From a virus, in IMG/VR virus record IMGVR_UViG_3300044709_000119, positions 1 to 47,688 of that record: a stretch of 47,688 nt of DNA, one strand, 5' to 3'. The position numbers and the translations under genes are program-made. Each line of letters begins with the position of its first letter. Positions within the stretch are counted from its first letter, which is position 1. The notes beneath the pieces were generated by a model. That model saw nothing but the letters and a program-made list of their open reading frames with translations, was not told where the DNA came from and did no database searches. Positions 1 to 47,688 of this stretch are shown piece by piece.

Positions 1-127
1 ACGTTCGCACATCTGAGCGGCACGCAGCCTGACGCCTTGCTGAAATTCGTCTGCCCGGGGGCGGTGGACCTAGTGATGCAGCCGCCCCCGTCGGGCGGAT
101 TCTGGATGATCCGCCTGATCCCCATCA
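1..127. repeat. terminal overlap identical to 47562..47688 (circular closure or terminal redundancy of a complete phage genome)
   Basis: direct comparison: bases 1-127 equal bases 47562-47688 in the same orientation. Confidence 0.9.
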
Positions 128-435
128 CCACCCTTGGCGTGCTGATGGTTCCAGAGATCGTCTCTGCTGGGTCAACCGGGGGCCCCGTGCAACGAGGCGT
201 CGTCACCCTGTCATCTGGTGTCACGGCGACCATCTCAGCACACATCACGTCTGCCAGCCGGATCGTGGTCTCGCAGAAGAGCCCTTCTGGCACCGCCAAT
301 ACGGTCGAATACTCAGCACTGACGGGCGACCGCTCGACAGGATCTCCAGGTACGTTCAAGATCACAGCTTTGATTGCAGCTGGAACCATCAACACCGCAG
401 ACAACTCGACCGTTGACTGGGTGGTATCGAACTGA
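1..435 (+). CDS. C-terminal end of tail fibre/tailspike (continuation of 45429..47688 across the circular junction)
   Basis: frame 1 is open from base 1 to TGA 433-435. The duplicated 127 bp is in the same frame as the ORF opening at ATG 45429, giving one 855-aa ORF on the circle. Confidence 0.75.
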   Translation, partial: TFAHLSGTQPDALLKFVCPGAVDLVMQPPPSGGFWMIRLIPITTLGVLMVPEIVSAGSTGGPVQRGVVTLSSGVTATISAHITSASRIVVSQKSPSGTANTVEYSALTGDRSTGSPGTFKITALIAAGTINTADNSTVDWVVSN

Positions 436-442
436 GGAACCC

Positions 443-688
443 ATGACCAACCGAGACACCGAACGCCCCCCCATCCAAGACCAGATCGACGGCCTCTCGA
501 GGACACTGGCCCACTTGGAGGTCGAGCTGATGTTCACCATGAAGTACTGCCGCGCAGCCTCCTTGGCCCTCGGGGCCATCGCGATGGTCGGGGTCATCGA
601 CCAGGAGCGCGCCCTCTACCTCGAGCGCCAGAAGCAAGGCCCCGAGGATGATACCCAGCCGAGCGTACGGCTCAAGGTAGCCACCTGA
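443..688 (+). CDS. small membrane protein (one predicted TM segment)
   Basis: ATG 443 preceded by GAGGAA; hydrophobic stretch AASLALGAIAMVGVI; stop overlaps next start (TGATG). Confidence 0.55.
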   Translation: MTNRDTERPPIQDQIDGLSRTLAHLEVELMFTMKYCRAASLALGAIAMVGVIDQERALYLERQKQGPEDDTQPSVRLKVAT

Positions 689-780
689 TGCGCCCCTTCC
701 TAGTCTCACTGGCCGTCAACGCGCTCGTGCTTTACGTGGGGATCCGGTGGCTCCACCGAGCCACCCAAGGGGCGTCGTGA
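688..780 (+). CDS. 30-aa hydrophobic peptide (MRPFLVSLAVNALVLYVGIRWLH...)
   Basis: ATG shares its A with the upstream TGA; its own TGA abuts the GTG of the next ORF; single TM-like stretch; too short for the ORF track. Confidence 0.3.
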   Translation: MRPFLVSLAVNALVLYVGIRWLHRATQGAS

Positions 781-1029
781 GTGGCGCTCGAACCCCTGTC
801 CATCGGAGCACTTGCGACGAGTGTCCTGGCTGCACTCTCGGGGGCGACAGCCGCCATCTGGAAGGCTGCCCAAGCTCGCAAGGCAAAGCAGGAGAAGGAA
901 GTCGAGGATTTGCGGACCGAACTCAAGGCGTCTCAGAAAGAGCTGTTGCAGACAGCGCTGGCGCTCGCGAAGCTGCAAGGAAGATTCGAGCAGGAGCTCG
1001 CCCGTACCTCGAGTCCGCCGCCGACCTGA
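781..1029 (+). CDS. small protein with N-terminal TM segment plus coiled coil (holin/spanin-like position after tail genes)
   Basis: GTG 781; LSIGALATSVLAALSGATAAIW followed by a charged helical KAKQEKEVEDLRTELKASQKELLQ. Confidence 0.5.
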   Translation: MALEPLSIGALATSVLAALSGATAAIWKAAQARKAKQEKEVEDLRTELKASQKELLQTALALAKLQGRFEQELARTSSPPPT

Positions 1030-1118
1030 TGGACTGGGACGACGCCGACGAGGCTGATACAGGATTGCTACAAGCTGAGCTGAAACGCCTCAAGAGCGAC
1101 CGTCCCGAAACCTGAGCG

Positions 1119-1160
1119 TGTCACTTCTGTGTTGACAGTCACGCCCCAGTGTGCGATTCT
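1119..1160 (+). promoter_or_regulatory. sigma70-like promoter with conserved 19-bp motif TGTCACTTCTGTGTTGACA
   Basis: TTGACA (1132-1137), 17-nt spacer, GATTCT (1155-1160); in-frame GTG 1167 lies 6 nt after the -10 (leaderless geometry). Confidence 0.6.
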
Positions 1161-1166
1161 GGGTAC

Positions 1167-1652
1167 GTGAAACCGGAGACGCGCCACGAGCTGAAGACCG
1201 CAATCCGGGAGGCCATACGGGAGGAGGCGAGCTTTCTTCCCCACTGGACCGACACGCTGCCGCCTCTCCATGACAACGGCGCCGAGGAGGAGGTCCTGGC
1301 GGCAATGCTGCGCGGACACATCGCCAAGCCATTCCGTGGCCTCTGTGCCCACCACTTCTTCAGTGACTCCCACAAGTCGGTGTTCGCGCACGCGCACCTG
1401 GAGTGGGAGCGCCTGAAGCCAAATCTAACGCCAAATCTCATCTTCTGGTACGTGCAGCTGCTGAAGGACCGCGCTCCGAGTCCGCGCGATGTGCTCGAGT
1501 CGCGTGCTGATCGAATCATCGAGCTCGCCGCTGCCAGGAAGCTCTCGAACCTGATCCGCCGGCTCGACATCGAGCTCCACCACCAAACCATCCACACCTG
1601 CGACGCCGAGCATGAGCTTCAGGAATACCTCCTCAGACAGCAGTCCGAATGA
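1167..1652 (+). CDS. DnaB N-terminal-domain-like protein
   Basis: PPLHDNGAEEEVLAAMLRG...FFSDSHKSVFAHA resembles the DnaB_N signature (PP..EAE..VLG..L...F...H..IF). The track ORF opens at GTG 1149, inside the promoter spacer, so GTG 1167 is preferred. Confidence 0.6.
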   Translation: MKPETRHELKTAIREAIREEASFLPHWTDTLPPLHDNGAEEEVLAAMLRGHIAKPFRGLCAHHFFSDSHKSVFAHAHLEWERLKPNLTPNLIFWYVQLLKDRAPSPRDVLESRADRIIELAAARKLSNLIRRLDIELHHQTIHTCDAEHELQEYLLRQQSE

Positions 1653-1833
1653 GGCGCTTCAGCCGTGTGCGGTCTGCAAGTACGTTCTCTGTATCTGCGG
1701 AATCCAGCGCCTCCATGACCCCTTTTGCCAGAGACTCATGAAAATCCTCGATACCAAGCCAAGGCTCTGTTTGCCGCACTCCATGATCGCTTGTGGCGAG
1801 TGCTTCCCCTGCGACTGCGGGTCATCCACGTGA
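1612..1833 (+). CDS. Cys-rich small protein (73 aa)
   Basis: ATG 1612; clusters CAVCKYVLCIC and CGECFPCDC; TGA overlaps the GTG of the following cassette (GTGA). Confidence 0.45.
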   Translation: MSFRNTSSDSSPNEALQPCAVCKYVLCICGIQRLHDPFCQRLMKILDTKPRLCLPHSMIACGECFPCDCGSST

Positions 1834-2015
1834 AGCGCCTGGCGGGACCTCGCGAGCGGCTGGGGCGGCGGCTGGGGGGGCGGCTGTACCGGCGGCTGGA
1901 CTGGCGGCTGTGGCGGCGGCTATGCCGGCGGCTGGACTGGCGGCTGTGGGCGCGGGTGGGGCGGCGGCTGGAGGGGCGACTGGGGGGGCGGATCTATGAC
2001 AGGAGCCGCGCGTGA
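1830..2015 (+). CDS. junction cassette copy 1: (x-x-R-L)13 Arg/Leu repeat mini-ORF, 61 aa
   Basis: GTGAAGCGCCTGGCGGG head, 12-nt nnnnnnCGGCTG units, ATCTATGACAGGAGCCGCGCGTGA tail; start overlaps upstream stop and stop overlaps downstream GTG. Confidence 0.55.
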   Translation: MKRLAGPRERLGRRLGGRLYRRLDWRLWRRLCRRLDWRLWARVGRRLEGRLGGRIYDRSRA

Positions 2016-2224
2016 TCTGCGAGCTAGAGTTCGAGTGCTGCCAGCGCACCACTGTGGTCATGTTCGACGTGGGTCCGCTCGCTGGGCGAGGCAAGAACCG
2101 GAAGGCTTGCAGCGCCTGTTGGCGAGCGCTCACGGCGCGCCAAGCGCCACCGAAGCCTGCCACTGCGCCGAAGGTATCGGACGCGCTGCCCTCCATCAGG
2201 ATGCGCCAGCGCCCGCTGATGTGA
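2012..2224 (+). CDS. small Zn-ribbon-like protein (70 aa)
   Basis: GTG 2012 lies inside the cassette tail, 7 nt after AGGAG; contains ECC...CSAC. Confidence 0.5.
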   Translation: MICELEFECCQRTTVVMFDVGPLAGRGKNRKACSACWRALTARQAPPKPATAPKVSDALPSIRMRQRPLM

Positions 2225-2227
2225 CCT

Positions 2228-2305
2228 TGGTTGCGGAGAGCCGGATTCGAACCGGCGACCTATTGGTTATGAGCCAATCGCGCTACCAGACTGCGCCATC
2301 CCGCA
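2228..2305 (-). tRNA. tRNA-Met-like (anticodon CAT), atypical acceptor stem
   Basis: reverse complement reads TGCGGGA-TG-GCGC-AGTCTGGTA-GCGC-G-ATTGG-CTCATAA-CCAAT-AGGTC-GCCGG-TTCGAAT-CCGGC-TCTCCGCA-ACCA. D, anticodon and T arms are canonical; the acceptor needs a 1-nt bulge. Confidence 0.7.
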
Positions 2306-2321
2306 GAGCGCACTGTATACC

Positions 2322-2699
2322 CTAGAACGCTTCGGTGTCTAGGTAGGCGCCGCGGTACTCGGCCACGGCCGCGTTCTGCCAGTCGCGTCTCTGAGCGTTG
2401 GGCCAGCCCTCGAAGTGCCCCGCTGCGTCGTGGAACTGCCTGTGGTGCTTGAAGCACAGCGGGAAGGCCCAGCTGTCATGCGCCTTCTGCCCCTTGCCGC
2501 GCGGCGCGTGCCGGGCGGCGCCGTCGAGCTCCCAGGGCTTCACGCTGCCGCAGGTGGAGTGATGGGCCTGGACCTGCACCGGCGACGCGCAGACGTGGCA
2601 CGGGAGCGCCCTGATGCGGTCGAGGTAGCTCGGCTCGTCCGGAACCGTGGCGCCCTCAGACGGGTGAGCCCTGGCGTCGCGCTTCCTATGTAGGGTCAT
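2322..2699 (-). CDS. HNH-type nuclease, Ref/DUF968-like
   Basis: LPCHVC...AHH...GKGQKAHDSWAFPLCFKHHRQFH matches the CxxC...HH...G.K..D...PLC..HH..H pattern of Ref/DUF968 proteins. Confidence 0.5.
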   Translation of the reverse strand: MTLHRKRDARAHPSEGATVPDEPSYLDRIRALPCHVCASPVQVQAHHSTCGSVKPWELDGAARHAPRGKGQKAHDSWAFPLCFKHHRQFHDAAGHFEGWPNAQRRDWQNAAVAEYRGAYLDTEAF

Positions 2700-3336
2700 G
2701 TGAGTAATCCGTCCAGTGTCGTCATAATCCCAGCTCGGGTAGGCCCCCGGCCAGGGTTCCCACTTCCGCTCCTTCTGGGTCTCTTCTTCTCTGAGACCCT
2801 TCCAGTCAGAGAGGGCTATCTACGTTGCGGCTGCAATTAGGCTCCCACCCTGCCATCCAGCTCTGTCACGGCTTACGCCGCTGTGGGATGAGAGGAGCCG
2901 TCCCTGCAGTTTATGCTCGAGCGGCCCAGACGTCGTCAGTTGCACGGCATTCCTGGGTTTCTCCGTGCCCGCTATGGCCGGGGGCGCAGGCTTCTCTGCC
3001 TGTGATGGGCATAGGGTGCTTCCACCTGAGGTGCACGGATTCTCGCCCGATTGCTCTATGAGCGCCACGGGAGGCGACCGCCATTTCGACTGAAGTCGCG
3101 ATCCACTGCAAACGGGATCACTTGGGCGCCGCAAGACAAGCGCTTCGCCAGAGTCCTGGACCACGATAGTTCTCTCCTGAGCTTCTTCGGCCTTGTAGGC
3201 ATGAACGGCGTCAGGTAGGGTGGCCATCGTAGGTATTGCACCCGGACCCTACGCCGGCTTAGACCCCTGAGTCAACCGCAATGGACCGTAACATCCAGCG
3301 CCAGGTTGGTTGAGGGGCCTAGGCAGGGAAACACGG

Positions 3337-3534
3337 ATGAAACGGCGCGCGAAGCAGTACCTCGTGTTGATCGGATTCCAGGGCAGGATCCTTGGATGCT
3401 TCGTGGCAGGCGGCCAGTTTGCGCATCTGCTCGGAGAGATCCCGGTCGACCATCGCGACAGGCAGTACTGTGTTCGCGCGAAGACTCGTAAAGACGCCAC
3501 GTTCAAGGCGTACAAGCAATGGCTGACGAGGTAG
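3337..3534 (+). CDS. hypothetical protein (65 aa)
   Basis: ATG 3337; hand-counted GC3 about 77 percent versus about 66 percent for the overlapping minus-strand frame; ends 7 nt before the lipoprotein gene start. Confidence 0.35.
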   Translation: MKRRAKQYLVLIGFQGRILGCFVAGGQFAHLLGEIPVDHRDRQYCVRAKTRKDATFKAYKQWLTR

Positions 3535-3541
3535 AGGGAAG

Positions 3542-4003
3542 ATGAAAAACAAGACGTTCCTAGGGGTCCTATTGGCGCTGGCGTTCTCTGCGTGCGGAGG
3601 CGAGGCTCCAGACGAAACTGTGGCGCAGGTCGACAGTGAGCTCTGCAACGCGCACCGGCGCATGAACCTCATCGAGGTCTACGAGCGAGCGGGTGGCACT
3701 TGTGGGATCTGGCCCGGCGACACAAATGGCTCCGCCAAGAACCCGTGGTACTTCAACCTCGACACCCAGATCGCTTTCGGCAGCTACAACAGCCCCACGC
3801 GGTGCACGTACCTGTCCGCTGGTGCCTGCTCCACCTTTGCCGGAGTGGTCCTGTCGTTCAGCAACACGGCATTTTGCCAAGGCTTCCCCGAGGGCTGGTT
3901 CTACCTGGACATCTTCAACCAGTACTCGGGCGCCGTGATCCACAAGTACGGCGGCAGCTGCGACAGCACCTACGACGCAGTTGTCACGAAGGCATCGTAC
4001 TAG
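3542..4003 (+). CDS. putative secreted lipoprotein (moron-like, opposite to flanking genes)
   Basis: GAGGGAAG RBS; MKNKTFLGVLLALAFSAC signal with lipobox-like FSAC; Cys-rich mature part; followed by a hairpin. Confidence 0.75.
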   Translation: MKNKTFLGVLLALAFSACGGEAPDETVAQVDSELCNAHRRMNLIEVYERAGGTCGIWPGDTNGSAKNPWYFNLDTQIAFGSYNSPTRCTYLSAGACSTFAGVVLSFSNTAFCQGFPEGWFYLDIFNQYSGAVIHKYGGSCDSTYDAVVTKASY

Positions 4004-4020
4004 CGCTCCCTACTAAGCCT

Positions 4021-4050
4021 AGGGCGCAGGATCTCGAGTCTCTGCGCCCT
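4021..4050 (+). terminator. stem-loop after the lipoprotein gene (candidate intrinsic terminator)
   Basis: AGGGCGCAG, 12-nt loop, CTGCGCCCT (9-bp perfect stem), followed by TTGCTC (weak T tract). Confidence 0.45.
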
Positions 4051-4178
4051 TTGCTCATCGTGGAAAGAAATAAAGCGCAGGTCGATCCTGTCACACACGG
4101 GATTGCGTAATAGCCTGAGTCTCATGGACAACCTGGTCCACCGTTCCAGCGTTAGCGAACTCTCTTGCAACAGCCGCT

Positions 4179-4412
4179 TCACGTCTCCACCCCCTGCAAT
4201 AGTGCCGACAGCGAGCACCCGTAAGCTCGAGCGAACTTCTGCAGGGTCTTGAACTGGGGCGAGTAGTACCCGAGCTCTGTCTTCGCCAGGTAGTACGCGC
4301 TGACGCCGACCTGATTCGCCGCGAATGGCTGCGTCCACCGGTACGACTTGCGCCACTCCGCCAGCGCTCGGCCGAGCTGCGCGTATGGGCGCTTCCTGTT
4401 GCCGCGTTTCAT
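4179..4412 (-). CDS. XRE-family helix-turn-helix regulator
   Basis: LAEWRKSYRWTQPFAANQVGVSAYYLAKTELGYYSPQFKTLQKFARAYGCSLSALL has the Cro/CI-type HTH layout. Confidence 0.8.
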   Translation of the reverse strand: MKRGNRKRPYAQLGRALAEWRKSYRWTQPFAANQVGVSAYYLAKTELGYYSPQFKTLQKFARAYGCSLSALLQGVET

Positions 4413-4413
4413 T

Positions 4414-6171
4414 TCAGTCTTCTCCAGGTTGGCGTGTGCCGTACACGATTTCAGTGAGCTTGGCTGGGTCGATCTTCCCGTAGCGTCCCCAGCCCTGCTC
4501 GTTCAAGTAGGCCATGGCCTCTTTGGCCCGGTCAGCCTTCACCGCCGTCTCCACGATCCCATACTTTTTCAGCTGCTTCACCTGCTTAAGCGATGCTAAC
4601 CCATCGGCCTTGCGCCTGAACAGGGAGTCGAGAAGCTTCGAAGCAGCGGAGCGGCTCAGCCCCTCGAGCTCCTTGTCGTCGAGCCCGAACTTCTTCAGGG
4701 CATCCGCCTGGCGCTCGCTCGGAGGCTTGAACCCGAAACGCCGCGTGTAGCGCTCGGAGTCGCCCAGGTCGACGTCCAAGATCTTGAACGGATCCCACTG
4801 CGTCTCCCGCGACTTTACCCTCACCTTCGCCGCCATGGCTGCGCGGGCGAGCTTCTCTCGAGCCTCCTTGAGTGCCTCGCGGATGTCGGCCGAGTTGCCC
4901 TTCTTGAGGAGCTTTTTCGCCTCCTCTACTTCCTCGTCGGTGTGGTTTCCCGCAAGAGCGTCGACGGGTCCAACAAGCTTGTGCTTACCGGCATTTCCCA
5001 CGAAGTCCATGACCACGCAATTGGGCTTACGTGATCCCGCAATGGCGCCTCTACGACTCGCATCCTGTGACCGATCAGGAAACGAATCGATAACTCCGGG
5101 CAGCGAACGGAGGCCTCGACCAATCTTCTGAACGATGAGCGCTCGCGATTTGGTGGGTCGTCCCAGTACAATGAGTGAAGTAGGCGGCGCATCGAAACCT
5201 TCCGTCAAAATTGAGCAATTGTGGAGCTCCTTGAGCTCGCCATTCCGGAACCTTCGGATCGCGTTCTTCACCGGGCAGTCAGCGCCATCCGCACGGAGTT
5301 CGCCAGCCACCCACTCGGCGCTGCCCGGCCTGAGCGCGTTGGCTCGAGCAGCGGCCGCCTCAGCGCACCGAACCCCTGGCCAGAAGTAGAGCGCCGGCCT
5401 GTCAGGCTCGAGCTCCCGGGACCGCGCCACGATGCCGTTCACCGCCTTGAACATGGCGTCGTCTAGTTGCCCAGCCGACAGGTCACCGGCAGAGTCCTGG
5501 ACCCCGGAGATGTCAATCTCATCCAGTTGCACCGACTGACCCACGAGCGGAACCAGGAACCCGTCAGCGATGCCGTCCTCGATGTCGTACGTGAAAGCCA
5601 CATCCTCCAGGATCATCCCGAGCGCCACCTCGTCAGCACGGTCAGGAGTCGCTGTGACGCCAAGGCGCTTCGCATCGAAGAACTCGAACGCCCGCCTGTA
5701 CGTTGACGCTGTAAAATGATGCGCTTCATCTGCGATTACCAGGCCGAATCGCCCCTTCCCGAGGCGGTCAAGCCGCGCCTGGTTCATCGACTGAATGGAC
5801 CCGACTACGAGACGCTGGCTTGGAACGCTCCGCTCGTTGGCCTTCTCGACTCCGACACTCTCACCTGTCGCCACGGCAAGCGCGTCCGCAGCCTGGCGCA
5901 CGAGCTCGTCCCTGTGGGCCAGCACCAGCACGTTGGGGCTCGCATTGAAGTCGTACGGCCAGCAGCTGGCGATGTGGCTGAACGATCTGGTTTTGCCAAG
6001 TCCTGTAGCCATTACGAGCAGCGTTGACCGGTACTCCCGTAGGCTCGCCAGGATGCGCGACTCGGCCTCTGTCTGATACCAGCGAAGCCCGCTTCCGCGA
6101 GCCTCCGCCCTCACAGGAGCAGGCGGTACAGGGCGAGGAGGAGCATCGAAGAACCCAAGCTGCGAGCTCAC
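4414..6171 (-). CDS. superfamily 2 DEAD/DEAH-box helicase
   Basis: LRWYQ (Q motif), MATGLGKT (Walker A), VIADEAHH (DEAH), GVTATP (motif III); GTG start lies in the cassette tail. Confidence 0.9.
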   Translation of the reverse strand: MSSQLGFFDAPPRPVPPAPVRAEARGSGLRWYQTEAESRILASLREYRSTLLVMATGLGKTRSFSHIASCWPYDFNASPNVLVLAHRDELVRQAADALAVATGESVGVEKANERSVPSQRLVVGSIQSMNQARLDRLGKGRFGLVIADEAHHFTASTYRRAFEFFDAKRLGVTATPDRADEVALGMILEDVAFTYDIEDGIADGFLVPLVGQSVQLDEIDISGVQDSAGDLSAGQLDDAMFKAVNGIVARSRELEPDRPALYFWPGVRCAEAAAARANALRPGSAEWVAGELRADGADCPVKNAIRRFRNGELKELHNCSILTEGFDAPPTSLIVLGRPTKSRALIVQKIGRGLRSLPGVIDSFPDRSQDASRRGAIAGSRKPNCVVMDFVGNAGKHKLVGPVDALAGNHTDEEVEEAKKLLKKGNSADIREALKEAREKLARAAMAAKVRVKSRETQWDPFKILDVDLGDSERYTRRFGFKPPSERQADALKKFGLDDKELEGLSRSAASKLLDSLFRRKADGLASLKQVKQLKKYGIVETAVKADRAKEAMAYLNEQGWGRYGKIDPAKLTEIVYGTRQPGED

Positions 6172-6353
6172 GCGCGGCTCCTGTCATACAGCCGCACATA
6201 CAGCCGCCCCCACAGCCGCCCGCCCAGCCACGCCCCCAGCCGCTCACTCAGCCGCTCGTACAGCCGCCAGCCCAGCCGCTCGTACATCCGCCCGTTCAGC
6301 CGCCCGCTCAGCCGCCGGTACAGCCGCCCGCGAGGTCCCGCCAGGCGCTTCAT
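6168..6353 (-). CDS. junction cassette copy 2: (x-x-R-L) repeat mini-ORF, 61 aa
   Basis: ATGAAGCGCCTGGCGGGACCTCGCGGGCGGCTG head; 10 of 12 units are exactly CGGCTG; tail TATGACAGGAGCCGCGCGTGA overlaps the helicase GTG. Confidence 0.55.
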   Translation of the reverse strand: MKRLAGPRGRLYRRLSGRLNGRMYERLGWRLYERLSERLGAWLGGRLWGRLYVRLYDRSRA

Positions 6354-6480
6354 GGCCACCCCCAGAAGCGCCTGCCCAGCGTCCACCAGGGGTTGTCAAT
6401 AGACGATGCGCCGGTGCTCGCAATTCGCTTCCACGTCAGCCACTCGAACGGGTCGAGCCCTCGCCATTGTGCAATTCGTT

Positions 6481-7392
6481 TCACTCTCGGCTCCTGAGCA
6501 GGTCAGCCAGGCGCTCTGGTTTGGCGGCGACCATCACGATACGGTCCACCTGGTCGAAGAACTTGTCGTCCACTGATTCAATCTTCGCCTGGCAGATCCA
6601 CCCCTGCATCTCGCATAGCGCGCACGACTCCTGGACTCCAGCAACCCCCTTGCAGTATGGACAGAGGCTCGCGGGGAACATGTTGCCAAGCAGCACCTCG
6701 AGCTGAGCTGTGAGCTCCTCAGCGTTACGGCGCACGCGGTGCGGCATGGGCATGGTGCGCAGCGCCGCGAGGTGCGCCTTTGTCTTCGCGACTAGGTCAC
6801 GCGCCATCGCAACGCGGTACTGAATGGATCCGATCTGCTTCTTGAACGGCTCCTCGAGCGGCATGCCGATATCGTGGAGCTTCACCTCAACCTCGCGAGG
6901 CTTCTCGGGCTCCTCCTGGCTGTGGCGCCTGTAGGCTCGCGCCAGTAGCTTCTGGTCCACGCCAGCAGCCTTGGCCACGCGGGCCACGGCACGCTGCAAC
7001 GGGGTCTTCTTGCTCTTCTCCATGGTTACCTCGGGAAGTTCTCTCAATCGGTCAATCTCTTCGGTGAGCGCACGCAGCGACGACTCGTCTGCGTTGCGCC
7101 TGTGTGCGTCCTCGGCCAGTTCGATGAGCTTCGCTTCGCGGTCAGAGCAGCGAACGACACGGCAACGGATCTCAGCGCGCTGAAGGAGCACATGGGCCGC
7201 CACGCGGTCCCGCCCAGCCAGCAGCTGGTACCGAGACCCGTCCTTTCGAACAGTCGGAGGGTTGATCATCACCAGCTCATCTATCGACTGGGCCAGGCGC
7301 CTGACGTGGTCAGCTTGGGTGCGCTGACGGATCTCCCCGGGAAGCCACAGCTTGGCCATAGCAAGGACCTTCTCGCCGAGTTCCTCTATCAC
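6481..7392 (-). CDS. ParB/Srx N-terminal-domain-like protein with C-terminal Cys cluster
   Basis: RRLAQSIDELVMINPPTVRKDGSRYQLLAGRDRVAAHVLL resembles the ParB N-terminal box; CPYC...CALC near the C-terminus; GTG start lies in the cassette tail. Confidence 0.55.
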   Translation of the reverse strand: MIEELGEKVLAMAKLWLPGEIRQRTQADHVRRLAQSIDELVMINPPTVRKDGSRYQLLAGRDRVAAHVLLQRAEIRCRVVRCSDREAKLIELAEDAHRRNADESSLRALTEEIDRLRELPEVTMEKSKKTPLQRAVARVAKAAGVDQKLLARAYRRHSQEEPEKPREVEVKLHDIGMPLEEPFKKQIGSIQYRVAMARDLVAKTKAHLAALRTMPMPHRVRRNAEELTAQLEVLLGNMFPASLCPYCKGVAGVQESCALCEMQGWICQAKIESVDDKFFDQVDRIVMVAAKPERLADLLRSRE

Positions 7393-7538
7393 GCGCGACT
7401 CCTGTCATAGATCCGACCGTACAGCCGCTCGTGCAGCCGCTCCTCCAGCCGCTCGTACAACCGATCGTCCAGCCGCTCCCACAGCCGCCAGTACAGCCGC
7501 CCGTCCAGCCGCCCGCGAGGCTCCGCCAGGCGCTTCAC
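7389..7538 (-). CDS. junction cassette copy 3: (x-x-R-L) repeat mini-ORF, 49 aa
   Basis: GTGAAGCGCCTGGCGGAGCCTCGCGGGCGGCTG head overlaps the erf stop (GTGA); 7 of 9 units are exactly CGGCTG; tail ATCTATGACAGGAGTCGCGCGTGA. Confidence 0.55.
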   Translation of the reverse strand: MKRLAEPRGRLDGRLYWRLWERLDDRLYERLEERLHERLYGRIYDRSRA

Positions 7539-8329
7539 TGTAGAGCCTTCATCAGTTTGCGCGCATCTCCGTAGGTGAAACGATCTCCACCGGGGGCCAT
7601 GTTCTTCCCGGTAATCTTGAGTATGTAGGCGTTTCTTTCCGCCTTTTCAGAGAGCCCCTTCTCCAGGAATAGGCTCGTGAGTGCCATGGCCGTCTTTGAG
7701 CCGGCTACCAGTGGGCCGTTGTCTGGAGCATCTGAGTCATCATGCTGCGAAGCCTCCGGAGGCTTCTGGGCAGGCGCTTGGCGATCGGGATCCGGCTCGC
7801 GCTGCTTAGGAAGCTCAGCCGGCTTCGGTTGGCTCTTGAACGGAGCAGACTGCTGAGGGGCGCCAGTGCCCGCCGCGTCGGGGTCATCGTCGCCGGCAAC
7901 CGCGCAGAGCCCACGCATTTGGTAGCGGTTCAGGTACGTGAACATCGACCCAACCCCTTTCACGTTCTCCGGCGCGACGGTGCACGTGAAGTCAGTAGAG
8001 ACCTCCACCATGGCCCCGTGGCCAGCGAGTATGGTAGTGGCGCGCTGTGTCCTAATGTTCACCTGACAGTTGGGGTGAAACACGGTCACCCCCTCTCGGT
8101 CCAGGCATGGGATTGCTGCCGCGTAGATGCTCGGCAGGTCAAGGTACTTGAAGGTCCTGTTTTGGAACTGTCCAGCAGCGTCAGCCACCATCGTCGGCAT
8201 TTGCGCCCGGGCCTTTCCCATGGCGCGAAGCAGCTTGGATATCTCCTCGGGCTTGCCGTGGAGTTCGAATGTCGAGGCACTCGCCTCGGGCGCCGCAGGC
8301 GGCGCTTCGGTCGATTCGTGTTCGGTCAT
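7535..8329 (-). CDS. erf: ERF-family single-strand annealing protein
   Basis: FKYLDLPSIYAAAIPCLDREGV and GSMFTYLNRYQMRGLCAVAGDDDPD match the ERF core (GS..TY.RRY.L..L.GI..DDD). Confidence 0.8.
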   Translation of the reverse strand: MTEHESTEAPPAAPEASASTFELHGKPEEISKLLRAMGKARAQMPTMVADAAGQFQNRTFKYLDLPSIYAAAIPCLDREGVTVFHPNCQVNIRTQRATTILAGHGAMVEVSTDFTCTVAPENVKGVGSMFTYLNRYQMRGLCAVAGDDDPDAAGTGAPQQSAPFKSQPKPAELPKQREPDPDRQAPAQKPPEASQHDDSDAPDNGPLVAGSKTAMALTSLFLEKGLSEKAERNAYILKITGKNMAPGGDRFTYGDARKLMKALQ

Positions 8330-8350
8330 AGTTTTCCTGTCAGAAGAATT

Positions 8351-8376
8351 GCGCCCCTAGATCGTGCCAGGGGCGC
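8351..8376 (-). terminator. hairpin between cassette copy 4 and erf (possible attenuator or terminator)
   Basis: GCGCCCCT, 10-nt loop, AGGGGCGC (8-bp perfect stem); on the minus strand it is followed by AATTCTTCT. Confidence 0.35.
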
Positions 8377-8385
8377 GCCATTAGG

Positions 8386-8508
8386 TCACCGTGTCTGCCC
8401 GCTCAGCCGATCGTACAGCCGCCCCCCCAGCCGCCAGGCCAGTCGCCCCCACAGCCGCCAGGCCAGTCGCCCCCACAGCCGCCAGCCAGGTTCCGCCAGG
8501 CGCTTCAT
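8386..8508 (-). CDS. junction cassette copy 4 (short): (x-x-R-L)7 mini-ORF, 40 aa
   Basis: ATGAAGCGCCTGGCGGAACC head overlaps the upstream stop (ATGA); lacks the AGGAG/GTGA tail. Confidence 0.5.
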   Translation of the reverse strand: MKRLAEPGWRLWGRLAWRLWGRLAWRLGGRLYDRLSGQTR

Positions 8509-9458
8509 TTTTCCCAGACGTATTGCAGTTCCGGGTTGCGGTCACACTCCTCGGAAGATACCGACGGAAGACCCAATCGCTCCCACGGCACCTGCCACTT
8601 GCGCGCGCCGAGTGCGGTCTTGAGGTCATCGGCAACCTGTTCCACGTAGAACGGCTGGTCTCCAGTCAGCAGTACAGGGCTCTGCTTCTTGAGCGCATGC
8701 TCTCCGCTGGGAAAGCGGTAGAGCGTGTAAGCAAGACCAGTCTCCTTGTCTACCTGCGAGCTCACCTCGGTGGCCCCCATGGCACCGAGCGCCACGTCCC
8801 AACCTAGCTTCTCACACAGCGCACGACGCACCTCGGTAGTCAGCTGCATCGCAGTAGGCACCAGGGACATCGGGTCCATGATGAGCGCCTTCGGGACCTC
8901 TACCCCGTGCCAGTAGTACTTCTCGCCGTCTTCTGCCCAGTGGAAAGCAGCACGGGTAGCCGAATGGAGCTCCCAATTCTCGTCCACGTCCACACGTGGA
9001 TTCTTCACGCACGCAAAGTGGGCGTCGTAGACCACGGAGTCGTACACGCACATTGATAGCGGGTAGATCTCGCCTGCCAGGCGCGAGTTGTCGTCGGGCT
9101 CGAGCTTCTTGAGTTCGTCGATTACGCAGCGGAAGTGGGCGAGCCACCGACGCTGCGGGAGCCCGATCCCATCGGTGCCCATGTGTTGCGACTTAGCACG
9201 CTGCCACTCTTTGTCGCCAGCCTTACCGGCCGGCTGCTCTTTCGCCCACTGCTCACGCTGCCACGCAAACAGCGCCTCACGCGAGTCGAAGCACACGATG
9301 TGTTCCGGAGGAGCAGCGTCTAACGCCTTGTAGAGCGCGTTCACCGCAGGCCTGAGCGACTCTGGAGAGATGTCTTGGATCGTGACCCGAGAGTGCTCCT
9401 CGACAAACTTGTCAACGAAGGCCCATTCCTCGGGAGTGAGGTCGTTTGCGTCAGCCAT
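8505..9458 (-). CDS. hypothetical protein (317 aa)
   Basis: ATG 9458 shares a base with the upstream TGA (TGATG). The N-terminal extension in the track looks like non-coding read-through. Confidence 0.65.
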   Translation of the reverse strand: MADANDLTPEEWAFVDKFVEEHSRVTIQDISPESLRPAVNALYKALDAAPPEHIVCFDSREALFAWQREQWAKEQPAGKAGDKEWQRAKSQHMGTDGIGLPQRRWLAHFRCVIDELKKLEPDDNSRLAGEIYPLSMCVYDSVVYDAHFACVKNPRVDVDENWELHSATRAAFHWAEDGEKYYWHGVEVPKALIMDPMSLVPTAMQLTTEVRRALCEKLGWDVALGAMGATEVSSQVDKETGLAYTLYRFPSGEHALKKQSPVLLTGDQPFYVEQVADDLKTALGARKWQVPWERLGLPSVSSEECDRNPELQYVWEK

Positions 9459-9766
9459 CAGTCGATCACCCCGTTGCGACCAGGTCCTTCGGCGAGGGAA
9501 GCAGCGGTGTAGTCGCCCGCCTTGAGCACACCTTCGGTGTGGCGGCCAGCGTGGATAATACGCGTGTCTTCCGACAGGCGCAGGCGAATCACAGTATTGG
9601 CGCCCTCCCCCTCGCGAGAGAACATGCAAGCGCCAACGATGGTGTGGGGAGCGGTGTCGTTGCCGGCCACCACGAGGTCGTGTGCCGGCTTCAGCTCTGC
9701 TGTGTGGGGAGTCGATTGCTTGGCGAACACGAGGTCGCCGTGGCGAAACAGTTGCGGTTCTGACAT
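9458..9766 (-). CDS. hypothetical protein (102 aa)
   Basis: ATG 9766 lies 3 nt after the upstream TAA; the rest of the 215-aa track ORF overlaps the exonuclease gene. Confidence 0.6.
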   Translation of the reverse strand: MSEPQLFRHGDLVFAKQSTPHTAELKPAHDLVVAGNDTAPHTIVGACMFSREGEGANTVIRLRLSEDTRIIHAGRHTEGVLKAGDYTAASLAEGPGRNGVID

Positions 9767-9768
9767 GG

Positions 9769-10740
9769 TTACTTCTTCTCTTTCAGCCAGCGGAATTGCT
9801 GGAACGGTTTTCCGGTCTTCTGGAAGCTGCGAGCTTCCGGGAATGCTTTCTCGAGAGCCTCGAAGTCTATCGACTTGCGGCCCGGCATGTTCACGGGCAG
9901 GAAGCGCTTGCCGCTCGTCTCGTCTCGAATCGCCTCGCCCCGGCGCGCTCGCTCCTCGAACTCCTCGACCACTGCCTTGCCCAGCTCGACGAGCGCCTTC
10001 GCCCTGAGCACTTGGGTAGCCGCGTCGCAAGTCAGCCCTTGCGGGTCGGCCACAAGCTTGATGGCCTCGCCCAGGTGCTCTGGGCAGTGGAGGCGCTCCC
10101 AGCACTCACGGCAGTGGAGGCCGGTCGATCCTGTAGTGGCCAGGTTCAGCGCCGCCTGAGTAACGCGACCCACGATCCCAAGGTCTTCGGAGCTGCCCAC
10201 TCGGATCATTCGGTCTAGCCAGTGCCACTCACCATCCTCGGCCACGTAGATCCCAGTCGTGTAGTAGTCACACTGCCTCATGCGAGCGTATGTGGCAGCG
10301 TAGGCCATCACCTGCAGGGTTTCTGGACCGGTTGATGTCCAGATGGTCTTTTTGGCGTCAGCGACGAATGCGACACGAAGCGGGCGCTTCTCGAGCGCTT
10401 GCAACTCCTTGGTCCAGGCCATGTCGAGATGGCCAACGCACTCGAGCCCGCCCCCCAGTGGCAACCGCACCTCAAGCTCCCTCTCAGCCTCGCTCACGAG
10501 TAGCTTGGTGCCGTCGCTCGCCTCGGACTCCACGGGCACCTGCCAGGAGTTCACCTCCTCGGCCTCCTCAGGGGTCAGCGCTGGCATGGGCGCCCCTGAG
10601 ACGCGAGCATGGAAAGCGGTTCCCATGGCCGCCGCGCGTCCGGCGCCGTAGCGCGATCCGAGCGTTCCAGCGAGCCCGCAGAACTCGCTCACGCCAAGTG
10701 CGCTCATGCGGTTCGGGGTGGCGAAAAGGTCGTCAAACAT
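9769..10740 (-). CDS. PD-(D/E)XK (Cas4/RecB-like) exonuclease
   Basis: GHLDM...FVADAKK (D...D.K motif) and C-terminal CRECWERLHC cluster; sits beside erf as in exo/annealase pairs. Confidence 0.6.
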   Translation of the reverse strand: MFDDLFATPNRMSALGVSEFCGLAGTLGSRYGAGRAAAMGTAFHARVSGAPMPALTPEEAEEVNSWQVPVESEASDGTKLLVSEAERELEVRLPLGGGLECVGHLDMAWTKELQALEKRPLRVAFVADAKKTIWTSTGPETLQVMAYAATYARMRQCDYYTTGIYVAEDGEWHWLDRMIRVGSSEDLGIVGRVTQAALNLATTGSTGLHCRECWERLHCPEHLGEAIKLVADPQGLTCDAATQVLRAKALVELGKAVVEEFEERARRGEAIRDETSGKRFLPVNMPGRKSIDFEALEKAFPEARSFQKTGKPFQQFRWLKEKK

Positions 10741-10969
10741 TGCGTGTGTCCTGACTATCAGAGTTCGCTTCGCGTGTCAACACAGAAGTGACAAGTCGAT
10801 CGTACATCCGCCCGCCCAGCCGCTCGTATATCCGCCAGTACATCCACCAGCCCAGCCGCTCGTATATCCGCCAGTACATCCACTCCCCCAGCCTACCCCG
10901 CAACACACGACCCGTACGCCCCTCCAGCCGCCCCCCCAACCGCCAGTCCGGGTCCGCCAGGCGCTTCAT
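10733..10969 (-). CDS. junction cassette copy 5: repeat body 10794..10969 fused to a promoter; ORF reads on to 10733
   Basis: ATGAAGCGCCTGGCGGACCC head overlaps the upstream stop (ATGA); 13 x-x-R-L/M/I units; after ...MYDRL the frame runs through the 19-bp promoter motif. Confidence 0.4.
   Translation of the reverse strand: MKRLADPDWRLGGRLEGRTGRVLRGRLGEWMYWRIYERLGWWMYWRIYERLGGRMYDRLVTSVLTREANSDSQDTRNV
10752..10793 (-). promoter_or_regulatory. sigma70-like promoter with 19-bp motif TGTCACTTCTGTGTTGACA
   Basis: minus strand: TTGACA, 17 nt, TAGTCA, then GGACACACGCA-ATG (10740). Confidence 0.6.
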
Positions 10970-11130
10970 TTGTACCCCATGAGAGCGAGCGCCTTCCGCT
11001 CTGCGATTGATGCCTGCAGTTCGAGCTGGGCAGCCAGATCGGAGCGTGGTGTGGCCAGCTGCAACGTGCGCAGGTTCCTGGCACGGCGCGCAAGGCGCAT
11101 GGCCTCTGAGTGCTTGGTGTTGTGTCGCAT
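10966..11130 (-). CDS. hypothetical helical protein (54 aa, MRHNTKHSEAMRLARRARNL...)
   Basis: hand-translated; ATG 11130; TGA overlaps the cassette ATG (ATGA); below the track length cutoff. Confidence 0.45.
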   Translation of the reverse strand: MRHNTKHSEAMRLARRARNLRTLQLATPRSDLAAQLELQASIAERKALALMGYK

Positions 11131-11135
11131 GGGGT

Positions 11136-11405
11136 TCACTTGAAAGGGAGTTCGGAATAGACTGCAACCGGATGAACAGACTCGAGCTCCGGGTCGCTAA
11201 GGATGATGTGGGCAGCCTTGTTGAGCCGGTCGGTGACCGATGATCCGGGAACATCCACGGCGTGATGGCGCACACGAATGATCACGCGGCCATGTGCGAC
11301 AGTGAAACCGTGTCCGGTCTTCGATGCCCACGTTTCGAGCGCACGCTTGGCCTTAAGCTCTTCTTCCAGGGTCAGCGCTTGTTCGCAGTTGCATGGCGGC
11401 TTCAT
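11136..11405 (-). CDS. hypothetical protein (89 aa)
   Basis: ATG 11405 overlaps the upstream stop (ATGA). Confidence 0.55.
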   Translation of the reverse strand: MKPPCNCEQALTLEEELKAKRALETWASKTGHGFTVAHGRVIIRVRHHAVDVPGSSVTDRLNKAAHIILSDPELESVHPVAVYSELPFK

Positions 11406-11719
11406 CGTGATGGCCAATCTGTTTGGTACCAGTCCAGGAACTCCTGAACGAACGACTCCGCAACGGCGAGCCGTGTCTCTACGGTGAACAGCCGAAACCA
11501 CGAGTCAGTAACGGAGCCATGCTCGCGTCGGTAGTTCTGGGCGCCAAGTCTAGTCGTATAGGCAAAAGCCTTCGGCGCTAGGTCAGGCGAGTACTTGCCG
11601 CGGTCTTTCTTCTTGGCAAGGTTTCGGAACACCGCGATCTTCTGGTTGTAGAATGCTTCGGTATTGTCGATGTAGAGCTCGAGCTCTCGCACGGCGTGGT
11701 CGTCGGGTTCTTTGCTCAT
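11402..11719 (-). CDS. hypothetical protein (105 aa)
   Basis: ATG 11719 overlaps the upstream stop (ATGA). Confidence 0.55.
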   Translation of the reverse strand: MSKEPDDHAVRELELYIDNTEAFYNQKIAVFRNLAKKKDRGKYSPDLAPKAFAYTTRLGAQNYRREHGSVTDSWFRLFTVETRLAVAESFVQEFLDWYQTDWPSR

Positions 11720-11982
11720 TTGGAGAATCTCACAGAGGAAGGGTGGACTTTGAGTTGAGTTGCGATCGTATCGGTGGCCATGGCTTTCGCCTCGGCCCTG
11801 GAAGTGGCACGCAGAAAGAACGAATGGTCCCCGGACTCGCACTCATACACATCGCCTTGCCCGTGATTCACACCGAAGTAGCAATTGTTGTAGGCTCCGG
11901 CGTAGCCGTTCGAGTCGATACGCACCTTGCGAAGGTGACACTTGAGTGCGTCGGTACGGTAGACACGAGGGGAAGCGCTCAC
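11716..11982 (-). CDS. hypothetical protein (88 aa)
   Basis: GTG 11982 overlaps the cassette stop (GTGA). Confidence 0.5.
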   Translation of the reverse strand: MSASPRVYRTDALKCHLRKVRIDSNGYAGAYNNCYFGVNHGQGDVYECESGDHSFFLRATSRAEAKAMATDTIATQLKVHPSSVRFSK

Positions 11983-12149
11983 AGCGAAATCCCCTCCAGC
12001 CGCCCCCACAGCCGCCCCTCCAGCCGCCCCCGCAGCCGCCAGTACAGCCGCCCGTCCAGTCGCCCGTACAGTCGCCCCCCCAGCCGCCCGTCCAGCCGCC
12101 GCCCCAGCCGCCCGTCCAGCCGCCCGCGAGGTCCCGCCAGGCGCTTCAT
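11979..12149 (-). CDS. junction cassette copy 6: (x-x-R-L) repeat mini-ORF, 56 aa
   Basis: TGATGAAGCGCCTGGCGGGACCTCGCGGGCGGCTG head; 11 R-L units; stop overlaps the downstream GTG. Confidence 0.55.
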   Translation of the reverse strand: MKRLAGPRGRLDGRLGRRLDGRLGGRLYGRLDGRLYWRLRGRLEGRLWGRLEGISL

Positions 12150-12403
12150 CAGCCGCCCACCGCGTAGGTGCGGACGCCGTCAGGTGACTCGACCTCGACA
12201 GTGGTCCAGAAGGTAAACAGGCGCGGCTTCTTGCCATCGTAGCAGACCAGGATCCGGCGCTTGCCGGTCGGCATATCGCGGTCCACTACGGTGGTTTCTG
12301 CGAAGTCCTCGCACACAGCAGGGCGCTTGGGTTTCGGGTCTGCCGCCGCATCGCAACAGATGACAAGGAGCGCGACGAATGAGAGAACGGGAATGAGTTT
12401 CAT
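12149..12403 (-). CDS. small exported protein (signal peptide)
   Basis: MKLIPVLSFVALLVICCDAAADP N-terminal signal-like sequence. Confidence 0.6.
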   Translation of the reverse strand: MKLIPVLSFVALLVICCDAAADPKPKRPAVCEDFAETTVVDRDMPTGKRRILVCYDGKKPRLFTFWTTVEVESPDGVRTYAVGG

Positions 12404-12771
12404 GTGCGGGCTTTCACCTGGATAGGTTGACGGCAGTGGTATTTAGAAGCGAACCAAGCGCGCGCCGAAGCGGGAGACTTCGTGTGGATCAGCGCCGAGT
12501 GGTACATGTGAGGCATCGTTCTCTGTTCGAACACTGGGCACGCCTCGGAGCAGGAAACCTCAAACCAGAGCATGCGCGAATCGCGGTAGATGGCCGACAG
12601 GCAGTGGACGCACGACTTCTCCGACACGAGAAAGTCGGGCATTGAAACGATCGGCGGGTGCCCGTAGCGCGCTCCGCAAAGTGGTGAACTTGCCAGCGCC
12701 GTTCGCATAGGATCGCCCGCAAGGTATGTATCGTCCCCGGCTGACAGGTGTAGTTTTGCGCGGTCTGACAT
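12400..12771 (-). CDS. hypothetical protein (123 aa)
   Basis: ATG 12771 preceded by TAGGAGAC; stop overlaps the next start. Confidence 0.6.
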   Translation of the reverse strand: MSDRAKLHLSAGDDTYLAGDPMRTALASSPLCGARYGHPPIVSMPDFLVSEKSCVHCLSAIYRDSRMLWFEVSCSEACPVFEQRTMPHMYHSALIHTKSPASARAWFASKYHCRQPIQVKART

Positions 12772-12780
12772 GTGAGTCTC

Positions 12781-13008
12781 CTAGAAGGTGCGGCCGGCTC
12801 TCGCCTCGGCCGCTAGCCACGCATCCCAGTGGCCGGTTGGGTTACCGCAGGCGCCTGAACCTTTGCGGTGCGGGAAGTGGTAGGCGCCGCATGAACACAC
12901 GCGGCGCTGTGGTTGAATCTTGCGCATGCGCCGGCACTTAGGGCGAGCCGGGCGACATCCAGGAAGGTGACAGGTCACCCCACAGCGGACCATGCGCGGT
13001 TGTTTCAC
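12781..13008 (-). CDS. Cys/His-rich small protein (CxC...YHFPHRKGSGAC)
   Basis: GTG 13008 lies 4 nt after the cassette TAG (alternative start ATG 12993); 8 Cys. Confidence 0.5.
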   Translation of the reverse strand: MKQPRMVRCGVTCHLPGCRPARPKCRRMRKIQPQRRVCSCGAYHFPHRKGSGACGNPTGHWDAWLAAEARAGRTF

Positions 13009-13012
13009 GGTG

Positions 13013-13195
13013 CTAGCCCCCCACCCACCCCCACAGCCGCCACAGCCGCCCCCACAGCCGCCCGTCCAGCCGCCGCCACAGCCGCCCGTACAGCCGCCGG
13101 CCCAGCCGCTCGCCCAGCCGCCAGCCAAGGCGACCGCTCAGGCGCCAATACAGCCGCCCGTCCAGCCGCCCGCGAGGTCTAGTCAGGCGCTTCAC
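13013..13195 (-). CDS. junction cassette copy 7: (x-x-R-L) repeat mini-ORF, 60 aa
   Basis: GTGAAGCGCCTGACTAGACCTCGCGGGCGGCTG head overlaps the upstream stop (GTGA); 11 units; divergent WRLWGWVGG tail. Confidence 0.5.
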   Translation of the reverse strand: MKRLTRPRGRLDGRLYWRLSGRLGWRLGERLGRRLYGRLWRRLDGRLWGRLWRLWGWVGG

Positions 13196-13569
13196 TGGCC
13201 ACCTATCAAGGCGAGAATGGTAGCGCGGTCCGGGTCCTCCGAGTGCAGCGCCCATTCCCATGAGTGCAGGTAGTTTCCCGCGTTGCCGGCGCAAGTCGTA
13301 TCGACCTCGGCTTCCTCCTGGGCTTCGTCTTCGGACTTGCCGGCAGCAATCGCCCCCTTGTAGGCCTCGGCCACTTGCTCATCAGCCAGAAGCCCAGGCG
13401 CGTTGTCGGCAATCCAGTCGACGCACTCGTCAAGCGCATCTTCGAGACAGTTCGCCCACACGCAAAGATGCGTCGAACCGTAAGCGTCGAAGTCGAGGAC
13501 GTACCGATGTCTGGCCCAGTTGCGGTCGGTAGGGTTCACGAACGTGAGGTTACCTTGCTTGTGGCTCAT
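13192..13569 (-). CDS. hypothetical acidic protein (125 aa)
   Basis: clean ATG-to-stop ORF; stop lies inside the cassette head. Confidence 0.65.
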   Translation of the reverse strand: MSHKQGNLTFVNPTDRNWARHRYVLDFDAYGSTHLCVWANCLEDALDECVDWIADNAPGLLADEQVAEAYKGAIAAGKSEDEAQEEAEVDTTCAGNAGNYLHSWEWALHSEDPDRATILALIGGQ

Positions 13570-13760
13570 GGCTTGCTCCCAAGGAAGATAGCGAGGTCGA
13601 GCTCGGCTTCCGTTAGCCGGCGACTGGAGATGTTTCCGTTCAGCCAGTCGCGGCGCTCCTTATCGAGCTTGTAACAGGCTCGCCAGAAGCACACGACGCC
13701 TTTCAGGCCTCGCTCCGACGTCGGCCTGTAGATGTGGGTGCGTTCGGTTACTTCGTTCAC
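13566..13760 (-). CDS. hypothetical protein (64 aa)
   Basis: GTG 13760 overlaps the upstream stop (GTGA). Confidence 0.45.
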   Translation of the reverse strand: MNEVTERTHIYRPTSERGLKGVVCFWRACYKLDKERRDWLNGNISSRRLTEAELDLAIFLGSKP

Positions 13761-14107
13761 GGCGCACGCTCCGCGAGGTACTCGGAGCGGCGAGCGGCGC
13801 ATTCGTGGTAAAGCGAGCGGAAGTCGCGCTTGGTGGCAGAGCGCTCTAGCGACGCTTCGAGGATGCAAAACAGCGCCTCAGCTTCGCGGTCGCTCGACAG
13901 TGAAGCGTCCACTCGGGTCTGGGGCGCTTCAGCGTGGGCCAGTGAGGGGACCAGGCAGGCGGCCAAACCAAACCCAAGCATTCGGAACGAGCGGAGCCAC
14001 GACCGGGCATTCGAGCGCGCGACGTAGGCCAGCGGCTCCCCGTAGGTGAGGCCATTGAGCTCCAGCCCACGGCGCGACAGGTGATTCATGATTGAGCGAC
14101 GGTTCAT
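13757..14107 (-). CDS. hypothetical protein with central hydrophobic segment (116 aa)
   Basis: ATG 14107 preceded by AAAGGAC; first gene downstream of the promoter at 14133-14174. Confidence 0.6.
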   Translation of the reverse strand: MNRRSIMNHLSRRGLELNGLTYGEPLAYVARSNARSWLRSFRMLGFGLAACLVPSLAHAEAPQTRVDASLSSDREAEALFCILEASLERSATKRDFRSLYHECAARRSEYLAERAP

Positions 14108-14132
14108 TGGGAAGTCCTTTCGGTGAGTCTCG

Positions 14133-14174
14133 AGAGTAAGGGAAACGGGTCAGAGTGTCAACATAGAAGTGACA
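14133..14174 (-). promoter_or_regulatory. sigma70-like promoter with 19-bp motif TGTCACTTCTATGTTGACA
   Basis: minus strand: TTGACA, 17 nt, TACTCT, then a leader with AAAGGAC RBS. Confidence 0.65.
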
Positions 14175-14366
14175 TTAGTACGTTCCCAGGTGGCGCACTT
14201 CGGCGGCGTTCCACACCGCGCGGTAACGCCGCATGGCTTGGGCCAGGGCGAACTGGAACGATGCGGCCGAGCGGTCTGGCACCATGACCGGGACGTCCTG
14301 ACGCTCTGCGTCTGGCTTCACGGTGCCGCCATGCTGGGCTATCAGGGATACGTAAAGGGTAGCCAT
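14175..14366 (-). CDS. hypothetical protein (63 aa)
   Basis: ATG 14366 lies 11 nt after GGAGG; TAA abuts the promoter motif. Confidence 0.45.
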   Translation of the reverse strand: MATLYVSLIAQHGGTVKPDAERQDVPVMVPDRSAASFQFALAQAMRRYRAVWNAAEVRHLGTY

Positions 14367-14391
14367 TACCAGGCAGACCTCCAACTGGGTG

Positions 14392-14637
14392 TCATATTAC
14401 GCTGAATTCCGGCCCGACAGCGGTGCCAATGGTCCCGCTAAGGGGGGCGAACCCCTGATAGATACCGCCCTTGCCAGCGTCGCCGGACACACGACGGACG
14501 CCGATCCGGCGGCCGCGGCCGACAGTTCCCTGGTTTACGATCCTGACGGCCTTCGTTGCCGCCTCGGTGTAGGTGTCGGCCTCAATGGTAAACGTGCGGC
14601 CCGCGGTGTTTCGGATACGAACGCGATAGGTGTTCAT
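14392..14637 (-). CDS. hypothetical protein (81 aa)
   Basis: ATG-to-stop ORF chained to the upstream gene by overlapping stop and start. Confidence 0.55.
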   Translation of the reverse strand: MNTYRVRIRNTAGRTFTIEADTYTEAATKAVRIVNQGTVGRGRRIGVRRVSGDAGKGGIYQGFAPLSGTIGTAVGPEFSVI

Positions 14638-14915
14638 GAGCGCACCAGGCCGTGGTTAAGCTGGCACTTGCTAAGGTCCTCGCACATCACGACCTCACAC
14701 TGAAGCTCATGGCCCACGCGATACTGGCGACCAGGGAGCATCTTGTGGGACCATAGGCCGAATAGCGCGTTGTATTCGAGCCCACGGTCAAAGCCGTCGG
14801 AGTTTGCGTCGACCTGGGCAGCCTGACGCGCCCCAGGGTAGCCGGCGTCACGCCTGGCCTTGAATGCCGCTTCAGCTTTGAGCATGGCGGCGGACGGCTT
14901 ACGAGGGCGGCTCAC
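14634..14915 (-). CDS. hypothetical protein (93 aa)
   Basis: GTG 14915 overlaps the upstream stop (GTGA); alternative start ATG 14885. Confidence 0.5.
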   Translation of the reverse strand: MSRPRKPSAAMLKAEAAFKARRDAGYPGARQAAQVDANSDGFDRGLEYNALFGLWSHKMLPGRQYRVGHELQCEVVMCEDLSKCQLNHGLVRS

Positions 14916-15115
14916 TTGGCGCCCGCCACAGCAGCAACGCCACGAGCCGTGCGGCAAGCGTAGCCTTGCCAAGTGAGGATGTGGCCAGAGCCTGACAGGG
15001 CGCGGAGGTCAGAGCCCTCGAACTGGCCGATTGGAGTCGGGGCAGTGGCTTCGCAGATTAGGCGGAGGATGTTCGCTTGGCTCGGGGTCATCTGGGCAAC
15101 GGAGAGAATCGTCAT
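14912..15115 (-). CDS. small protein (67 aa), possible winged-helix regulator
   Basis: ATG 15115 preceded by AAAGGAC; first gene of the leftward operon; MTPSQANILRLICEA resembles the first helix of LexA/MarR-type wHTH (weak). Confidence 0.5.
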   Translation of the reverse strand: MTILSVAQMTPSQANILRLICEATAPTPIGQFEGSDLRALSGSGHILTWQGYACRTARGVAAVAGAK

Positions 15116-15152
15116 GGGGAAGTCCTTTCGGGTGGCTGCGGAGTACTCAGTA

Positions 15153-15194
15153 AGCCTAACCCAGGGAGGGCTGAGCGTCAACATAGAAGTGACA
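15153..15194 (-). promoter_or_regulatory. sigma70-like promoter with 19-bp motif TGTCACTTCTATGTTGACG
   Basis: minus strand: TTGACG, 17 nt, TAGGCT, then a leader sharing CCGAAAGGACTTCCC with the 14133 promoter leader. Confidence 0.6.
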
Positions 15195-15431
15195 TTCCGA
15201 GTGAGAAAGTCAGCGCGCCTCAAGCCCGTCGACCTGCCCAAGGGAGCCCCAACCTTCCCACCCGCCCCACGGCACTCCCTCTCCAGCCCTCACACCCAAA
15301 CCTCCCAATGGCCCGATAGAGGGAACGACTCCGAAACAGATGGGACTACTGCTCCCCTGGTCAGTGAGACCAGTGGTTCACAAGTGGCGGTTGTCCTAGA
15401 CAAACGGTGGACAGACCTCGTGCGCAGCCAT

Positions 15432-15449
15432 TGTGAACCAGCGGTCACA
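15432..15449. promoter_or_regulatory. palindromic operator-like site TGTGAACcagcGGTCACA
   Basis: 6 of 7 matching arms; same consensus as 15843, 15884 and 16746. Confidence 0.4.
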
Positions 15450-15842
15450 GTGCGGCAGGCGGCCGGCCTTGCCCGATATCGGGCAGGAATGAGTCGATAG
15501 CTCGAGCTAGAGCCGGCGAAGCCGCGCTCGGACAGGGTCGCCTTGCTACCTGGATGCGCCATCCAGCGACGGCAACTACCCGAAGCGTCCAGCTCCAGCC
15601 CTGGTCGGCCTGGCCCCAGAAGCCACGGAAGAGGGCACCCCACCACCCGTTCCACCCCTATCCTCACGTCGCGCCAATCCGATAGTGTTGACCGAGGCCA
15701 GCTAAGTGCGCGATATCAGGTGGCGCGCAGCCCGGAAGTGTCCCCGCTCCGTACGGTGGACACACTCGATCGGATTGGTAGGCCTCGCCGGCGCCCTCAC
15801 GCGACAGGGCCCCGAGCTCGCCCACCATGACGCAGTGCTCCT

Positions 15843-15860
15843 TGTGAACTGGCGTTCACA
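15843..15860. promoter_or_regulatory. palindromic operator-like site TGTGAACtggcGTTCACA (GAAC-N4-GTTC core)
   Basis: perfect 7-bp inverted arms. Confidence 0.55.
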
Positions 15861-15883
15861 GTCGGCTGGTCGGTCGCCTGCTG

Positions 15884-15900
15884 TGTGAACTGGAGTTCAC
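15884..15900. promoter_or_regulatory. palindromic operator-like site TGTGAACtggaGTTCAC
   Basis: perfect 6-bp arms; 41 bp centre-to-centre from the 15843 site. Confidence 0.55.
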
Positions 15901-15999
15901 GGCCTGCCTGCAGGCTCCCGAGCTCGACAGCCAGGCCAAAGGGACCCAGGGGGAGGCAGGGGCCAGCTGGGGGAGCGGGCACCCCACCCCAAACTTTTC

Positions 16000-16032
16000 T
16001 TGACCCTGGACTCTGTCACTTGTATGTTGACG
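16000..16032 (+). promoter_or_regulatory. rightward promoter region containing 19-bp motif variant TGTCACTTGTATGTTGACG (16014-16032)
   Basis: TTGACC (16000-16005), 17 nt, TATGTT (16023-16028), 6 nt, in-frame GTG 16035 (leaderless geometry); alternative TTGACG, 17 nt, CACATT. Confidence 0.5.
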
Positions 16033-16034
16033 AT

Positions 16035-16298
16035 GTGAGCGAACGAATACACATTGCGGCGCCTCCCGTCCGAGTAGGCGACAAGCTGCGACAGATTTGC
16101 GCCTGGTGCGACCATGTCCTAATCGACGTAGACCTGTCGCTGGTGATGTCGCCAGACACTCGCCCGTACAGCACCTGGGAGACGTACGCGCTCGTGGCGG
16201 TAGACGGGCCAGGCTCTTGGGTTGTACCGGACGAAGGCGGGCCGCTTCCTCTGCGCTGCTGCGCCAGTCAGCGAAAGCTTGAACTGGTGGGAGGGTGA
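16035..16298 (+). CDS. hypothetical protein (87 aa, CAWCDH motif)
   Basis: GTG 16035 is the only plausible start downstream of the promoter in the 15885..16298 frame. Confidence 0.45.
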   Translation: MSERIHIAAPPVRVGDKLRQICAWCDHVLIDVDLSLVMSPDTRPYSTWETYALVAVDGPGSWVVPDEGGPLPLRCCASQRKLELVGG

Positions 16299-16750
16299 GA
16301 ATCCGTCACGGCTCAACCGAGCTCACCATCACCCGCTGGGTCGACAAGCCATGTAGGCGCTGCGGTGGCGACGGCCAGTGCTCCTACTCAAACACAGCCA
16401 CCTGGCGGGGCGGTATGGGAGGAGCGGCAATAGCCAGTGACGTATGCGACAGCTGCTGGGGCACCGGAGACGCCGCTAACCCTGGCCCAGACCTACGAGC
16501 CTGGGAGGCGAAGCGCCAGCGAGACGTGGAGGCCATGGCTGCGGAGTTCCTCGACAACTCCTTGGGAGTCGGGATGGTCGTCCTCAGTGGCGCCCAGCTG
16601 GCAATCGCTGACCACCTGGACGCGCTCTGTAGAAAGCGGAAAACTGATTTGTCAACCGAGGCGCTCGCCCGGCTTCTCTCACGAAAGCTACGGGCTCTGG
16701 CCGAGGCGAGCCGCGACCACGTCCGCCGGGCCACCAAGGCTGAGCTGTGA
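16295..16750 (+). CDS. hypothetical protein with CxxC...CxxC zinc-ribbon-like N-terminus (151 aa)
   Basis: GTG overlaps the upstream stop (GTGA); CRRCGGDGQC...CDSCWGTG. Confidence 0.6.
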   Translation: MRIRHGSTELTITRWVDKPCRRCGGDGQCSYSNTATWRGGMGGAAIASDVCDSCWGTGDAANPGPDLRAWEAKRQRDVEAMAAEFLDNSLGVGMVVLSGAQLAIADHLDALCRKRKTDLSTEALARLLSRKLRALAEASRDHVRRATKAEL

Positions 16751-16762
16751 ACTCCCGTTCAT
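16746..16762. promoter_or_regulatory. operator-like site TGTGAACtcccGTTCAT at the start of the LexA-DBD-like gene
   Basis: GAAC-N4-GTTC core shared with the sites at 15843 and 15884. Confidence 0.45.
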
Positions 16763-17028
16763 ACCCCAAGACGCCCATGCTGCCCTGCGGGCTCACCGCC
16801 CGCCAGGCAGAGATTCTCGCCTACATCGACTCCTATATTGAGCTCTTGGGCCATCACCCGTCGGTGCGCGAGATTTGCCGAGCCTTCGGATGGAAGGGGA
16901 CCCATGCGGCTTCTGACCAAGTCCGAGCCCTGAAGCGCAAAGGCTTCCTGGTCGATAACTCCCTCTTCCGGAACATCCTGGTCGTGGCGCCAGCTGGCAA
17001 AGCCCTGGTATTGTCACTTCTGTGTTGA
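16747..17028 (+). CDS. LexA N-terminal DNA-binding-domain-like regulator (no peptidase domain)
   Basis: LTARQAEILAYIDSYIELLGHHPSVREICRAFGWKGTHAASDQVRALKRKGFL parallels the LexA wHTH (LTARQ..V...I......G.PP...EIA...G..S..A...HL.AL.RKG.I); alternative start ATG 16777. Confidence 0.7.
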   Translation: MNSRSYPKTPMLPCGLTARQAEILAYIDSYIELLGHHPSVREICRAFGWKGTHAASDQVRALKRKGFLVDNSLFRNILVVAPAGKALVLSLLC

Positions 17029-17053
17029 CACGCAGGCTCCGTTCCCTTACTCT
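17012..17053 (+). promoter_or_regulatory. sigma70-like promoter with 19-bp motif TGTCACTTCTGTGTTGACA
   Basis: TTGACA (17025-17030), 17 nt, TACTCT (17048-17053), 6 nt, ATG 17060 (leaderless geometry); the upstream gene's TGA lies inside TTGACA. Confidence 0.65.
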
Positions 17054-17059
17054 CAGGGG

Positions 17060-17437
17060 ATGGATTCACTGAACCAATCCGAGTTTCTGCCGTGCCCGTT
17101 CTGCGGCGACAAGGACCAGCTTGAGACGTGCGTCAACGACGCAGACGACCCGAGCGACTGCTGGGTCCAATGCGAGGGGTGCTTCTCGCAAGGTCCCACG
17201 GCTACGATCGGTTGCCGCGACGATGAAGAGGGCGACATTGACCTGGAGTTTGAAGCTTTCGAGCTCTGGAACGAACGCGCAAAGCCCACCGTCGACGAAC
17301 TCGCCACCTACCTGCAATCGGCTGAGGTGCGGGCTAGGGTGAAAGAAGCGATAATCGCCAACTCGGGCGTTCACGCTCGCGACATGCCTGAATGCGTCGA
17401 CGCCGTGATCGCGGCGCCGCTCGGGTGGTCAAAGTGA
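17060..17437 (+). CDS. lar: Lar-like restriction alleviation protein
   Basis: LPCPFCG...VQCEGC...AFELWNERA fits the Lar family pattern (PCPFCG..., C..C, A...WN.R). Confidence 0.6.
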   Translation: MDSLNQSEFLPCPFCGDKDQLETCVNDADDPSDCWVQCEGCFSQGPTATIGCRDDEEGDIDLEFEAFELWNERAKPTVDELATYLQSAEVRARVKEAIIANSGVHARDMPECVDAVIAAPLGWSK

Positions 17438-17715
17438 CCAATCGCGACGCGGATCAAACCTACTGCGCGGTGTGTGAAACTAAGGGATGCACTTGCGGCC
17501 CCGGCGCCCTGGTCACTCGCGAAGGACCCTCGGACCCGATACCCATGCTCCTGTGGTGCCCAGAGTGCAGCGAGCGCCACGTTGACCTGGACGTGTTTGC
17601 GGCAAAGTCTCACCATACTCACGCTTGCCAGCACTGTGGGCATGTCTGGCGACCTGCGATTGTGGCGACCGTTGGGGTGCGGTTCCTGCCTGGCTTCAAG
17701 GACGCGAAACCATGA
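17434..17715 (+). CDS. Cys-rich zinc-finger-like protein (93 aa)
   Basis: GTG overlaps the upstream stop (GTGA); CAVCETKGCTC...CPEC...CQHC. Confidence 0.55.
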   Translation: MTNRDADQTYCAVCETKGCTCGPGALVTREGPSDPIPMLLWCPECSERHVDLDVFAAKSHHTHACQHCGHVWRPAIVATVGVRFLPGFKDAKP

Positions 17716-17948
17716 GCATCACCGAAAAAGAACGCCACGTGCTGGAGCACGCCTGCGCCTGGCGGCACGAGCGCCAGTTCTATCGGAACCACTACTGCGC
17801 CGGACCTGACCACGAAGACTGGCGAATGCTGCAAGCGCTTTGCGAGCGCGGGCTGATGCGCGTCGCTCAGGGGCCGGGCCCGGCGCTCGGCGGTCAGAGT
17901 GTGTTCGCCGTGACCGCGACAGGGCGCTTGGCGCTGGAGACTACATGA
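17712..17948 (+). CDS. hypothetical protein (78 aa)
   Basis: ATG overlaps the upstream stop (ATGA). Confidence 0.55.
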   Translation: MSITEKERHVLEHACAWRHERQFYRNHYCAGPDHEDWRMLQALCERGLMRVAQGPGPALGGQSVFAVTATGRLALETT

Positions 17949-18331
17949 CCACCAAACCCGTCACACCCGAGTTTCTGCGCGGATGGCTCGCCGCCTTGGT
18001 CAGCGTTACACGCCTTCAGGTGCCTCTGATGCGCATCGCGCTACCCACCAACTTCCAGCGCGGCGTTCTGCGTGGGCTGGAGATGGCGCAGTCAGCGTTG
18101 GAGGAGGAGGAGCCAGCCGCAGACGAACTCGCCGCCGCAAAGGAGCGGCTGGGGGCGTGGCTGGTCGGCGACTCGACGCGCACCTGGGCTAGACGTGAGT
18201 CCGTCGGCGACAGGAGGCCGTTCCGAATTTGGTTGTACCAGGGCGGGGTCATGGGCAAGTCGGATTGGTGCGCTACCGAAGCCGCCGCAACCATTGCCGC
18301 GCTGGATGCGGCCGAGAAAGGCGAGCGATGA
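17945..18331 (+). CDS. hypothetical protein (128 aa)
   Basis: ATG overlaps the upstream stop (ATGA). Confidence 0.55.
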   Translation: MTTKPVTPEFLRGWLAALVSVTRLQVPLMRIALPTNFQRGVLRGLEMAQSALEEEEPAADELAAAKERLGAWLVGDSTRTWARRESVGDRRPFRIWLYQGGVMGKSDWCATEAAATIAALDAAEKGER

Positions 18332-18546
18332 ACTGGAAACCATACGAACTCGGCCCTGACGGCGAGGTGCCGGTGACCGAAGGGACCCTCTATCTCTTTG
18401 CCCTGGAACTCGAGCCCGGTGGATGGACCTACTTCGTGGACTCGATGGTCTGGGACTCCGAGACCGACCCAACCTGGCGCGATGGTGACCACGGCTGGGA
18501 CCTGGACGTCCCTGAGTTCTACTGCGAACTGGAGCCCCCACGATGA
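18328..18546 (+). CDS. hypothetical acidic protein (72 aa)
   Basis: ATG overlaps the upstream stop (ATGA). Confidence 0.55.
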   Translation: MNWKPYELGPDGEVPVTEGTLYLFALELEPGGWTYFVDSMVWDSETDPTWRDGDHGWDLDVPEFYCELEPPR

Positions 18547-18692
18547 AACGCCTCTACCCAGATGGTGGCCTATGCGGGCTATGGGGCGCCTTGTGCCGGA
18601 TGCGCACATTCGGCGACAAGCAGAACCTGCTCCTGTCTAGGGCGCTGTACGGACGACTCATGGACAGGACATTTACCCTGGTGCGCGCATGA
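18543..18692 (+). CDS. degenerate member of the junction-cassette family (49 aa, MKRL...LYGRLMDR...RA)
   Basis: ATGAAACGCCT head and CTGTACGGACGACTCATGGACAGGAC...CGCGCATGA tail align with the cassette head and tail; ATGA overlaps on both sides. Confidence 0.45.
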   Translation: MKRLYPDGGLCGLWGALCRMRTFGDKQNLLLSRALYGRLMDRTFTLVRA

Positions 18693-18922
18693 GCAAGACG
18701 CGCCACATGACCGACCGACAGCGGAAGGTGAAGTTCGACAGGCCTTCCGTGGTCTTTCATGAGTCACGTGGCTGCGACTTCCAGAACAAGAAGAAGTTCG
18801 CCACGCGCGGCCAGGCCCGCCACTGCGCAGCCGTGGCGACCAAACGCTACGGCACGCTGTTCTACGAGTACCATTGCCAGGCATGCAAACAATGGCACCT
18901 AACCACCACCCGAATCCCATGA
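18689..18922 (+). CDS. hypothetical basic protein (77 aa)
   Basis: ATG overlaps the upstream stop; HCQACKQWH. Confidence 0.55.
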   Translation: MSKTRHMTDRQRKVKFDRPSVVFHESRGCDFQNKKKFATRGQARHCAAVATKRYGTLFYEYHCQACKQWHLTTTRIP

Positions 18923-19467
18923 CACAGCGTCATACCTACGGAATCAATCCGGCAGACGGAGCCGCTTTTATAGGCTCAGAATGGCCCAAGACCACCATGT
19001 CCTGTGAACACCGATTCATCCTGGAGCCAGTAAGCAATGTACGTAAGTGTGCCAAGTGCGGAAAGGTAGACCACTGCCACGCGCCTTGCGACCATGACTT
19101 CGGCGGCGGCAAGATTTGCGTGAAGTGCAGGTGGATCCCGGCGCTCGGAGACTACGAGGGAGCTAAGGGCACCTGTTCTGGAAAACGTCACGAGACAGAT
19201 GACGTACCGCTAGCGGCTCTCTACAAAGAGATCCGAGTCGCCTACCAAAGACTGGTCGAGGCGCAGATCACGGGCGACAGTCACAAAGTGGACGACACTA
19301 CGTTCAACCTCGGGCGCTACGTCGAACTGCTACCCAAGCCAGAGCCGATACTTGAGTGTCTTTGGGAGTACACCAAGAACAGTAATCCAGCAAAACCGTT
19401 CACAGAAGCCGCGATGAAAGCTGCCCTAGAACACTACATCGCCATGGGAAAGCCCGACCTCGAATAA
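18919..19467 (+). CDS. hypothetical Cys-rich protein (182 aa)
   Basis: ATG overlaps the upstream stop (ATGA); CAKCGKVDHCHAPCDH...CVKC. Confidence 0.6.
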   Translation: MTQRHTYGINPADGAAFIGSEWPKTTMSCEHRFILEPVSNVRKCAKCGKVDHCHAPCDHDFGGGKICVKCRWIPALGDYEGAKGTCSGKRHETDDVPLAALYKEIRVAYQRLVEAQITGDSHKVDDTTFNLGRYVELLPKPEPILECLWEYTKNSNPAKPFTEAAMKAALEHYIAMGKPDLE

Positions 19468-19482
19468 AGCACATCGCCACGT

Positions 19483-19893
19483 ATGTCCAAGCCTAACTCT
19501 ATCGCCAACCTCGCCAGAGAACTCGGCCTCACACGCCAGGCGCTCCACGCTCGCCTGAGGCGCATGCCGGAGGCGCAAGCGCTGAGGGACGCCGAAGGGC
19601 GCAAGCGCAGGGAGTCTCGACTACGACGCTACATCCTCATCATCGACGGCGTGGAGCTCTCGACGGAGACCTGTGCCCAGATTTTCGAGGTGAGCGTGCG
19701 TCAGGTGCGCCGATGGGTGAAGCTCGGCCTGGTCGAGTGCCGTGCCCCGCTCGGAAAGCGCAAGTGCTCCGTCTGCGGCACGCCAGGCCACTACCGCTCT
19801 AGCCCCGAGTGCCCCGGATTGCATACAGCTGCGGGAGAACCAACTGCGCCTCCTCCAGCGTCAGCGGCGCCTTCATCCCCAGGCGTCGAATGA
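19483..19893 (+). CDS. HTH DNA-binding protein with CCHC-like knuckle
   Basis: SIANLARELGLTRQALHARLRR and CAQIFEVSVRQVRRWVKLG HTH-like segments; CSVCGTPGH; low-complexity tail overlaps a convergent ORF. Confidence 0.55.
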   Translation: MSKPNSIANLARELGLTRQALHARLRRMPEAQALRDAEGRKRRESRLRRYILIIDGVELSTETCAQIFEVSVRQVRRWVKLGLVECRAPLGKRKCSVCGTPGHYRSSPECPGLHTAAGEPTAPPPASAAPSSPGVE

Positions 19894-20068
19894 CCTCGCG
19901 AGCCGTCTTCGTGCTCACGCCGGCCTTCTCCGCCAGCTCCTTCGCCGCGAAGCGCTTGGGGCCCGCACGGAAAGTCCCAGGCTCCGGCCTAGTGACCCCA
20001 GTCCCCCTCGCGGCCTTCTCCATCGAGAGCTTCCAGCCGATTCCATGTTCCAACCTGTGTTTCTTCAC
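19799..20068 (-). CDS. HTH protein on the opposite strand (89 aa)
   Basis: FAAKELAEKAGVSTKTAREVIRRLG HTH-like; converges on and overlaps 19483..19893 by 95 nt. Confidence 0.4.
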   Translation of the reverse strand: MKKHRLEHGIGWKLSMEKAARGTGVTRPEPGTFRAGPKRFAAKELAEKAGVSTKTAREVIRRLGMKAPLTLEEAQLVLPQLYAIRGTRG

Positions 20069-20099
20069 CCGAGCGAAGATACCGCTTCCCAGGACCCAA

Positions 20100-20118
20100 T
20101 GTCCATTGTATGTTTACA
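20100..20118 (+). promoter_or_regulatory. degenerate copy of the 19-bp motif (TGTCCATTGTATGTTTACA)
   Basis: 14 of 19 matches to the consensus; upstream of 20185..20358; no convincing -10 at 17 nt. Confidence 0.35.
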
Positions 20119-20184
20119 CCACCTGGGCGCCTCATGCCGTCGCGCCCCACTCGACCTACCACTGAGGCGCCCAGGGAATTCTCC

Positions 20185-20358
20185 ATGAAAAGACTCAACG
20201 AAGAGGTCTGCATGAGCGAGTGGCTTCGTGCGCACGCGCCGACGGCCCTGTTCCGCAGGAAATCGCGACCGAGCAAGATCTCAAAAAATGCGATGACCAT
20301 CCTCTTCTTACGCCTCGAAGGGATCTGCCCATTCCCCGACATGCGAGCATGGCCGTGA
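20185..20358 (+). CDS. hypothetical protein (57 aa)
   Basis: ATG 20185 after GGGAATTCTCC; TGA lies inside the cassette head (GTGA). Confidence 0.45.
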   Translation: MKRLNEEVCMSEWLRAHAPTALFRRKSRPSKISKNAMTILFLRLEGICPFPDMRAWP

Positions 20359-20528
20359 AGCGCCTGGAGGACACTCGCGGGCGTATGGACTGGCGGCTGC
20401 ATGACCGGCTGTACCGGCGGCTGGCGGGGCGGCTGGGCGGGCGGCTGGACGGGCCGGTGTGGCGGCGGCTGAGCGGTCGACTTGGCTGGCGGCTGGACGG
20501 GCAGATCTATGACAGGAGTATGCTGTGA
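20355..20528 (+). CDS. junction cassette copy 8: (x-x-R-L) repeat mini-ORF, 57 aa
   Basis: GTGAAGCGCCTGGAGGACACTCGCGGGCGTATG head; tail ATCTATGACAGGAGTATGCTGTGA overlaps the GTG of the rusA-like gene. Confidence 0.55.
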   Translation: MKRLEDTRGRMDWRLHDRLYRRLAGRLGGRLDGPVWRRLSGRLGWRLDGQIYDRSML

Positions 20529-21133
20529 ACGCGAGCATCTGGTTCCCGTTCAAGTTCCCAAACTTCAACGAGCTCATCGCTGACGCGAGCAAGGTACGTC
20601 AGAAGCGTCGCCGCTCGCCGCTCGAGAAGAAACAGGTCGTACCAGCCTACGCCGAGACCAAACGCCGATGGACCAGTATCGTAGTCGCCTGGTGCCGGCA
20701 AAAGGGCTACGCGGTTCTTCCTGGCTGCTGGGAGTTCACTTACCTCTTCGTCGAAGAGAACATGCGGAAGGACCCGCTCAACATCGCGGCGGGAGCAGTC
20801 AAGATGATTGAAGACGGCCTCGTGAAGGCCGGCGTCATGGAGAACGACGGCTGGGCCCAGGTCTCCTCCCTTCATTGCTATTTTGCCTCCACCAAAGACA
20901 AAGAAACCCACGGCCTCGGCAAAGCCGGGGTGCTCCTATCAATCGGTCCCAAGATGTCCACCGAGGCAGAAATGCTCGAGGTGGCAAGAATGCTGAGCAA
21001 AGATGTCCCAAGAAGTCGCAGCCAAAAAACCACGATCCAAGCCCTGGAAGCCTCCGACGGAGCTCCAGATCATCTCTCGCCTCCAGAAGGAGATGGCCCA
21101 ACTGAACCCGTCAGCGAGGAAGCGAGTCTATGA
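20525..21133 (+). CDS. rusA: RusA-like Holliday junction resolvase
   Basis: FPFKFPNFNE and RKDPLNIAAGAVKMIEDGLVKAGVMENDGWAQV parallel the RusA segments PWPPSNN and [27 protein letters not shown]; the last 130 nt overlap a better-scoring frame. Confidence 0.55.
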   Translation: MNASIWFPFKFPNFNELIADASKVRQKRRRSPLEKKQVVPAYAETKRRWTSIVVAWCRQKGYAVLPGCWEFTYLFVEENMRKDPLNIAAGAVKMIEDGLVKAGVMENDGWAQVSSLHCYFASTKDKETHGLGKAGVLLSIGPKMSTEAEMLEVARMLSKDVPRSRSQKTTIQALEASDGAPDHLSPPEGDGPTEPVSEEASL

Positions 21134-21266
21134 CTACCTCGGCACAACGCTGGATGACCTCAATCCGGCTCCATCGCGACCAGATCCGGCGATTCAACCG
21201 GCTCTCTTCGCAGAGCCTGCAGGGTCGGACCTTCGCGCCGGCCACGACTCCGATGTCCTCAGCTGA
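21003..21266 (+). CDS. hypothetical protein (87 aa)
   Basis: hand-counted GC3 about 72 percent in this frame versus about 44 percent in the rusA frame across 21003-21133. Confidence 0.45.
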   Translation: MSQEVAAKKPRSKPWKPPTELQIISRLQKEMAQLNPSARKRVYDYLGTTLDDLNPAPSRPDPAIQPALFAEPAGSDLRAGHDSDVLS

Positions 21267-21570
21267 AGCCGCCTACACGGTCTGCCACGTCGTCGAGTTC
21301 ACCAGTGGGACTCGCGTGGCGGCACCTGGCCCGACCTACCTCGACGAGACGGATGCGCGGAAGGGGCAGGTGGAGCGAACGTCGTTCCTGCAGGCCATCT
21401 CGCAGGCGGTAGTTCTGATCCCGACCGGAGGCGAGCCGGTGCGGATGTCGCTCTCGCAGCTTCTTGCTGAACTCGGGATCAAAGCGCTCGGGATCAGCAT
21501 CGAGCAGCGCAAGGTCATGGGTGCTATTGCTGTGGCGAAGCCGCCAAAGATCGTCTTGGCATCGCACTGA
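21253..21570 (+). CDS. hypothetical protein (105 aa)
   Basis: internal ATG 21253 of the track ORF 21130..21570, just before the stop of 21003..21266. Confidence 0.5.
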   Translation: MSSAEAAYTVCHVVEFTSGTRVAAPGPTYLDETDARKGQVERTSFLQAISQAVVLIPTGGEPVRMSLSQLLAELGIKALGISIEQRKVMGAIAVAKPPKIVLASH

Positions 21571-21576
21571 GGAACC

Positions 21577-21915
21577 ATGGAAGACCCCCAAGTAAAAGAC
21601 CCAGTCCTGTTCTACCCACACGACCATCAGCCAGGTAATCCGGCGCTCTACGCCATGATCACCGGCATCCTATCGAGCGACTTCGTCTCGCTCGCTGTCC
21701 TGTCCGAGGACGGCATCGAGACACCGACCCAGCACGAGCGCGTCCAGCTCTACCGGGGTGGCCAGAAGCCCGATACGTACTACTGCGTGCCGTACTCCCT
21801 GGGAAGCGAGTCAGCGCGCGAGTTGCCGGCGCCGGAGGTGAGTGAAGACGCCTTCGAGGAAGACCCGGAGATCGATACCGTCGTTCCTGCGGACGACGAG
21901 GAAGCGGAAGCGTGA
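21577..21915 (+). CDS. hypothetical acidic protein (112 aa)
   Basis: ATG after GAGGAACC. Confidence 0.65.
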   Translation: MEDPQVKDPVLFYPHDHQPGNPALYAMITGILSSDFVSLAVLSEDGIETPTQHERVQLYRGGQKPDTYYCVPYSLGSESARELPAPEVSEDAFEEDPEIDTVVPADDEEAEA

Positions 21916-22364
21916 AGAGCCCCGATACCTCCTCCATCCTAGATGGCCTCTTCGTGGAGGAGGTATCGGGCGAAATTGTCCCTGTGGACACGTCGCTCAC
22001 GCTTGCCGACGAGAAGACCAAAGACCTCCAGTCCATCGAGGACAAGCTCTTCGACCGGTCTGCCGAGATTCTCGAGGGCGCGCTCAGGTTCACCGAGGTC
22101 AATCCCACCGACACTGAGCCGCCTGCGGAGTGGATCAACGAGTTCGGGTACACCAAGGCCAAGCGCATGCTCCAGTCGGCTACCACGGCCTGGATGAGCG
22201 CCAAGAATGCACCCGTCGGCATCAAGGTCGCGGAGTCCATCGCTCGCGGAGTCATGAAGGCCCGCTCGCTCGAGAAGGCGGCACCGAAGTCACTGGCAGT
22301 TGCATTCCTGAACAACACCGTCCACCACCATTACGAGACCAAAGAGGTAGACTCCGATGACTGA
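21912..22364 (+). CDS. hypothetical protein (150 aa; small-terminase position is possible but unsupported)
   Basis: GTG overlaps the upstream stop (GTGA). Confidence 0.6.
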   Translation: MKSPDTSSILDGLFVEEVSGEIVPVDTSLTLADEKTKDLQSIEDKLFDRSAEILEGALRFTEVNPTDTEPPAEWINEFGYTKAKRMLQSATTAWMSAKNAPVGIKVAESIARGVMKARSLEKAAPKSLAVAFLNNTVHHHYETKEVDSDD

Positions 22365-22436
22365 CCAGTGGGCACAAATCGTGGTCGTGAGCCTAGGGCT
22401 CGTTCTCTTCATCTACGCAGCTGCCCAGGGCAACAC

Positions 22437-22808
22437 ATGACGGAAGCGCGCCGCTGGTACACGCACACGATTACCGGTGACCGAGGCTATCTGGTGCAGC
22501 AGGATGGCGAGGACTGCGTCCGCTACGACCAGCCGGGCCACGAGCGCATCGTGCGCCTGCGCGCCGAGCAGTGGGTCGTCGACAGCGACCACCGCCCCCT
22601 GAACCTCGGCCAGCTCGCGCAGGTAGCATATGCCGCCGACCAGAAGCTATGCTGGGCGCTTGGGCTCCACGCCAAGCTCAAGAGCTGGCTCGACCTGAAC
22701 GAGGAGCAGCGTGCCAGCTGGGTTCGCGGCGAAGGCCCCAAGGGACACCCCGCTCGCATCGCCCTATTTGCCTCCGTGTGGTCCACCCTGAAGGAGCTCG
22801 CCCGATGA
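22437..22808 (+). CDS. hypothetical protein (123 aa)
   Basis: ATG 22437; a 27-aa hydrophobic mini-ORF (22357..22440) may precede it. Confidence 0.6.
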   Translation: MTEARRWYTHTITGDRGYLVQQDGEDCVRYDQPGHERIVRLRAEQWVVDSDHRPLNLGQLAQVAYAADQKLCWALGLHAKLKSWLDLNEEQRASWVRGEGPKGHPARIALFASVWSTLKELAR

Positions 22809-23323
22809 CAGCGCCCCCTAAATTCATCAGCGACCGTCCGCTCGAGCCCAAGTCGGTTGACGTCGGTGGACCGGCCAGGTCCTTTTCCGGCAAGGCAGAG
22901 GCCCTCTGGCAATGGGTCCACATGGAGCTCAAACCGTTCCTCTTGATGGCCCAGAAGAAGATCGCCGGCATGCTCAACCAGCCACCATTCTTCGGTCATC
23001 CCATGTGGGACGGAGGCACCTGGAGAGCCGTCAGGCTGGGCGAGCTCGCGCCTGACCTGCTCGACGCAGACGAGACGCTGACAGTCGCAATGGGCGACCA
23101 CCACGTCCAGCGCGTCGACGGTGCCAGCGTCCCCCGCGTGAAGACGCTGAGCCCCGCTGGAGCTGTGGCGGGAAACGCCAAGTTCCTGTGGAACATGAGC
23201 GACCAGACGCTGACGTTTGGCTCAGCCATCGTCGCTGCCGGCTACTACTGCGAAGCGAGCTTCGATGGAGTCGCGTGGGTGCCGCTGCGGATCCTGCGCA
23301 TCGTAGGAGACCCCCCGTTTTGA
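22805..23323 (+). CDS. hypothetical protein immediately upstream of terL (172 aa)
   Basis: ATG overlaps the upstream stop (ATGA). Confidence 0.6.
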   Translation: MTAPPKFISDRPLEPKSVDVGGPARSFSGKAEALWQWVHMELKPFLLMAQKKIAGMLNQPPFFGHPMWDGGTWRAVRLGELAPDLLDADETLTVAMGDHHVQRVDGASVPRVKTLSPAGAVAGNAKFLWNMSDQTLTFGSAIVAAGYYCEASFDGVAWVPLRILRIVGDPPF

Positions 23324-25830
23324 GCGCTCCGATCTATGAGCCAAGCGCTTGGGGAGCTAAGTTCCATGCCCTGAAGGTGGACGAGGCCCTCGGTGCCGGC
23401 AGCGCCGGCCCTGGGAAAACCCTCGTGCTTCTCATGGATCCGCTCGAGCAGATAGTCACCGAAAACGAGCGAACGCTACTGCCGAAGTCCCACAAGAACT
23501 ACCTAGATCCAGGGCAGTCGACAGGGTGGGCGCTGCACTTGCGCCGCACGCGCACCATGCTCGACCAGACGATTGGGCGCGCGCAGCGCATCTACCCGCG
23601 AATTGACCCAGGTGTGAAGTGGGACGCGCAGCGCTCAACGCTGAAGTTCTCGAGCGGCTACCGGCTACAGTTCGGGCACTGCAAGGATCCTGACGACTAT
23701 CTCCAGTACTACAGTTCAGAGTTCTGTAGCGCCGCAGGCACCCAGGTGCTCATGGGAGACCGCTCGTTCAAGAGCATTGAGCAGATCGCGGTTGGCGAAG
23801 AGGTGATGACCCTGGAGGGGCCCAGGCCGGTGGTCGCCACATGGAAAACAGGCGTCAAGCCTTGCGTCGAGGCGGTCGTCCGAGACCGCGGCGCGATTGT
23901 TGGAACGCAACGATTTCCGACCACGCACCCGGTTCTTGCTGCGACCAGCGTCGGATTGCACCCAGTACCGTCGCAGGGTTCACCGAATACCGTTCAGCGA
24001 GAGCGGCCGCACGGATGGAGCTGGCAAGACTACGAATCTCGCCTCTATGGCGCTCCAGAGAGCCCGGTGAAGCGCGTTTCGAGAGTAGACCCGGAAACAG
24101 GTTTCGTAGAGTTTGGTGGTTTACACCGAGATTTTGTGCAGCTTCCAAGGTTGTCCTTCCCCGTAGTGCTTCACGAACCGACACTTCGTCGAGCCCGCTC
24201 TCGCCTCGGTTTGCCCAATGAATATGATGGGTGCGCAGGATGGCCTGAAGTGTCGATACAGCGATATCCAGGCACCGAGCTGCCTCGATTTGGCTCAGGC
24301 CCCGATCCGTCGCGAGCACAGCTACTCGTTCTGCCAACTGACGGTCATAGCGGAGAGAGTCGGCCTTGTGGTGACGCAGGTGGGCAGCCTGATCAGGGAA
24401 TAGCCACAGGTTTTCCGGCGCATTGTTGGTCTTATTCTCGTCTTCGTGGTGCACAACCTCGGCGCGTGACAGCTGACGCCGAAGAATTATCTCGGCTACT
24501 AGGCGATGCTGCTGGTAGTAGCCACTCCTCGAGCAGCGCGGATGGTCGGGGCAGTACTCGTGAACGTAGCCCATGCTCAACATGGTCCTACCCACATTTC
24601 TACTCGGGAGAGAGCCGAGTTCGCTCAGAGGACGTCCGTATTGGAAAGGTGGAGCTACGACCGGTTGGATTTCTAGAGACATTCGACCTCACGGTGGAAG
24701 GCGCGAACCACTATATAACGGACTCGGCACTGATATCAAGCCAGACCCACTTGGCCTTCGATGAACTCTGCCAGTTCCTCAAGAGCCAGTATCAAGAGCT
24801 CAAGACTCGCGTGCGTTCGAGTGACCCTATCTTGCGCAAAATGCTCAAGATCCGCTCGATGAGCAACCCCATGGTCACACACGACGGCCAGGACTTCACG
24901 GTGCGGGATCCGTACTGGGTACGGAAGCTGTTCGTCGATCCTGCGCCCGAGGGGAACGTCATGCTCACCAAGACGGTGCGGATGAGCGACGGCAGTCACC
25001 AGAAGATCACGCGCATGTACCTGCCGGCGAGGCTATCGGATAACCCAGACGCGGCATTTCGAGATGACTACGAGCGCCGCCTCCGGGACGCGCCCGCTCA
25101 CGTGCGTAGGGCACTGCTCGAGGGCGACTGGTACACCATCGCGAACGGTTTCTACTCAGATGCTTGGAACCCGGACCTACATGTGTGCGACCCGTTCGAG
25201 ATCCCGAGCGACTGGCCCAAATTCCGCTCGATGGACTGGGGGCACAAAGTTCCAGGGTGCATTCACTGGGCCGCCCTCGACCCGGATGACACACTTTTCG
25301 TGTTCCGCGAGTACACGTTCCAGGGGAAAACAGCTCGTGCGGTCGCCGAGCGGGTCCACGAGATCGAGGATGACCTGGGGTTGTGGAAAGACGGTCGATC
25401 TACAGCCTCCGGTCCCGCCGACACCCAGCTGTGGGAGGAGCGCGGTGACTCGGGGCGGTCCAAGGCGGAGGACTTTGCCGCTGAGGGGATCTCCTGGGTC
25501 CCAGCCGACAAGAAGAGCCGCCGCCGCAACGCCGAGCGCATCATCGAGCGCCTGTCGAACCACGGCAACGGCACGACGGCCCCGGGGATCGTGTTTTTCC
25601 GCAACTGCAAGCAGATAATCAAGACCTTACCGTCGATGCCGCGCCAGGAGGGTGACCCGGAAACGCCGATGGACGGAGGGGACGACCACTGGCACGACTC
25701 CTGTTGCTACCTCGTGTCCTACGTGTCTAGGCGTGACGGCTGGGCGAAACGCGACCAAGATGACGACGATGACGAACGCGACGACAAGCCGAAAGCCCGA
25801 AGGGTCGGCAGAGGGTACGGGGTCGACTGA
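23320..25830 (+). CDS. terL: terminase large subunit, interrupted by a 340-aa intein
   Basis: TTG 23320 (TTGA overlap, AGGAGA upstream); Walker A GAGSAGPGKT; Walker B-like HLAFDE immediately after the intein; nuclease-half motifs in the C-terminal part. Confidence 0.85.
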   Translation: MSAPIYEPSAWGAKFHALKVDEALGAGSAGPGKTLVLLMDPLEQIVTENERTLLPKSHKNYLDPGQSTGWALHLRRTRTMLDQTIGRAQRIYPRIDPGVKWDAQRSTLKFSSGYRLQFGHCKDPDDYLQYYSSEFCSAAGTQVLMGDRSFKSIEQIAVGEEVMTLEGPRPVVATWKTGVKPCVEAVVRDRGAIVGTQRFPTTHPVLAATSVGLHPVPSQGSPNTVQRERPHGWSWQDYESRLYGAPESPVKRVSRVDPETGFVEFGGLHRDFVQLPRLSFPVVLHEPTLRRARSRLGLPNEYDGCAGWPEVSIQRYPGTELPRFGSGPDPSRAQLLVLPTDGHSGESRPCGDAGGQPDQGIATGFPAHCWSYSRLRGAQPRRVTADAEELSRLLGDAAGSSHSSSSADGRGSTRERSPCSTWSYPHFYSGESRVRSEDVRIGKVELRPVGFLETFDLTVEGANHYITDSALISSQTHLAFDELCQFLKSQYQELKTRVRSSDPILRKMLKIRSMSNPMVTHDGQDFTVRDPYWVRKLFVDPAPEGNVMLTKTVRMSDGSHQKITRMYLPARLSDNPDAAFRDDYERRLRDAPAHVRRALLEGDWYTIANGFYSDAWNPDLHVCDPFEIPSDWPKFRSMDWGHKVPGCIHWAALDPDDTLFVFREYTFQGKTARAVAERVHEIEDDLGLWKDGRSTASGPADTQLWEERGDSGRSKAEDFAAEGISWVPADKKSRRRNAERIIERLSNHGNGTTAPGIVFFRNCKQIIKTLPSMPRQEGDPETPMDGGDDHWHDSCCYLVSYVSRRDGWAKRDQDDDDDERDDKPKARRVGRGYGVD
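23725..24744 (+). mobile_element. intein (Hint domain) within terL
   Basis: starts CSAAGTQVLMGDRSFKSIEQIAVGEEV (block A) with TTHPVLA (block B); ends ETFDLTVEGANHYITDSALISSQ followed by Thr (+1); non-canonical SQ instead of HN. Confidence 0.75.
23855..24682 (-). CDS. HNH homing-type endonuclease with C-terminal HTH repeats, encoded antisense inside the intein
   Basis: GYVHEY...GYYQQHRLVAEIILRRQLSRAEVVHHEDENKTNNAPENLWLFPDQAAHLRHH is a clear HNH_3-type motif; alternative start at MLSMGYV. Confidence 0.8.
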   Translation of the reverse strand: MSLEIQPVVAPPFQYGRPLSELGSLPSRNVGRTMLSMGYVHEYCPDHPRCSRSGYYQQHRLVAEIILRRQLSRAEVVHHEDENKTNNAPENLWLFPDQAAHLRHHKADSLRYDRQLAERVAVLATDRGLSQIEAARCLDIAVSTLQAILRTHHIHWANRGESGLDEVSVREALRGRTTLEAAQNLGVNHQTLRNLFPGLLSKRASPGSLERHRGEIRSLASSIRAAALAERYSVNPATVLGAIRRWSQQEPGAWSEIVAFQQSRRGLGRPPRRKA

Positions 25831-28142
25831 TGGCTGACGGCGACATGGAATTCGACGTGGGAGAGGAGCTCGACGACCCGGAGCCGGACATGGATCCGGA
25901 CGACATCGTCAACGAGGAGACCGAGCAGGCCGCAAACCTGGTCCCGATCTTCGTGGAGACCGACGCCGGCAAGAAGGCGCTGAAGAAGATCAGCGACCGC
26001 ATTCTGACGGACATCGACAACGCGACCGACTCCCGCGAGGAGTACGTCGAGCGCGTAGCCAAGGACTGGAAGCTGTTCGCCGGTGACCTGCCGGACAAAT
26101 CTTTCCCGTTCCAGGACTGCGCGAATCTCCACGTGCCGATCGCAATCGAGAACACGATGCGGATCACGCTCCACGCCTACGGTGAGCTCTTCGGTGACTG
26201 GACCAACGTGTTCGGTGTGCTGCCGATGGGACCCGAGGACGATATCACCGCGCAGATCCTGACGGTCCATGGCAACTGGCAGATCCGCCAGCAGATCCCA
26301 GGCTTCAAGCGCGAGCAGCACCGCGGCCTCCTGAGCTTCTTCTACATCGGCGACACCACCTGTCACTCGCTCTGGGATGGCTATTGCAACCAGCATCGGA
26401 TGCTGGCCCCGGACGAGTTCATCACCCCCTACAGCTACACGACTACCCGGCCCGACTACGCCGACCTGCCCTGGTACGGCCGCGTCTACCCGCTCTACAA
26501 GCACGAGCTCGAGCGCGAAGGAAAGGTGGGCGAGTGGCACGACGTGGAGGCAGTGCTCGAGCGCAAGTCGCCTAGCTGGGACGACGATCCAGAGCAGCGG
26601 GTCCACGAAGCCATCGCGGAGCTCAACGGAATTCACATCCCCGAGGATGACGCCCACGCACCCTTCAAGCTCTACTGGTACGAGGGCTGGATGGAACTGC
26701 CCGGCCAGGAAGAGAGCCGCTGGTGCAAGGCCATCGTCGACCCGAGGACCCGCGCCATCTTGCTGCTAACCATCCTGGAGACCCACAACTGGCAGGATAA
26801 GCAGCGCTACCTGATGCAGAGCCAGGAACGGGACACCTACTTCCAGGCCCAAGAGGCCCACCAGTCCGCCGAGATGGAGCGAGCCACCCAGGAGCAGCAG
26901 CTCTCGCTCCTCGCCCAGACCAGCATGGACCCGCAGGCTCAATTCGAGGCGTCCCAAGCCCTGCAGGCAATGGCGAACGACCCGCTGCCGCCCCCACCCG
27001 TCGCCCCATCATGGATGCAGGACCCGAATGACCCCCAGGAAGAGCCAGAACCTCCCCGCCGTGAACCGGTGCGTCTATTTGCCCACGGGGTATGTATCGA
27101 GCCTCTGGTGGGGAATCTCGGTATCGGATACGGGCGCATTCTGGCGGACTACAATCGGGCCGCCAACACGAGTCTGGACCAGTTCGTGGACGCTGCCTCG
27201 CTCGCTAATGCCGGCTGCCTGATCACTACCGACAACATCAGCTTCGAGGGCGGCTTCAGCCTTGGGATCGGGAAGCAGCTGAAGGTCAGAGGGGCAAGTG
27301 GACGCCAACTGAAGGACGACATCATGCCCTTTAGCTTCCCCCCTGCGAACCAGCAACTGCTCACGCTGGTGACCATGGCGCGCGAATCCGCGCGTGAGTC
27401 GGCCCAGAGCCCAGAGGTGCTCTCTGGCGAGCCAGGAAAGTCCGGCGAGACCTACCGCGGGCTGGCAGCGCGCATCGAGCAGGCCACCAAGATGCTCTCG
27501 GTCCAGAGCAGGAAATATCTGGACTTCTTCGAGCAGATCATGCGCAATAACGCCTTCCTGAATAGCATCTACCTGCGAGACGAGGAGCTGTTCACGGTAA
27601 CAAACCACGCGCTCCGGAGCCTGCCCACTTCGCCCGAGTCGCTGAACAGCCGCCAAGCGGGAATGCCTGCGATTCCTGGCCAGACCGGGCTCATCCCGAT
27701 CAAGGTCGGCAAGTGGATGTACGAGCGCAATTACGAGGTGGAGTTCCGCTGCGACCTTCGCTTCGCATCTCAAGCCCAACGCATCGCCGAGTCGGAAGAG
27801 ATCGTCAAGATGTCCATGACGGTGCCGATTCTGATGCAGAACCAGCAGTTCCAATACTATGCAGTCAAAAAAGACCTCGAGGCCCGAGGACGGCAAGACC
27901 TTGTTGCGATGCTTGGGCCAGCCCCTCCACCCCCGATCCCTCAACCCCCAGCGGTTCCTGGACTACCAGGTACTCCAGGGGCCGTACCAGGCGCGGGTCC
28001 GGCAGCTGCCGCGCCACCAGGGGCGAGTCCTGGACCAAATCGAGGTCCGGACGGATCTGCTGCGCCGGCGCCTCCAAATGGAGGTGTACCTGGCCGCGAG
28101 TCACACGTCGCACCCTTTTCTCCGAAACCCCAAGAGCAGTGA
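25830..28142 (+). CDS. portal protein
   Basis: 770 aa directly after terL; acidic N-terminus; Pro/Ala-rich C-terminal tail. Confidence 0.7.
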   Translation: MADGDMEFDVGEELDDPEPDMDPDDIVNEETEQAANLVPIFVETDAGKKALKKISDRILTDIDNATDSREEYVERVAKDWKLFAGDLPDKSFPFQDCANLHVPIAIENTMRITLHAYGELFGDWTNVFGVLPMGPEDDITAQILTVHGNWQIRQQIPGFKREQHRGLLSFFYIGDTTCHSLWDGYCNQHRMLAPDEFITPYSYTTTRPDYADLPWYGRVYPLYKHELEREGKVGEWHDVEAVLERKSPSWDDDPEQRVHEAIAELNGIHIPEDDAHAPFKLYWYEGWMELPGQEESRWCKAIVDPRTRAILLLTILETHNWQDKQRYLMQSQERDTYFQAQEAHQSAEMERATQEQQLSLLAQTSMDPQAQFEASQALQAMANDPLPPPPVAPSWMQDPNDPQEEPEPPRREPVRLFAHGVCIEPLVGNLGIGYGRILADYNRAANTSLDQFVDAASLANAGCLITTDNISFEGGFSLGIGKQLKVRGASGRQLKDDIMPFSFPPANQQLLTLVTMARESARESAQSPEVLSGEPGKSGETYRGLAARIEQATKMLSVQSRKYLDFFEQIMRNNAFLNSIYLRDEELFTVTNHALRSLPTSPESLNSRQAGMPAIPGQTGLIPIKVGKWMYERNYEVEFRCDLRFASQAQRIAESEEIVKMSMTVPILMQNQQFQYYAVKKDLEARGRQDLVAMLGPAPPPPIPQPPAVPGLPGTPGAVPGAGPAAAAPPGASPGPNRGPDGSAAPAPPNGGVPGRESHVAPFSPKPQEQ

Positions 28143-28149
28143 GTAGCCG

Positions 28150-28389
28150 ATGAACGCAGAGCCAAAGTTCTCAGAGGACGAGGCGGACGACGTCTCCGAC
28201 TGGTTCACTCACCCACAAACGCTCGCCCTGGCCCGGCGCGCTCTCGATGACCAGGAAGAGATGCGCAAGGAACTCATGCGCGTCTGCAAAGCGTCGACCG
28301 ACCCAGCCGTCACTGCCGCCTATGCCCGGCTCGAGGCTGCGACCGTTCACCGGGCTATCCTGACACTACCGAAGAAAGCCAAGAAATGA
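28150..28389 (+). CDS. hypothetical protein (79 aa)
   Basis: ATG-to-stop ORF; ATGA junction with the next gene. Confidence 0.6.
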   Translation: MNAEPKFSEDEADDVSDWFTHPQTLALARRALDDQEEMRKELMRVCKASTDPAVTAAYARLEAATVHRAILTLPKKAKK

Positions 28390-29030
28390 CCGAAAGCCTC
28401 ATGTCTCCAACGCTGGAGTTCTGCGAAGGGCCCATCGCCGCGGACATCGTCAAGCGACTGACCCGCTCCGAGGAGGACCAGCGCCGCGACCAGGTGTCTC
28501 CGCCCGGAGCCTTCCCGCAGCTCACCGCGCTGCTCGAGGCCAGGCGGCTGGAACACCTGCTCACCGACGACATGTTCAAGGCCCAGCCGGTCTTCAACTG
28601 CGTCTGGATCTACCAGCTCGAGATGCACGAGGGCGAGACCTTCATGCCTGGAGGCATGCTTGTGAAGAGCGAGGCGACCCAGGCCTACAAGAAGGACTCT
28701 GCGCCGCGCGGGATTCTGGTCGGGGCGGGGCTCATTGCGATGGATAACCTCAAGGCGCACGGGATCGAGCCGGGCCACATCGTTCGTTTCATCAAGCTCT
28801 CGCCATTCAAAATCCCTGTCGGGTACACCACTGGCGGGAAAGAGATCTTCGTCCTCCAGATGCGAGACGGAGACATCCTAGCCAGTGAGGACCTGGCTAC
28901 CAAGCTCAAAGCCGGCGACCTGCGCGTTGTCGACATCGGCTCCGACTCGCCGGACCACCGTCTGCTCGGGCATGACCAGGGGGAATGCTCGCCGCCCAAA
29001 ACCATGCCCACTGTCCCGGAGGATTCCTGA
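28386..29030 (+). CDS. Cpn10/GroES-like-domain protein (candidate assembly co-chaperonin)
   Basis: VWIYQLE...MPGGMLV...PRGILVGAG...IEPGHIVRF...FVLQMRDGDILA parallels GroES segments RVIVKR...AGGIVL...RGEVLAVG...VKVGDIVIF...LIMSESDILA. Confidence 0.4.
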   Translation: MTESLMSPTLEFCEGPIAADIVKRLTRSEEDQRRDQVSPPGAFPQLTALLEARRLEHLLTDDMFKAQPVFNCVWIYQLEMHEGETFMPGGMLVKSEATQAYKKDSAPRGILVGAGLIAMDNLKAHGIEPGHIVRFIKLSPFKIPVGYTTGGKEIFVLQMRDGDILASEDLATKLKAGDLRVVDIGSDSPDHRLLGHDQGECSPPKTMPTVPEDS

Positions 29031-30025
29031 TGGCTACCGCCAAGAGACCTGAAGCGTCCGAAGAAGACGACATCGCGAGCGCGAACGACGCCGCAGTCGA
29101 AAAGCTGCAAGCCCGCGCCAAGGCGAAGAGCGCAGCTGCCGAGCCTGACCACGATGTCGATGTCGACGAAGAGGATGATGACGAACCGAGCAGACCGATC
29201 GCGTCCGAGGAACAGAGAGAGTCACGTCAGGACCGACGGCGAGCCAGGAAGAGCCAGTTCGAGGAAGCGCAGCGCGAGCGCGACGAGTACCGGCGCCAAG
29301 CCGAGCAGCACAGCCGCGAACTCGCCGAGCTCAGGGGTCGGACAGAGGTTCTCCTCTCCCAGCGCCAGGGTCCTGCAGAGCAGCCACAGAAGCTTCCCGA
29401 GGAGGTAGAGCTTCACCGGAAGGAGAGGGAGCTCAGGGACGTTTGGGCAGAGTTCAGTCGCTTGCCGATCGATGAGCAGAACGCAAAGCTGCCGGAGTGG
29501 CAGGACAAGTACATCGCGGCGGAGCGCGAGGTGCGTGTTGCTACCAATCGCTGGGACGAGGCGCGGAACGGGAAAAAGGTGCCGCCGCAGCTCACGCCGG
29601 CCCAGGTCTACATGCAGGCCAACTGCGGCGACATCCTGAGCCACCCAAAGGGAGTTCAGGCGCTGATGGGCGCAGTCCAGACCCTGCTGGCAGAAGACCA
29701 CGAAGACAGTCTGGAGACGCTGGCCAAGGCAGCGGACATCGCGCGGCGAACCATCAGGCTCCAGCCCAAGAACGTGCCACCCATCACCCGGCGCGAGCCC
29801 GGTCTAAAGGCCAAGCTGCGAGCCGGCGGGCAAACCCCCCAGGGAGGGGGCGGCGGCCAACCAGAGCGTCGCATCATCAAGATGGGCGGCGGCTCTGCCC
29901 AGATGAAGGCGCGGCGCACGATGGCCAAGGCCGCATTCCCCCACCTGTCCGAGGACAAGGCCATGGAGAAGTGGGCCAAGGGACCCGGCAAGCGCATGAT
30001 GGAGAAGGGCCTGATCGACGAGTAG
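29030..30025 (+). CDS. scaffolding protein (candidate)
   Basis: 331 aa, highly charged, helical/coiled-coil, between the portal and capsid genes. Confidence 0.55.
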   Translation: MATAKRPEASEEDDIASANDAAVEKLQARAKAKSAAAEPDHDVDVDEEDDDEPSRPIASEEQRESRQDRRRARKSQFEEAQRERDEYRRQAEQHSRELAELRGRTEVLLSQRQGPAEQPQKLPEEVELHRKERELRDVWAEFSRLPIDEQNAKLPEWQDKYIAAEREVRVATNRWDEARNGKKVPPQLTPAQVYMQANCGDILSHPKGVQALMGAVQTLLAEDHEDSLETLAKAADIARRTIRLQPKNVPPITRREPGLKAKLRAGGQTPQGGGGGQPERRIIKMGGGSAQMKARRTMAKAAFPHLSEDKAMEKWAKGPGKRMMEKGLIDE

Positions 30026-30177
30026 CTTGACAGCTGCGTCGGTTCCTGTATCGTTTCAGCATTCGGCTCGCCCCTAGCCAGGGGTGAGTCAGAACGGCGA
30101 CCGCGGCCTCAGCGGCTCGTCAGATGTTCCGAGGAAGCCTCGCCGGGCTGCAGAGACTGGCAAGCGAGGAACATCTG

Positions 30178-30678
30178 ATGTCGGCTAGTTCAGCAGCGGT
30201 CGCAACACCCAAGCGCAAAGACCCGAAGCCCCGAGAGGTCACCGGGTTGGCGTTGGGCGCAAACGGCGAGAGTCGCTTCACGAAGATCGTGAACAAGGAC
30301 CCGCAGAAGAAATACGTCTTGGCCTGGCAGGCGGACGACGTGACCGGCGCGTCGTACTACGAAAGCCTCGGCTACGACATCGAGCTCTACCGCGAGGGCG
30401 GGCCGCGTCTGGCGGCGATGCGCAGGGTCCAACCGGGGGAGGCCATGGTCTTCCGTGGCTGCGTGCTGATGTCCATCAGTCTCGAGGCCTACAACGAGCT
30501 CCAGAAGTTCGGCGAGGAAGGCAACACCGGCCAAGCCTGGGCTGACTCCATCGAGAAGCGCATCCACAAGTCGAAGCGCGTCGAGAACCCTTTCGCTGGC
30601 GCCAACGTGGGCGTCGACTCAAACGGCAAGCGTTACGTGGCGGAGGACAAGTCCGCCGATCCGGAGGATGACCAATGA
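30178..30678 (+). CDS. hypothetical head-module protein (166 aa)
   Basis: ATG 30178 after GAGGAA. Confidence 0.55.
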   Translation: MSASSAAVATPKRKDPKPREVTGLALGANGESRFTKIVNKDPQKKYVLAWQADDVTGASYYESLGYDIELYREGGPRLAAMRRVQPGEAMVFRGCVLMSISLEAYNELQKFGEEGNTGQAWADSIEKRIHKSKRVENPFAGANVGVDSNGKRYVAEDKSADPEDDQ

Positions 30679-31325
30679 CCACCAACCGCGCCGGGTACGG
30701 CTTCCGCTTCTACCGCTCGAAGTACGGCCGCCCGCTCGAGAACTGCATCCGCAAGCTCGTGGCCTCGAACGCCACTTTCTCGGTCACTGGCGGAGCTACC
30801 GCGGTCGGCCTAGGTGCGGGTGACCCGGTCAAGCTCGTGAACGACGGCAGTGTGATGCTGGCAAACGGCACAGAGACTACCCCTGACGACATCTGGGGGA
30901 TCGTGGTCGGCGTAGGCCCGTACTGGGACGGCACCTTCATGCAGCAGAAGAAGGTCCTTCCTAGCAACGCCGTCTGGGGCACCAACATGTCCCGCGCCTC
31001 ATACGTGTGGGTGGTCCCCATCGAGCAGGCGTACTGGGAGATCGACGTGGATGACGCCGTGACGGCGACCACCGAGGCAGCCTACATGGCATTCATCGGT
31101 GAGAACGTATCGATGGTTCTCACCGGCGCCAGCGGCGAGCTCCGCGCGGCTCCCAAGGCCGATATCGCAACCCACGCCACGACCAACTCGCTGAAGCTGC
31201 GGATCTTCGAAATCTCGACGACCGCCGACAACGTGGACTACGCCGGCCTGAACGTGAAGGTCGTGGTCGAAGTCAACGCGAACAGCACCATCACCGGGTG
31301 GGCTACCACTTCCACGGGCGTCTAA
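30675..31325 (+). CDS. hypothetical head-module protein (216 aa; decoration-protein position)
   Basis: ATGA junction; directly upstream of the major capsid gene. Confidence 0.55.
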   Translation: MTTNRAGYGFRFYRSKYGRPLENCIRKLVASNATFSVTGGATAVGLGAGDPVKLVNDGSVMLANGTETTPDDIWGIVVGVGPYWDGTFMQQKKVLPSNAVWGTNMSRASYVWVVPIEQAYWEIDVDDAVTATTEAAYMAFIGENVSMVLTGASGELRAAPKADIATHATTNSLKLRIFEISTTADNVDYAGLNVKVVVEVNANSTITGWATTSTGV

Positions 31326-31334
31326 GGAGCACCG

Positions 31335-32252
31335 ATGTCTACCGTCTTTACCAGCACCGAAGCTGCCGCGCTCAAGGAAACTCTCGACGAGATCGTCGAC
31401 GATTCGAGCGACAATCTCAAGTCCCGCATGGTCATGCCCAAGCTCTTCGACGAGAGCACCATGGAGGACAACTACGAGGATGACGTCGAGTATGGCGGCG
31501 GCGGCTTGCTCGCCCAGAAGACCGAGGGCGGCGAGTCAACCACCCTGACGATGAACGAAGGCCCGGTGACCCGCTACCGAGCAGCCACCTACGCGGCCCG
31601 CATGATCATCACCGAGGAGGCGGTCGAAGACTGCAAGTACCGCGAGGTCATCGACCTGGCTCGTCGACTCAAGCGCTCCGGCGTCAAGACCGTCGACTAC
31701 GACCAAGGTCTTGTTTGGGCGCGCGCCGCGAACACGGCCTACCCGGGCGCTGATGGCGTGCCGCTGGCTTCTGCCTCTCACACTCTGCCCGGTGGTGGCA
31801 CCTTCTCGAACCTCATGGCTGCCATGAGCCCTTCGCCGGTGGCAGTCGGGATCGCCCGCACGGCCGTCGCGACGATGCCTGGCCACGATGGGCTCATCGA
31901 GGGCTACGAGCTCATGAAGCTTACGTTCCCCGTCGCTCAGTGGGACGCCTGGGCTCGCATCCTCGGCTCCAAGATGGACCCGACTGCCGGCAACTTCTCG
32001 GCCATCAACATCGCAAACTCCGGCCAGGGTTATGTCAGCATCACGCCAGTGGAGAACCGCTACTGGCTGAACACCACGACCAACTACGCCTTCCTCACGG
32101 ATGTGCCGAATGGGCTCCGCTGGAAGTGGCGCCGCAAGATGCGCGCTCGCACCTGGGTCGACAACGACAACGAGGTGATGAAGCACTCCCTCTCTGCCCG
32201 CTGGGCGCGAGGCTGGTCGGACGCCCGCTCCGTTCTCTTCTGCCCTGCCTGA
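31335..32252 (+). CDS. major capsid protein (HK97-fold candidate)
   Basis: strong AAGGAG RBS; 305 aa; position after the scaffold. Confidence 0.7.
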   Translation: MSTVFTSTEAAALKETLDEIVDDSSDNLKSRMVMPKLFDESTMEDNYEDDVEYGGGGLLAQKTEGGESTTLTMNEGPVTRYRAATYAARMIITEEAVEDCKYREVIDLARRLKRSGVKTVDYDQGLVWARAANTAYPGADGVPLASASHTLPGGGTFSNLMAAMSPSPVAVGIARTAVATMPGHDGLIEGYELMKLTFPVAQWDAWARILGSKMDPTAGNFSAINIANSGQGYVSITPVENRYWLNTTTNYAFLTDVPNGLRWKWRRKMRARTWVDNDNEVMKHSLSARWARGWSDARSVLFCPA

Positions 32253-32260
32253 GGTGAGCC

Positions 32261-33208
32261 ATGCCGAGTCCCTTTACCGATCTGCCAGCGTACGGGATCC
32301 AGTCGGGTCTCCAGACGCCTTTTGGCATCGTGCTGCCCCCTGCGCAGCAGGTCCTGTACGTCCGCTCGACTGGTCCCCAGTCGGGAGATAGCCCGGACCT
32401 GGTGGCGCGCTTGCTGCCGACGCTGGCGCAGGCGCTCGCCTACTGCCGAGCGGGCCTCGGCGATACCGTCGTCTGCCTCCCGGGTCACTCTGAGAGCGTG
32501 ACGGACGCGACGATGCTCACGAACCTGGTGGCCGGCACCAAGGTTATCGGTCTCGGCCGGGGCGGCAACATGCCGGTCTTCCGCTGGACCGCTACCGGCT
32601 CCCAGTGGGCCGTAGCGGTCGCCGACGTCGTGTTCGCCAACCTGCGACTCCGGCTCGAGGGCGCGAACGGCGTCGTCAAGGCCATCGCGGTCACAGCGGC
32701 GGACGTGCAGTTCGTTGGCTGCGACATCGAGGTGAGCTCTGGTGCCGCGAACCTGGCCACCATCGCGCTCGAGATTGGCACCGGCGCCCACCGGTTCAGC
32801 CTGGTCGGCAGCCGACTGCGCGGCGTGGCCGCGGGAGTGGCGACGGATGGGATCTTGGTGGCGGCCGCGGCGAGCAACATCGAAATCCTGGACAACGACC
32901 TCGAGTTTGCTGCTACGTCAGCGAGCGGGCTCATTCGGATTGCTGCCGCTGCGCTCGACATGCGCATCGGGCGCAACATCATCTCGAACGTGACGGCGGC
33001 CTCCATTGCCGGCATCAGCTTCGGCGCACAGGCGAGTTCGGGCGTCATCCACGACAACCGCATCCGCGTCCAGAGCACCGGAGCGCAGACGGTTGGTACC
33101 ACTGGGATCACCGTCGGTGCCACCACTATCGCTTCGTTCTTCCAGAACTACATCACCAACGACCCGCGCACGAACGGCGTGGTCATCAGTCCCGCAGCGG
33201 ACACCTGA
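32261..33208 (+). CDS. right-handed beta-helix (pectate-lyase-like) repeat protein
   Basis: repeated V/I-x-G-x-N/D rungs (ANLRLRLEGANGV, VQFVGCDIEV, HRFSLVGSRLRG, IEILDNDLEF, MRIGRNIISN, VIHDNRIRV). Confidence 0.6.
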   Translation: MPSPFTDLPAYGIQSGLQTPFGIVLPPAQQVLYVRSTGPQSGDSPDLVARLLPTLAQALAYCRAGLGDTVVCLPGHSESVTDATMLTNLVAGTKVIGLGRGGNMPVFRWTATGSQWAVAVADVVFANLRLRLEGANGVVKAIAVTAADVQFVGCDIEVSSGAANLATIALEIGTGAHRFSLVGSRLRGVAAGVATDGILVAAAASNIEILDNDLEFAATSASGLIRIAAAALDMRIGRNIISNVTAASIAGISFGAQASSGVIHDNRIRVQSTGAQTVGTTGITVGATTIASFFQNYITNDPRTNGVVISPAADT

Positions 33209-33244
33209 TCCCCAGGCTCGGCTGGGGCCGGAAAGGACCTGGCC

Positions 33245-33502
33245 TTGTCTCGTCGTACCATCGGGAAGCACTGGCGTGGGCCGAAAGGCTCGTACACGGC
33301 CATCTGCAGTCACTGCGGAGTCGCGTGGCGCTCGGACCAGCTCCAGCAGGAGCTCGGCGGCGCTTGGGCATGCCCGGACGACTACACTCCGGGGGGTGAC
33401 GACGCGAGCCTCGCCGAGAAGAACGCGAACAGTGCGGAGTCGCGCCAGGGCCGCCAGTACCCCTATGGCCCGCCTCCCCAGAAGAAGGAGGTCTACACGT
33501 GA
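33245..33502 (+). CDS. hypothetical small protein (85 aa, CSHC...C)
   Basis: TTG start per the track; GTGA junction with the next gene. Confidence 0.4.
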   Translation: MSRRTIGKHWRGPKGSYTAICSHCGVAWRSDQLQQELGGAWACPDDYTPGGDDASLAEKNANSAESRQGRQYPYGPPPQKKEVYT

Positions 33503-34218
33503 CCGTCAACCCGAACAGCACGCGCGAGTTCAACATCGGCGAGCTCGTGGGCCAGTCCTACAAGGTGGCCGGCCTCGTGAACTTCTCCCAGGCGGTCGAC
33601 CCGGGGCGGGCAGCGTTCGCGAAGGAGCTGCTCGAGGGGATCATCAAGCACCTCGAGGCCCAAGGGCTGCAGGTGCGAGCCGCTGACTTCCTGAACGTCG
33701 AGCTGACGGCAGGGACCGAGCGCTACACGCTGCCAGACAACGTTCTCGACATCATCGGCGACGCCGCCTACGTGCCAGGCGAGGCGCTGGACGTCGATCG
33801 TGCGGACGGCGAGACCCAGATCCGCCTCATCTCGATGGACAAGTGGCAGAAGCTCTCGAGCCATGCCGCGCAGGGGCGCCCGACGCTTCTCTACCCTCAT
33901 CGCCAGGGCGCCCAGGTAGAAGCTCGCCTTTGGCCGATCCCCCAGGAGAACGCGACTGCTCGCCTCCAGGTGCAACTGCTATACCCGAACGCCACCGACT
34001 CGAATACCACGACCGGGCTCGAGCGTCCCTGGCACCAGTTCTTCAAGTTCGCACTGGCCCACGAGCTCGCCCTCTCGAACTCCAAGCCCCTCGAGCGCTG
34101 CGTCTACCTGAAGGCTCAAGCGGATCAGTTCCTGGTAGAGTGCAAGGGTTTCAGCAACCAGCGCGCCAACGGCCAATTCCGGCTGTCCCACGGCGGCAAC
34201 AACAGGTGGCGACGTTGA
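33499..34218 (+). CDS. head-to-tail adaptor (P22 gp4 / T7 gp11-like)
   Basis: N-terminal ELVGQSYKVAGLV...AAFAKELLEGIIKHLEAQG parallels the gp4/gp11 N-termini (DLVRAALRKLGV...DAVDDLEAMMAEW). Confidence 0.45.
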   Translation: MTVNPNSTREFNIGELVGQSYKVAGLVNFSQAVDPGRAAFAKELLEGIIKHLEAQGLQVRAADFLNVELTAGTERYTLPDNVLDIIGDAAYVPGEALDVDRADGETQIRLISMDKWQKLSSHAAQGRPTLLYPHRQGAQVEARLWPIPQENATARLQVQLLYPNATDSNTTTGLERPWHQFFKFALAHELALSNSKPLERCVYLKAQADQFLVECKGFSNQRANGQFRLSHGGNNRWRR

Positions 34219-35030
34219 ACTTCTACCAGAATGGCCTTGGAGAGAACCTGGGCGACGAGCTTTGCACCTCGGAGCCCCTGATGCTCCCAACGGGTGCGTC
34301 CGCCTGGTGGGTGAATTCTGCCACCGGCGCCGATGCGGCAAGCCCTGCCGGCCAGAACCGCGAGAAGCCGCTGGCCACGCTCTCCCAGGCGGTCACCAAT
34401 GCGCTGGCTGGCGACATCATCGTGCTGATGGATGGCCACACCGAGACGGGCTACGCCGCGACGCTGCTGGTCTCGAAGGCGGGCCTCAAGATCGTCGGAG
34501 CGGGTAGCGATGGTGGGATCCCCACGGTGACCCTCTCGTTTGCCTCCACGGGCAGCATTACACTGAATGCGGCAGACTGCGAAATTCGCAACGTGAAGTT
34601 CACGACCCGCACCGGCGCCGGTGCTGGCGCGAAGGTGACGCTGACCACCCAGACGGCGTGCCGCGGCTGCTACTTCGAGTGCGCAGCCAACGATACCGGA
34701 CCGGCCGTCTCGCTGTTCACTGGGGCCGACTACTGCCAGGTCTCGGGGTGCACCTTCCTCTCGACTGCCACGTCCACGACTGCGCAGCCAGAGAGCGCAA
34801 TCAAGGCGGCTGGGGCCATCACGGGGCCATGGATCTACGACTGCATCGTCAGCGATGGTACAGTCGGATTCTCCAATCCCAACTCGCTGGACTTGTCGGC
34901 GGCCGCGATGACTCGGTTCAAGCTCGAGCGCGTATCGTTCCTGCTCGGAGCAGACGGCAAGCTCCACGCATCTTCCACCGGGTACGCGGTCGGCTGCACC
35001 ACCACCGGAGGCGGCGCGCTGCGCTGGTAA
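34215..35030 (+). CDS. beta-helix protein (second pectate-lyase-like protein)
   Basis: TTG overlaps the upstream stop (TTGA); PLATLSQAVTNALAGDIIVLMDGH...CEIRNVKF...CRGCYFE...CQVSGCTF. Confidence 0.55.
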   Translation: MNFYQNGLGENLGDELCTSEPLMLPTGASAWWVNSATGADAASPAGQNREKPLATLSQAVTNALAGDIIVLMDGHTETGYAATLLVSKAGLKIVGAGSDGGIPTVTLSFASTGSITLNAADCEIRNVKFTTRTGAGAGAKVTLTTQTACRGCYFECAANDTGPAVSLFTGADYCQVSGCTFLSTATSTTAQPESAIKAAGAITGPWIYDCIVSDGTVGFSNPNSLDLSAAAMTRFKLERVSFLLGADGKLHASSTGYAVGCTTTGGGALRW

Positions 35031-35033
35031 CGC

Positions 35034-36668
35034 ATGCACTTGATTGACCCAGTTGCCAGCGGACTTCGAGGCTGCGAAGACGGCTCTGTGGACGTGTTCG
35101 TGCGTGGCACCGGCGTGCGCGCCCGGTACTACGACAGCTTCGAAGCGGACCAGCCAATCTCTCCGACAGGTTCGCTAGCTCTCGACAGCAACGGTTCTAG
35201 GGTAATCTACGTCAACCAGCTCGTAGAGGTGGTGGCCTACGACCAATACGGCACAGAGCAGCGCCGGTTTGTCGCCGGCAGCAACGCCTCGGCCGTCGAG
35301 GTCATCTCCCGCAGCCTGACCGGGACCGACTACGAGACTGGCCAATCCGCAGCCAGCAAGCCCACCACCGAGCAGGTTGCCTGGGACCGGATGCTTACGA
35401 GCTTCGGGGCCCTGGACTTCAATGTCCTGGTGGGAGGATCCGCGGTCACTCTGCAGACGGCCCTGAGCCAGGTCAGCGGGCTGTTCTTCAACGTGCGGAC
35501 CTACGGCGCCATCGGCAACGGTGTGGCCGACGACACCTCAGCGATCCAGACAGCAATCAACGCCGCTCATGCAGCGGGCGACTCCGTGGTCGGGCTCCCG
35601 GCCGGCTCCTACAAGATCGTTGGCACGCTCACGATCTACTCCGGCATGTCGCTGCTCGGCGCAGGGTGCGGGGCGAGTGGCACTCAGCTGATCTTCACCC
35701 ATGCGACAGCCGATGGTGTGGTGTTCGCCGCGGCCGGGAGTGTGGCGGACATCACTCGGATCAGTGGGATGCGCCTAATCCTCGGCGCCAACAACTCGGG
35801 GATCCTTTTACACCTGACCAAGGCATCGGTGCACGTGCTACTGACGTCGGTCGAGTTCACCGTTGGGGCATTCGCCTCCACTGGCTCTCTCGTCGAAGCG
35901 GACGCCGCGCTGACGGACGTTCGGGTCATCGCATTTGCGTGTCGGTTCGTCGGGTCGACGGCGACGAACGCCCTGGCATACCTGCGTTCTGGGCTGCTGT
36001 TCACGATCTGCTGCGCGTTCAAGGCAGGCGGCGGGTCTGTCGGCGGGGGCGGTTTCCGGTCGGTAGACGGCGGAGCGGCCATCGCCTGCCAGTTCGACAA
36101 CTCTGCGGTGAGCGCTGGCGGATACTTCCCGTTGGCGATAGCGACGACTGGGGCAAACACGGGCGCCGTGCTCGGGTGTTCGTTCGGCCCAGGCGCGGGC
36201 GGCATACTGGCGGTATCCATCTCGGATTCGATGGAGTTCGGTAATGCGTTCGATCCGACGATCGGCGTCAGCGGTGTGGCCAGCGGGCTGTTTTCTAGGC
36301 TGCGGCTCGCGTCTATCGAATCCACCTACCAAGAGCAAGTGGTCGCGGCGGCAACGGCTACTATCCCGAACAATGCCGGATTCCACGTGGTCCGGAAAAC
36401 TGACGCCTCTGGCACGTTGGACCTGACACTTCCAGCGTGGCGACAGGGCGGGCGTTTCACGCTCGTGGTCCACAACGACAACGCCGCTGGCATCGCCGCG
36501 CTCGCGCTGACTGACCCGGGAGGGCAAGGACACCGCGGGACACTGCCCGCTGTAGCGGGCGACAGTTTCACGGTACTCAAGTTCTACGCCATCACCTCTA
36601 CGGGCGGTGGTACTCCACAACTCTGGGGGTTCTACGTGCCGCCCAACTCAACCAGTCTCCTGGAGTGA
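35034..36668 (+). CDS. tailspike / polysaccharide depolymerase (Pectate_lyase_3-type)
   Basis: FFNVRTYGAIGNGVADDTSAIQTAINAAHAAGDSVVGLPAGSYKI is the classic N-terminal signature of beta-helix glycanases. Confidence 0.8.
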   Translation: MHLIDPVASGLRGCEDGSVDVFVRGTGVRARYYDSFEADQPISPTGSLALDSNGSRVIYVNQLVEVVAYDQYGTEQRRFVAGSNASAVEVISRSLTGTDYETGQSAASKPTTEQVAWDRMLTSFGALDFNVLVGGSAVTLQTALSQVSGLFFNVRTYGAIGNGVADDTSAIQTAINAAHAAGDSVVGLPAGSYKIVGTLTIYSGMSLLGAGCGASGTQLIFTHATADGVVFAAAGSVADITRISGMRLILGANNSGILLHLTKASVHVLLTSVEFTVGAFASTGSLVEADAALTDVRVIAFACRFVGSTATNALAYLRSGLLFTICCAFKAGGGSVGGGGFRSVDGGAAIACQFDNSAVSAGGYFPLAIATTGANTGAVLGCSFGPGAGGILAVSISDSMEFGNAFDPTIGVSGVASGLFSRLRLASIESTYQEQVVAAATATIPNNAGFHVVRKTDASGTLDLTLPAWRQGGRFTLVVHNDNAAGIAALALTDPGGQGHRGTLPAVAGDSFTVLKFYAITSTGGGTPQLWGFYVPPNSTSLLE

Positions 36669-38095
36669 TGCCGAGCGGCCCCATCCCCTTCGCTCCTCAG
36701 CAAGCCTCCGGCCAGGAGAGGCTCGGCGGGGCCATGCCCGTAGCGATGAACGTCTTCATCGACCGTGCTGGCGTGATCCGCAAACGCCCGGGCCTGACAT
36801 CTTGGCCAGGCGTGTCGACTGCAGTGATCGACGCGAATGGGCTGTCTGGTATCTACCGCTGCCTGAACGGCGACATCTACGCAGTGGGGGCCGTCGGCTC
36901 AGAGCGGCCGATCTATCGCCTGGTTGGACCGTCTATCACCACGCTGAACTCGGCTGTGCCGCCAGCTGGCCTACGCGGCAGCGGGCGCCCCATCTTCGCC
37001 GAGACGGAGATGTTGCTGGTGCTCGCTGGCGGCGACGCCATGGAGAAAATCCTGCTGTCCACCGGTGAGTCGAGTCGCATGGGCGACTCTCCGCCGATCG
37101 GAACGCACGTTGTCACGCAAGCACTGCGCCTGCTGGCGAATGACACAGTAGTCGACCGCACCAAGGTCCGATACTCCGATACGGCCATCGGTACTACCGA
37201 CTACTCGGGCAACGAGCTCTGGACACCAGGGCCGCACACCACCGCCAGCTTTTTCACTGCAGAGGCGAGACCTGACCCGATCGTCGCCATCGCTGAGAAC
37301 ACGAACTCCATCCTGCTGTTCGGCTCGAGCACGCTCGAGATCTGGACCAGCGACCCCACCTACATCTTCACCCGTACGGGTGCTATCGAATGGGGGATCA
37401 GCCAGCCCTACAGCGTCGTGCGCCGCGAGACCGAGTTCTACTGGCTCGACCATTCGACTCGGATAGTGAAGTTCGAGGGGGGCAGCATCGACGTCATCTC
37501 CGACTCGATTCAGGCCACACTGAACACGCTCGACCCCCGTGGTTGCTTCGGCTACCGCGTGAACACCTCCACCATCGATGCTGTGGTCTGGACCTTCCCA
37601 AACGACGGGCGCACATTCGCCTACCAGATCGGAGTTGGCTGGTCGCAGTGGCACGGCTGGGACGGCGAAGTGGCCACCCAGTTCCCGGTAAGCTGCCTGA
37701 ACGCTTCGACCCTCGTGGGTACTACGGACGGGCGCATCGGCAGGATCTCGAACGAGGAGTTCACCGACTTCGGCGAGCCGATCCGCTGCTACGTGGAGAC
37801 CGGCTATGTTTCACGTGACACGGATGCGGTGAAGGACTGCCAGAGGGTCCTGCTCAGCCTGAAGCGCGGTCAAGCCGAGGGGACAGCTCAGGTAGTGCTG
37901 CGGTACCGGGACCGCCCGGGCGCCTGGGAGCCTCCGCTGACCGTCGACCTGGGGGATGTTGGCGACACGGAAATCGTGGTAGATTTGCCGAGCCTTGGCA
38001 CGTACCGGCGTCGCCAGTGGAGCATTGAGTTCACCGGGACTGCCGAGTTCGGGCTTGTGAGCGCGGTCGAGTTCTACGAGGTAACGGAGGCATAA
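36665..38095 (+). CDS. tail hub / DNA stabilization protein, P22 gp10-like
   Basis: 476 aa (P22 gp10 is 472 aa); PVAMNVF...IRKRPGLT and ILLFGSSTLEIWTS parallel gp10 segments LPVNML...LRSFPGIT and IVCFGSSTIEYFS. Confidence 0.65.
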   Translation: MMPSGPIPFAPQQASGQERLGGAMPVAMNVFIDRAGVIRKRPGLTSWPGVSTAVIDANGLSGIYRCLNGDIYAVGAVGSERPIYRLVGPSITTLNSAVPPAGLRGSGRPIFAETEMLLVLAGGDAMEKILLSTGESSRMGDSPPIGTHVVTQALRLLANDTVVDRTKVRYSDTAIGTTDYSGNELWTPGPHTTASFFTAEARPDPIVAIAENTNSILLFGSSTLEIWTSDPTYIFTRTGAIEWGISQPYSVVRRETEFYWLDHSTRIVKFEGGSIDVISDSIQATLNTLDPRGCFGYRVNTSTIDAVVWTFPNDGRTFAYQIGVGWSQWHGWDGEVATQFPVSCLNASTLVGTTDGRIGRISNEEFTDFGEPIRCYVETGYVSRDTDAVKDCQRVLLSLKRGQAEGTAQVVLRYRDRPGAWEPPLTVDLGDVGDTEIVVDLPSLGTYRRRQWSIEFTGTAEFGLVSAVEFYEVTEA

Positions 38096-38096
38096 A

Positions 38097-38504
38097 ATGG
38101 CGATCAGTAAGGGTCAGGCTCAAGGGGCAGGAACGGTAGCAGGGGCCGGAATCGGAACCGTGTTCGGCCCCCTCGGCACCATGGCCGGCGGGGCCCTAGG
38201 GGGAATCGCTGGAGGCCTCATATACGACGCTTTCGAAGGTGACCCTGTCCAGGAAGCCGAGAAAGAGAAGATGCGCCAGATGCAGATGGCAGCAGACTCC
38301 TATGCCGCGTATCGCCCGCAGGTTCACCAAGCGAACCAGCAGGGGCTCATTCAACAACTCTCCGCCATGAATGGCGCTAACAACACGCTCGGGATGATGT
38401 ACGGCGCCAAGTACAACCCCCAGAACTACGCCCCGAACCTCGCACGGCTGCCGAATGCGGACATGCCGGTGTCGCAGCAGATCGCCACCCTGGGGAGGCG
38501 CTAA
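38097..38504 (+). CDS. Gly-rich membrane-active internal virion (ejection) protein candidate
   Basis: GGAGG RBS; GAGTVAGAGIGTVFGPLGTMAGGALGGIAGGLIY. Confidence 0.55.
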   Translation: MAISKGQAQGAGTVAGAGIGTVFGPLGTMAGGALGGIAGGLIYDAFEGDPVQEAEKEKMRQMQMAADSYAAYRPQVHQANQQGLIQQLSAMNGANNTLGMMYGAKYNPQNYAPNLARLPNADMPVSQQIATLGRR

Positions 38505-39784
38505 TGGCTTCCATCTGGGATCACCCGAATGCGTTCGCGTCGAACTCGCAGACGACTACAGCACCAGTAAGCAGCACCCTGAACACGGCGGTAGCGGCGA
38601 CGAGCGGCTACTCCGGGAACCAGCGCTGGCAGCCCGGTATGCCGCCTCCTCCGAAGGGGACGAACGCCTACGAAGACTACTTGAACTACCAGAATGGCCA
38701 GGCGAATGCCGGGGCCTCGGCGAGTGCCGCCGGTAACGCCGCAGGAAGCTCCGCCGCGACCAACAACGCCGCCATGGCCTCGTACCAAGCCGGTGGGCAT
38801 TGGCAGCCGGGTATGCCTGCCCCTCCGCCAGGGACCGTCGCCTACCAGGATTGGGTGAACTACGGCAAGGGTCAGGCGAACGCCGGAGCTGCTGCTCATA
38901 CTGCGGGAATGGCTGCTGTCGGCAATCATGACACCAACGTTGCTACGCAGCAGGAGAACGAGCGCAACGCTGCCGGCCTGAACATGATGAAGCCCGGGGT
39001 GAACGAGCAGTTCTTCTCCGAACACGGCGGCGAGATGACTGGCCCTGGCCAGTACCAGGACTGGTTTGCGCAGCATGGGGGGAATCTGGACCAGCCTGGA
39101 ATGGCCCAGAAGAACGCGGCCGAGGTACTCGCCAAGTACGGCACTGGTCAGACCGTGCCGGAGGCTGACTTTGGCGCTTACTACGACCGCGCTGCCGAGA
39201 AAGCCACCCAGGGGCTGAACAACCAGCTCGCTGCTCGTGGCCAGTACGGCTCCGGGGTTGGCCTGGGGATGATCGGGACCCAGCTCGCCGATCTGCGCGC
39301 CCAGGAAGCAAAGGACAAGGCTGACTACGGACTCAAGCGCTCTGCCGACCTACGCGACTGGACAAACACCGTCTCTGACATCGCCCACACCGGCGACGTC
39401 AGTCAGCTGGAGAGGTGGAACGCCACAGGGCAAGGTGCCGGCCTCGCCGATGCTACCGGGCTCGCCCGCTGGAAAGCCGCACAACAAGGCGCCGAGTCTG
39501 CCCAGGATAGCCAGCGCACGCGCGGCCAGGACATGTTCAACAACAACCTAGGCCTTGGCGCCGCGAACTCCGGCATTGCCGGCGCTGCGTATGGCTCGGC
39601 GGCCACCCAAGACTCTGCGCTGCTCGACGCCATCAATGCGCTCAAGATGGGCAAGGGTACCGAGGGGGTAGCCGGGGCAACCTCCGCGGCCAATGCGACA
39701 GCCGCGCAGCAAGCCCAGCTCAACCAGCTGCTCCAGGCCTACTACGCCTCGCAACAGCCGCAGACTCCCCAGACGAGGACCTGA
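38504..39784 (+). CDS. Gln/Ala/Gly-rich internal virion (ejection) protein candidate
   Basis: low-complexity 426 aa following the gp10-like gene, as in the P22 E-protein block; internal duplicated WQPGMPxPPxGTxAYxDxxNYxxGQANAGA. Confidence 0.55.
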   Translation: MASIWDHPNAFASNSQTTTAPVSSTLNTAVAATSGYSGNQRWQPGMPPPPKGTNAYEDYLNYQNGQANAGASASAAGNAAGSSAATNNAAMASYQAGGHWQPGMPAPPPGTVAYQDWVNYGKGQANAGAAAHTAGMAAVGNHDTNVATQQENERNAAGLNMMKPGVNEQFFSEHGGEMTGPGQYQDWFAQHGGNLDQPGMAQKNAAEVLAKYGTGQTVPEADFGAYYDRAAEKATQGLNNQLAARGQYGSGVGLGMIGTQLADLRAQEAKDKADYGLKRSADLRDWTNTVSDIAHTGDVSQLERWNATGQGAGLADATGLARWKAAQQGAESAQDSQRTRGQDMFNNNLGLGAANSGIAGAAYGSAATQDSALLDAINALKMGKGTEGVAGATSAANATAAQQAQLNQLLQAYYASQQPQTPQTRT

Positions 39785-41433
39785 TGCCGATCACCCTTGC
39801 AGAACTCGCCGGCATCATCAGCAAGCCGCCCCCTCAGCAGTTTGCTGACTATTCAGGATTCCCGGAGACCGTGCTGAAGGTGCGCCAGCTGAACGACCAG
39901 CGCGCCGCCCACCAGGGACAACTTGATCAGGCAGCCGAGCATGCCCGCCTCCAGGCCGCTTCCGCGGCAGCGGCAGAGCGCGGCCGAGGCGCTCGCGCTT
40001 CCATGCGCGGAGACCAGGCCAACGCCAAGCTACAGCTCGAGCGCGACCGCATGGCCCAGGGCCGCGGCGACAAGGATCTCGAGCTCTTCCGTGCCTACCA
40101 AGCCGCTCTCGAGCAGGCGAACCGCACCGGTGACCCGGAAGCCATCAACCTCGCCCAGCAGCACCTGCGCCAGCTCGGCTACACCGTGGGCGGCGGACAG
40201 CTCGCCCCCATCGCTCCCGAGCCACAGGCCGCTCCGCAACCCGCCGCGCCTGCCCCGCAGATTGGCCCTCCCGCTGCTCTCTCGGGGCGCCCCGCGGCGA
40301 CTGCCGGCGTACCGAAGCGCCCTGTCAACACCGAAGAACTCGACAAGTACAACCCGCGCTACGGAGAGGATCGCGGCGGGCCACCGAACCAGGGGATGCC
40401 GGCGCCTCCCCCCGAGGCACAAGCCAAGCCAGCTGACGACGCCATGAGCGCCGCCGCGCAGGCGGACTTCGTGAAGAAGCACCCACCGAAACCTCAGGCG
40501 GCCCCGCAGGCTCCACCGGCAGCCCAAGCTACGCCGCAACTGGCACCCAGGGGGCCGCTCGGTCCGTCTCCGATCACGGTGAGCAAGGGCGGCAAGCAGC
40601 TACTGAGCCTGCCACCAGGAGGAAGCGACCAGGGCGCGGTCGACTCGTACTTCACCCCACTGCTCGAGGCGGCCAAGTCGCCCGAGGAGAAGCGCGCAGC
40701 GCGGATCGCAGCCCAGACCGCTCGGGCCGTCGGCTCGCGCGAGGGCGTCGAGAAGGGCCGAGAGGCAGGCACCAAGGCCTACCAGTTCGAGCTCAACCGC
40801 ATGAAGAAGGGCGGAGCAGGCGGAGGCGCCGGCGGCGCAGCTCCGGACTACGGCGGCACCGGCATGAGCAAGGCCGAATACACCGTGGCCGAGAAGGACA
40901 ACGCGCAGGGGCGCCACATCGTCGACAAGACCCTGCAGGAGGCGCACGTCACCAAGCTCGCCGACGGTGAGATGGCATTCCAGCAGATGCTCGGTAACCT
41001 CAAGGCCGGCACCAACCTTGGCAATCTCGGTGCGCTCAAGTCGTACATCAAGACGACGGACGACCGCATCTCAGACCCAGACTTCCGGCTCGCTGCGGGC
41101 ACCGGCGGGGCATGGAACGAGCTACACCAGAAGCTCCAGTATTACCTCTTGCTGCCCGACACGACCCAGATGACTCCAGAGTTCCTGGCAGAAATCAAGG
41201 CCACGGGGGGGGTAGGCCTCAGCGCGCTACGGTCAAGGAAGGCCGAGATCGCGAAGCACCTGAAGAGTCGACTCGAGCATGCGACCGACCTCTCGCCGCA
41301 ATCGCGAAAGCGCTGGGGGGAAAACGCCTGGGCTGAGGTCGGGGCTGAGCCCGAGAGCGAATCGCCAGCTCCCACACAGGGCGGCTCTGGCCAGGGATCC
41401 CTTTACGAGCGTCTTCGCCTCCAGGGTAAGTGA
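39784..41433 (+). CDS. Ala/Pro/Gln-rich internal virion protein candidate
   Basis: 549 aa, coiled-coil N-terminus, Pro-rich centre; TGATG junction. Confidence 0.55.
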   Translation: MPITLAELAGIISKPPPQQFADYSGFPETVLKVRQLNDQRAAHQGQLDQAAEHARLQAASAAAAERGRGARASMRGDQANAKLQLERDRMAQGRGDKDLELFRAYQAALEQANRTGDPEAINLAQQHLRQLGYTVGGGQLAPIAPEPQAAPQPAAPAPQIGPPAALSGRPAATAGVPKRPVNTEELDKYNPRYGEDRGGPPNQGMPAPPPEAQAKPADDAMSAAAQADFVKKHPPKPQAAPQAPPAAQATPQLAPRGPLGPSPITVSKGGKQLLSLPPGGSDQGAVDSYFTPLLEAAKSPEEKRAARIAAQTARAVGSREGVEKGREAGTKAYQFELNRMKKGGAGGGAGGAAPDYGGTGMSKAEYTVAEKDNAQGRHIVDKTLQEAHVTKLADGEMAFQQMLGNLKAGTNLGNLGALKSYIKTTDDRISDPDFRLAAGTGGAWNELHQKLQYYLLLPDTTQMTPEFLAEIKATGGVGLSALRSRKAEIAKHLKSRLEHATDLSPQSRKRWGENAWAEVGAEPESESPAPTQGGSGQGSLYERLRLQGK

Positions 41434-44288
41434 TGGACGACGAATACAAGGACTACGCATCTATGCGCGACGCGATGAGGACAGGGATCCTCGTTGACTG
41501 GCGCACGGGAGCGGAGCACCCGGTCGGCCCCAATGACAAGCGCATTTTGGGCTCGGCCATGGCGCGCTACGAGAGCGTGAACCCAGGCGCACGCGAAGGA
41601 GTTGTTCCGCATGGCGCAGACGAGGCGGCTCCGGATCCGATCGCTGCCGCGCAAGCTGACACGAGTCGGTCTCCGTTCGAGAGCGGCAACACCGTCCCGG
41701 TTGCGCACGCTCCGAAGGCTGGCCCCGCTGGCGCCCCCGGTGACCTCTACTTCGATCCCGATCGCAATGCCGCTGCCAAGGCTTTGGGGCATGCCCCGTC
41801 CCCCGTCGAGCTCGAGGCATTCCAGAACCAGCAATGGAATGACGCGGCAACTCAGGCCGAGTCATCGGGACGCTACGTGGAGCGCGTGCCGTCTACCCTG
41901 GCCGGCTCCCATCTGCCACCTGGATCAAGTTTCGGTGAGCGAGCTCGAGAGAAGGTCCTGAGCGGGCTCGATATCGCCGCAGCTGGCGCGCACGGCGTCC
42001 TTGGTGGCATCGTCCCTGGAGGCGGGAAGCTTGCGGCGGCAGCCATTGGCGGGCCCGAATACGCAGCCCAGGCGCAGGAGAGCGTTTCTCGCCACCCGGA
42101 GGCAGCTTTTGCCGGGTCGCTATACGGTGGCGCAAAGGGTATCGCTACCAAGGCGGCAGGGTCGGCCTATGGGGCCCTTACAAGACTTGGCAGCAAGCTC
42201 GTGCCCAATGCGTCCGCAGCGCTTGGCCTGGCCGGCAGACTGGGCGCAGCGTCAGCCTCTGGGGCAGCTGGCGGAGCGCTCCAGGCCGAAGGTGAGAACC
42301 TGGCGAGTGAGGCGGTCGGCCAAGCTCCAGACCAGAGCGTTGGCCAGATGGCGCTGCTCGGTGGAGCGCTGGGCGGCGGAGCGCACCTGCTTGGCGAGGG
42401 CTTCCGCGCAGGAGCTGGCGCCATCGAGCGAGGGAAGTTCGGGCCTGGTCTCGCCGCTGGCGAAGAACTCGGCGGGAGGCCCACTCTCACCGGCTACAAG
42501 ATGACACCCGACTCCCCGCTCCGTGAGCTTGAACAGGCTCGCGAAGCTGGGCGCCTCGGGTCGACGGCTGACGTAGCGGCGGAGCGATTGGCACCGAAAT
42601 ACGCCGAGGCTGGCGGTAGCATCACCCGAGGAGTGAACCAGGCAGCCTCCACCGAGTCACAGGCGATGCGCGAGTCGCTAGTGCAGCCTGCGCCAGTTCC
42701 GCCGGAGTCTCCGCTGGATGCCAGCGGCGTCGCGAAGTTCCTTGAGCGACCAGCCGTGCCGGACCCGCTGCCTCCAGCGCTCTCGCCGGAACATGCCGAT
42801 GCGGTTGCCAAGTTCACACGAGGGTACGACTCGGCAATTCGCCATCTTCAGGGGGGCGGGACTCGCGAAGAGGTAGAAGCGTGGGCCGCTGCCAATGCGA
42901 AGAAATGGCACTCGGCATCTCCGGCCGAGTACGCCGCCGAGGCCGAGGGGGCCGCTGCTGCGCTCAAGGACGCGCTCGAGCAGCACAGTGCTGGCCTTCC
43001 CACGGTCTACCGCGGCATGGGTCTGGATCCGGCGAAGACCCAAGAGTTCACCGGGTCCCACTCGTTTGGCCTTGGCAACCGCGCGACGTCGACCTCCTTC
43101 GATCCACACATTGCCAGCAACTTCGCATGGGGATCTGAGCCAGCCGGCGTCAAAACGCCAGACATCGTGACGCTGAAACTCAAGGGCGCGCAGGGGATCC
43201 CGGTGGGCGAGTACGGCGATGAACTGTTCCGCGGAGAACGCGAGGCCATCGAGAAGGGCGGTCGCTACAAGGTTACCGGGCGCCACTTTGACGAGTCGGA
43301 TCCGCGCGTGAAGTACGTCGAAGGCGAAGCGGTTGGCCCTGACTACAAGGACCCGACGGTTCCGCAGACCGTGTCCATGGAGCCAGTAATGAAGGCGGCG
43401 GCGGGAGAGCTCCAAGGTCCTAACGTTCTCCCCGATGGGCCGCTCCGGAAGATCCTCCAAACCGTGGTCGAGCGGCCGCAGGTGAATGTCGAGGAATGGG
43501 AGCGCCTGGTTGGCCAGATCGACCAGCTTGCCAAGCTCGACAAGGCGAAGGGCGTCGTGGACCCGCGACTCGCCCGAATCTCAGCAGCGATGCGCGAGAG
43601 CGCCGAGGGATTCCCTGGCCTGAACCAGATGCGCGCAGGCCAGGCGGAGCGCTTCGCTGCCAACGAGAAGACCATGAGCCATGGCGGGCTCCCTCTGCGC
43701 AACAAGGAGGTGCCCGGCTGGAACGAGATGACCGCCGACGAGCAGAAGCACCTGTACGGCGTGATCCGCAACCAGACGGGTGACATCGCCAAGCCACCGG
43801 GGCAGCCCAAGAGCTCAGTGCCGATGGTGCGCCGCGCGATGGACCAGATCGCAGGCTCCGCCGGTCTCCGGCAGGAGCTCGACCTGATCCCGAAGCTCGA
43901 GAGCGTTGACCAGGTTCGCCAGGCGCTGCGCCCCCACGGTCTCAACGCGCGGCTGCACGCCGGTGGTGTCTCCACGAGCGCCATGGGCAAGGCGGCCGAG
44001 TTCGCCGAACTGCGGGGGTATCCCACCATCCGGGCCCTCGGGTCTGTGCCTCCCGACGCCGACCTGTTACAGTTGCTGCAAAAGAGCCCGAACACCATGG
44101 AACTCCTGAAGTCAATGCGGCAAAAGCAACTGGGCGTGCCCCAGTTAGCGAACCGCCTTGGGTTGCGCGGAGGAGTCATCGGCGCTCGTGGCGCGGCGGC
44201 CGTCGGCGAGATCACTGACGAGGATGCGAAGAACCTCTACGAGCTCATGAAGCTGCGCCAGCAGCAGGAACAACAGGCCCAGCCATGA
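41430..44288 (+). CDS. large internal virion (ejection) protein with ADP-ribosyltransferase-like domain
   Basis: 952 aa; Gly/Ala-rich hydrophobic N-terminal third; central TVYRG...ATSTSF...FRGEREAIE (R-S-E motif set). Confidence 0.6.
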   Translation: MMDDEYKDYASMRDAMRTGILVDWRTGAEHPVGPNDKRILGSAMARYESVNPGAREGVVPHGADEAAPDPIAAAQADTSRSPFESGNTVPVAHAPKAGPAGAPGDLYFDPDRNAAAKALGHAPSPVELEAFQNQQWNDAATQAESSGRYVERVPSTLAGSHLPPGSSFGERAREKVLSGLDIAAAGAHGVLGGIVPGGGKLAAAAIGGPEYAAQAQESVSRHPEAAFAGSLYGGAKGIATKAAGSAYGALTRLGSKLVPNASAALGLAGRLGAASASGAAGGALQAEGENLASEAVGQAPDQSVGQMALLGGALGGGAHLLGEGFRAGAGAIERGKFGPGLAAGEELGGRPTLTGYKMTPDSPLRELEQAREAGRLGSTADVAAERLAPKYAEAGGSITRGVNQAASTESQAMRESLVQPAPVPPESPLDASGVAKFLERPAVPDPLPPALSPEHADAVAKFTRGYDSAIRHLQGGGTREEVEAWAAANAKKWHSASPAEYAAEAEGAAAALKDALEQHSAGLPTVYRGMGLDPAKTQEFTGSHSFGLGNRATSTSFDPHIASNFAWGSEPAGVKTPDIVTLKLKGAQGIPVGEYGDELFRGEREAIEKGGRYKVTGRHFDESDPRVKYVEGEAVGPDYKDPTVPQTVSMEPVMKAAAGELQGPNVLPDGPLRKILQTVVERPQVNVEEWERLVGQIDQLAKLDKAKGVVDPRLARISAAMRESAEGFPGLNQMRAGQAERFAANEKTMSHGGLPLRNKEVPGWNEMTADEQKHLYGVIRNQTGDIAKPPGQPKSSVPMVRRAMDQIAGSAGLRQELDLIPKLESVDQVRQALRPHGLNARLHAGGVSTSAMGKAAEFAELRGYPTIRALGSVPPDADLLQLLQKSPNTMELLKSMRQKQLGVPQLANRLGLRGGVIGARGAAAVGEITDEDAKNLYELMKLRQQQEQQAQP

Positions 44289-44671
44289 ACAACATCGCCC
44301 GAATCACCTACACCGGCAGCGCGCTTCCTGGCAATGCCGAGACGGTCGTGTTTCTGAACACCACTGTCTCGTTCCCCGGCGCCTCCTACTGCCCGATGTA
44401 CAAGCTCGGGCGCATCGTACTGGATCTGGTTAACAACCAGGCAGGAACGCTCAACCTGTATCGCTACAACTCCGACCGACTCGCCGCGAACCGCACCCTG
44501 GTCTACACCGCAGCAGTAGCTGCCGTGGCCGGCGCAGTTCTGGTGAACCAATACGACCTACGCATCGGAGAGTACTCTGATTTCTCTCTGGAGTGGCTGA
44601 ACGGGGCCACTCCGCAGACGACGTTCCGGGTCGACTGCGCTCTCTACCCGAGCGGGGTCCCGACGGTCTGA
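44285..44671 (+). CDS. hypothetical virion protein (128 aa)
   Basis: ATGA junction. Confidence 0.6.
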   Translation: MNNIARITYTGSALPGNAETVVFLNTTVSFPGASYCPMYKLGRIVLDLVNNQAGTLNLYRYNSDRLAANRTLVYTAAVAAVAGAVLVNQYDLRIGEYSDFSLEWLNGATPQTTFRVDCALYPSGVPTV

Positions 44672-45429
44672 TGCCGCAATGGCCCACAGGAATTCAGTGG
44701 CCTACCCCGACTGGCCAGTGGCCCGTCCCGGACCCGATCCAGGCCACTACATCGACATCTGTAATCGAGTGGTGGAGGCCAGATCGCGGGCTCGCTGCTG
44801 ATCGCTCCACCTGGGATGGCTACCGAGGAAACGTTGCAGCCCAGGGCACCGCAGGCTCGCGCCCGGCGTTCGAGGCCACTGGCTTCTCTAGCCGCGAGAG
44901 TATCCTGTTCGACGGGGTTGACGACACGCTGGTTGTGACATCCGGCCCGCTCCTCGCAGCCCTGTCCGGCAATGACGTCCCTTTCACCGCCTACACCGTC
45001 TTCGAATTCGTGACACTGTCCGCTCTTGGGACCGTATTCGCCGCCGCCAACAACACAACCACGGCGATCTACCATTGGCAGTACGGCACGGCGACCACGT
45101 GGACATCACAGCGACAAAGCAACGACGTGGCTTCAAATCCATCTGGCGGCACAACCGTGGCTGCCACCAAATACTTCATGCGCCACTACTTCACTGGCAC
45201 AACCACGACGCTACGTGTGAACCAAACCACCGTGATCACGGCCGGGGCCCAGAACAACGCTGCCGCCACCTTCAACAGGTACTCGTTCGGCAGCGTTCAG
45301 ATCTCGGCCCCGGCAGGCTTCTCGAACATCCGCATCGCTGACCATTGGATCGTGGCCGGCCAAGCGAACGCATACGAGGACGCCCTCTACGCAGCTTACG
45401 TGGCTGACCGCTACCAACTTGTGAGCTGA
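44671..45429 (+). CDS. LamG/concanavalin-like tail fibre-associated protein
   Basis: ESILFDGVDDTLVV...FTAYTVFEF...YHWQYG is typical of LamG jelly-roll domains; TGATG junctions on both sides. Confidence 0.5.
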   Translation: MPQWPTGIQWPTPTGQWPVPDPIQATTSTSVIEWWRPDRGLAADRSTWDGYRGNVAAQGTAGSRPAFEATGFSSRESILFDGVDDTLVVTSGPLLAALSGNDVPFTAYTVFEFVTLSALGTVFAAANNTTTAIYHWQYGTATTWTSQRQSNDVASNPSGGTTVAATKYFMRHYFTGTTTTLRVNQTTVITAGAQNNAAATFNRYSFGSVQISAPAGFSNIRIADHWIVAGQANAYEDALYAAYVADRYQLVS

Positions 45430-47688
45430 TGACTGTCTACCAACAGACGGTAAACGTGGGCTCGAGCTTCGAGCAGACGTACCTCTATCTCTACGCCAAG
45501 GTGCCAGTGAACCTGGCGGGCTGGGGAGCGGTGTTTAGGCTGCGCAATGAGGACGGCGCGGTAATTAGCACAGTACGCTACGGTGACACGGGGGATCGCT
45601 CTCTTCTCATCTCCGCGCCGGATGGGCAGATCGATGTCACCATGGTTGCCTCTGCTACGGCCGGGATTACGGCCCGAAGTGGCACATTCGAGCTTGAGCT
45701 TTACGAGCTCATCAACCCAGGGCGCGTTGTGCGCATCGTCGATGGTTCGGTAGCCTACCGCCCACGCGGTCGCGGCGTCCTCGACAACCGCGTTTGCGTG
45801 ATCCAGTCGTCCAGCAACCAGGTGGTAGTAGAGACACAGCGGATCTCGAGCTACGTGCGCATCGACCGTGGCCCACCAGGGGCTCAAGGGTCCGCCGCCC
45901 TCGACAACCAGCTGCCCACCATCGCCGAGGATCCTGCCATCGGCGGCAGTACACTTGCACCAAAAGCAGACCGCCAATACGGGCTCGCCACCCAGTCGCG
46001 CCACGGCTTCATGCGACTCGAGGACAAGACGAGCCTAGATCGCGTCGGGTCCTCTACGGCCTTCTCGCCTGCCCCAGGAACCGACGACACTGGCTCGGGC
46101 GACTTGACAACGCTGAACGCCCTAATAACAGCGGCGGTGGGCAGCGGCACCGACGTACAGCTCCAGCCGGGAAAGTACTTGATCAACGATGAGTGGTCGA
46201 TTCAACAGGTCACCCAGAAGCTAGTGATCCGCGGGGCAGGCTGTGGAAAACTGGATCTGACCAAGGGGACCATTATCGAGTACGTCGGCGGGCGCATCGC
46301 CGGCAAGTCGCTGGTCAATGCGATTGGATCAAATGTCTCGTTCGAGAACATCCACTTCGTCGTTAACCTAGCGGAAAACGCAATCCATCAGCCGATTGGC
46401 ATGCACCAACCCACCGGATGCGTTGTCCAGAACTGCATATTGTCGTCCCGTGACGTTATCGTCGCAACATCGACCACCAATCTGACCGCTGCGCTCGCTG
46501 ACTTCACGCTGGCGGGAGTAGTAGCCACGTCCACGTACCCAATCAGCACCCATGTCGGCAGCTCAACCAGGTCGACCGATTTCCCGGACGACTCTAAGGT
46601 CCTACTCGTTTCTCGCTCCTCTCCGCGCACGCAGATGTGGTGCAAGGTCAAGACCGCGGGTTTCAACCCCGGCGCGCAAACGCTCGCGATTACGGCGCTG
46701 GAGATTTACGACACGGCTGCCCCGGTCGCCCACAACGACTGGGACATCCGCCAGCCTGGTTCGGTGGCCGTTGACTATACTGGCGCCGCCTGCTGCAAGG
46801 TAAAGTCCACATCCTTCGAGGGCTTCTACACCTCCTGGGCAGGGTACGGCTCATTCAGCTGCGTGGTCGACGATGACTGCATAACTGGGCGCCCATGGGG
46901 TCCCCAGTTCACGGCTGACGGCAGCGCGTACGTACCGCGAATCGAAGCCACGGTCGAGCCTAACAATACGACGAACCGAAAGTGGGGAGTGAAGTTTGGA
47001 ACAACATTCCATGCAATCGTCCGTATAACCACTGGTGACCCGGAGCTCTACGGTTCTCCAGTCGAGCTGAATGGCGGCAAGTACACGGTGGTCGAGGGTG
47101 TGCTCATCAGCTCCGGCACGACCGATGCGCTGATCAAGGCTACAGCCACCGAGGGGCTCCATGTGCGCGCAGAGCTGCAAACTCCAGCCGGCGGCAAGGG
47201 GGTGGATTTTACCGGTGGAGGAATCAACCAGCGCGCTACCATTGACTGCCCAGACTTCCCCGTAGCTGACCTAATCCTGGGCACAGCAAACGTCCATTAC
47301 ACCGGGATGTCTCTCGCTGACGACGGGATCTTGCGCGCAACTGGCAGTATCCGGGCGAGCTTCTTCACTGCTGTCAACACGCTTGTCAGGAACTATGACG
47401 CTGGCGCTCCGATCGCACTCGGATCCGGCTCTGTCACAACGCTGTCCGTCGTCAACGCGCTGTCTCTACTCACGACCACGGGGGGCGCCACCGTGCACGG
47501 GGCGTCAATCACGCTGAACGGACAGGAGCAGGTCCTGTTTTATGCCGGCACCCACACGGTAACGTTCGCACATCTGAGCGGCACGCAGCCTGACGCCTTG
47601 CTGAAATTCGTCTGCCCGGGGGCGGTGGACCTAGTGATGCAGCCGCCCCCGTCGGGCGGATTCTGGATGATCCGCCTGATCCCCATCA
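45429..47688 (+). CDS. tail fibre/tailspike with beta-helix domain; ORF runs off the window end and finishes at 435
   Basis: hand translation is open from ATG 45429 to the window end; collagen-like GPPGAQG; LQPGKYLINDEW...LVIRGAGCG...VSFENIHF beta-helix-type rungs. Confidence 0.75.
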   Translation, partial: MTVYQQTVNVGSSFEQTYLYLYAKVPVNLAGWGAVFRLRNEDGAVISTVRYGDTGDRSLLISAPDGQIDVTMVASATAGITARSGTFELELYELINPGRVVRIVDGSVAYRPRGRGVLDNRVCVIQSSSNQVVVETQRISSYVRIDRGPPGAQGSAALDNQLPTIAEDPAIGGSTLAPKADRQYGLATQSRHGFMRLEDKTSLDRVGSSTAFSPAPGTDDTGSGDLTTLNALITAAVGSGTDVQLQPGKYLINDEWSIQQVTQKLVIRGAGCGKLDLTKGTIIEYVGGRIAGKSLVNAIGSNVSFENIHFVVNLAENAIHQPIGMHQPTGCVVQNCILSSRDVIVATSTTNLTAALADFTLAGVVATSTYPISTHVGSSTRSTDFPDDSKVLLVSRSSPRTQMWCKVKTAGFNPGAQTLAITALEIYDTAAPVAHNDWDIRQPGSVAVDYTGAACCKVKSTSFEGFYTSWAGYGSFSCVVDDDCITGRPWGPQFTADGSAYVPRIEATVEPNNTTNRKWGVKFGTTFHAIVRITTGDPELYGSPVELNGGKYTVVEGVLISSGTTDALIKATATEGLHVRAELQTPAGGKGVDFTGGGINQRATIDCPDFPVADLILGTANVHYTGMSLADDGILRATGSIRASFFTAVNTLVRNYDAGAPIALGSGSVTTLSVVNALSLLTTTGGATVHGASITLNGQEQVLFYAGTHTVTFAHLSGTQPDALLKFVCPGAVDLVMQPPPSGGFWMIRLIPI
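47562..47688. repeat. terminal overlap identical to 1..127
   Basis: direct comparison. Confidence 0.9.

Follow-up and report, generated by a model that had tools for sequence, protein, structure and literature searches.

The pentapeptide-repeat proteins MfpA and Qnr are built from very short tandem repeats, each unit of which turns a single aliphatic residue inward, and TALE proteins carry 34-aa units with repeat-variable di-residues. At the DNA level, iteron, parC, and stoperator sequences form repeat arrays, and the PeSL elements of T4-type phages are conserved boundary or regulatory cassettes. In Type I restriction-modification systems, central repeats of HsdS determine how far apart the two target-recognition domains lie, according to PMC3077401 (Price et al. 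1989 as cited there). These coding 12-bp (four-residue) repeats lie between two domains and vary in copy number between alleles; HsdS carries two to six near-identical units without hypervariable positions and is part of a defined enzyme. A sequence-only reading of the DNA studied here had stated that its repeat cassettes resemble no described phage element. This is true of the literature searched, but the array type is already catalogued in Pfam as part of DUF6745 (PF20530), a widespread, uncharacterised early protein of phages and prophages. In the same literature we found no paper on DUF6745 function or structure, and a fold search found no fold match.

We analyzed a stretch of viral DNA of 47,688 nt (the window). 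To judge from sequence comparison, its cassettes are likely to be short early genes that are translated and paralogous to one another, representing free-standing DUF6745 arrays that would act with the DUF6745 protein. The window contains eight array mini-genes of 40-78 codons with 7-13 units of x-x-R-(L/M/I/V), and a three-unit array pattern occurs 24 times compared to 0.00 expected in shuffled sequence. All eight copies noticed earlier were checked and confirmed in position, strand, and anatomy: a head RTGAAGCGCCTGG... is followed by 12-nt units nnnnnnCGGCTG in an open frame. Two are located on the plus strand, at 1830-2015 (61 aa, 12 units x-x-R-L) and 20355-20528 (57 aa, 10 units). The minus-strand copies are found at 6168-6353 (61 aa, 12 units), 7389-7538 (49 aa, nine units, with a 4-nt overlap on each side), 8386-8508 (40 aa, seven units), 10733-10969, 11979-12149 (56 aa, 11 units, upstream stop TGATGA), and 13013-13195 (60 aa, 11 units and a single 9-nt unit, stop codon TAG). 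For the fourth of these, an array had been placed correctly at 10794-10969, but the true ORF extends to 10733 and encodes 78 aa with 13 units and a C-terminus without repeats; it extends 8 nt into the start of a 323-aa gene, and its product is the same as the public protein P0122.

The MKR(L/I) start is also found on at least three non-repeat small ORFs. One of them (18543-18692, plus strand, 49 aa) had been taken for a degenerate ninth copy, but it is a small MKRL ORF and not a decayed array. The others are an MKRL ORF at 20185-20358 (plus strand, 57 aa, head ATGAAAAGACTC), directly upstream of the array mini-gene at 20355, and an ORF at 6350-6484 (minus strand, 44 aa, VKRIAQWRGL...) with a cassette-type head, flanked by the ParB-like gene and by the array mini-gene at 6168. 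All array and MKR(L/I) ORFs are confined to early operons; as stated before, the structural arm is free of arrays, and a whole-window pattern scan found none beyond 20.5 kb. The copy at 7389 lies between the ParB-like gene and the gene for an ERF-family single-strand annealing protein (7535-8329, minus strand). The cassette at 8386 overlaps by 4 nt the stop of a minus-strand DUF6745-family early gene (8505-9458), which encodes 317 aa from the Met codon at 9458, with an N-terminal 'LTPEEW' and a C-terminal domain and without an internal tetrapeptide array. Next to it, at 9458-9766 (minus strand), lies a 102-aa gene, which alignment places in a conserved family of about 100-117 aa adjoining DUF6745 genes in phages and prophages.

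A hidden Markov model built from the eight window peptides matched 225 proteins, although E-values between such low-complexity repeats are inflated. Among the best 149 of these 225 matches, 32 have the DUF6745 C-terminal domain and carry an (xx[Q/K/E]L)n array internally. The product of gene 8505-9458 is a DUF6745 homologue (BLASTP 4e-10 against P0123). Its membership rests on homologues 46% and 32% identical to it that carry PF20530, because its own score is below the Pfam cut-off (17.6 vs 27 bits). Like the cassettes, the central DUF6745 array has a period of 4 aa or 12 nt, with an aliphatic residue at position 4, a polar residue at position 3, and a restricted hypervariable alphabet at positions 1 and 2 (W, R, G, Y, D, A, S, E, and others). 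The neighborhood is also the same as in the window, with ERF, Rad52 or RecT, YqaJ, AAA_24, RusA, and the conserved ~100-aa gene; array-bearing DUF6745 genes in bacterial genomes adjoin ERF, YqaJ, Rad52, AAA_24, and RusA genes. In contrast to DUF6745, the window arrays are separate ORFs of 40-78 aa with their own starts, present in eight copies over two early arms, and position 3 is Arg instead of Q, S, or A. The comparison shows the cassettes to be a free-standing form of the array that separates the N- and C-terminal domains in most DUF6745 proteins.

Since eight of about 45 early genes are cassettes, the window by itself does not rule out that one lies beside the DUF6745 gene by chance. Among the IMG/VR loci, 42 of the 52 assessable DUF6745 genes contain the internal array, in the middle of ORFs of 400-500 aa. 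A stand-alone array was found at none of these 42 loci, but is clear at three of the 10 array-less loci (L684, L687, and L707; Fisher p=0.005); five of the 10 have none within 4 kb. Stand-alone arrays also occur at L435, L715, L404, L240, and L238. L687 (34% GC) carries nine, possibly ten, tandem MK[S/A/N][L/I]-(xxQV)n ORFs with ATGA at every joint, eight of them with arrays of at least 10 units. L707 (33% GC) holds six array ORFs plus two non-repeat ORFs with one common head. The split form of tandem, ATGA-joined MKxL-array mini-genes is seen again in unrelated phages. The DUF6745 gene of the window may have lost its array or never had one, with a cassette coming directly after it. This fused-versus-split pattern suggests that the peptides act with the DUF6745 protein or in the same process, where they would be a variable recognition or assembly module. 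The multiplied free-standing repeat module points to a class of variable repeat proteins in phages that is large and has so far escaped study.

Are the arrays translated, or are they DNA sites? The 12-bp units could be iteron, parC/parS centromere-like, or stoperator sites for the neighboring ParB-like or HTH proteins, with incidental open frames. Indeed, the cassettes resemble such sites and PeSL elements in being multi-copy short direct repeats between early genes. The 12-bp period with 7-13 units, the ParB-like gene directly downstream of one copy, and the stoperator-like co-orientation of every copy with transcription fit this idea, as does the uniformity of CGGCTG, which far exceeds what codon usage predicts (CGG makes up 15% of the Arg codons in other window genes vs 80% in the arrays). 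But the hexamer differs between related phages while the dipeptide is kept: CGGCTG in the window and L238, CGCCTG in L240 and L404, CGCGTC in L244, CGC/CGT-GTC in L435, CGCGTG in L406, and, outside the Arg lineages, the AT-rich CAAGTN in L687 and TCAGTT in L707. The polar-aliphatic dipeptide stays in frame across relatives of 33-65% GC, and duplication of units by descent accounts for the uniform hexamer. Likewise, the nucleotides encoding the MKRL head are ATGAAGCGCCTG in the window vs ATGAAGAGACTT in L244.

Furthermore, all 23 of the 23 array copies from seven genomes have an open sense frame, and no other frame is open throughout; a start codon and a stop overlapping the next gene are kept in every copy. 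Replacements are conservative at the amino acid level. Position 4 changes to M, I, or V and never to P, Q, or R (7 vs 0 single-step changes, p=0.0016), and in CGC lineages position 3 changed to His 13 times and to Cys 0 times (p=0.0001). Where the window and L238 differ by indels, these come in multiples of 12 or 3 nt; the one exception is a G-run shift, which leaves an L238 array copy frameshifted. The cassette ORFs are also called by independent public gene callers. Across relatives the peptide and not the DNA repeat is kept, and similar arrays lie mid-ORF in the 42 viral DUF6745 genes. These data indicate that selection targets the peptide rather than the DNA and that the arrays would be genuine short protein-coding genes. 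We regard DNA-level arrays as extremely improbable, and the earlier suggestion of iterons, stoperators, or a centromere was not borne out. No window cassette contains a promoter-like or terminator-like site, and iteron, RNA-structure, and G-quadruplex readings of the arrays were not supported. The earlier proposal of translated Arg-rich peptides stands with respect to translation, for which the cross-lineage comparison speaks; the Arg-richness is clade-specific. In other lineages, Q, S, A, N, K, or E takes position 3, and the net charge ranges from -2 to +17.

The gene start M-K-R-L itself represents the first x-x-polar-aliphatic unit of the encoded peptide, followed by the array with a polar position 3 (Arg in the window), an aliphatic position 4, and hypervariable positions 1 and 2. 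A Lys codon is favored here because the RTGA overlap sets the first base of codon 2 to A. Such 4-nt overlaps occur at 14 of the 18 cassette junctions, but also at 21 of 54 (39%) same-strand junctions without a cassette, and six more of the latter are 1-nt overlaps. The stop/start property is therefore the ordinary gene-packing grammar of this genome, and the previously assumed chance baseline of one in three was the wrong null. An AGGAG-bearing tail is present in four copies as reported: the 1830, 6168, and 7389 copies have the canonical form (IYDRSRA), with AGGAG 7 nt upstream of the GTG of the next gene, and the 20355 copy has a variant end. The five downstream starts at the GTG within the terminal GTGA were likewise found, at 2012, 6171 (helicase, 4414-6171), 7392, 11982, and 20525 (RusA-like gene, 20525-21133), and the ParB-like, SF2 helicase, and RusA-like annotations were borne out. 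SD motifs are weak ahead of the cassette starts. In these recombination/replication operons, the cassettes would most probably be translated by termination-reinitiation from the upstream gene, and the canonical tail would supply the next gene with AGGAG and a GTG start.

A role as translational spacer or attenuator, in which the cassette only passes or slows ribosomes, for example by rare CGG codons, and the peptide is a by-product, would agree with these overlaps, with the position of AGGAG, and with CGG being a minor Arg codon in the window genome. A stem-loop is also present in the spacer after cassette 8386-8508. However, RNA folding was no better than that of shuffled sequence in three of the four sense segments tested (z = -0.56, -0.78, -0.62), the exception being segment 12000-12149 (z = -3.70); both antisense controls were unremarkable. 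Relatives use the common codon CGC, positions 3 and 4 are under purifying selection at the amino acid level, and 39% of ordinary junctions couple without a cassette. Although overlaps and tail SD are real, arrays inside long DUF6745 ORFs cannot be spacers, and we consider this reading very improbable.

Regarding the fold of the proposed peptides, a single-sequence AlphaFold2 model of cassette 6168-6353 gave one long helix (pLDDT 72). For the DUF6745 gene 8505-9458 (pLDDT 70), a low-confidence linker was predicted at residues 80-101, where homologues carry the array. The hydrophobic moment is 0.14-0.64 at 100 degrees and 0.85-1.82 at 180 degrees, and is also high at 90. This periodicity would fit a beta/solenoid better than an alpha-helix, whereas the single-sequence model gives a helix. 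The very short tandem repeats, with a single aliphatic residue in each unit that would point inward, and the periodicity closer to beta/solenoid recall MfpA and Qnr, but the period is four instead of five and AlphaFold2 predicts a helix for the one cassette; Pfam gave no pentapeptide match to the arrays. Compared to HsdS, the arrays here have 7-70 units with two hypervariable residues, and in the stand-alone peptides there are no domains on either side to be held apart. The array of the DUF6745 protein P0147 matches the PADLOC 'Type I specificity subunit' profile, which is probably low-complexity similarity.

The window and L238 are 94% identical outside the cassettes but only 77-90% inside, and the array interiors are scrambled between them. 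A pool of 21 common unit types accounts for 60 of the 84 units in the window and 45 of the 70 in L238. At x1/x2, the first and second codon positions have an entropy of 0.95-1.66 bits vs 0.67 bits at neighboring four-fold sites, and the alphabet is restricted (G, Y, W, D, R, E, S, and others). At locus 7389-7538, the L238 copy is equal in length and differs at 35 of 150 nt, nearly all in x-x codons, and the same joint in L240 holds a 32-aa version; at 8386-8508, the L238 copy is 44 nt longer, with a -1 shift in a G run. The compared sequences thus show that unit number changes, that units are shuffled from a common pool, and that the x positions are variable in excess. The tail at 11979 is non-canonical in the window (EGISL) and canonical in its L238 positional counterpart, and positional orthologues have no more 18-mers in common than non-orthologues; from these two observations we infer exchange between paralogues. 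In the evolution of the arrays, 12-nt units would be gained, lost, and shuffled and paralogues would exchange sequence, with diversity kept at the two x positions. The nearby ERF annealing protein is a plausible driver of the shuffling.

The cassettes could also be selfish or recombinogenic linkers, whose heads and tails are portable homology that spreads to RTGA junctions and promotes early-gene exchange or duplication, the peptide being merely harmless. Heads (33 nt) and tails (24 nt) are near-identical between paralogues with unrelated flanks, and such conserved ends could mediate recombination. ORF 6350-6484 is missing at its joint in L238, with the presence/absence boundary exactly at a head, and an L240 joint is tandemly duplicated (ParB 3' end and head twice, helicase 5' end twice). 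The tail swap with the lack of positional 18-mer excess and the ERF gene nearby point in the same direction. Window/L238 identity steps between cassette-bounded segments (96.9, 89.4, 94.9, then 97.8, 89.6%), but these steps could be gene-specific rates. Some support thus exists for the linkers proposed earlier. However, the cassettes occupy syntenic positions in the window and L238 and, for the most part, in L240; there is no transposase, no duplication beyond RTGA, and no significant hairpin by RNA folding. Amino acid conservation across 33-65% GC and the fused DUF6745 form would also be left unexplained. As the sole explanation, linkers are unlikely, but they are compatible with translated DUF6745-type arrays as a side property.

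As a lead only, the arrays recall TALE repeats: units are near-identical down to their synonymous sites, apart from two hypervariable residues next to each other, and unit order and number differ between close relatives. Where long arrays come from short-read metagenome assemblies, their unit order may not be reliable. The 4-aa unit, the unrelated proteins, and the biology differ, and nothing in the arrays is evidence for nucleic-acid binding or a one-unit-one-base rule. The ideal TALE-type pattern, from which the window arrays are more diverged, is found in L716, L712, and L685: their 12-nt unit varies at nt 1 and nt 5 only (in L685 also at nt 6), resulting in six types of unit, {W,R,G}x{D,A or G}.

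The cassettes, mini-genes of repeated x-x-R-L units at early-gene junctions of the window, are real and not an artefact of gene packing. All eight copies open from a conserved start region (the head) and encode M/VKRLxxP..(x-x-R-L)n, as described in the sequence-only reading. Tandem Repeats Finder detected the arrays, with a period of 12 nt (and 24 or 36 nt), at positions 1856-1991, 6188-6331, 7413-7512, 8416-8489, 10802-10944, 11991-12125, 13016-13173, and 20378-20502. None was found in the structural arm, in agreement with the initial proposal that they are restricted to the early arms. The head RTGAAGCGCCTGGMGG occurs seven times in the window without mismatch, and three consecutive CGGCTG-N6 units are present 24 times compared to 0.00 expected. 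Of the 85 window units, 80 have Arg at position 3 and 84 have L, M, I, or V at position 4 (L 73, M 5, I 4, V 2), the remaining unit having T. All relatives share the same 4-aa period in frame, with a polar position 3 and an aliphatic position 4. The cassettes are best read as multi-copy, translated, hypervariable tetrapeptide-repeat mini-genes that have separated from a family of early proteins widespread among phages.

The copy initially placed at 10794-10969 does contain an array, but its end was assigned incorrectly: the ORF reaches its stop at 10733 and encodes 78 aa. The presumed ninth copy at 18543-18692 turned out to be an MKRL ORF without repeats, not an array. Other small non-repeat ORFs with a cassette-type start are located at 6350-6484 (VKRI) and 20185-20358 (MKRL). 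ORFs of this kind, starting with GTGAAGCGCCTGG... and encoding MKRL or VKRL, were also observed in two relatives with 67-75% identical helicases (L401, 827-976; L239, 4400-4540, 9801-10013, and 11913-12047), where they occupy junctions that hold arrays in the window. This indicates that the MKRL start is common to array and non-array small genes. In BLASTP, the window's non-repeat MKRL ORFs did not align with those of L401.

We compared the cassettes with those of relatives, whose contexts were retrieved as those of the closest helicase homologues. Thousands of such homologues exist on contigs of about 45-48 kb. The close relative L238 (helicase 94% identical) carries cassettes at the same seven junctions. 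In L240 (helicase 77% identical), they are built on nnnnnnCGCCTG and are rich in H, D, and Y; its ERF-ParB joint holds a cassette of 32 aa. L244 (helicase 40% identical) harbors five cassettes in tandem immediately after the helicase, with the head ATGAAGAGACTT, which retains MKRL, the units nnnnnnCGCGTC, which read x-x-R-V, and a tail (the conserved cassette end) RVRRLP-stop that includes AGGAGG and an ATGA overlap. According to codon tables, Arg and Leu/Val are retained by different codons from lineage to lineage. Single-step non-synonymous variants of CTG lead to M or V seven times and never to P, Q, or R (p=0.0016), and in CGC lineages position 3 changes to His 13 times and never to Cys (p=0.0001). 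All 23 copies examined are open in the sense frame, and each other frame is closed in some of them. These comparisons argue strongly for a constraint on the cassettes at the protein level. For annotation, this means that these G-rich 12-nt arrays are to be treated as genes, not as intergenic microsatellites, the sense frame being the one that reads polar-aliphatic.

The earlier suggestion that the arrays are DNA-level sites, such as iterons, stoperators, or a centromere, could not be upheld, since the unit is not conserved as DNA among relatives: the hexamer encoding the constant dipeptide differs among related genomes, with at least seven distinct versions across lineages. CGG makes up 15% of the Arg codons in other window genes but 80% in the arrays, indicating that hexamer uniformity stems from descent by unit duplication and not from codon choice. 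A tRNA for the CGG codon is absent from the window, whose sole tRNA is a tRNA-Met. A role as a rare-codon attenuator was rejected because relatives use CGC, so that codon rarity is not conserved. Similarly, the G-richness on which a G-quadruplex or R-loop would depend (49% G) is missing from the L240 and L244 arrays (29-36% G). RNA structure was also rejected, with folding z values of -0.56 to -0.78 in three of four sense-strand segments; segment 12000-12149 gave a z of -3.70, and antisense controls were unremarkable. Rfam detected only the tRNA in the window, and the cassettes have no Rfam or Pfam match. Promoter or terminator cassettes were dismissed, as no promoter-like or terminator-like site lies inside any cassette, and mobile or regulatory cassettes (MITE, moron, or PeSL-like) are likewise not supported.

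A generic microsatellite spread throughout host genomes was considered from the outset as an explanation that would undermine the finding. A 32-nt head pattern had zero matches in 185,579 species genomes and in the metagenome collection; at least as far as those collections show, the cassette is therefore not a microsatellite generic to hosts. In IMG/VR, a 15-nt head pattern gave single chance matches only, none of them array-bearing, and three-unit DNA patterns of CGGCTG, CGCGTC, and CGCCTG were dominated by simple repeats, with L435 as the only relevant locus among the matches listed. A helicase-based survey of 80 IMG/VR and 80 metagenome loci revealed arrays in L244 only. A word-indexed protein search with one cassette peptide gave no match, and exact look-ups identified only one L238 cassette in the collection searched.

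The placement of the upstream stop in the head and of the downstream start in the tail proved not to be a special device. A 4-nt RTGA overlap was found at 14 of 18 cassette junctions, but also at 21 of 54 non-cassette same-strand junctions, with a 1-nt overlap at 6. The one-in-three chance baseline initially applied to the stop/start match was therefore too low, and the arrangement represents the usual translational-coupling grammar of this genome, consistently applied. SD-like motifs ahead of the cassette starts are weak. Ribosomes are therefore likely to enter the cassettes by reinitiating once they have terminated on the upstream gene. In the 56-nt spacer between the cassette at 8386-8508 and the ERF start, which is near-identical in L238, a stem-loop with a 10-bp GC-rich stem followed by a T-rich tract was observed (8351-8376, - strand). 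It may serve as an attenuator or RNA-processing site of the early operon.

The array interiors are hypervariable. Identity of the window to L238 is 94.0% outside the cassettes but drops to 77-90% within them. Heads, tails, and flanks are nearly unchanged, and with one exception the gaps are multiples of 12 nt. In the cassette between ERF and ParB (49 codons), which is of equal length in both genomes, 35 of 150 nt differ, nearly all of them in the codons of the two variable residues (x1 and x2). Positional orthologues of the two genomes share no more 18-mers than non-orthologues, and both draw on a shared pool of 21 unit types, to which 60 of the 84 units in the window and 45 of the 70 in L238 belong. 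Together, this indicates that array interiors reshuffle much faster than the remaining genome diverges. The number of units differs as well, as the sequence-only reading had asked: in addition to the 12-nt gaps, two 94% identical loci (L686 and L704) differ by 13 units. The L238 cassette following the DUF6745 gene (6587-6753) has lost 1 nt in a G7 run, which places head and array out of frame; the copy could be a pseudogene, the run could be slippery, or the sequencing could be in error.

We also examined long internal arrays of 60 (L716), 26 (L712), and 44 units (L685). Nucleotide 1 (the first base of the x1 codon, NGG encoding W, R, or G) and nucleotide 5 (the second base of the x2 codon, giving D/A or D/G) vary in all three, and in L685 nucleotide 6 varies together with nucleotide 5. 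The other ten nucleotides in L716 and L712, including every synonymous site, and the other nine in L685 have zero entropy. These arrays are strings of six unit types. Four loci (L716, L697, L696, and L709) use one set of DNA units in entirely different orders and numbers, as seen in short-read assemblies that may not render the unit order of such long arrays reliably, a problem that is smaller for the window and L238 with their arrays of at most 186 nt. The window arrays are more diverged from this pattern, with all six x nucleotides varying. Their entropies are 1.66/1.18/1.15 bits for x1 and 1.23/0.95/0.51 bits for x2, compared to 0.67 bits at adjacent four-fold sites. Thus, within a constant scaffold, the x residues are kept considerably more diverse than the synonymous background, which points to diversifying selection at these positions.

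Some observations support the idea that the cassettes act as recombination joints, proposed earlier as linkers for module exchange. The 44-aa VKRI ORF represents an indel placed exactly at the ParB/cassette head, and identity to L238 changes stepwise between cassette-bounded segments. In L240, a tandem duplication of about 190 nt is found at the ParB/helicase joint (4260-4640): the ParB 3' end with the head (GCGAGGTGACAAGTGAARCGCCTG) and the helicase 5' end are each present twice. Of the two copies, one contains an array ORF and the second a VKRL ORF without repeats. We regard this as a side property and not as the reason for the existence of the cassettes, which are better accounted for as translated mini-genes.

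The protein family from which these mini-genes appear to be derived emerged from a profile of the eight window peptides, which yielded 225 matches among 1.84 billion representative proteins. The commonest recognisable architecture in the best 149 of these 225 was that of 32 proteins with an N-domain of ~75 aa, a central (x-x-[Q/K/E]-L)n array of 18-45 units, and a C-terminal DUF6745 domain (PF20530). The window gene directly upstream of the cassette at 8386-8508 (8505-9458, - strand) encodes a DUF6745 homologue in which a linker of about 40 aa takes the place of the central array. Its Pfam score for PF20530 is 17.6 bits (E=0.0024), below the cut-off of 27. BLASTP aligned the protein with the family member P0123 (Pfam 61 bits) at 4e-10 on the C-domain, and the N-terminal segment aligned too; its homologues P0274 (46% identity) and P0275 (32% identity) have precomputed PF20530 assignments, and its copy in L406 scores 34.1 bits. 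Judged from these alignments, the protein is homologous to bona fide DUF6745 members in its N- and C-terminal regions.

We then scanned IMG/VR with the DUF6745 C-domain. Among the matches listed were 80 loci, 52 of them with sufficient upstream sequence. Of these viral loci, 42 have an internal xx[Q/S/A/N][L/V] array in the same ORF. Stand-alone arrays were found at 0 of the 42 internal-array loci versus 3 of the 10 array-less loci among the matches listed (Fisher p 0.005, counting three clear cases only). Array-less DUF6745 genes accompanied by stand-alone array ORFs were observed in the window, L238, L240, L404, L435, L684, L687, L707, and L715. L687 (34% GC) carries nine, possibly ten, tandem MK[S/A/N][L/I]-(xxQV)n ORFs with ATGA at every joint, eight of which have arrays of at least ten units. 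L707 (33% GC) has six MKxLGKPV-(xxSV)n ORFs and two non-repeat ORFs with the same head. Array-bearing DUF6745 genes also occur in the genomes of bacteria such as Pseudonocardia, Brevundimonas, Maricaulis, Shinella, and Planctomycetota, where they adjoin genes for ERF, YqaJ, Rad52, AAA_24, and RusA. The sequence evidence firmly links the cassettes to DUF6745, and in the fused-versus-split pattern they are the free-standing DUF6745 array. We infer that they work with the DUF6745 protein or in the same process.

DUF6745 is common in phages and prophages, with at least 87 matches in IMG/VR, and also occurs in genomes of Actinomycetes, Alphaproteobacteria, and Planctomycetota. The genes belong to the recombination/replication early region. 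No paper on DUF6745/PF20530 was found in the literature library searched, and NCBIfam, PADLOC, PDB sequence searches, and Foldseek against the PDB were uninformative with regard to function. Our results add that a hypervariable four-residue array is a hallmark of DUF6745, that this array is separable into multi-copy mini-genes, and that its variation is concentrated on two residues per unit. An anonymous domain thereby becomes a concrete, testable problem, and the results point either to a new type of module for variable recognition or to a factor in the arms race between phage and host. Some further features of these loci were observed. One IMG/VR contig of 82.6 kb (3300022562_001757; loci L669, L671, and L674) encodes three DUF6745 paralogues, each with an internal (xxQL)n array. 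DUF6745 genes are neighbored throughout, either upstream or downstream, by a family of ~100-117-aa proteins without a Pfam match (window, 9458-9766, - strand; L404, 9698-9997; L435, 8052-8351; L410, 7293-7643; L411, 7477-7830; L413, 7282-7635). Its motifs are GD..K, H..H, G.Y, E, and D at the C-terminus. BLASTP did not align the 102-aa window member with its L410 counterpart; the shared motifs were revealed by multiple alignment.

AlphaFold2 predicted a single cassette to form one helix (residues 8-59, pLDDT 72). At 100 degrees, however, the hydrophobic moment is low (0.14-0.64), and high values are obtained at 90 and 180 degrees, so that a canonical amphipathic helix is not indicated despite the helical model. 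Because net charge ranges from -2 to +17 over the family, the property that is conserved is not a generic binding of polyanions. The AlphaFold2 model of the DUF6745 protein (pLDDT 70) has a low-confidence stretch at the position occupied by the array in homologues, and Foldseek found no match for it in the PDB.

In TALE, PPR, and PUF arrays, the order of units spells the target. Near-identical units with few variable residues are seen in strict form in L716, L712, and L685 but only in part in the window, and two variable residues on a constant scaffold follow the same logic as the repeat-variable di-residues of TALEs, a likeness that serves as a lead only. By this analogy, DUF6745-internal and free-standing arrays might conceivably form a module for programmable recognition, its unit smaller than any other known and the order of its units spelling the target, although we consider this a long shot. 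Each unit would present two hypervariable residues on a constant polar-aliphatic scaffold. Candidate targets would be single-stranded nucleic acid handled by the neighboring ERF, Rad52, or RecT, or, in an arms race, a variable protein of the host or of a competitor. This reading is kept open by several arrays in which only 2 of 12 nucleotides vary per unit while all synonymous sites are frozen, by the complete scrambling of unit order between near-identical genomes, and by the retention of several differently spelled copies per genome. The nearest understood analogue is HsdS of Type I systems, in which the copy number of a central 12-bp, four-residue repeat sets the spacing of two domains (PMC3077401). 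HsdS repeats sit between two domains of one polypeptide, whereas the cassettes stand alone; the analogy may thus fit fused DUF6745 arrays, but not stand-alone peptides. No R-M domains were found, and the catalogued object nearest to the cassettes is the DUF6745 array itself.

The window has a GC content of 63%. Its early arms encode an SF2 helicase, a ParB-like protein (6481-7392), ERF, and a RusA-like resolvase, and its right arm a terminase, tail-spike-like proteins, and a head-closure protein. INPHARED, searched with 8 kb of the DNA and a cassette peptide, gave no match and contains no near relative. The L238 helicase gene is interrupted by ~835 nt (9273-10109) without counterpart in the window (5721-5726). 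An intein (Hom_end_hint) is present in the L240 helicase homologue P0002, and Hint/intein domains occur in several other homologues. Another type of low-complexity early ORF, (G-Y-G-x)n (e.g., MLPIGYGYGYGSGYGYGNGDGDGYG...), was found in L241 (5063-5965), L332 (420-905), and L406 (9566-9829); the L406 ORF immediately precedes the DUF6745 gene, and (xxRV)n cassettes are present at the same locus. The tRNA-Met gene (CAT; 2228-2305, - strand) is flanked by left-arm genes on the + strand and an HNH-like gene (2322-2699). The ORF of the large terminase (23320-25830, + strand, 836 aa) fits profiles in two pieces, residues 8-610 (profile positions 154-412 only) and residues 606-727, which may indicate that the ORF has an inserted stretch or an additional domain fused to it.

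What the first reader, a model, noticed from the sequence alone, without database searches (positions are those of the whole stretch)
6168..6353. Within units the hexamer CGGCTG is almost invariant at nucleotide level while the other six bases vary freely
In copy 2, 10 of 12 units are exactly CGGCTG. In copy 3, 7 of 9 units are. Arg is nearly always CGG, not CGC, and Leu is nearly always CTG, with only occasional TTG, ATG or ATC. The two preceding codons change non-synonymously (G, D, Y, W, E, S, H, N, C, R). Pure peptide selection would tolerate synonymous Arg and Leu codons. The pattern therefore points to a DNA or RNA-level constraint, or to concerted evolution by slippage or gene conversion. 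It is compatible with a protein binding a hexamer every 12 nt (iterons, ParR/omega-type centromeres, or cluster-A mycobacteriophage stoperators as analogies). It is also compatible with a run of 10-13 regularly spaced CGG/CUG codons acting like an oversized leader peptide sensing tRNA-Arg(CCG) or Arg/Leu supply. A third possibility is structure or R-loop formation by the G-rich sense strand.
Basis: partly seen in the sequence, partly recalled or inferred. Interest (0 to 1): 0.7.

Follow-up and report, generated by a model that had tools for sequence, protein, structure and literature searches.

The report
Arg-Leu repeat mini-protein genes in phage
The near-invariant CGGCTG hexamer sits in one of eight copies of a small phage gene for a helical peptide with Arg-Leu every fourth residue. 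It stays uniform because the repeat units are kept alike within a genome, not because the DNA hexamer is a signal: related phages spell the same Arg-Leu with other codons.

Summary
Region 6168-6353 (- strand) is a 61-codon ORF with 12 units of x1-x2-Arg-Leu, and 10 of the 12 are CGGCTG. It is one of eight paralogues in this 47.7-kb phage contig.

All eight start codons overlap the stop of an upstream ORF (ATGA/GTGA). Five of the eight stops overlap a GTG start.

CGGCTG encodes 70% of the Arg-Leu units, against about 6% expected from this genome's codon usage. The hexamer is not universal, though. Related contigs carry the same (x-x-R/Q-L)n peptides, each with its own dominant spelling: CGCCTG, CGGCTC, CGGCTT, CGACTG, and CAGCTC inside a true 460-aa DUF6745 protein.

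Synonymous diversity at the neighbouring x2 codon is as low as at Arg and Leu. Only the non-synonymous positions of x1 and x2 are hypervariable. Arrays at the same junctions in a phage with 91-92% identical flanks differ in unit number and order.

Best reading: a translated coding minisatellite. Arg and the hydrophobic residue are under purifying selection, concerted evolution homogenises all third positions within a genome, and x1/x2 turn over fast. The iteron, tRNA-sensor, RNA-structure and G4 readings are not supported. What the peptide does is unknown, and the family has no Pfam or PHROG match.

The parts
6168..6353 (-). c2, the finding: 61-codon ORF, MKRLAGP-(x1 x2 R L)12-YDRSRA*
   Evidence: The ATG at 6353-6351 overlaps the TGA of the upstream ORF (ATGA). 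The TGA at 6170-6168 overlaps the GTG start of the helicase.
6333..6353 (-). Head of c2, ATG AAG CGC CTG GCG GGA CCT. Nearly identical at nucleotide level in the paralogues. Here Arg is CGC, not CGG.
   Evidence: 33 nt identical between c2 and c6
6189..6332 (-). Array of c2: 12 units of 12 nt, 10 of them ending in CGGCTG
6168..6188 (-). Tail TAT GAC AGG AGC CGC GCG TGA. It holds AGGAG (6182-6178), 6 nt before the GTG start of the helicase (6171-6169).
   Evidence: read directly from the sequence
4414..6171 (-). Downstream gene: SF2 DNA helicase, whose start overlaps the c2 stop by 4 nt
   Evidence: (phrog_16, E 3e-65)
6350..6484 (-). Upstream 44-aa ORF (VKRIAQW...WWTLGRRFWGWP*). Its stop overlaps the c2 start and its start overlaps the ParB-like stop. 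Most of it (window 6353-6476) has no counterpart in L250.
1830..2015 (+). c1 paralogue, 61 codons
7389..7538 (-). c3 paralogue, 49 codons, between the Erf-like and ParB-like genes, with 4-nt overlaps at both ends
8386..8508 (-). c4 paralogue, 40 codons. Its start overlaps the stop of the DUF6745-like gene.
10733..10969 (-). c5 paralogue, 78 codons, with an irregular array and a longer non-repeat tail. This is protein P0122 of the JGI contig.
11979..12149 (-). c6 paralogue, 56 codons
13013..13195 (-). c7 paralogue, 60 codons; contains a 9-nt unit
20355..20528 (+). c8 paralogue, 57 codons
8505..9455 (-). DUF6745-like early gene directly upstream of c4. In other phage-like contigs, homologues carry an internal (x-x-Q-L)n array.

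Best explanation
Region 6168-6353 (-) is a translated small gene. It is one of eight paralogues in this phage that encode a long alpha-helical peptide with Arg-Leu at every fourth and fifth... more precisely at the third and fourth residue of each four-residue unit, a new 'RL-tetrad' mini-protein family. The 12-nt unit behaves as a coding minisatellite.

Three forces together give the pattern.
1. Purifying selection on the peptide keeps Arg (or Gln/His) and a hydrophobic residue at fixed positions.
2. Concerted evolution keeps all third codon positions alike within one genome. This includes the x2 codon, not only Arg and Leu. The inferred mechanism is unit gain and loss by slippage or unequal exchange, plus gene conversion among the dispersed copies.
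3. The two residues x1 and x2 turn over fast, with non-synonymous diversity above synonymous diversity.

CGGCTG is therefore this lineage's current spelling of Arg-Leu, not a sequence signal.

Shown: the ORF anatomy, the 4-nt start/stop overlaps, the codon statistics, the lineage-specific hexamers, the array turnover, and the same pattern inside a true multidomain protein.

Inferred: the turnover mechanism; that the ORFs are translated and pass ribosomes on to the next gene; and that the peptide acts as a helical rod or adaptor whose surface is set by x1 and x2. The biochemical function is unknown.
For: Anatomy. There are eight ORFs with a nucleotide-conserved head M/V-KRLAxP, an array (x1 x2 R L) of 7-12 units, and in four of them (c1, c2, c3, c8) a shared tail IYDRS...*. 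All eight starts overlap an upstream TGA by 4 nt. Five stops overlap a GTG start, and AGGAG lies in the tail.

Codon bias. CGGCTG is 57/81 units, against 5/88 Arg-Leu dipeptides in other genes.

Lineage-specific spelling. L250 uses CGGCTG (46/57), L249 CGCCTG (23/39, plus CACCTG 7), L253 CGGCTC (56/79), L254 CGGCTT (38/60) and L256 CGACTG (78/183, with many other spellings). Background codon usage does not predict these choices in most of the genomes. DGRL is spelled GACGGGCGGCTG, GATGGCCGCCTG, GACGGCCGGCTC or GACGGACGGCTT depending on the genome.

Diversity per codon slot in the window, as pS/pN: x2 0.15/0.42, Arg 0.20/0.06, Leu 0.14/0.17. In L256 the copies are not homogenised and pS exceeds pN at Arg (0.38/0.21) and Leu (0.47/0.10).

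Leave-one-out tally of the Leu slot in the window: 46 L, 2 V, 1 M. For the Arg slot: 45 R, 1 P, 1 W.

Control in an unambiguous gene. The 460-aa DUF6745 protein P0139 has (x-x-Q-L)38 with CAGCTC in 34 of 38 units. The array sits in frame between two domains.

Turnover. Orthologous arrays in the window and L250 differ in unit number and order, while flanks are 91-92% identical. Non-orthologous copies share longer exact runs than orthologues do, for example 40 nt between window c4 and L250 c5. Sites c2, c4 and c5 are also occupied in L249, where the spelling is CGC.

Frame. The aberrant units are mostly 9 nt long, so they stay in frame.

Structure. AlphaFold2 predicts one helix over residues 7-60, mean pLDDT 72.
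Against: There is no expression or proteomic evidence that the ORFs are translated.

No homologue has a known function, and there is no Pfam, PHROG, NCBIfam or PADLOC match for the small proteins.

The families in L253, L254 and L256 have different heads and tails. Their common descent with the window's family rests mainly on the shared tetrad pattern and on a profile search prone to low-complexity matches. Convergence cannot be excluded.

The CGG/CGC difference between the window and L249 may trace to a single ancestral substitution that later spread.

One L250 copy (the c4 orthologue) is frameshifted at a G run.

A Leu every 4.0 residues does not fit a canonical straight coiled coil, and the structure model has only moderate confidence.

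The window is a metagenome assembly. Dispersed repeats of about 150 nt could be mis-joined. Only c1 and c2 are reproduced in a second assembly.
Confidence: 0.78

Rival explanations
1. A MIRU-like selfish junction element. In this reading the 12-nt minisatellite, with its conserved head and tail, spreads to gene junctions. Its ORF exists only to hand ribosomes from the upstream stop to the downstream start. The peptide has no function, and Arg-Leu is just what the repeat happens to encode.
For: All eight starts and five of eight stops overlap neighbouring ORFs by 4 nt, and the tail carries AGGAG plus the downstream GTG. This is the arrangement described for MIRUs (PMC12548453).

Head and tail are conserved at the nucleotide level.

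Presence varies among relatives. There is no array at the Erf/ParB junction in L249 and none in 21.6 kb of L248.

A 124-nt stretch holding most of a small ORF (window 6353-6476) is present in the window and absent from L250. Array turnover is rapid.
Against: In L253, L254 and L256 the copies lie in tandem clusters of 4 to more than 25 genes and link only each other, so they are not bridging larger genes.

Arg and the hydrophobic residue are kept while synonymous sites differ between genomes. In the old, diverged L256 copies pS exceeds pN at both slots.

The same tetrad module is an in-frame part of DUF6745 proteins.

L248 has non-repetitive small ORFs with the same M/V-KRL start and scattered xx[RKQ]L units at the equivalent junction.
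Confidence: 0.15
2. DNA-level protein-binding arrays. A phage protein, for example the ParB-like protein, binds a hexamer every 12 bp, as with iterons, ParR or omega centromeres, or stoperators.
For: Hexamers are regularly spaced at eight sites, and a ParB-like gene lies next to c2 and c3.
Against: The hexamer differs in L249 (CGCCTG), which keeps orthologous ParB-like, Erf and helicase genes. L248 keeps those genes and has no array.

The arrays lie inside ORFs at eight dispersed junctions, not in a non-coding origin or par site.

The same invariant-hexamer pattern occurs inside a DUF6745 coding sequence.

Synonymous conservation is no stronger in the hexamer than at x2.
Confidence: 0.04
3. 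An RNA- or DNA-structure element, or a codon-sensing leader. The options are pairing between CGGCUG hexamers (self-complementary if G-U pairs are allowed), G-quadruplex or R-loop formation by the G-rich strand, or a run of CGG/CUG codons that senses tRNA-Arg(CCG) or the Arg/Leu supply.
For: The sense strand of the window arrays is 48-59% G, and some arrays hold G4-type motifs. By inspection, CGGCUG can pair with itself through two G-U pairs.
Against: The predicted folding energy is not exceptional: c2 z = -1.33, L249 +0.33, L253 +1.64.

Relatives have 25-32% G and no G4 motif in their arrays.

CGCCUG and CGGCUC are not self-complementary.

The Arg codon is CGC in L249 and CGA in L256, so no single tRNA is addressed. 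The window encodes no tRNA-Arg.

No attenuator-type terminator follows the arrays, apart from a hairpin after c4. There is no Rfam match.
Confidence: 0.03

Closest known systems
Coding minisatellites under concerted evolution with hypervariable contact codons (the PRDM9 zinc-finger array, PMC3890296)
   Same: Units are nearly identical at the nucleotide level, synonymous sites included, except for a few codons that vary non-synonymously. Unit number and order change fast between close relatives.
   Different: The unit here is 12 nt (4 aa) rather than 84 nt. The fold is a helix, not a zinc finger. The arrays lie in eight dispersed small genes of a phage. Positive selection at x1/x2 is suggested only by pN above pS (0.42 against 0.15 at x2) and has not been tested with a codon model.
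TAEL tetrapeptide repeats of Type I restriction HsdS subunits (EcoR124I/II; PMC3874165)
   Same: A 12-bp repeat encodes four residues with Leu last, roughly one helical turn. The repeat number varies by unit gain or loss, and the repeat lies in a long alpha-helix. A PADLOC HsdS profile matches the tetrad-repeat part of the DUF6745 proteins.
   Different: HsdS has 2-3 repeats inside a large subunit, where they set the spacing of two DNA-recognition domains. Here 7-12 repeats make up almost the whole of a free-standing 40-78 aa protein, with Arg in place of Glu.
DUF6745 (PF20530) proteins with a central (x-x-Q/E/K-L)n array
   Same: They have the same tetrad pattern and the same x1/x2 repertoire (Y, G, D, S / G, D, A, N). 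They are the top long hits of a profile built from the eight window peptides. The one whose DNA was read shows the same invariant-hexamer, variable-six-base pattern (CAGCTC 34/38). It lies in an early region of a phage-like contig. The window has a DUF6745-like gene directly upstream of c4.
   Different: In those proteins the array is an internal linker between two domains and uses Gln, Glu or Lys. In the window the arrays are separate small ORFs using Arg, and the window's DUF6745-like protein has no array.
Mycobacterial interspersed repetitive units (MIRUs; PMC12548453)
   Same: Short tandem-repeat elements sit at gene junctions within operons. Their internal ORF is coupled to the neighbouring gene with a 4-nt overlap.
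   Different: There is no sequence relationship, and the setting is a phage rather than a mycobacterial chromosome. The peptide pattern here is conserved across genomes with different codons, and in other genomes the copies form tandem gene clusters.
Iterons, ParR/omega centromere repeats and cluster-A stoperators
   Same: Short motifs repeated at regular spacing or at many sites in a mobile genome.
   Different: The motif is not conserved among relatives that share the candidate binding proteins. It lies inside ORFs, and its conservation is explained by codon position.

Membership tests
Coding minisatellite under concerted evolution | Units are more alike within a genome than between genomes, also at synonymous sites | tested here: met
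   There are six different dominant hexamers in seven genomes, each at 43-89% of units. The same tetrapeptide is spelled differently in each genome.
Coding minisatellite under concerted evolution | Unit number and order differ between close relatives at the same locus | tested here: met
   Seven orthologous arrays of the window and L250 differ in number and order, with flanks 91-92% identical.
Coding minisatellite under concerted evolution | The array is translated in a fixed frame | tested here: inconclusive
   For: between-genome differences fall on third positions of the R-L frame, Leu-slot replacements are hydrophobic, and the aberrant units are 9 nt. Against: one frameshifted copy in L250. 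No expression data are available.
Iteron or centromere-type protein-binding repeat array | The motif is conserved among related replicons that share the binding protein | tested here: not met
   L249 uses CGCCTG and L248 has no array, yet both keep the ParB-like, Erf and helicase genes.
Iteron or centromere-type protein-binding repeat array | The array lies in a non-coding control region (origin or par site) | tested here: not met
   There are eight arrays. Each fills an ORF whose start overlaps the stop of an upstream ORF, and five also overlap the next start.
Iteron or centromere-type protein-binding repeat array | Specific binding by a cognate protein | not testable with these tools
   This needs EMSA, ChIP or footprinting.
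Leader-peptide attenuator | A run of regulatory codons for one amino acid or tRNA, followed by alternative terminator/antiterminator hairpins upstream of a related operon | tested here: not met
   The Arg codon changes between relatives (CGG, CGC, CGA). Folding z-scores are -1.33 to +1.64. Only c4 is followed by a terminator-like hairpin. The downstream genes are for replication and recombination.
MIRU | An internal ORF overlaps the neighbouring genes' stop and start codons by 4 nt | tested here: met
   8 of 8 starts and 5 of 8 stops overlap.
MIRU | Sequence family of 40-100 bp units in mycobacterial chromosomes | tested here: not met
   The unit is 12 nt, the context is a phage, and there is no Rfam or other match. 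This is an analogy of arrangement only.
HsdS TAEL-repeat helix | A 12-bp unit encoding four residues ending in Leu, variable in number | tested here: met
HsdS TAEL-repeat helix | The repeat lies between two target-recognition domains of a Type I specificity subunit | tested here: not met
   The window peptides are free-standing proteins of 40-78 aa with no PADLOC or Pfam hit.
DUF6745 (PF20530) repeat proteins | The tetrad array is flanked by the N-terminal domain and the DUF6745 C-terminal domain | tested here: not met
   The small ORFs have no such domains. The neighbouring gene 8505-9455 is DUF6745-like but lacks repeats.
G-quadruplex or R-loop forming repeat | G-run architecture conserved where the element is conserved | tested here: not met
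   G4 motifs and 48-59% G occur only in the window/L250 lineage. The arrays of L249, L253, L254 and L256 have 25-32% G and no motif.

The most novel reading that the evidence does not exclude
The RL-tetrad peptides, and the related arrays inside phage DUF6745 proteins, may be a phage-encoded library of variable binding helices. A fixed Arg-Leu scaffold would present two hypervariable residues per helical turn. Minisatellite shuffling among many gene copies would diversify those residues and an arms race would select them. In logic this resembles two-variable-residue repeat readers such as TAL effectors, but with a four-residue unit. The target could be a host defence protein. It could also be a single-stranded nucleic acid: I calculate a rise of about 6 A per unit, close to the spacing of backbone phosphates.
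Probability: 0.12. Interest if true: 0.8.

Novelty: new variant of a known kind. Interest (0 to 1): 0.45.

Why it matters
The hexamer puzzle has an ordinary answer: peptide selection plus concerted evolution. That removes a tempting but wrong regulatory reading.

What remains is less ordinary. It is an unannotated family of multicopy, fast-evolving mini-proteins made almost entirely of four-residue Arg-Leu units. Eight copies are threaded between the early genes of this phage, and relatives carry from 8 to more than 25 copies.

The family is linked by its repeat type to the uncharacterised DUF6745 proteins, two of which lie in phage-like contigs here. If the peptides are functional, they offer a compact example of repeat-driven surface diversification in phages. 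They are also a candidate for host-takeover or anti-defence functions.

The case is also a useful caution for genome scans. Invariant synonymous sites inside tandem coding repeats do not by themselves indicate a DNA or RNA signal.

Tried and rejected
Collection scans
- The generic three-unit pattern in IMG/VR returned only unrelated simple repeats.
- Exact head and tail patterns in IMG/VR gave chance hits or nothing.
- A head-plus-first-unit pattern in genome contigs was too loose. That scan was wasted, so absence from bacterial genomes is NOT established.
- A head-plus-two-units pattern in JGI metagenomes gave one chance hit in an unrelated gene.

Protein and DNA searches
- Megablast of the region against cultured phages found nothing.
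- tblastn of two peptides against cultured phages found nothing, though the low-complexity filter may hide hits.
- The terminase is at most 35% identical to any cultured phage, so the host remains unknown.
- A word-seeded protein search with c2 alone found nothing. The alignment-seeded search and the full HMMER scan were needed.
- The helicase in IMG/VR gave no relative.

Hypotheses dropped
- Self-pairing of CGGCUG with G-U pairs was considered and dropped after folding and after finding CGCCUG and CGGCUC relatives.
- No association with promoters was found.

Not tested or uninformative
- A diversity-generating retroelement as the source of x1/x2 variation was considered but not tested: the window was not scanned for a reverse transcriptase or a template repeat.
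- A literature search for DUF6745 returned no paper.
- The contig of P0008 could not be read because no DNA was available.
Full report
**What is there.** The window is a complete-looking contig of a tailed phage with no close cultured relative. It encodes an SF2 helicase, a ParB-like protein, an Erf-like annealing protein, a large terminase and tail spike proteins. GC content is about 63%.

The finding's coordinates, 6168-6353 on the - strand, are an ORF of 61 codons: MKRLAGP, then twelve four-codon units x1-x2-Arg-Leu, then YDRSRA and a stop. It is not unique. TRF finds period-12 arrays at eight places, and six-frame translation shows eight paralogous ORFs:
- c1 1830-2015 (+)
- c2 6168-6353 (-)
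- c3 7389-7538 (-)
- c4 8386-8508 (-)
- c5 10733-10969 (-)
- c6 11979-12149 (-)
- c7 13013-13195 (-)
- c8 20355-20528 (+)

Each lies on the strand of its neighbours. All eight start codons overlap the TGA of an upstream ORF (ATGA or GTGA). Five stop codons overlap a GTG start (GTGA). The shared tail TAT GAC AGG AGC CGC GCG TGA contains AGGAG 6 nt before that GTG. For c2 the downstream gene is the helicase (4414-6171).

**Checking the observation.** A three-unit pattern matches 54 times against 0.02 in shuffles. In the window's long ORFs CGG is 17% of Arg codons and CTG 35% of Leu codons, and only 5 of 88 Arg-Leu dipeptides are CGGCTG. In the arrays 57 of 81 units are.

One part of the description is overstated. 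The 'other six bases' are not free. Base 6, the third position of x2, is G in 73 of 81 units and carries 1.48 bits. The third positions of Arg and Leu carry 1.32 bits each. Gly at x2 is nearly always GGG, a minority codon in this genome (23%).

The Logan contig L126 is 100% identical to window 520-6350. That covers c1 completely and c2 from its 4th base. The reads may be the same as those behind the window.

**Relatives decide the question.** Exact DNA patterns found no copy in IMG/VR or JGI metagenomes. The helicase, however, has thousands of relatives on contigs of 44-50 kb.

- *L250* (helicase 94% identical, flanking DNA 91-92%) has arrays at the same seven junctions covered by the locus, still spelled CGGCTG. 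Unit number and order differ throughout. For example, c3 and its orthologue are both 49 codons long but differ at most x1/x2 positions. Non-orthologous copies share longer exact runs than orthologues do: 40 nt between window c4 and L250 c5, against 19-24 nt for six of the seven orthologous pairs.
- *L249* (helicase 77%) has arrays at the c2, c4 and c5 junctions. There Arg-Leu is CGC CTG in 23 of 39 units, with CAC CTG (His-Leu) in 7. The tail is V-Y-S/L-R-S-Q/R, with Ser spelled TCA instead of AGC.
- *L248* (helicase 75%) has no array in 21.6 kb. It does have non-repetitive small ORFs with the same M/V-KRL start and scattered xx[RKQ]L units at the equivalent junction.

An alignment-seeded protein search and a full HMMER scan then revealed the same kind of small protein elsewhere.
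- L253 (GC 61%) has eight tandem genes spelled CGG CTC (56/79).
- L254 (GC 51%) has five or more tandem genes spelled CGG CTT (38/60).
- L256 (GC 42%) has more than 25 genes in 12 kb, spelled mostly CGA CTG (78/183) with many other spellings and frequent Gln.

Background codon usage does not predict these choices in most of the genomes. The same tetrapeptide is spelled differently in each genome. DGRL is GACGGGCGGCTG, GATGGCCGCCTG, GACGGCCGGCTC or GACGGACGGCTT.

**Why the hexamer looks invariant.** Nei-Gojobori-type diversities among the window's 81 units:

| Slot | pS | pN |
|---|---|---|
| x2 | 0.15 | 0.42 |
| Arg | 0.20 | 0.06 |
| Leu | 0.14 | 0.17 |

Synonymous diversity is uniformly low across x2, Arg and Leu, so the hexamer has no special synonymous constraint. 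What differs is the non-synonymous rate. It is low at Arg, limited to hydrophobic replacements at Leu, and high at x1/x2. A leave-one-out tally gives 46 L, 2 V and 1 M at the Leu slot, and 45 R, 1 P and 1 W at the Arg slot. In L256, where the copies are old and not homogenised, pS exceeds pN at Arg (0.38/0.21) and Leu (0.47/0.10).

An internal control is the 460-aa DUF6745 protein P0139. It lies in an early region of a phage-like contig that also encodes WhiB, RusA and Prim-Pol proteins. Its array (x-x-Q-L)38 sits in frame between two domains and uses CAGCTC in 34 of 38 units, with variable x1/x2. The 'invariant hexamer plus variable six' pattern therefore arises in an unquestionable coding sequence.

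The pattern is that of a coding minisatellite. Units are gained, lost and exchanged within and between copies, which homogenises every third position within a genome. Selection fixes two residues and lets, or makes, the other two change. The turnover mechanism (slippage, unequal exchange, gene conversion, possibly helped by the phage's Erf-like protein) is inferred, not shown.

**Rejected readings.**
- *RNA structure.* c2 RNA folds no better than shuffles (z = -1.33), and the L249 and L253 copies fold no better or worse than shuffles (+0.33, +1.64). My own idea that CGGCUG pairs with itself through G-U pairs fails on CGCCUG and CGGCUC.
- *G4 or R-loop.* The G-rich sense strand (48-59% G) and the G4 motifs are confined to the window/L250 lineage. 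Other arrays have 25-32% G and no motif.
- *tRNA sensor.* The Arg codon is CGG, CGC or CGA depending on the genome. The window encodes only tRNA-Met. No attenuator-like terminators follow the arrays.
- *Protein-binding hexamers.* The motif changes or disappears in relatives that keep the ParB-like, Erf and helicase genes, and the arrays fill ORFs.

**The main rival.** The serious alternative is a MIRU-like reading. In it, a selfish junction minisatellite carries an ORF that only preserves translational coupling (PMC12548453). The 4-nt overlaps, the Shine-Dalgarno sequence in the tail, the presence/absence pattern and a 124-nt indel holding most of a small ORF (window 6353-6476, absent from L250) fit it.

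Four results argue against it: the tandem gene clusters in L253, L254 and L256; the peptide-level conservation across different codons; pS above pN in L256; and the presence of the same module inside DUF6745 proteins.

The two readings are not exclusive. The ORFs may both encode peptides and serve as coupling links. Either way, the explanation of the hexamer is the same.

**What the peptide might be.** AlphaFold2 predicts a single helix over residues 7-60 (mean pLDDT 72). There is no Pfam, PHROG, NCBIfam or PADLOC match for the small proteins.

Six of the eleven long profile hits that I scanned against Pfam are DUF6745 proteins with a central (x-x-Q/E/K-L)n array. The window's gene 8505-9455, directly upstream of c4, is DUF6745-like without an array (Pfam E = 0.0024; BLASTP 2e-7). 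A PADLOC Type I HsdS profile matches the repeat part of the DUF6745 proteins. That recalls the 12-bp TAEL repeats that lengthen the HsdS helix by about one turn per unit (PMC3874165).

My working model, which is an inference, is a helical rod of variable length on an Arg-Leu scaffold, with x1/x2 as the variable surface. It would sit among early genes where fast-evolving host-interaction proteins are common. The function is unknown.

**Verdict.** That makes it a new variant of known kinds. Interest is moderate.

Noticed in passing
window 6350-6484 (-): A 44-aa ORF (VKRIAQW...WWTLGRRFWGWP*) lies between the ParB-like gene and c2, with 4-nt overlaps at both ends. It ends in what looks like three decayed units (WWTL GRRF WGWP). 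Window 6353-6476 has no counterpart in L250, where the c2 orthologue follows the ParB-like gene directly.
   Followed up: partly
window 8351-8376 (-): A strong terminator-like hairpin (10 bp, 8 G-C, followed by a T-rich run) lies directly after c4 and before the Erf-like gene. c4 is one of the three copies whose stop does not overlap the next start. The first half of the hairpin is seen at the same position in L250.
   Followed up: partly
L250 6587-6753: The orthologue of c4 has an 11-nt unit (GGGGG instead of GGGGGG), which shifts the frame. This is either a homopolymer assembly error or a real frameshifted, possibly phase-variable, copy.
   Followed up: no
L250 4188-4361 and 2000-2173; window 13013-13195: There are 9-nt units: TGG GGG CTG (W-G-L) lacking the Arg codon in L250, and TGG CGG CTG (W-R-L) lacking one variable codon in window c7. 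L250 has three W-G-L units in a row. These length changes keep the reading frame.
   Followed up: partly
window 8505-9455 (-): An early gene with weak but reproducible similarity to DUF6745 (PF20530). Homologues in other contigs carry long internal (x-x-Q/E/K-L)n arrays. The one whose context was read (P0139) lies in a phage-like contig. No paper in the library mentions DUF6745.
   Followed up: partly
window 18543 (+), about 49 codons; also L248 4400, 4544, 7396; L249 4482; L252 827: Other small, non-repetitive ORFs in this phage group also begin with ATG/GTG AAR CGN CTN (M/V-K-R-L). Several begin right at an upstream stop codon. The shared start may be an older family signature or a favoured re-initiation context.
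   Followed up: partly
window 2228-2305 (-): A tRNA-Met (CAT) gene, the only tRNA in the contig. It lies close to c1.
   Followed up: no
L249 4607-7348 (P0002) and other helicase homologues (P0021, P0030, P0057 and others): The orthologous helicase carries intein or homing-endonuclease domains (Hom_end_hint, PF07591/PF14890) in several relatives but not in the window.
   Followed up: no
L250 9273-10109: Relative to the window (5721/5726), the helicase gene of L250 holds about 835 nt with no counterpart. Its called product is a truncated 471 aa. This may be an inserted element or an assembly problem.
   Followed up: no
L256 1-12228 (NCBI GCA_905168725.1, 162-kb contig, GC 42%): More than 25 small genes of the family lie in 12 kb, next to GmrSD_N-domain genes. 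They share the head M-K-K-Q-x-E-I-Y-K-x-L-E-D-R-L-x3-P-R-x-R-L and the tail RLKEVK. This is the largest expansion seen. The nature of the contig (jumbo phage, plasmid or chromosome) was not determined.
   Followed up: partly
L251 10167-11575: A more distant relative (helicase 52%) carries Tad2-like and BubE-like (anti-defence) genes on the same 12.8-kb locus as the helicase. It has no RL-tetrad array in that locus.
   Followed up: no
L126 (Logan SRR35907395), 5831 nt = window 520-6350: This short-read contig ends 3 nt into the c2 ORF, inside the 33-nt stretch that c2 shares with c6. The dispersed copies therefore break de Bruijn assemblies, which may be why the family is under-represented in databases.
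   Followed up: partly

Follow-up and report, generated by a model that had tools for sequence, protein, structure and literature searches.

The gene for the large terminase subunit (TerL) in the stretch of DNA from an uncultured phage analysed here (the window: IMG/VR record IMGVR_UViG_3300044709_000119, 47,688 nt) probably carries a working intein whose homing endonuclease is a separate gene of HNH plus helix-turn-helix (HTH) type, encoded antisense within the intein DNA. Opposite this gene the TerL frame is held open by selection, a chance origin of its openness being excluded, and the antisense HNH arrangement is a family trait.

The TerL precursor was found at both of the extents proposed in the initial annotation, that is, as an unbroken plus-strand ORF of 836 aa plus stop (837 codons) starting at a TTG (23320..25830), and as a plus-strand ORF of 880 aa when read from the first GTG (23188..25830). 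The product matches phrog_979 (terminase large subunit; 1e-15), and its AlphaFold model resembles TerL of phage D6E (2.4e-12) as well as the large terminases of P22, G20c, Sf6 and HK97. Intein-less TerL homologues are about 500 aa long, with identity of up to 73% and, in some of them, a Pfam Terminase_6N domain; a blastn search of GenBank phages with the TerL region as query gave no match. The intein is absent from the nearest extein relatives (72-73% identity), and alignment with two intein-less proteins, P0004 (73% identity) and P0010, which run uninterrupted across the junction as ...YYSSEF-T(L/A)(L/I)..FDEL, set the intein junctions. The insertion site, which the initial annotation had left to such an alignment, is thus fixed between ...YYSSEF and THLAFDE (Walker B), with the intein occupying 340 codons of the plus strand from Cys1 to a terminal Gln (23725..24744). 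This is an in-frame, conserved host site, three residues upstream of Walker B.

Several features mark this insert as an intein of Hint type. A Hint N-terminal motif lies at Cys180 in the numbering of the 880-aa ORF (Pfam Hom_end_hint, 4.6e-6), block A resembles that of PI-SceI (2.4e-6), and Cys1 is unchanged across nine aligned inteins, in which TLEG and PTTHPVL (block B TxxH) are likewise invariant. The C-terminal end of the intein in the window reads ...FDLTVEGANHYITDSALISSQ/T, so that its splice junction is SSQ/T, the relatives having NAQ/T, SSN/T, NRN/C and NAQ/S. All the variants at the junction are residues competent for splicing (Q or N, then T, S or C), which was counted in favour of a working intein. 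Against it count the absence of the usual penultimate His, the position holding Ser in the window and one of Ser, Ala, Cys, Ile, Leu, Arg and Thr over the whole set, and the terminal Gln, known from other inteins as a slower cyclising residue. In the AlphaFold precursor model the Hint halves are assembled around a disordered insert, with a Hint fold similar to PI-SceI domain I (2e-5) and to Prp8 inteins, and with similarity to the Ssp DnaB mini-intein across the whole insert (TM 0.66-0.69). The N-terminal Hint subdomain (23725..23949, plus strand; pLDDT 81-93) comprises blocks A to B including TTHPVL, and the C-terminal one (24580..24744, plus strand; pLDDT 69-90) runs from YPHFYSGE... through block F (TFDLTVEG) to block G (ANHYIT..ISSQ). 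Taken jointly with the reading of the antisense gene, a working intein of class-1 type is thus the probable assignment; splicing we infer because TerL is essential and the junction residues are conserved.

On the minus strand, the ORF at 23855..24682 (ATG at 24682, stop at 23855-23857) encodes a protein of 275 aa. The earlier proposal that these 828 nt specify an HNH-type endonuclease followed by HTH repeats is borne out by matches to phrog_20891 (5e-16), to Pfam HNH_3 (3.2e-5; 23.9 bits, slightly below the cut-off of 24.8) and to Pfam HTH_23 (2.9e-7; 30.5 bits, cut-off 24.6), with HTH_Tnp_1 and HTH_28 in addition; PF13392 is recorded for most of the HNH relatives. The nuclease domain (residues ~31-105; 24368..24592, minus strand) reads QHRLVAE...VVHHEDENKTNN..NLWLF...HLRHH and is modelled with a pLDDT of 94-96. 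Across 44 homologues sharing 43-59% identity, H59, H78, H79, N87, N91, H101 and H105 are invariant, and the family profile matches I-HmuI (1u3e) across the motif with an E value of 0.017. The domain is followed by three to four helix-turn-helix modules (residues ~110-262; 23897..24355, minus strand; helices H114-H262, pLDDT 78-95), which presumably form the DNA-recognition part. The AlphaFold model has a mean pLDDT of 84.7. A PDB search by Foldseek with the whole HNH model returned nothing significant, likely because the modules are flexibly linked. Searching 50,697 GenBank phage records by tblastn with the HNH protein yielded only five weak matches, all to the HNH domain, the family being otherwise absent; the two whose context was inspected (in phiH, by annotation, and in Pseudomonas phage BRkr) are free-standing genes.

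The overlap of the two genes had been placed in the centre of the intein, which holds for most of it, with the qualification that the ends of the HNH ORF reach over block B (3' end) and block F (5' end). The accompanying claim that the overlap has no recognisable domain on the plus strand is also correct for most of its length. Residues 303-420 of the host product form a disordered spacer of 118 residues (24226..24579, plus strand; pLDDT 25-36), which results from reading the DNA of the HNH catalytic domain and the first HTH on the opposite strand. On the other hand, the plus-strand segment 24004..24219 (~215 nt; WQDYES.L.G..ESPVKRVS ... QLP.L..V.LHE) is predicted to be folded. This segment overlaps HNH residues 154-226; its pLDDT is 74-88 in the model of the host product and 78-93 in that of the HNH protein, and within it every codon position is conserved over 24019-24055, making it a candidate, on the strength of the models, for true dual coding.

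The variation at codon positions among ten relatives allows selection to be mapped on each strand, and supports the initial suggestion that both are selected. Up to ~23875 the variation is greatest at the third position of the host codons, which places selection on the host frame, as is again the case from ~24667 onward, both stretches belonging to the Hint blocks. Purifying selection on the HNH frame extends from ~23947 to 24559, and in 23875-23947 (block B) all three codon positions are conserved. In the spacer, host amino-acid identity is just 0.14-0.37 and host position 2, which corresponds to HNH position 3, is the most variable.

The absence of stops from the TerL frame opposite the HNH gene is not what codon usage would produce. 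Synonymous-codon permutation of the HNH gene gave 6.1-6.7 expected TerL-frame stops against none observed, with a probability of zero stops of 5e-5 in 20,000 permutations, and no stop-free case was seen in 20,000 draws from the codon usage of the window. Codon shuffling thus places the antisense openness beyond the null, and the original rough estimate of 1e-3 to 1e-4, right in calling it unlikely by chance, was slightly generous (~5e-5 or less by simulation). The relative phase of the pair (phase 1) is, in addition, the antisense phase in which the other genes of the window have most stops (0.032 stops per codon), where its longest open run is of 179 codons against 277 here. Individual codons reflect the same constraint: Ile65-Ile66 (24485..24490, minus strand) is written ATA-ATT, and either of the customary codons for Ile65, ATC or ATT, would put a stop in the TerL frame, ATA accounting for 3 of the 177 Ile codons in the genes of the window. 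ATA-ATT, GTA-AAC and similar choices are found at precisely the places in which common codons would make stops.

This pattern extends well beyond the window. The 80 best IMG/VR matches to the HNH type comprised 68 non-redundant loci, 54 of them nested in a host gene and 14 free-standing. The host frame is open in all 54 nested viral loci, with 0 stops observed and 329 expected, and the relative phase is identical in every one of them, whereas the free-standing relatives have about as many stops as the null model predicts (106 observed, 115 expected). The phase itself is unforced, since stops could be avoided in any of the three. In the ten loci of the closer family (51-63% GC) both frames are open without exception, and the nested loci as a whole span 40-64% GC. 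Their hosts include three TerL families, helicases and a methyltransferase-like giant ORF; the host ORF of one locus (L044) is of 852 aa.

The antisense gene also appears to carry its own expression signals, written in the complement of the C-terminal splicing blocks. A sigma-70-like promoter (TTGATA-18 nt-TATAGT, 10/12 matches; 24710..24739, minus strand) lies antisense to block G and the last intein codons, and is the sole such site in 23500-25300, as judged by an E. coli-type consensus that may not be that of the host. A promoter-like site occupies the same place in nine of the ten family loci, where the host codons opposite it are the rare TAT in 9/10 (background 16%) and ATA in 5/10 (background 5%). 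More broadly, at least 10/12 promoter matches occur upstream of the nested HNH genes in 14 of the 54 loci, compared with 1% of control windows. A Shine-Dalgarno-like GAGG (24687..24690, minus strand) precedes the ATG at 24682 by 4 nt and is antisense to the block F codons D-L-T-V; the arrangement GTGAGGTC-N2-ATG recurs in eight of the ten family loci. For the Thr of block F, ACA is used in 9/10 (background 9%), and ACA plus the next T reads CAT, the complement of ATG. The rare host codons preserve the HNH ATG and the -10 box.

Two explanations would deprive the open host frame of its meaning. One could invoke a shadow ORF that arose by chance because the genome is rich in GC, as the window holds several antisense ORFs of 260-312 aa; however, these other shadows are mostly in phase 0, which has 0.010 stops per codon, and not in the stop-rich phase 1 of the TerL/HNH pair. 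Together with the permutation result, the phase background (longest chance run of 179 codons) and the strong homology of the HNH ORF refute this explanation, which deserves practically no credence. The locus could otherwise be a fractured gene, in which two TerL polypeptides trans-splice through a split intein whose halves flank the endonuclease gene, the frame being open only incidentally. The endonuclease is indeed found at the usual break of split inteins, between N4 and the C-terminal blocks (Dassa et al. 2009), but fractured genes are by definition two ORFs and here there is a single continuous one, kept free of stops in each of the 54 non-redundant loci, so we regard a split intein as scarcely credible.

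The remaining alternatives accept the nested gene and question its role. It might be a relic, unexpressed or not driving homing, within a functional intein that is in effect a vertically inherited large mini-intein. The best HNH relative is only 59% identical, and recent mobility lacks support because no near-identical copy of the element was found in divergent exteins; intein and extein identities are similar among relatives, as compared in pairs involving the window; and the short Shine-Dalgarno spacing of 4 nt suggests weak translation. Yet a functionless antisense ORF should rapidly accumulate stops (Gosselin et al., bioRxiv 10.1101/2025.01.02.630785), while this one is open in every nested locus; its variation falls mainly at HNH codon position 3, its catalytic residues are invariant, its fold is confident, and rare host codons keep its ATG and -10 box, all of which leave a relic unlikely. 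Very unlikely, in turn, is that the HNH protein serves the phage, whether as a packaging nuclease that acts with the terminase or as a regulator of HTH type, and is merely lodged in the intein. Terminase-adjacent HNH proteins occur in many phages (PMC3592412), and the three to four HTH modules are regulator-like; nevertheless, the same type is found in the same phase in inteins of helicases and of the methyltransferase-like giant ORF, its nuclease motif is nearest to that of the homing endonuclease I-HmuI, and the close TerL relatives do without it. Being present in helicase inteins as well, this HNH type is not terminase-specific in the way of the packaging HNH proteins.

With a working TerL intein and an antisense homing endonuclease as the favoured reading, the element could operate as follows; splicing, antisense transcription, cleavage specificity and homing are all steps that we infer. 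TerL would be translated through the entire 340-codon intein, disordered spacer included, after which the N- and C-terminal Hint halves would assemble and carry out splicing through Cys1, the terminal Gln and Thr+1, restoring the ATPase beside Walker B. The HNH gene would be transcribed from its own sigma-70-like promoter antisense in block G and translated from the GAGG/ATG antisense in block F. As these signals lie inside the intein, the expression cassette would travel with it. In a mixed infection, the nuclease may cut or nick intein-less terL near ...SSEF/THLAFDE..., where the target site would read ...TACTACAGTTCAGAGTTC/ACCCACTTGGCCTTCGATGAA..., and repair from the intein-bearing allele would copy the element in. 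Cleavage of the intein-free allele and homing have indirect support, in that intein-free close relatives exist and the HNH-in-intein unit is found in several host genes.

The further prospect, at roughly even chances, is that these loci descend from one old and successful lineage of composite elements, in which Hint and antisense HNH have co-evolved into a locked pair with a fixed phase, embedded signals and a stretch folded on both strands, and which has moved repeatedly among unrelated host genes (three TerL families, helicases, methyltransferase-like proteins). If so, the antisense layout would be a stable and possibly advantageous design rather than a rare accident before decay, and could uncouple the nuclease from late host-gene expression or exclude it from the precursor. 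The element may have originated by inversion of an ancestral in-frame HNH domain, the alternative being invasion by a free-standing gene.

The initial annotation had considered a free-standing antisense nuclease in an intein to be unusual as such, which must be narrowed to the HNH type. Antisense LAGLIDADG ORFs are described for the Synechocystis DnaX and Chloroflexus SpoVR-like inteins (Gorbalenya 1998, as cited by Gosselin et al.; Gogarten 2002). For inteins of actinobacteriophages, those of TerL among them, Gosselin, Arsenault and Gogarten (bioRxiv 10.1101/2025.01.02.630785) report endonucleases of LAGLIDADG and of VSR-like type on the antisense strand. Those cases share with ours an opposite-strand ORF between the splicing blocks, an unbroken host frame, a structureless in-frame read and TerL among the hosts, but their nucleases are LAGLIDADG or VSR-like and not, as here, HNH_3/I-HmuI-like with HTH modules. 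New in comparison are the single phase, which holds in all 54 loci and in several different host proteins, and the placing of a promoter-like site, Shine-Dalgarno-like motif and ATG antisense to blocks G and F. In the survey of Gosselin et al. HNH appears only as an in-frame intein domain; such inteins, described in 1997 as cited there, also associate an HNH nuclease with an intein, with the difference that the nuclease is within the intein polypeptide instead of being a separate antisense gene with its own signals. A full-text literature search turned up no intein with an HNH gene on the antisense strand. The general layout is accordingly known, while we found no description of the antisense HNH type, of how abundant it is or of the control signals built into it.

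Two other systems offer partial parallels. In fractured genes, a free-standing VSR-like endonuclease gene lies between the halves of a split intein (Dassa et al. 2009, PMC2677866). As in our case, an endonuclease gene of free-standing type occupies the canonical intein insertion point in phage-like metagenomic DNA, but fractured genes consist of two ORFs joined by trans-splicing, in contrast to a continuous, selected ORF overlapped by an antisense nuclease of another family. With I-HmuI (PDB 1u3e), from group I introns of Bacillus phages, the HNH protein shares the aligned motif HRLVA...VV-H-D-NK-NN...NL and the modular order of nuclease and then DNA-binding helices; I-HmuI is, however, intron-encoded, and the similarity is limited to ~40 residues.

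The HNH class thus joins the short list of endonucleases encoded antisense within inteins, and its share of the sampled loci (54/68) indicates that the layout is no curiosity. Because the nuclease has a gene to itself, complete with a promoter-like sequence and a start codon, ~0.8 kb are kept readable on both strands, providing a natural and replicated case of long-term dual-strand coding in which selection can be mapped per strand. The strand opposite catalytic protein motifs can, it appears, also house regulatory signals. The element is also a test case for the invasion of pre-existing inteins by free-standing endonuclease genes ("protein splicing first"). Since gene callers report one gene of the pair, such inteins are being wrongly classed as mini-inteins, as inteins in decay or as broken terminases. 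The tolerance of the spacer for 118 arbitrary residues makes the intein a candidate engineering scaffold. In the source annotation of the contig, the HNH gene is called and the full TerL is not.

The plus strand carries a single open frame at 23188-25830, which from TTG 23320 encodes a terminase large subunit (TerL) precursor of 836 residues. This ORF is a large terminase, with a product that matches phrog_979 at 1e-15, more than 100 intein-less homologues of ~500 aa at up to 73% identity (several with Pfam Terminase_6N), and an AlphaFold precursor model that matches the terminases of D6E, P22, G20c, Sf6 and HK97. Alignment with intein-less homologues, which the initial annotation had proposed for fixing the insertion site, was performed with proteins P0004 and P0010 and placed an intein of 340 codons at 23725-24744 (+), between ...YYSSEF and THLAFDE and three residues ahead of Walker B. 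The element shows Cys1 in block A (match to PI-SceI at 2.4e-6), an invariant block B (PTTHPVL), blocks F and G reading TFDLTVEGANHYIT, and Gln as last residue followed by Thr. In relatives only competent residues occupy the splice junction, namely Q or N in last position and then T, S or C.

On the minus strand within this intein, a 275-codon ORF (23855-24682) encodes a product matching phrog_20891 at 5e-16 and Pfam HNH_3 at 3.2e-5, as well as helix-turn-helix (HTH) families, of which HTH_23 exceeds its cut-off. The proposal of an HNH endonuclease gene lying antisense in the terL intein is thus borne out by the ORFs, these matches and the intein blocks. The family's conserved HNH start is the upstream ATG 24682 and not Met34, the start of the 242-aa version (P0121) called in the contig's source annotation. 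A collection search returned no protein identical to full TerL, the best match being 49-50% identical; evidently, gene callers keep only one of two overlapping genes.

The double open frame is not due to chance. When the HNH gene was synonymously permuted, or redrawn from window codon usage, 6.1-6.7 stops were expected in the TerL frame and none is observed; one simulation put the probability of zero stops at 5e-5, and the other produced no such case in 20,000 draws. The codon shuffling suggested earlier therefore upheld the claim of a host frame kept stop-free beyond chance; the remaining two antisense phases at the HNH gene contain 8 and 12 stops. The TerL/HNH pair is in phase 1 (first codon positions opposed, position 2 opposite position 3), the most stop-rich phase in window genes, with 0.032 stops per codon and a longest chance run of 179 codons. 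Individual codon choices in the HNH gene show how the TerL frame stays open, as in Ile65-Ile66 (ATA-ATT, ATA accounting for only 3/177 Ile codons in the window) and Val187-Asn188 (GTA-AAC). The window's long antisense shadow ORFs are mostly in phase 0 (0.010 stops per codon). Four minus-strand ORFs of 260-312 aa opposite large structural genes (25719-26657, 27075-27944, 34125-35039 and 42678-43460) are all in this phase, where stops are rare in 62% GC DNA, and look like ordinary shadow ORFs.

The arrangement recurs in relatives. At least 13 long homologues (787-865 aa, 35-51% identical) recovered by the TerL search have an insert at the identical site, and the HNH search yielded 44 homologues at 43-59% identity. 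Family DNA comprised three loci from TerL homologues (L001-L003) and seven found in IMG/VR contigs with the HNH profile (L004-L010, the last on the same contig as L003); all carry the nested pair with both frames open, at GC 0.51-0.63. Long ORFs enclose, in antisense orientation, 66 of the 80 best IMG/VR matches to this HNH type. After removal of duplicates and addition of the window and L001-L003, 54 nested and 14 free-standing loci were distinguished. Host-frame stops in the nested loci number 0 against 329 expected by permutation, while the free-standing ones have 106 against 115 expected, which validates the null model. The relative phase of the open host frame is identical in every nested locus; because synonymous choice alone can render each of the three phases stop-free or nearly so, this favours common descent over constraint as the explanation. 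Host ORFs include Terminase_6N/6C and Terminase_3 proteins, ResIII/Helicase_C and AAA_30/UvrD_C helicases, and giant DNA-helicase and methyltransferase-like ORFs. A Pfam scan of ten of them gave an Intein_splicing match in eight, which flanks the HNH ORF on both sides in L046 and L073, the two loci with checked coordinates. The intein centre is shorter by ~50 codons in the TerL relatives P0006, P0013, P0014 and P0015 (alignment A1), and the HNH homologue P0159 (alignment A2) has a matching gap that removes the first HTH module; provided that P0159 is encoded at such a TerL locus, the aligned sequences suggest an in-phase deletion tolerated by both frames.

The ten family loci were aligned codon by codon, and identity was compared across the three positions. 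Up to ~23875 and from ~24667, at the Hint blocks and exteins, host position 3 varies most, meaning that the host frame is constrained there. Between ~23947 and ~24559 it is host position 2 (HNH position 3) that varies most, which places the constraint on the HNH frame over residues ~41-245; identity of the host protein drops to 0.14-0.45 in this part. Three islands, namely block B, 24019-24055 (WQDYES.L.G) and 24559-24660 (YPHFYSGE..SE.VR), show conservation at every codon position. The predicted structures fit this map: confidence is high for residues 31-262 in the HNH model (mean pLDDT 84.7) and, in the precursor model, for both parts of the Hint domain (residues 136-210 and 421-475, numbered on the 836-aa protein), with residues 303-420 predicted to be disordered (pLDDT 25-36). 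Together, map and models indicate that, for the greater part of the overlap, a real gene faces a spacer that is simply free of stops. Precursor residues 229-300 are predicted to be folded (pLDDT 74-88) opposite HNH residues 154-226, themselves confidently folded, so that ~215 nt may be genuinely dual coding. The corresponding host segment (24004-24219, WQDYES...QLP.L..V.LHE, pLDDT 74-88) exceeds the needs of a minimal Hint domain; possible explanations are an accessory or DNA-recognition-like module and, alternatively, an artefact of antisense-imposed conservation.

The antisense gene also appears equipped with its own expression signals. The sole sigma-70-like site within 23500-25300 (TTGATA-18 nt-TATAGT, 24739 to 24710 on the minus strand, 10/12 matches) precedes GTGAGGTC, which is separated by 4 nt from ATG 24682. 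These elements are the complement of intein blocks G (NHYIT...ISSQ) and F (TFDLTV). Among the ten family loci, a -35 hexamer resembling TTGAC, TTGAT or TTCAC is found in eight (all but L004 and L009), a TATAGT or TATAAT -10 box in nine, and an ATG at the matching position in nine, with GAGG before it in eight. Rare synonymous host codons coincide with the signal positions: block F Thr is ACA in 9/10 loci (C-extein background 9%), block G Tyr is TAT in 9/10 (16%) and block G Ile is ATA in 5/10 (5%). Nested loci that are more distant combine a near-consensus TTGACA-N16/17-TATAAT opposite NHYIT..G.VNKN|C with AGGAG-type ribosome-binding sites, and promoter matches of at least 10/12 occur upstream of 14/54 nested genes versus 1% of 2,508 control windows. 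Since the -35 box does not extend beyond the final four codons of the intein, the mobile DNA contains the cassette in full. His is never found next to last in the inteins of this family (24733-24747 in the window), where Ser, Ala, Cys, Ile, Leu, Arg or Thr occurs instead, and the final residue is either Gln or Asn; as the -35 box overlaps these codons, the promoter could be limiting the choice of splice-site residues, or vice versa.

The best-supported reading is a mobile element in which the intein would splice in cis across the disordered spacer, and an HNH enzyme that resembles I-HmuI and carries HTH modules for recognition would be transcribed and translated independently from the antisense strand and would cut intein-free alleles, into which repair would copy the element. 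The idea of a dead relic is contradicted by the selection that acts on the HNH frame, its start signal and its -10 box. The complete lack of host-frame stops in the nested loci, where 329 were expected, contradicts a split intein, and an HNH serving the phage as a terminase nuclease is contradicted by the existence of non-terminase hosts. Chance, the remaining explanation for the double open frame, is ruled out by the permutation and background tests.

Antisense LAGLIDADG ORFs have already been described in inteins (Gorbalenya 1998; Gogarten 2002), and fractured genes (Dassa et al. 2009, PMC2677866) are the split-intein counterpart of antisense-endonuclease inteins. A 2025 survey (bioRxiv 10.1101/2025.01.02.630785) described antisense LAGLIDADG and VSR-like endonucleases in actinobacteriophage inteins, including those of TerL, gave HNH as an in-frame domain only, and predicted under-reporting of such inteins, given that annotation permits just one gene per locus. 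Full-text literature searches found no report of an antisense HNH inside an intein, and the HNH family is essentially absent among 50,697 GenBank phage records. What goes beyond published work is the single conserved phase, the signals embedded in splicing blocks, the variety of host genes and, perhaps, true dual coding.

Four other TerL-family members (P0016, P0028, P0098 and P0106; 850-1170 aa) contain Pfam LAGLIDADG_3 and/or Hom_end, which suggests that this terminase family is also invaded by in-frame inteins of the canonical kind. The last base of the TerL stop (25828-25830) is the first of the next ATG, suggesting translational coupling with a portal-sized ORF (25830-28142, 770 aa) that ends in a Pro/Ala-rich tail and has no Pfam match. 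In L002, a gene at 5541-6059 whose product has an Rv2179c-like domain by Pfam (3'-5' exonuclease) lies between TerL and the portal-sized ORF; the window lacks such a gene. A tRNA-Met (CAT) gene lies at 2228-2305 (-), close to the left end of the contig.
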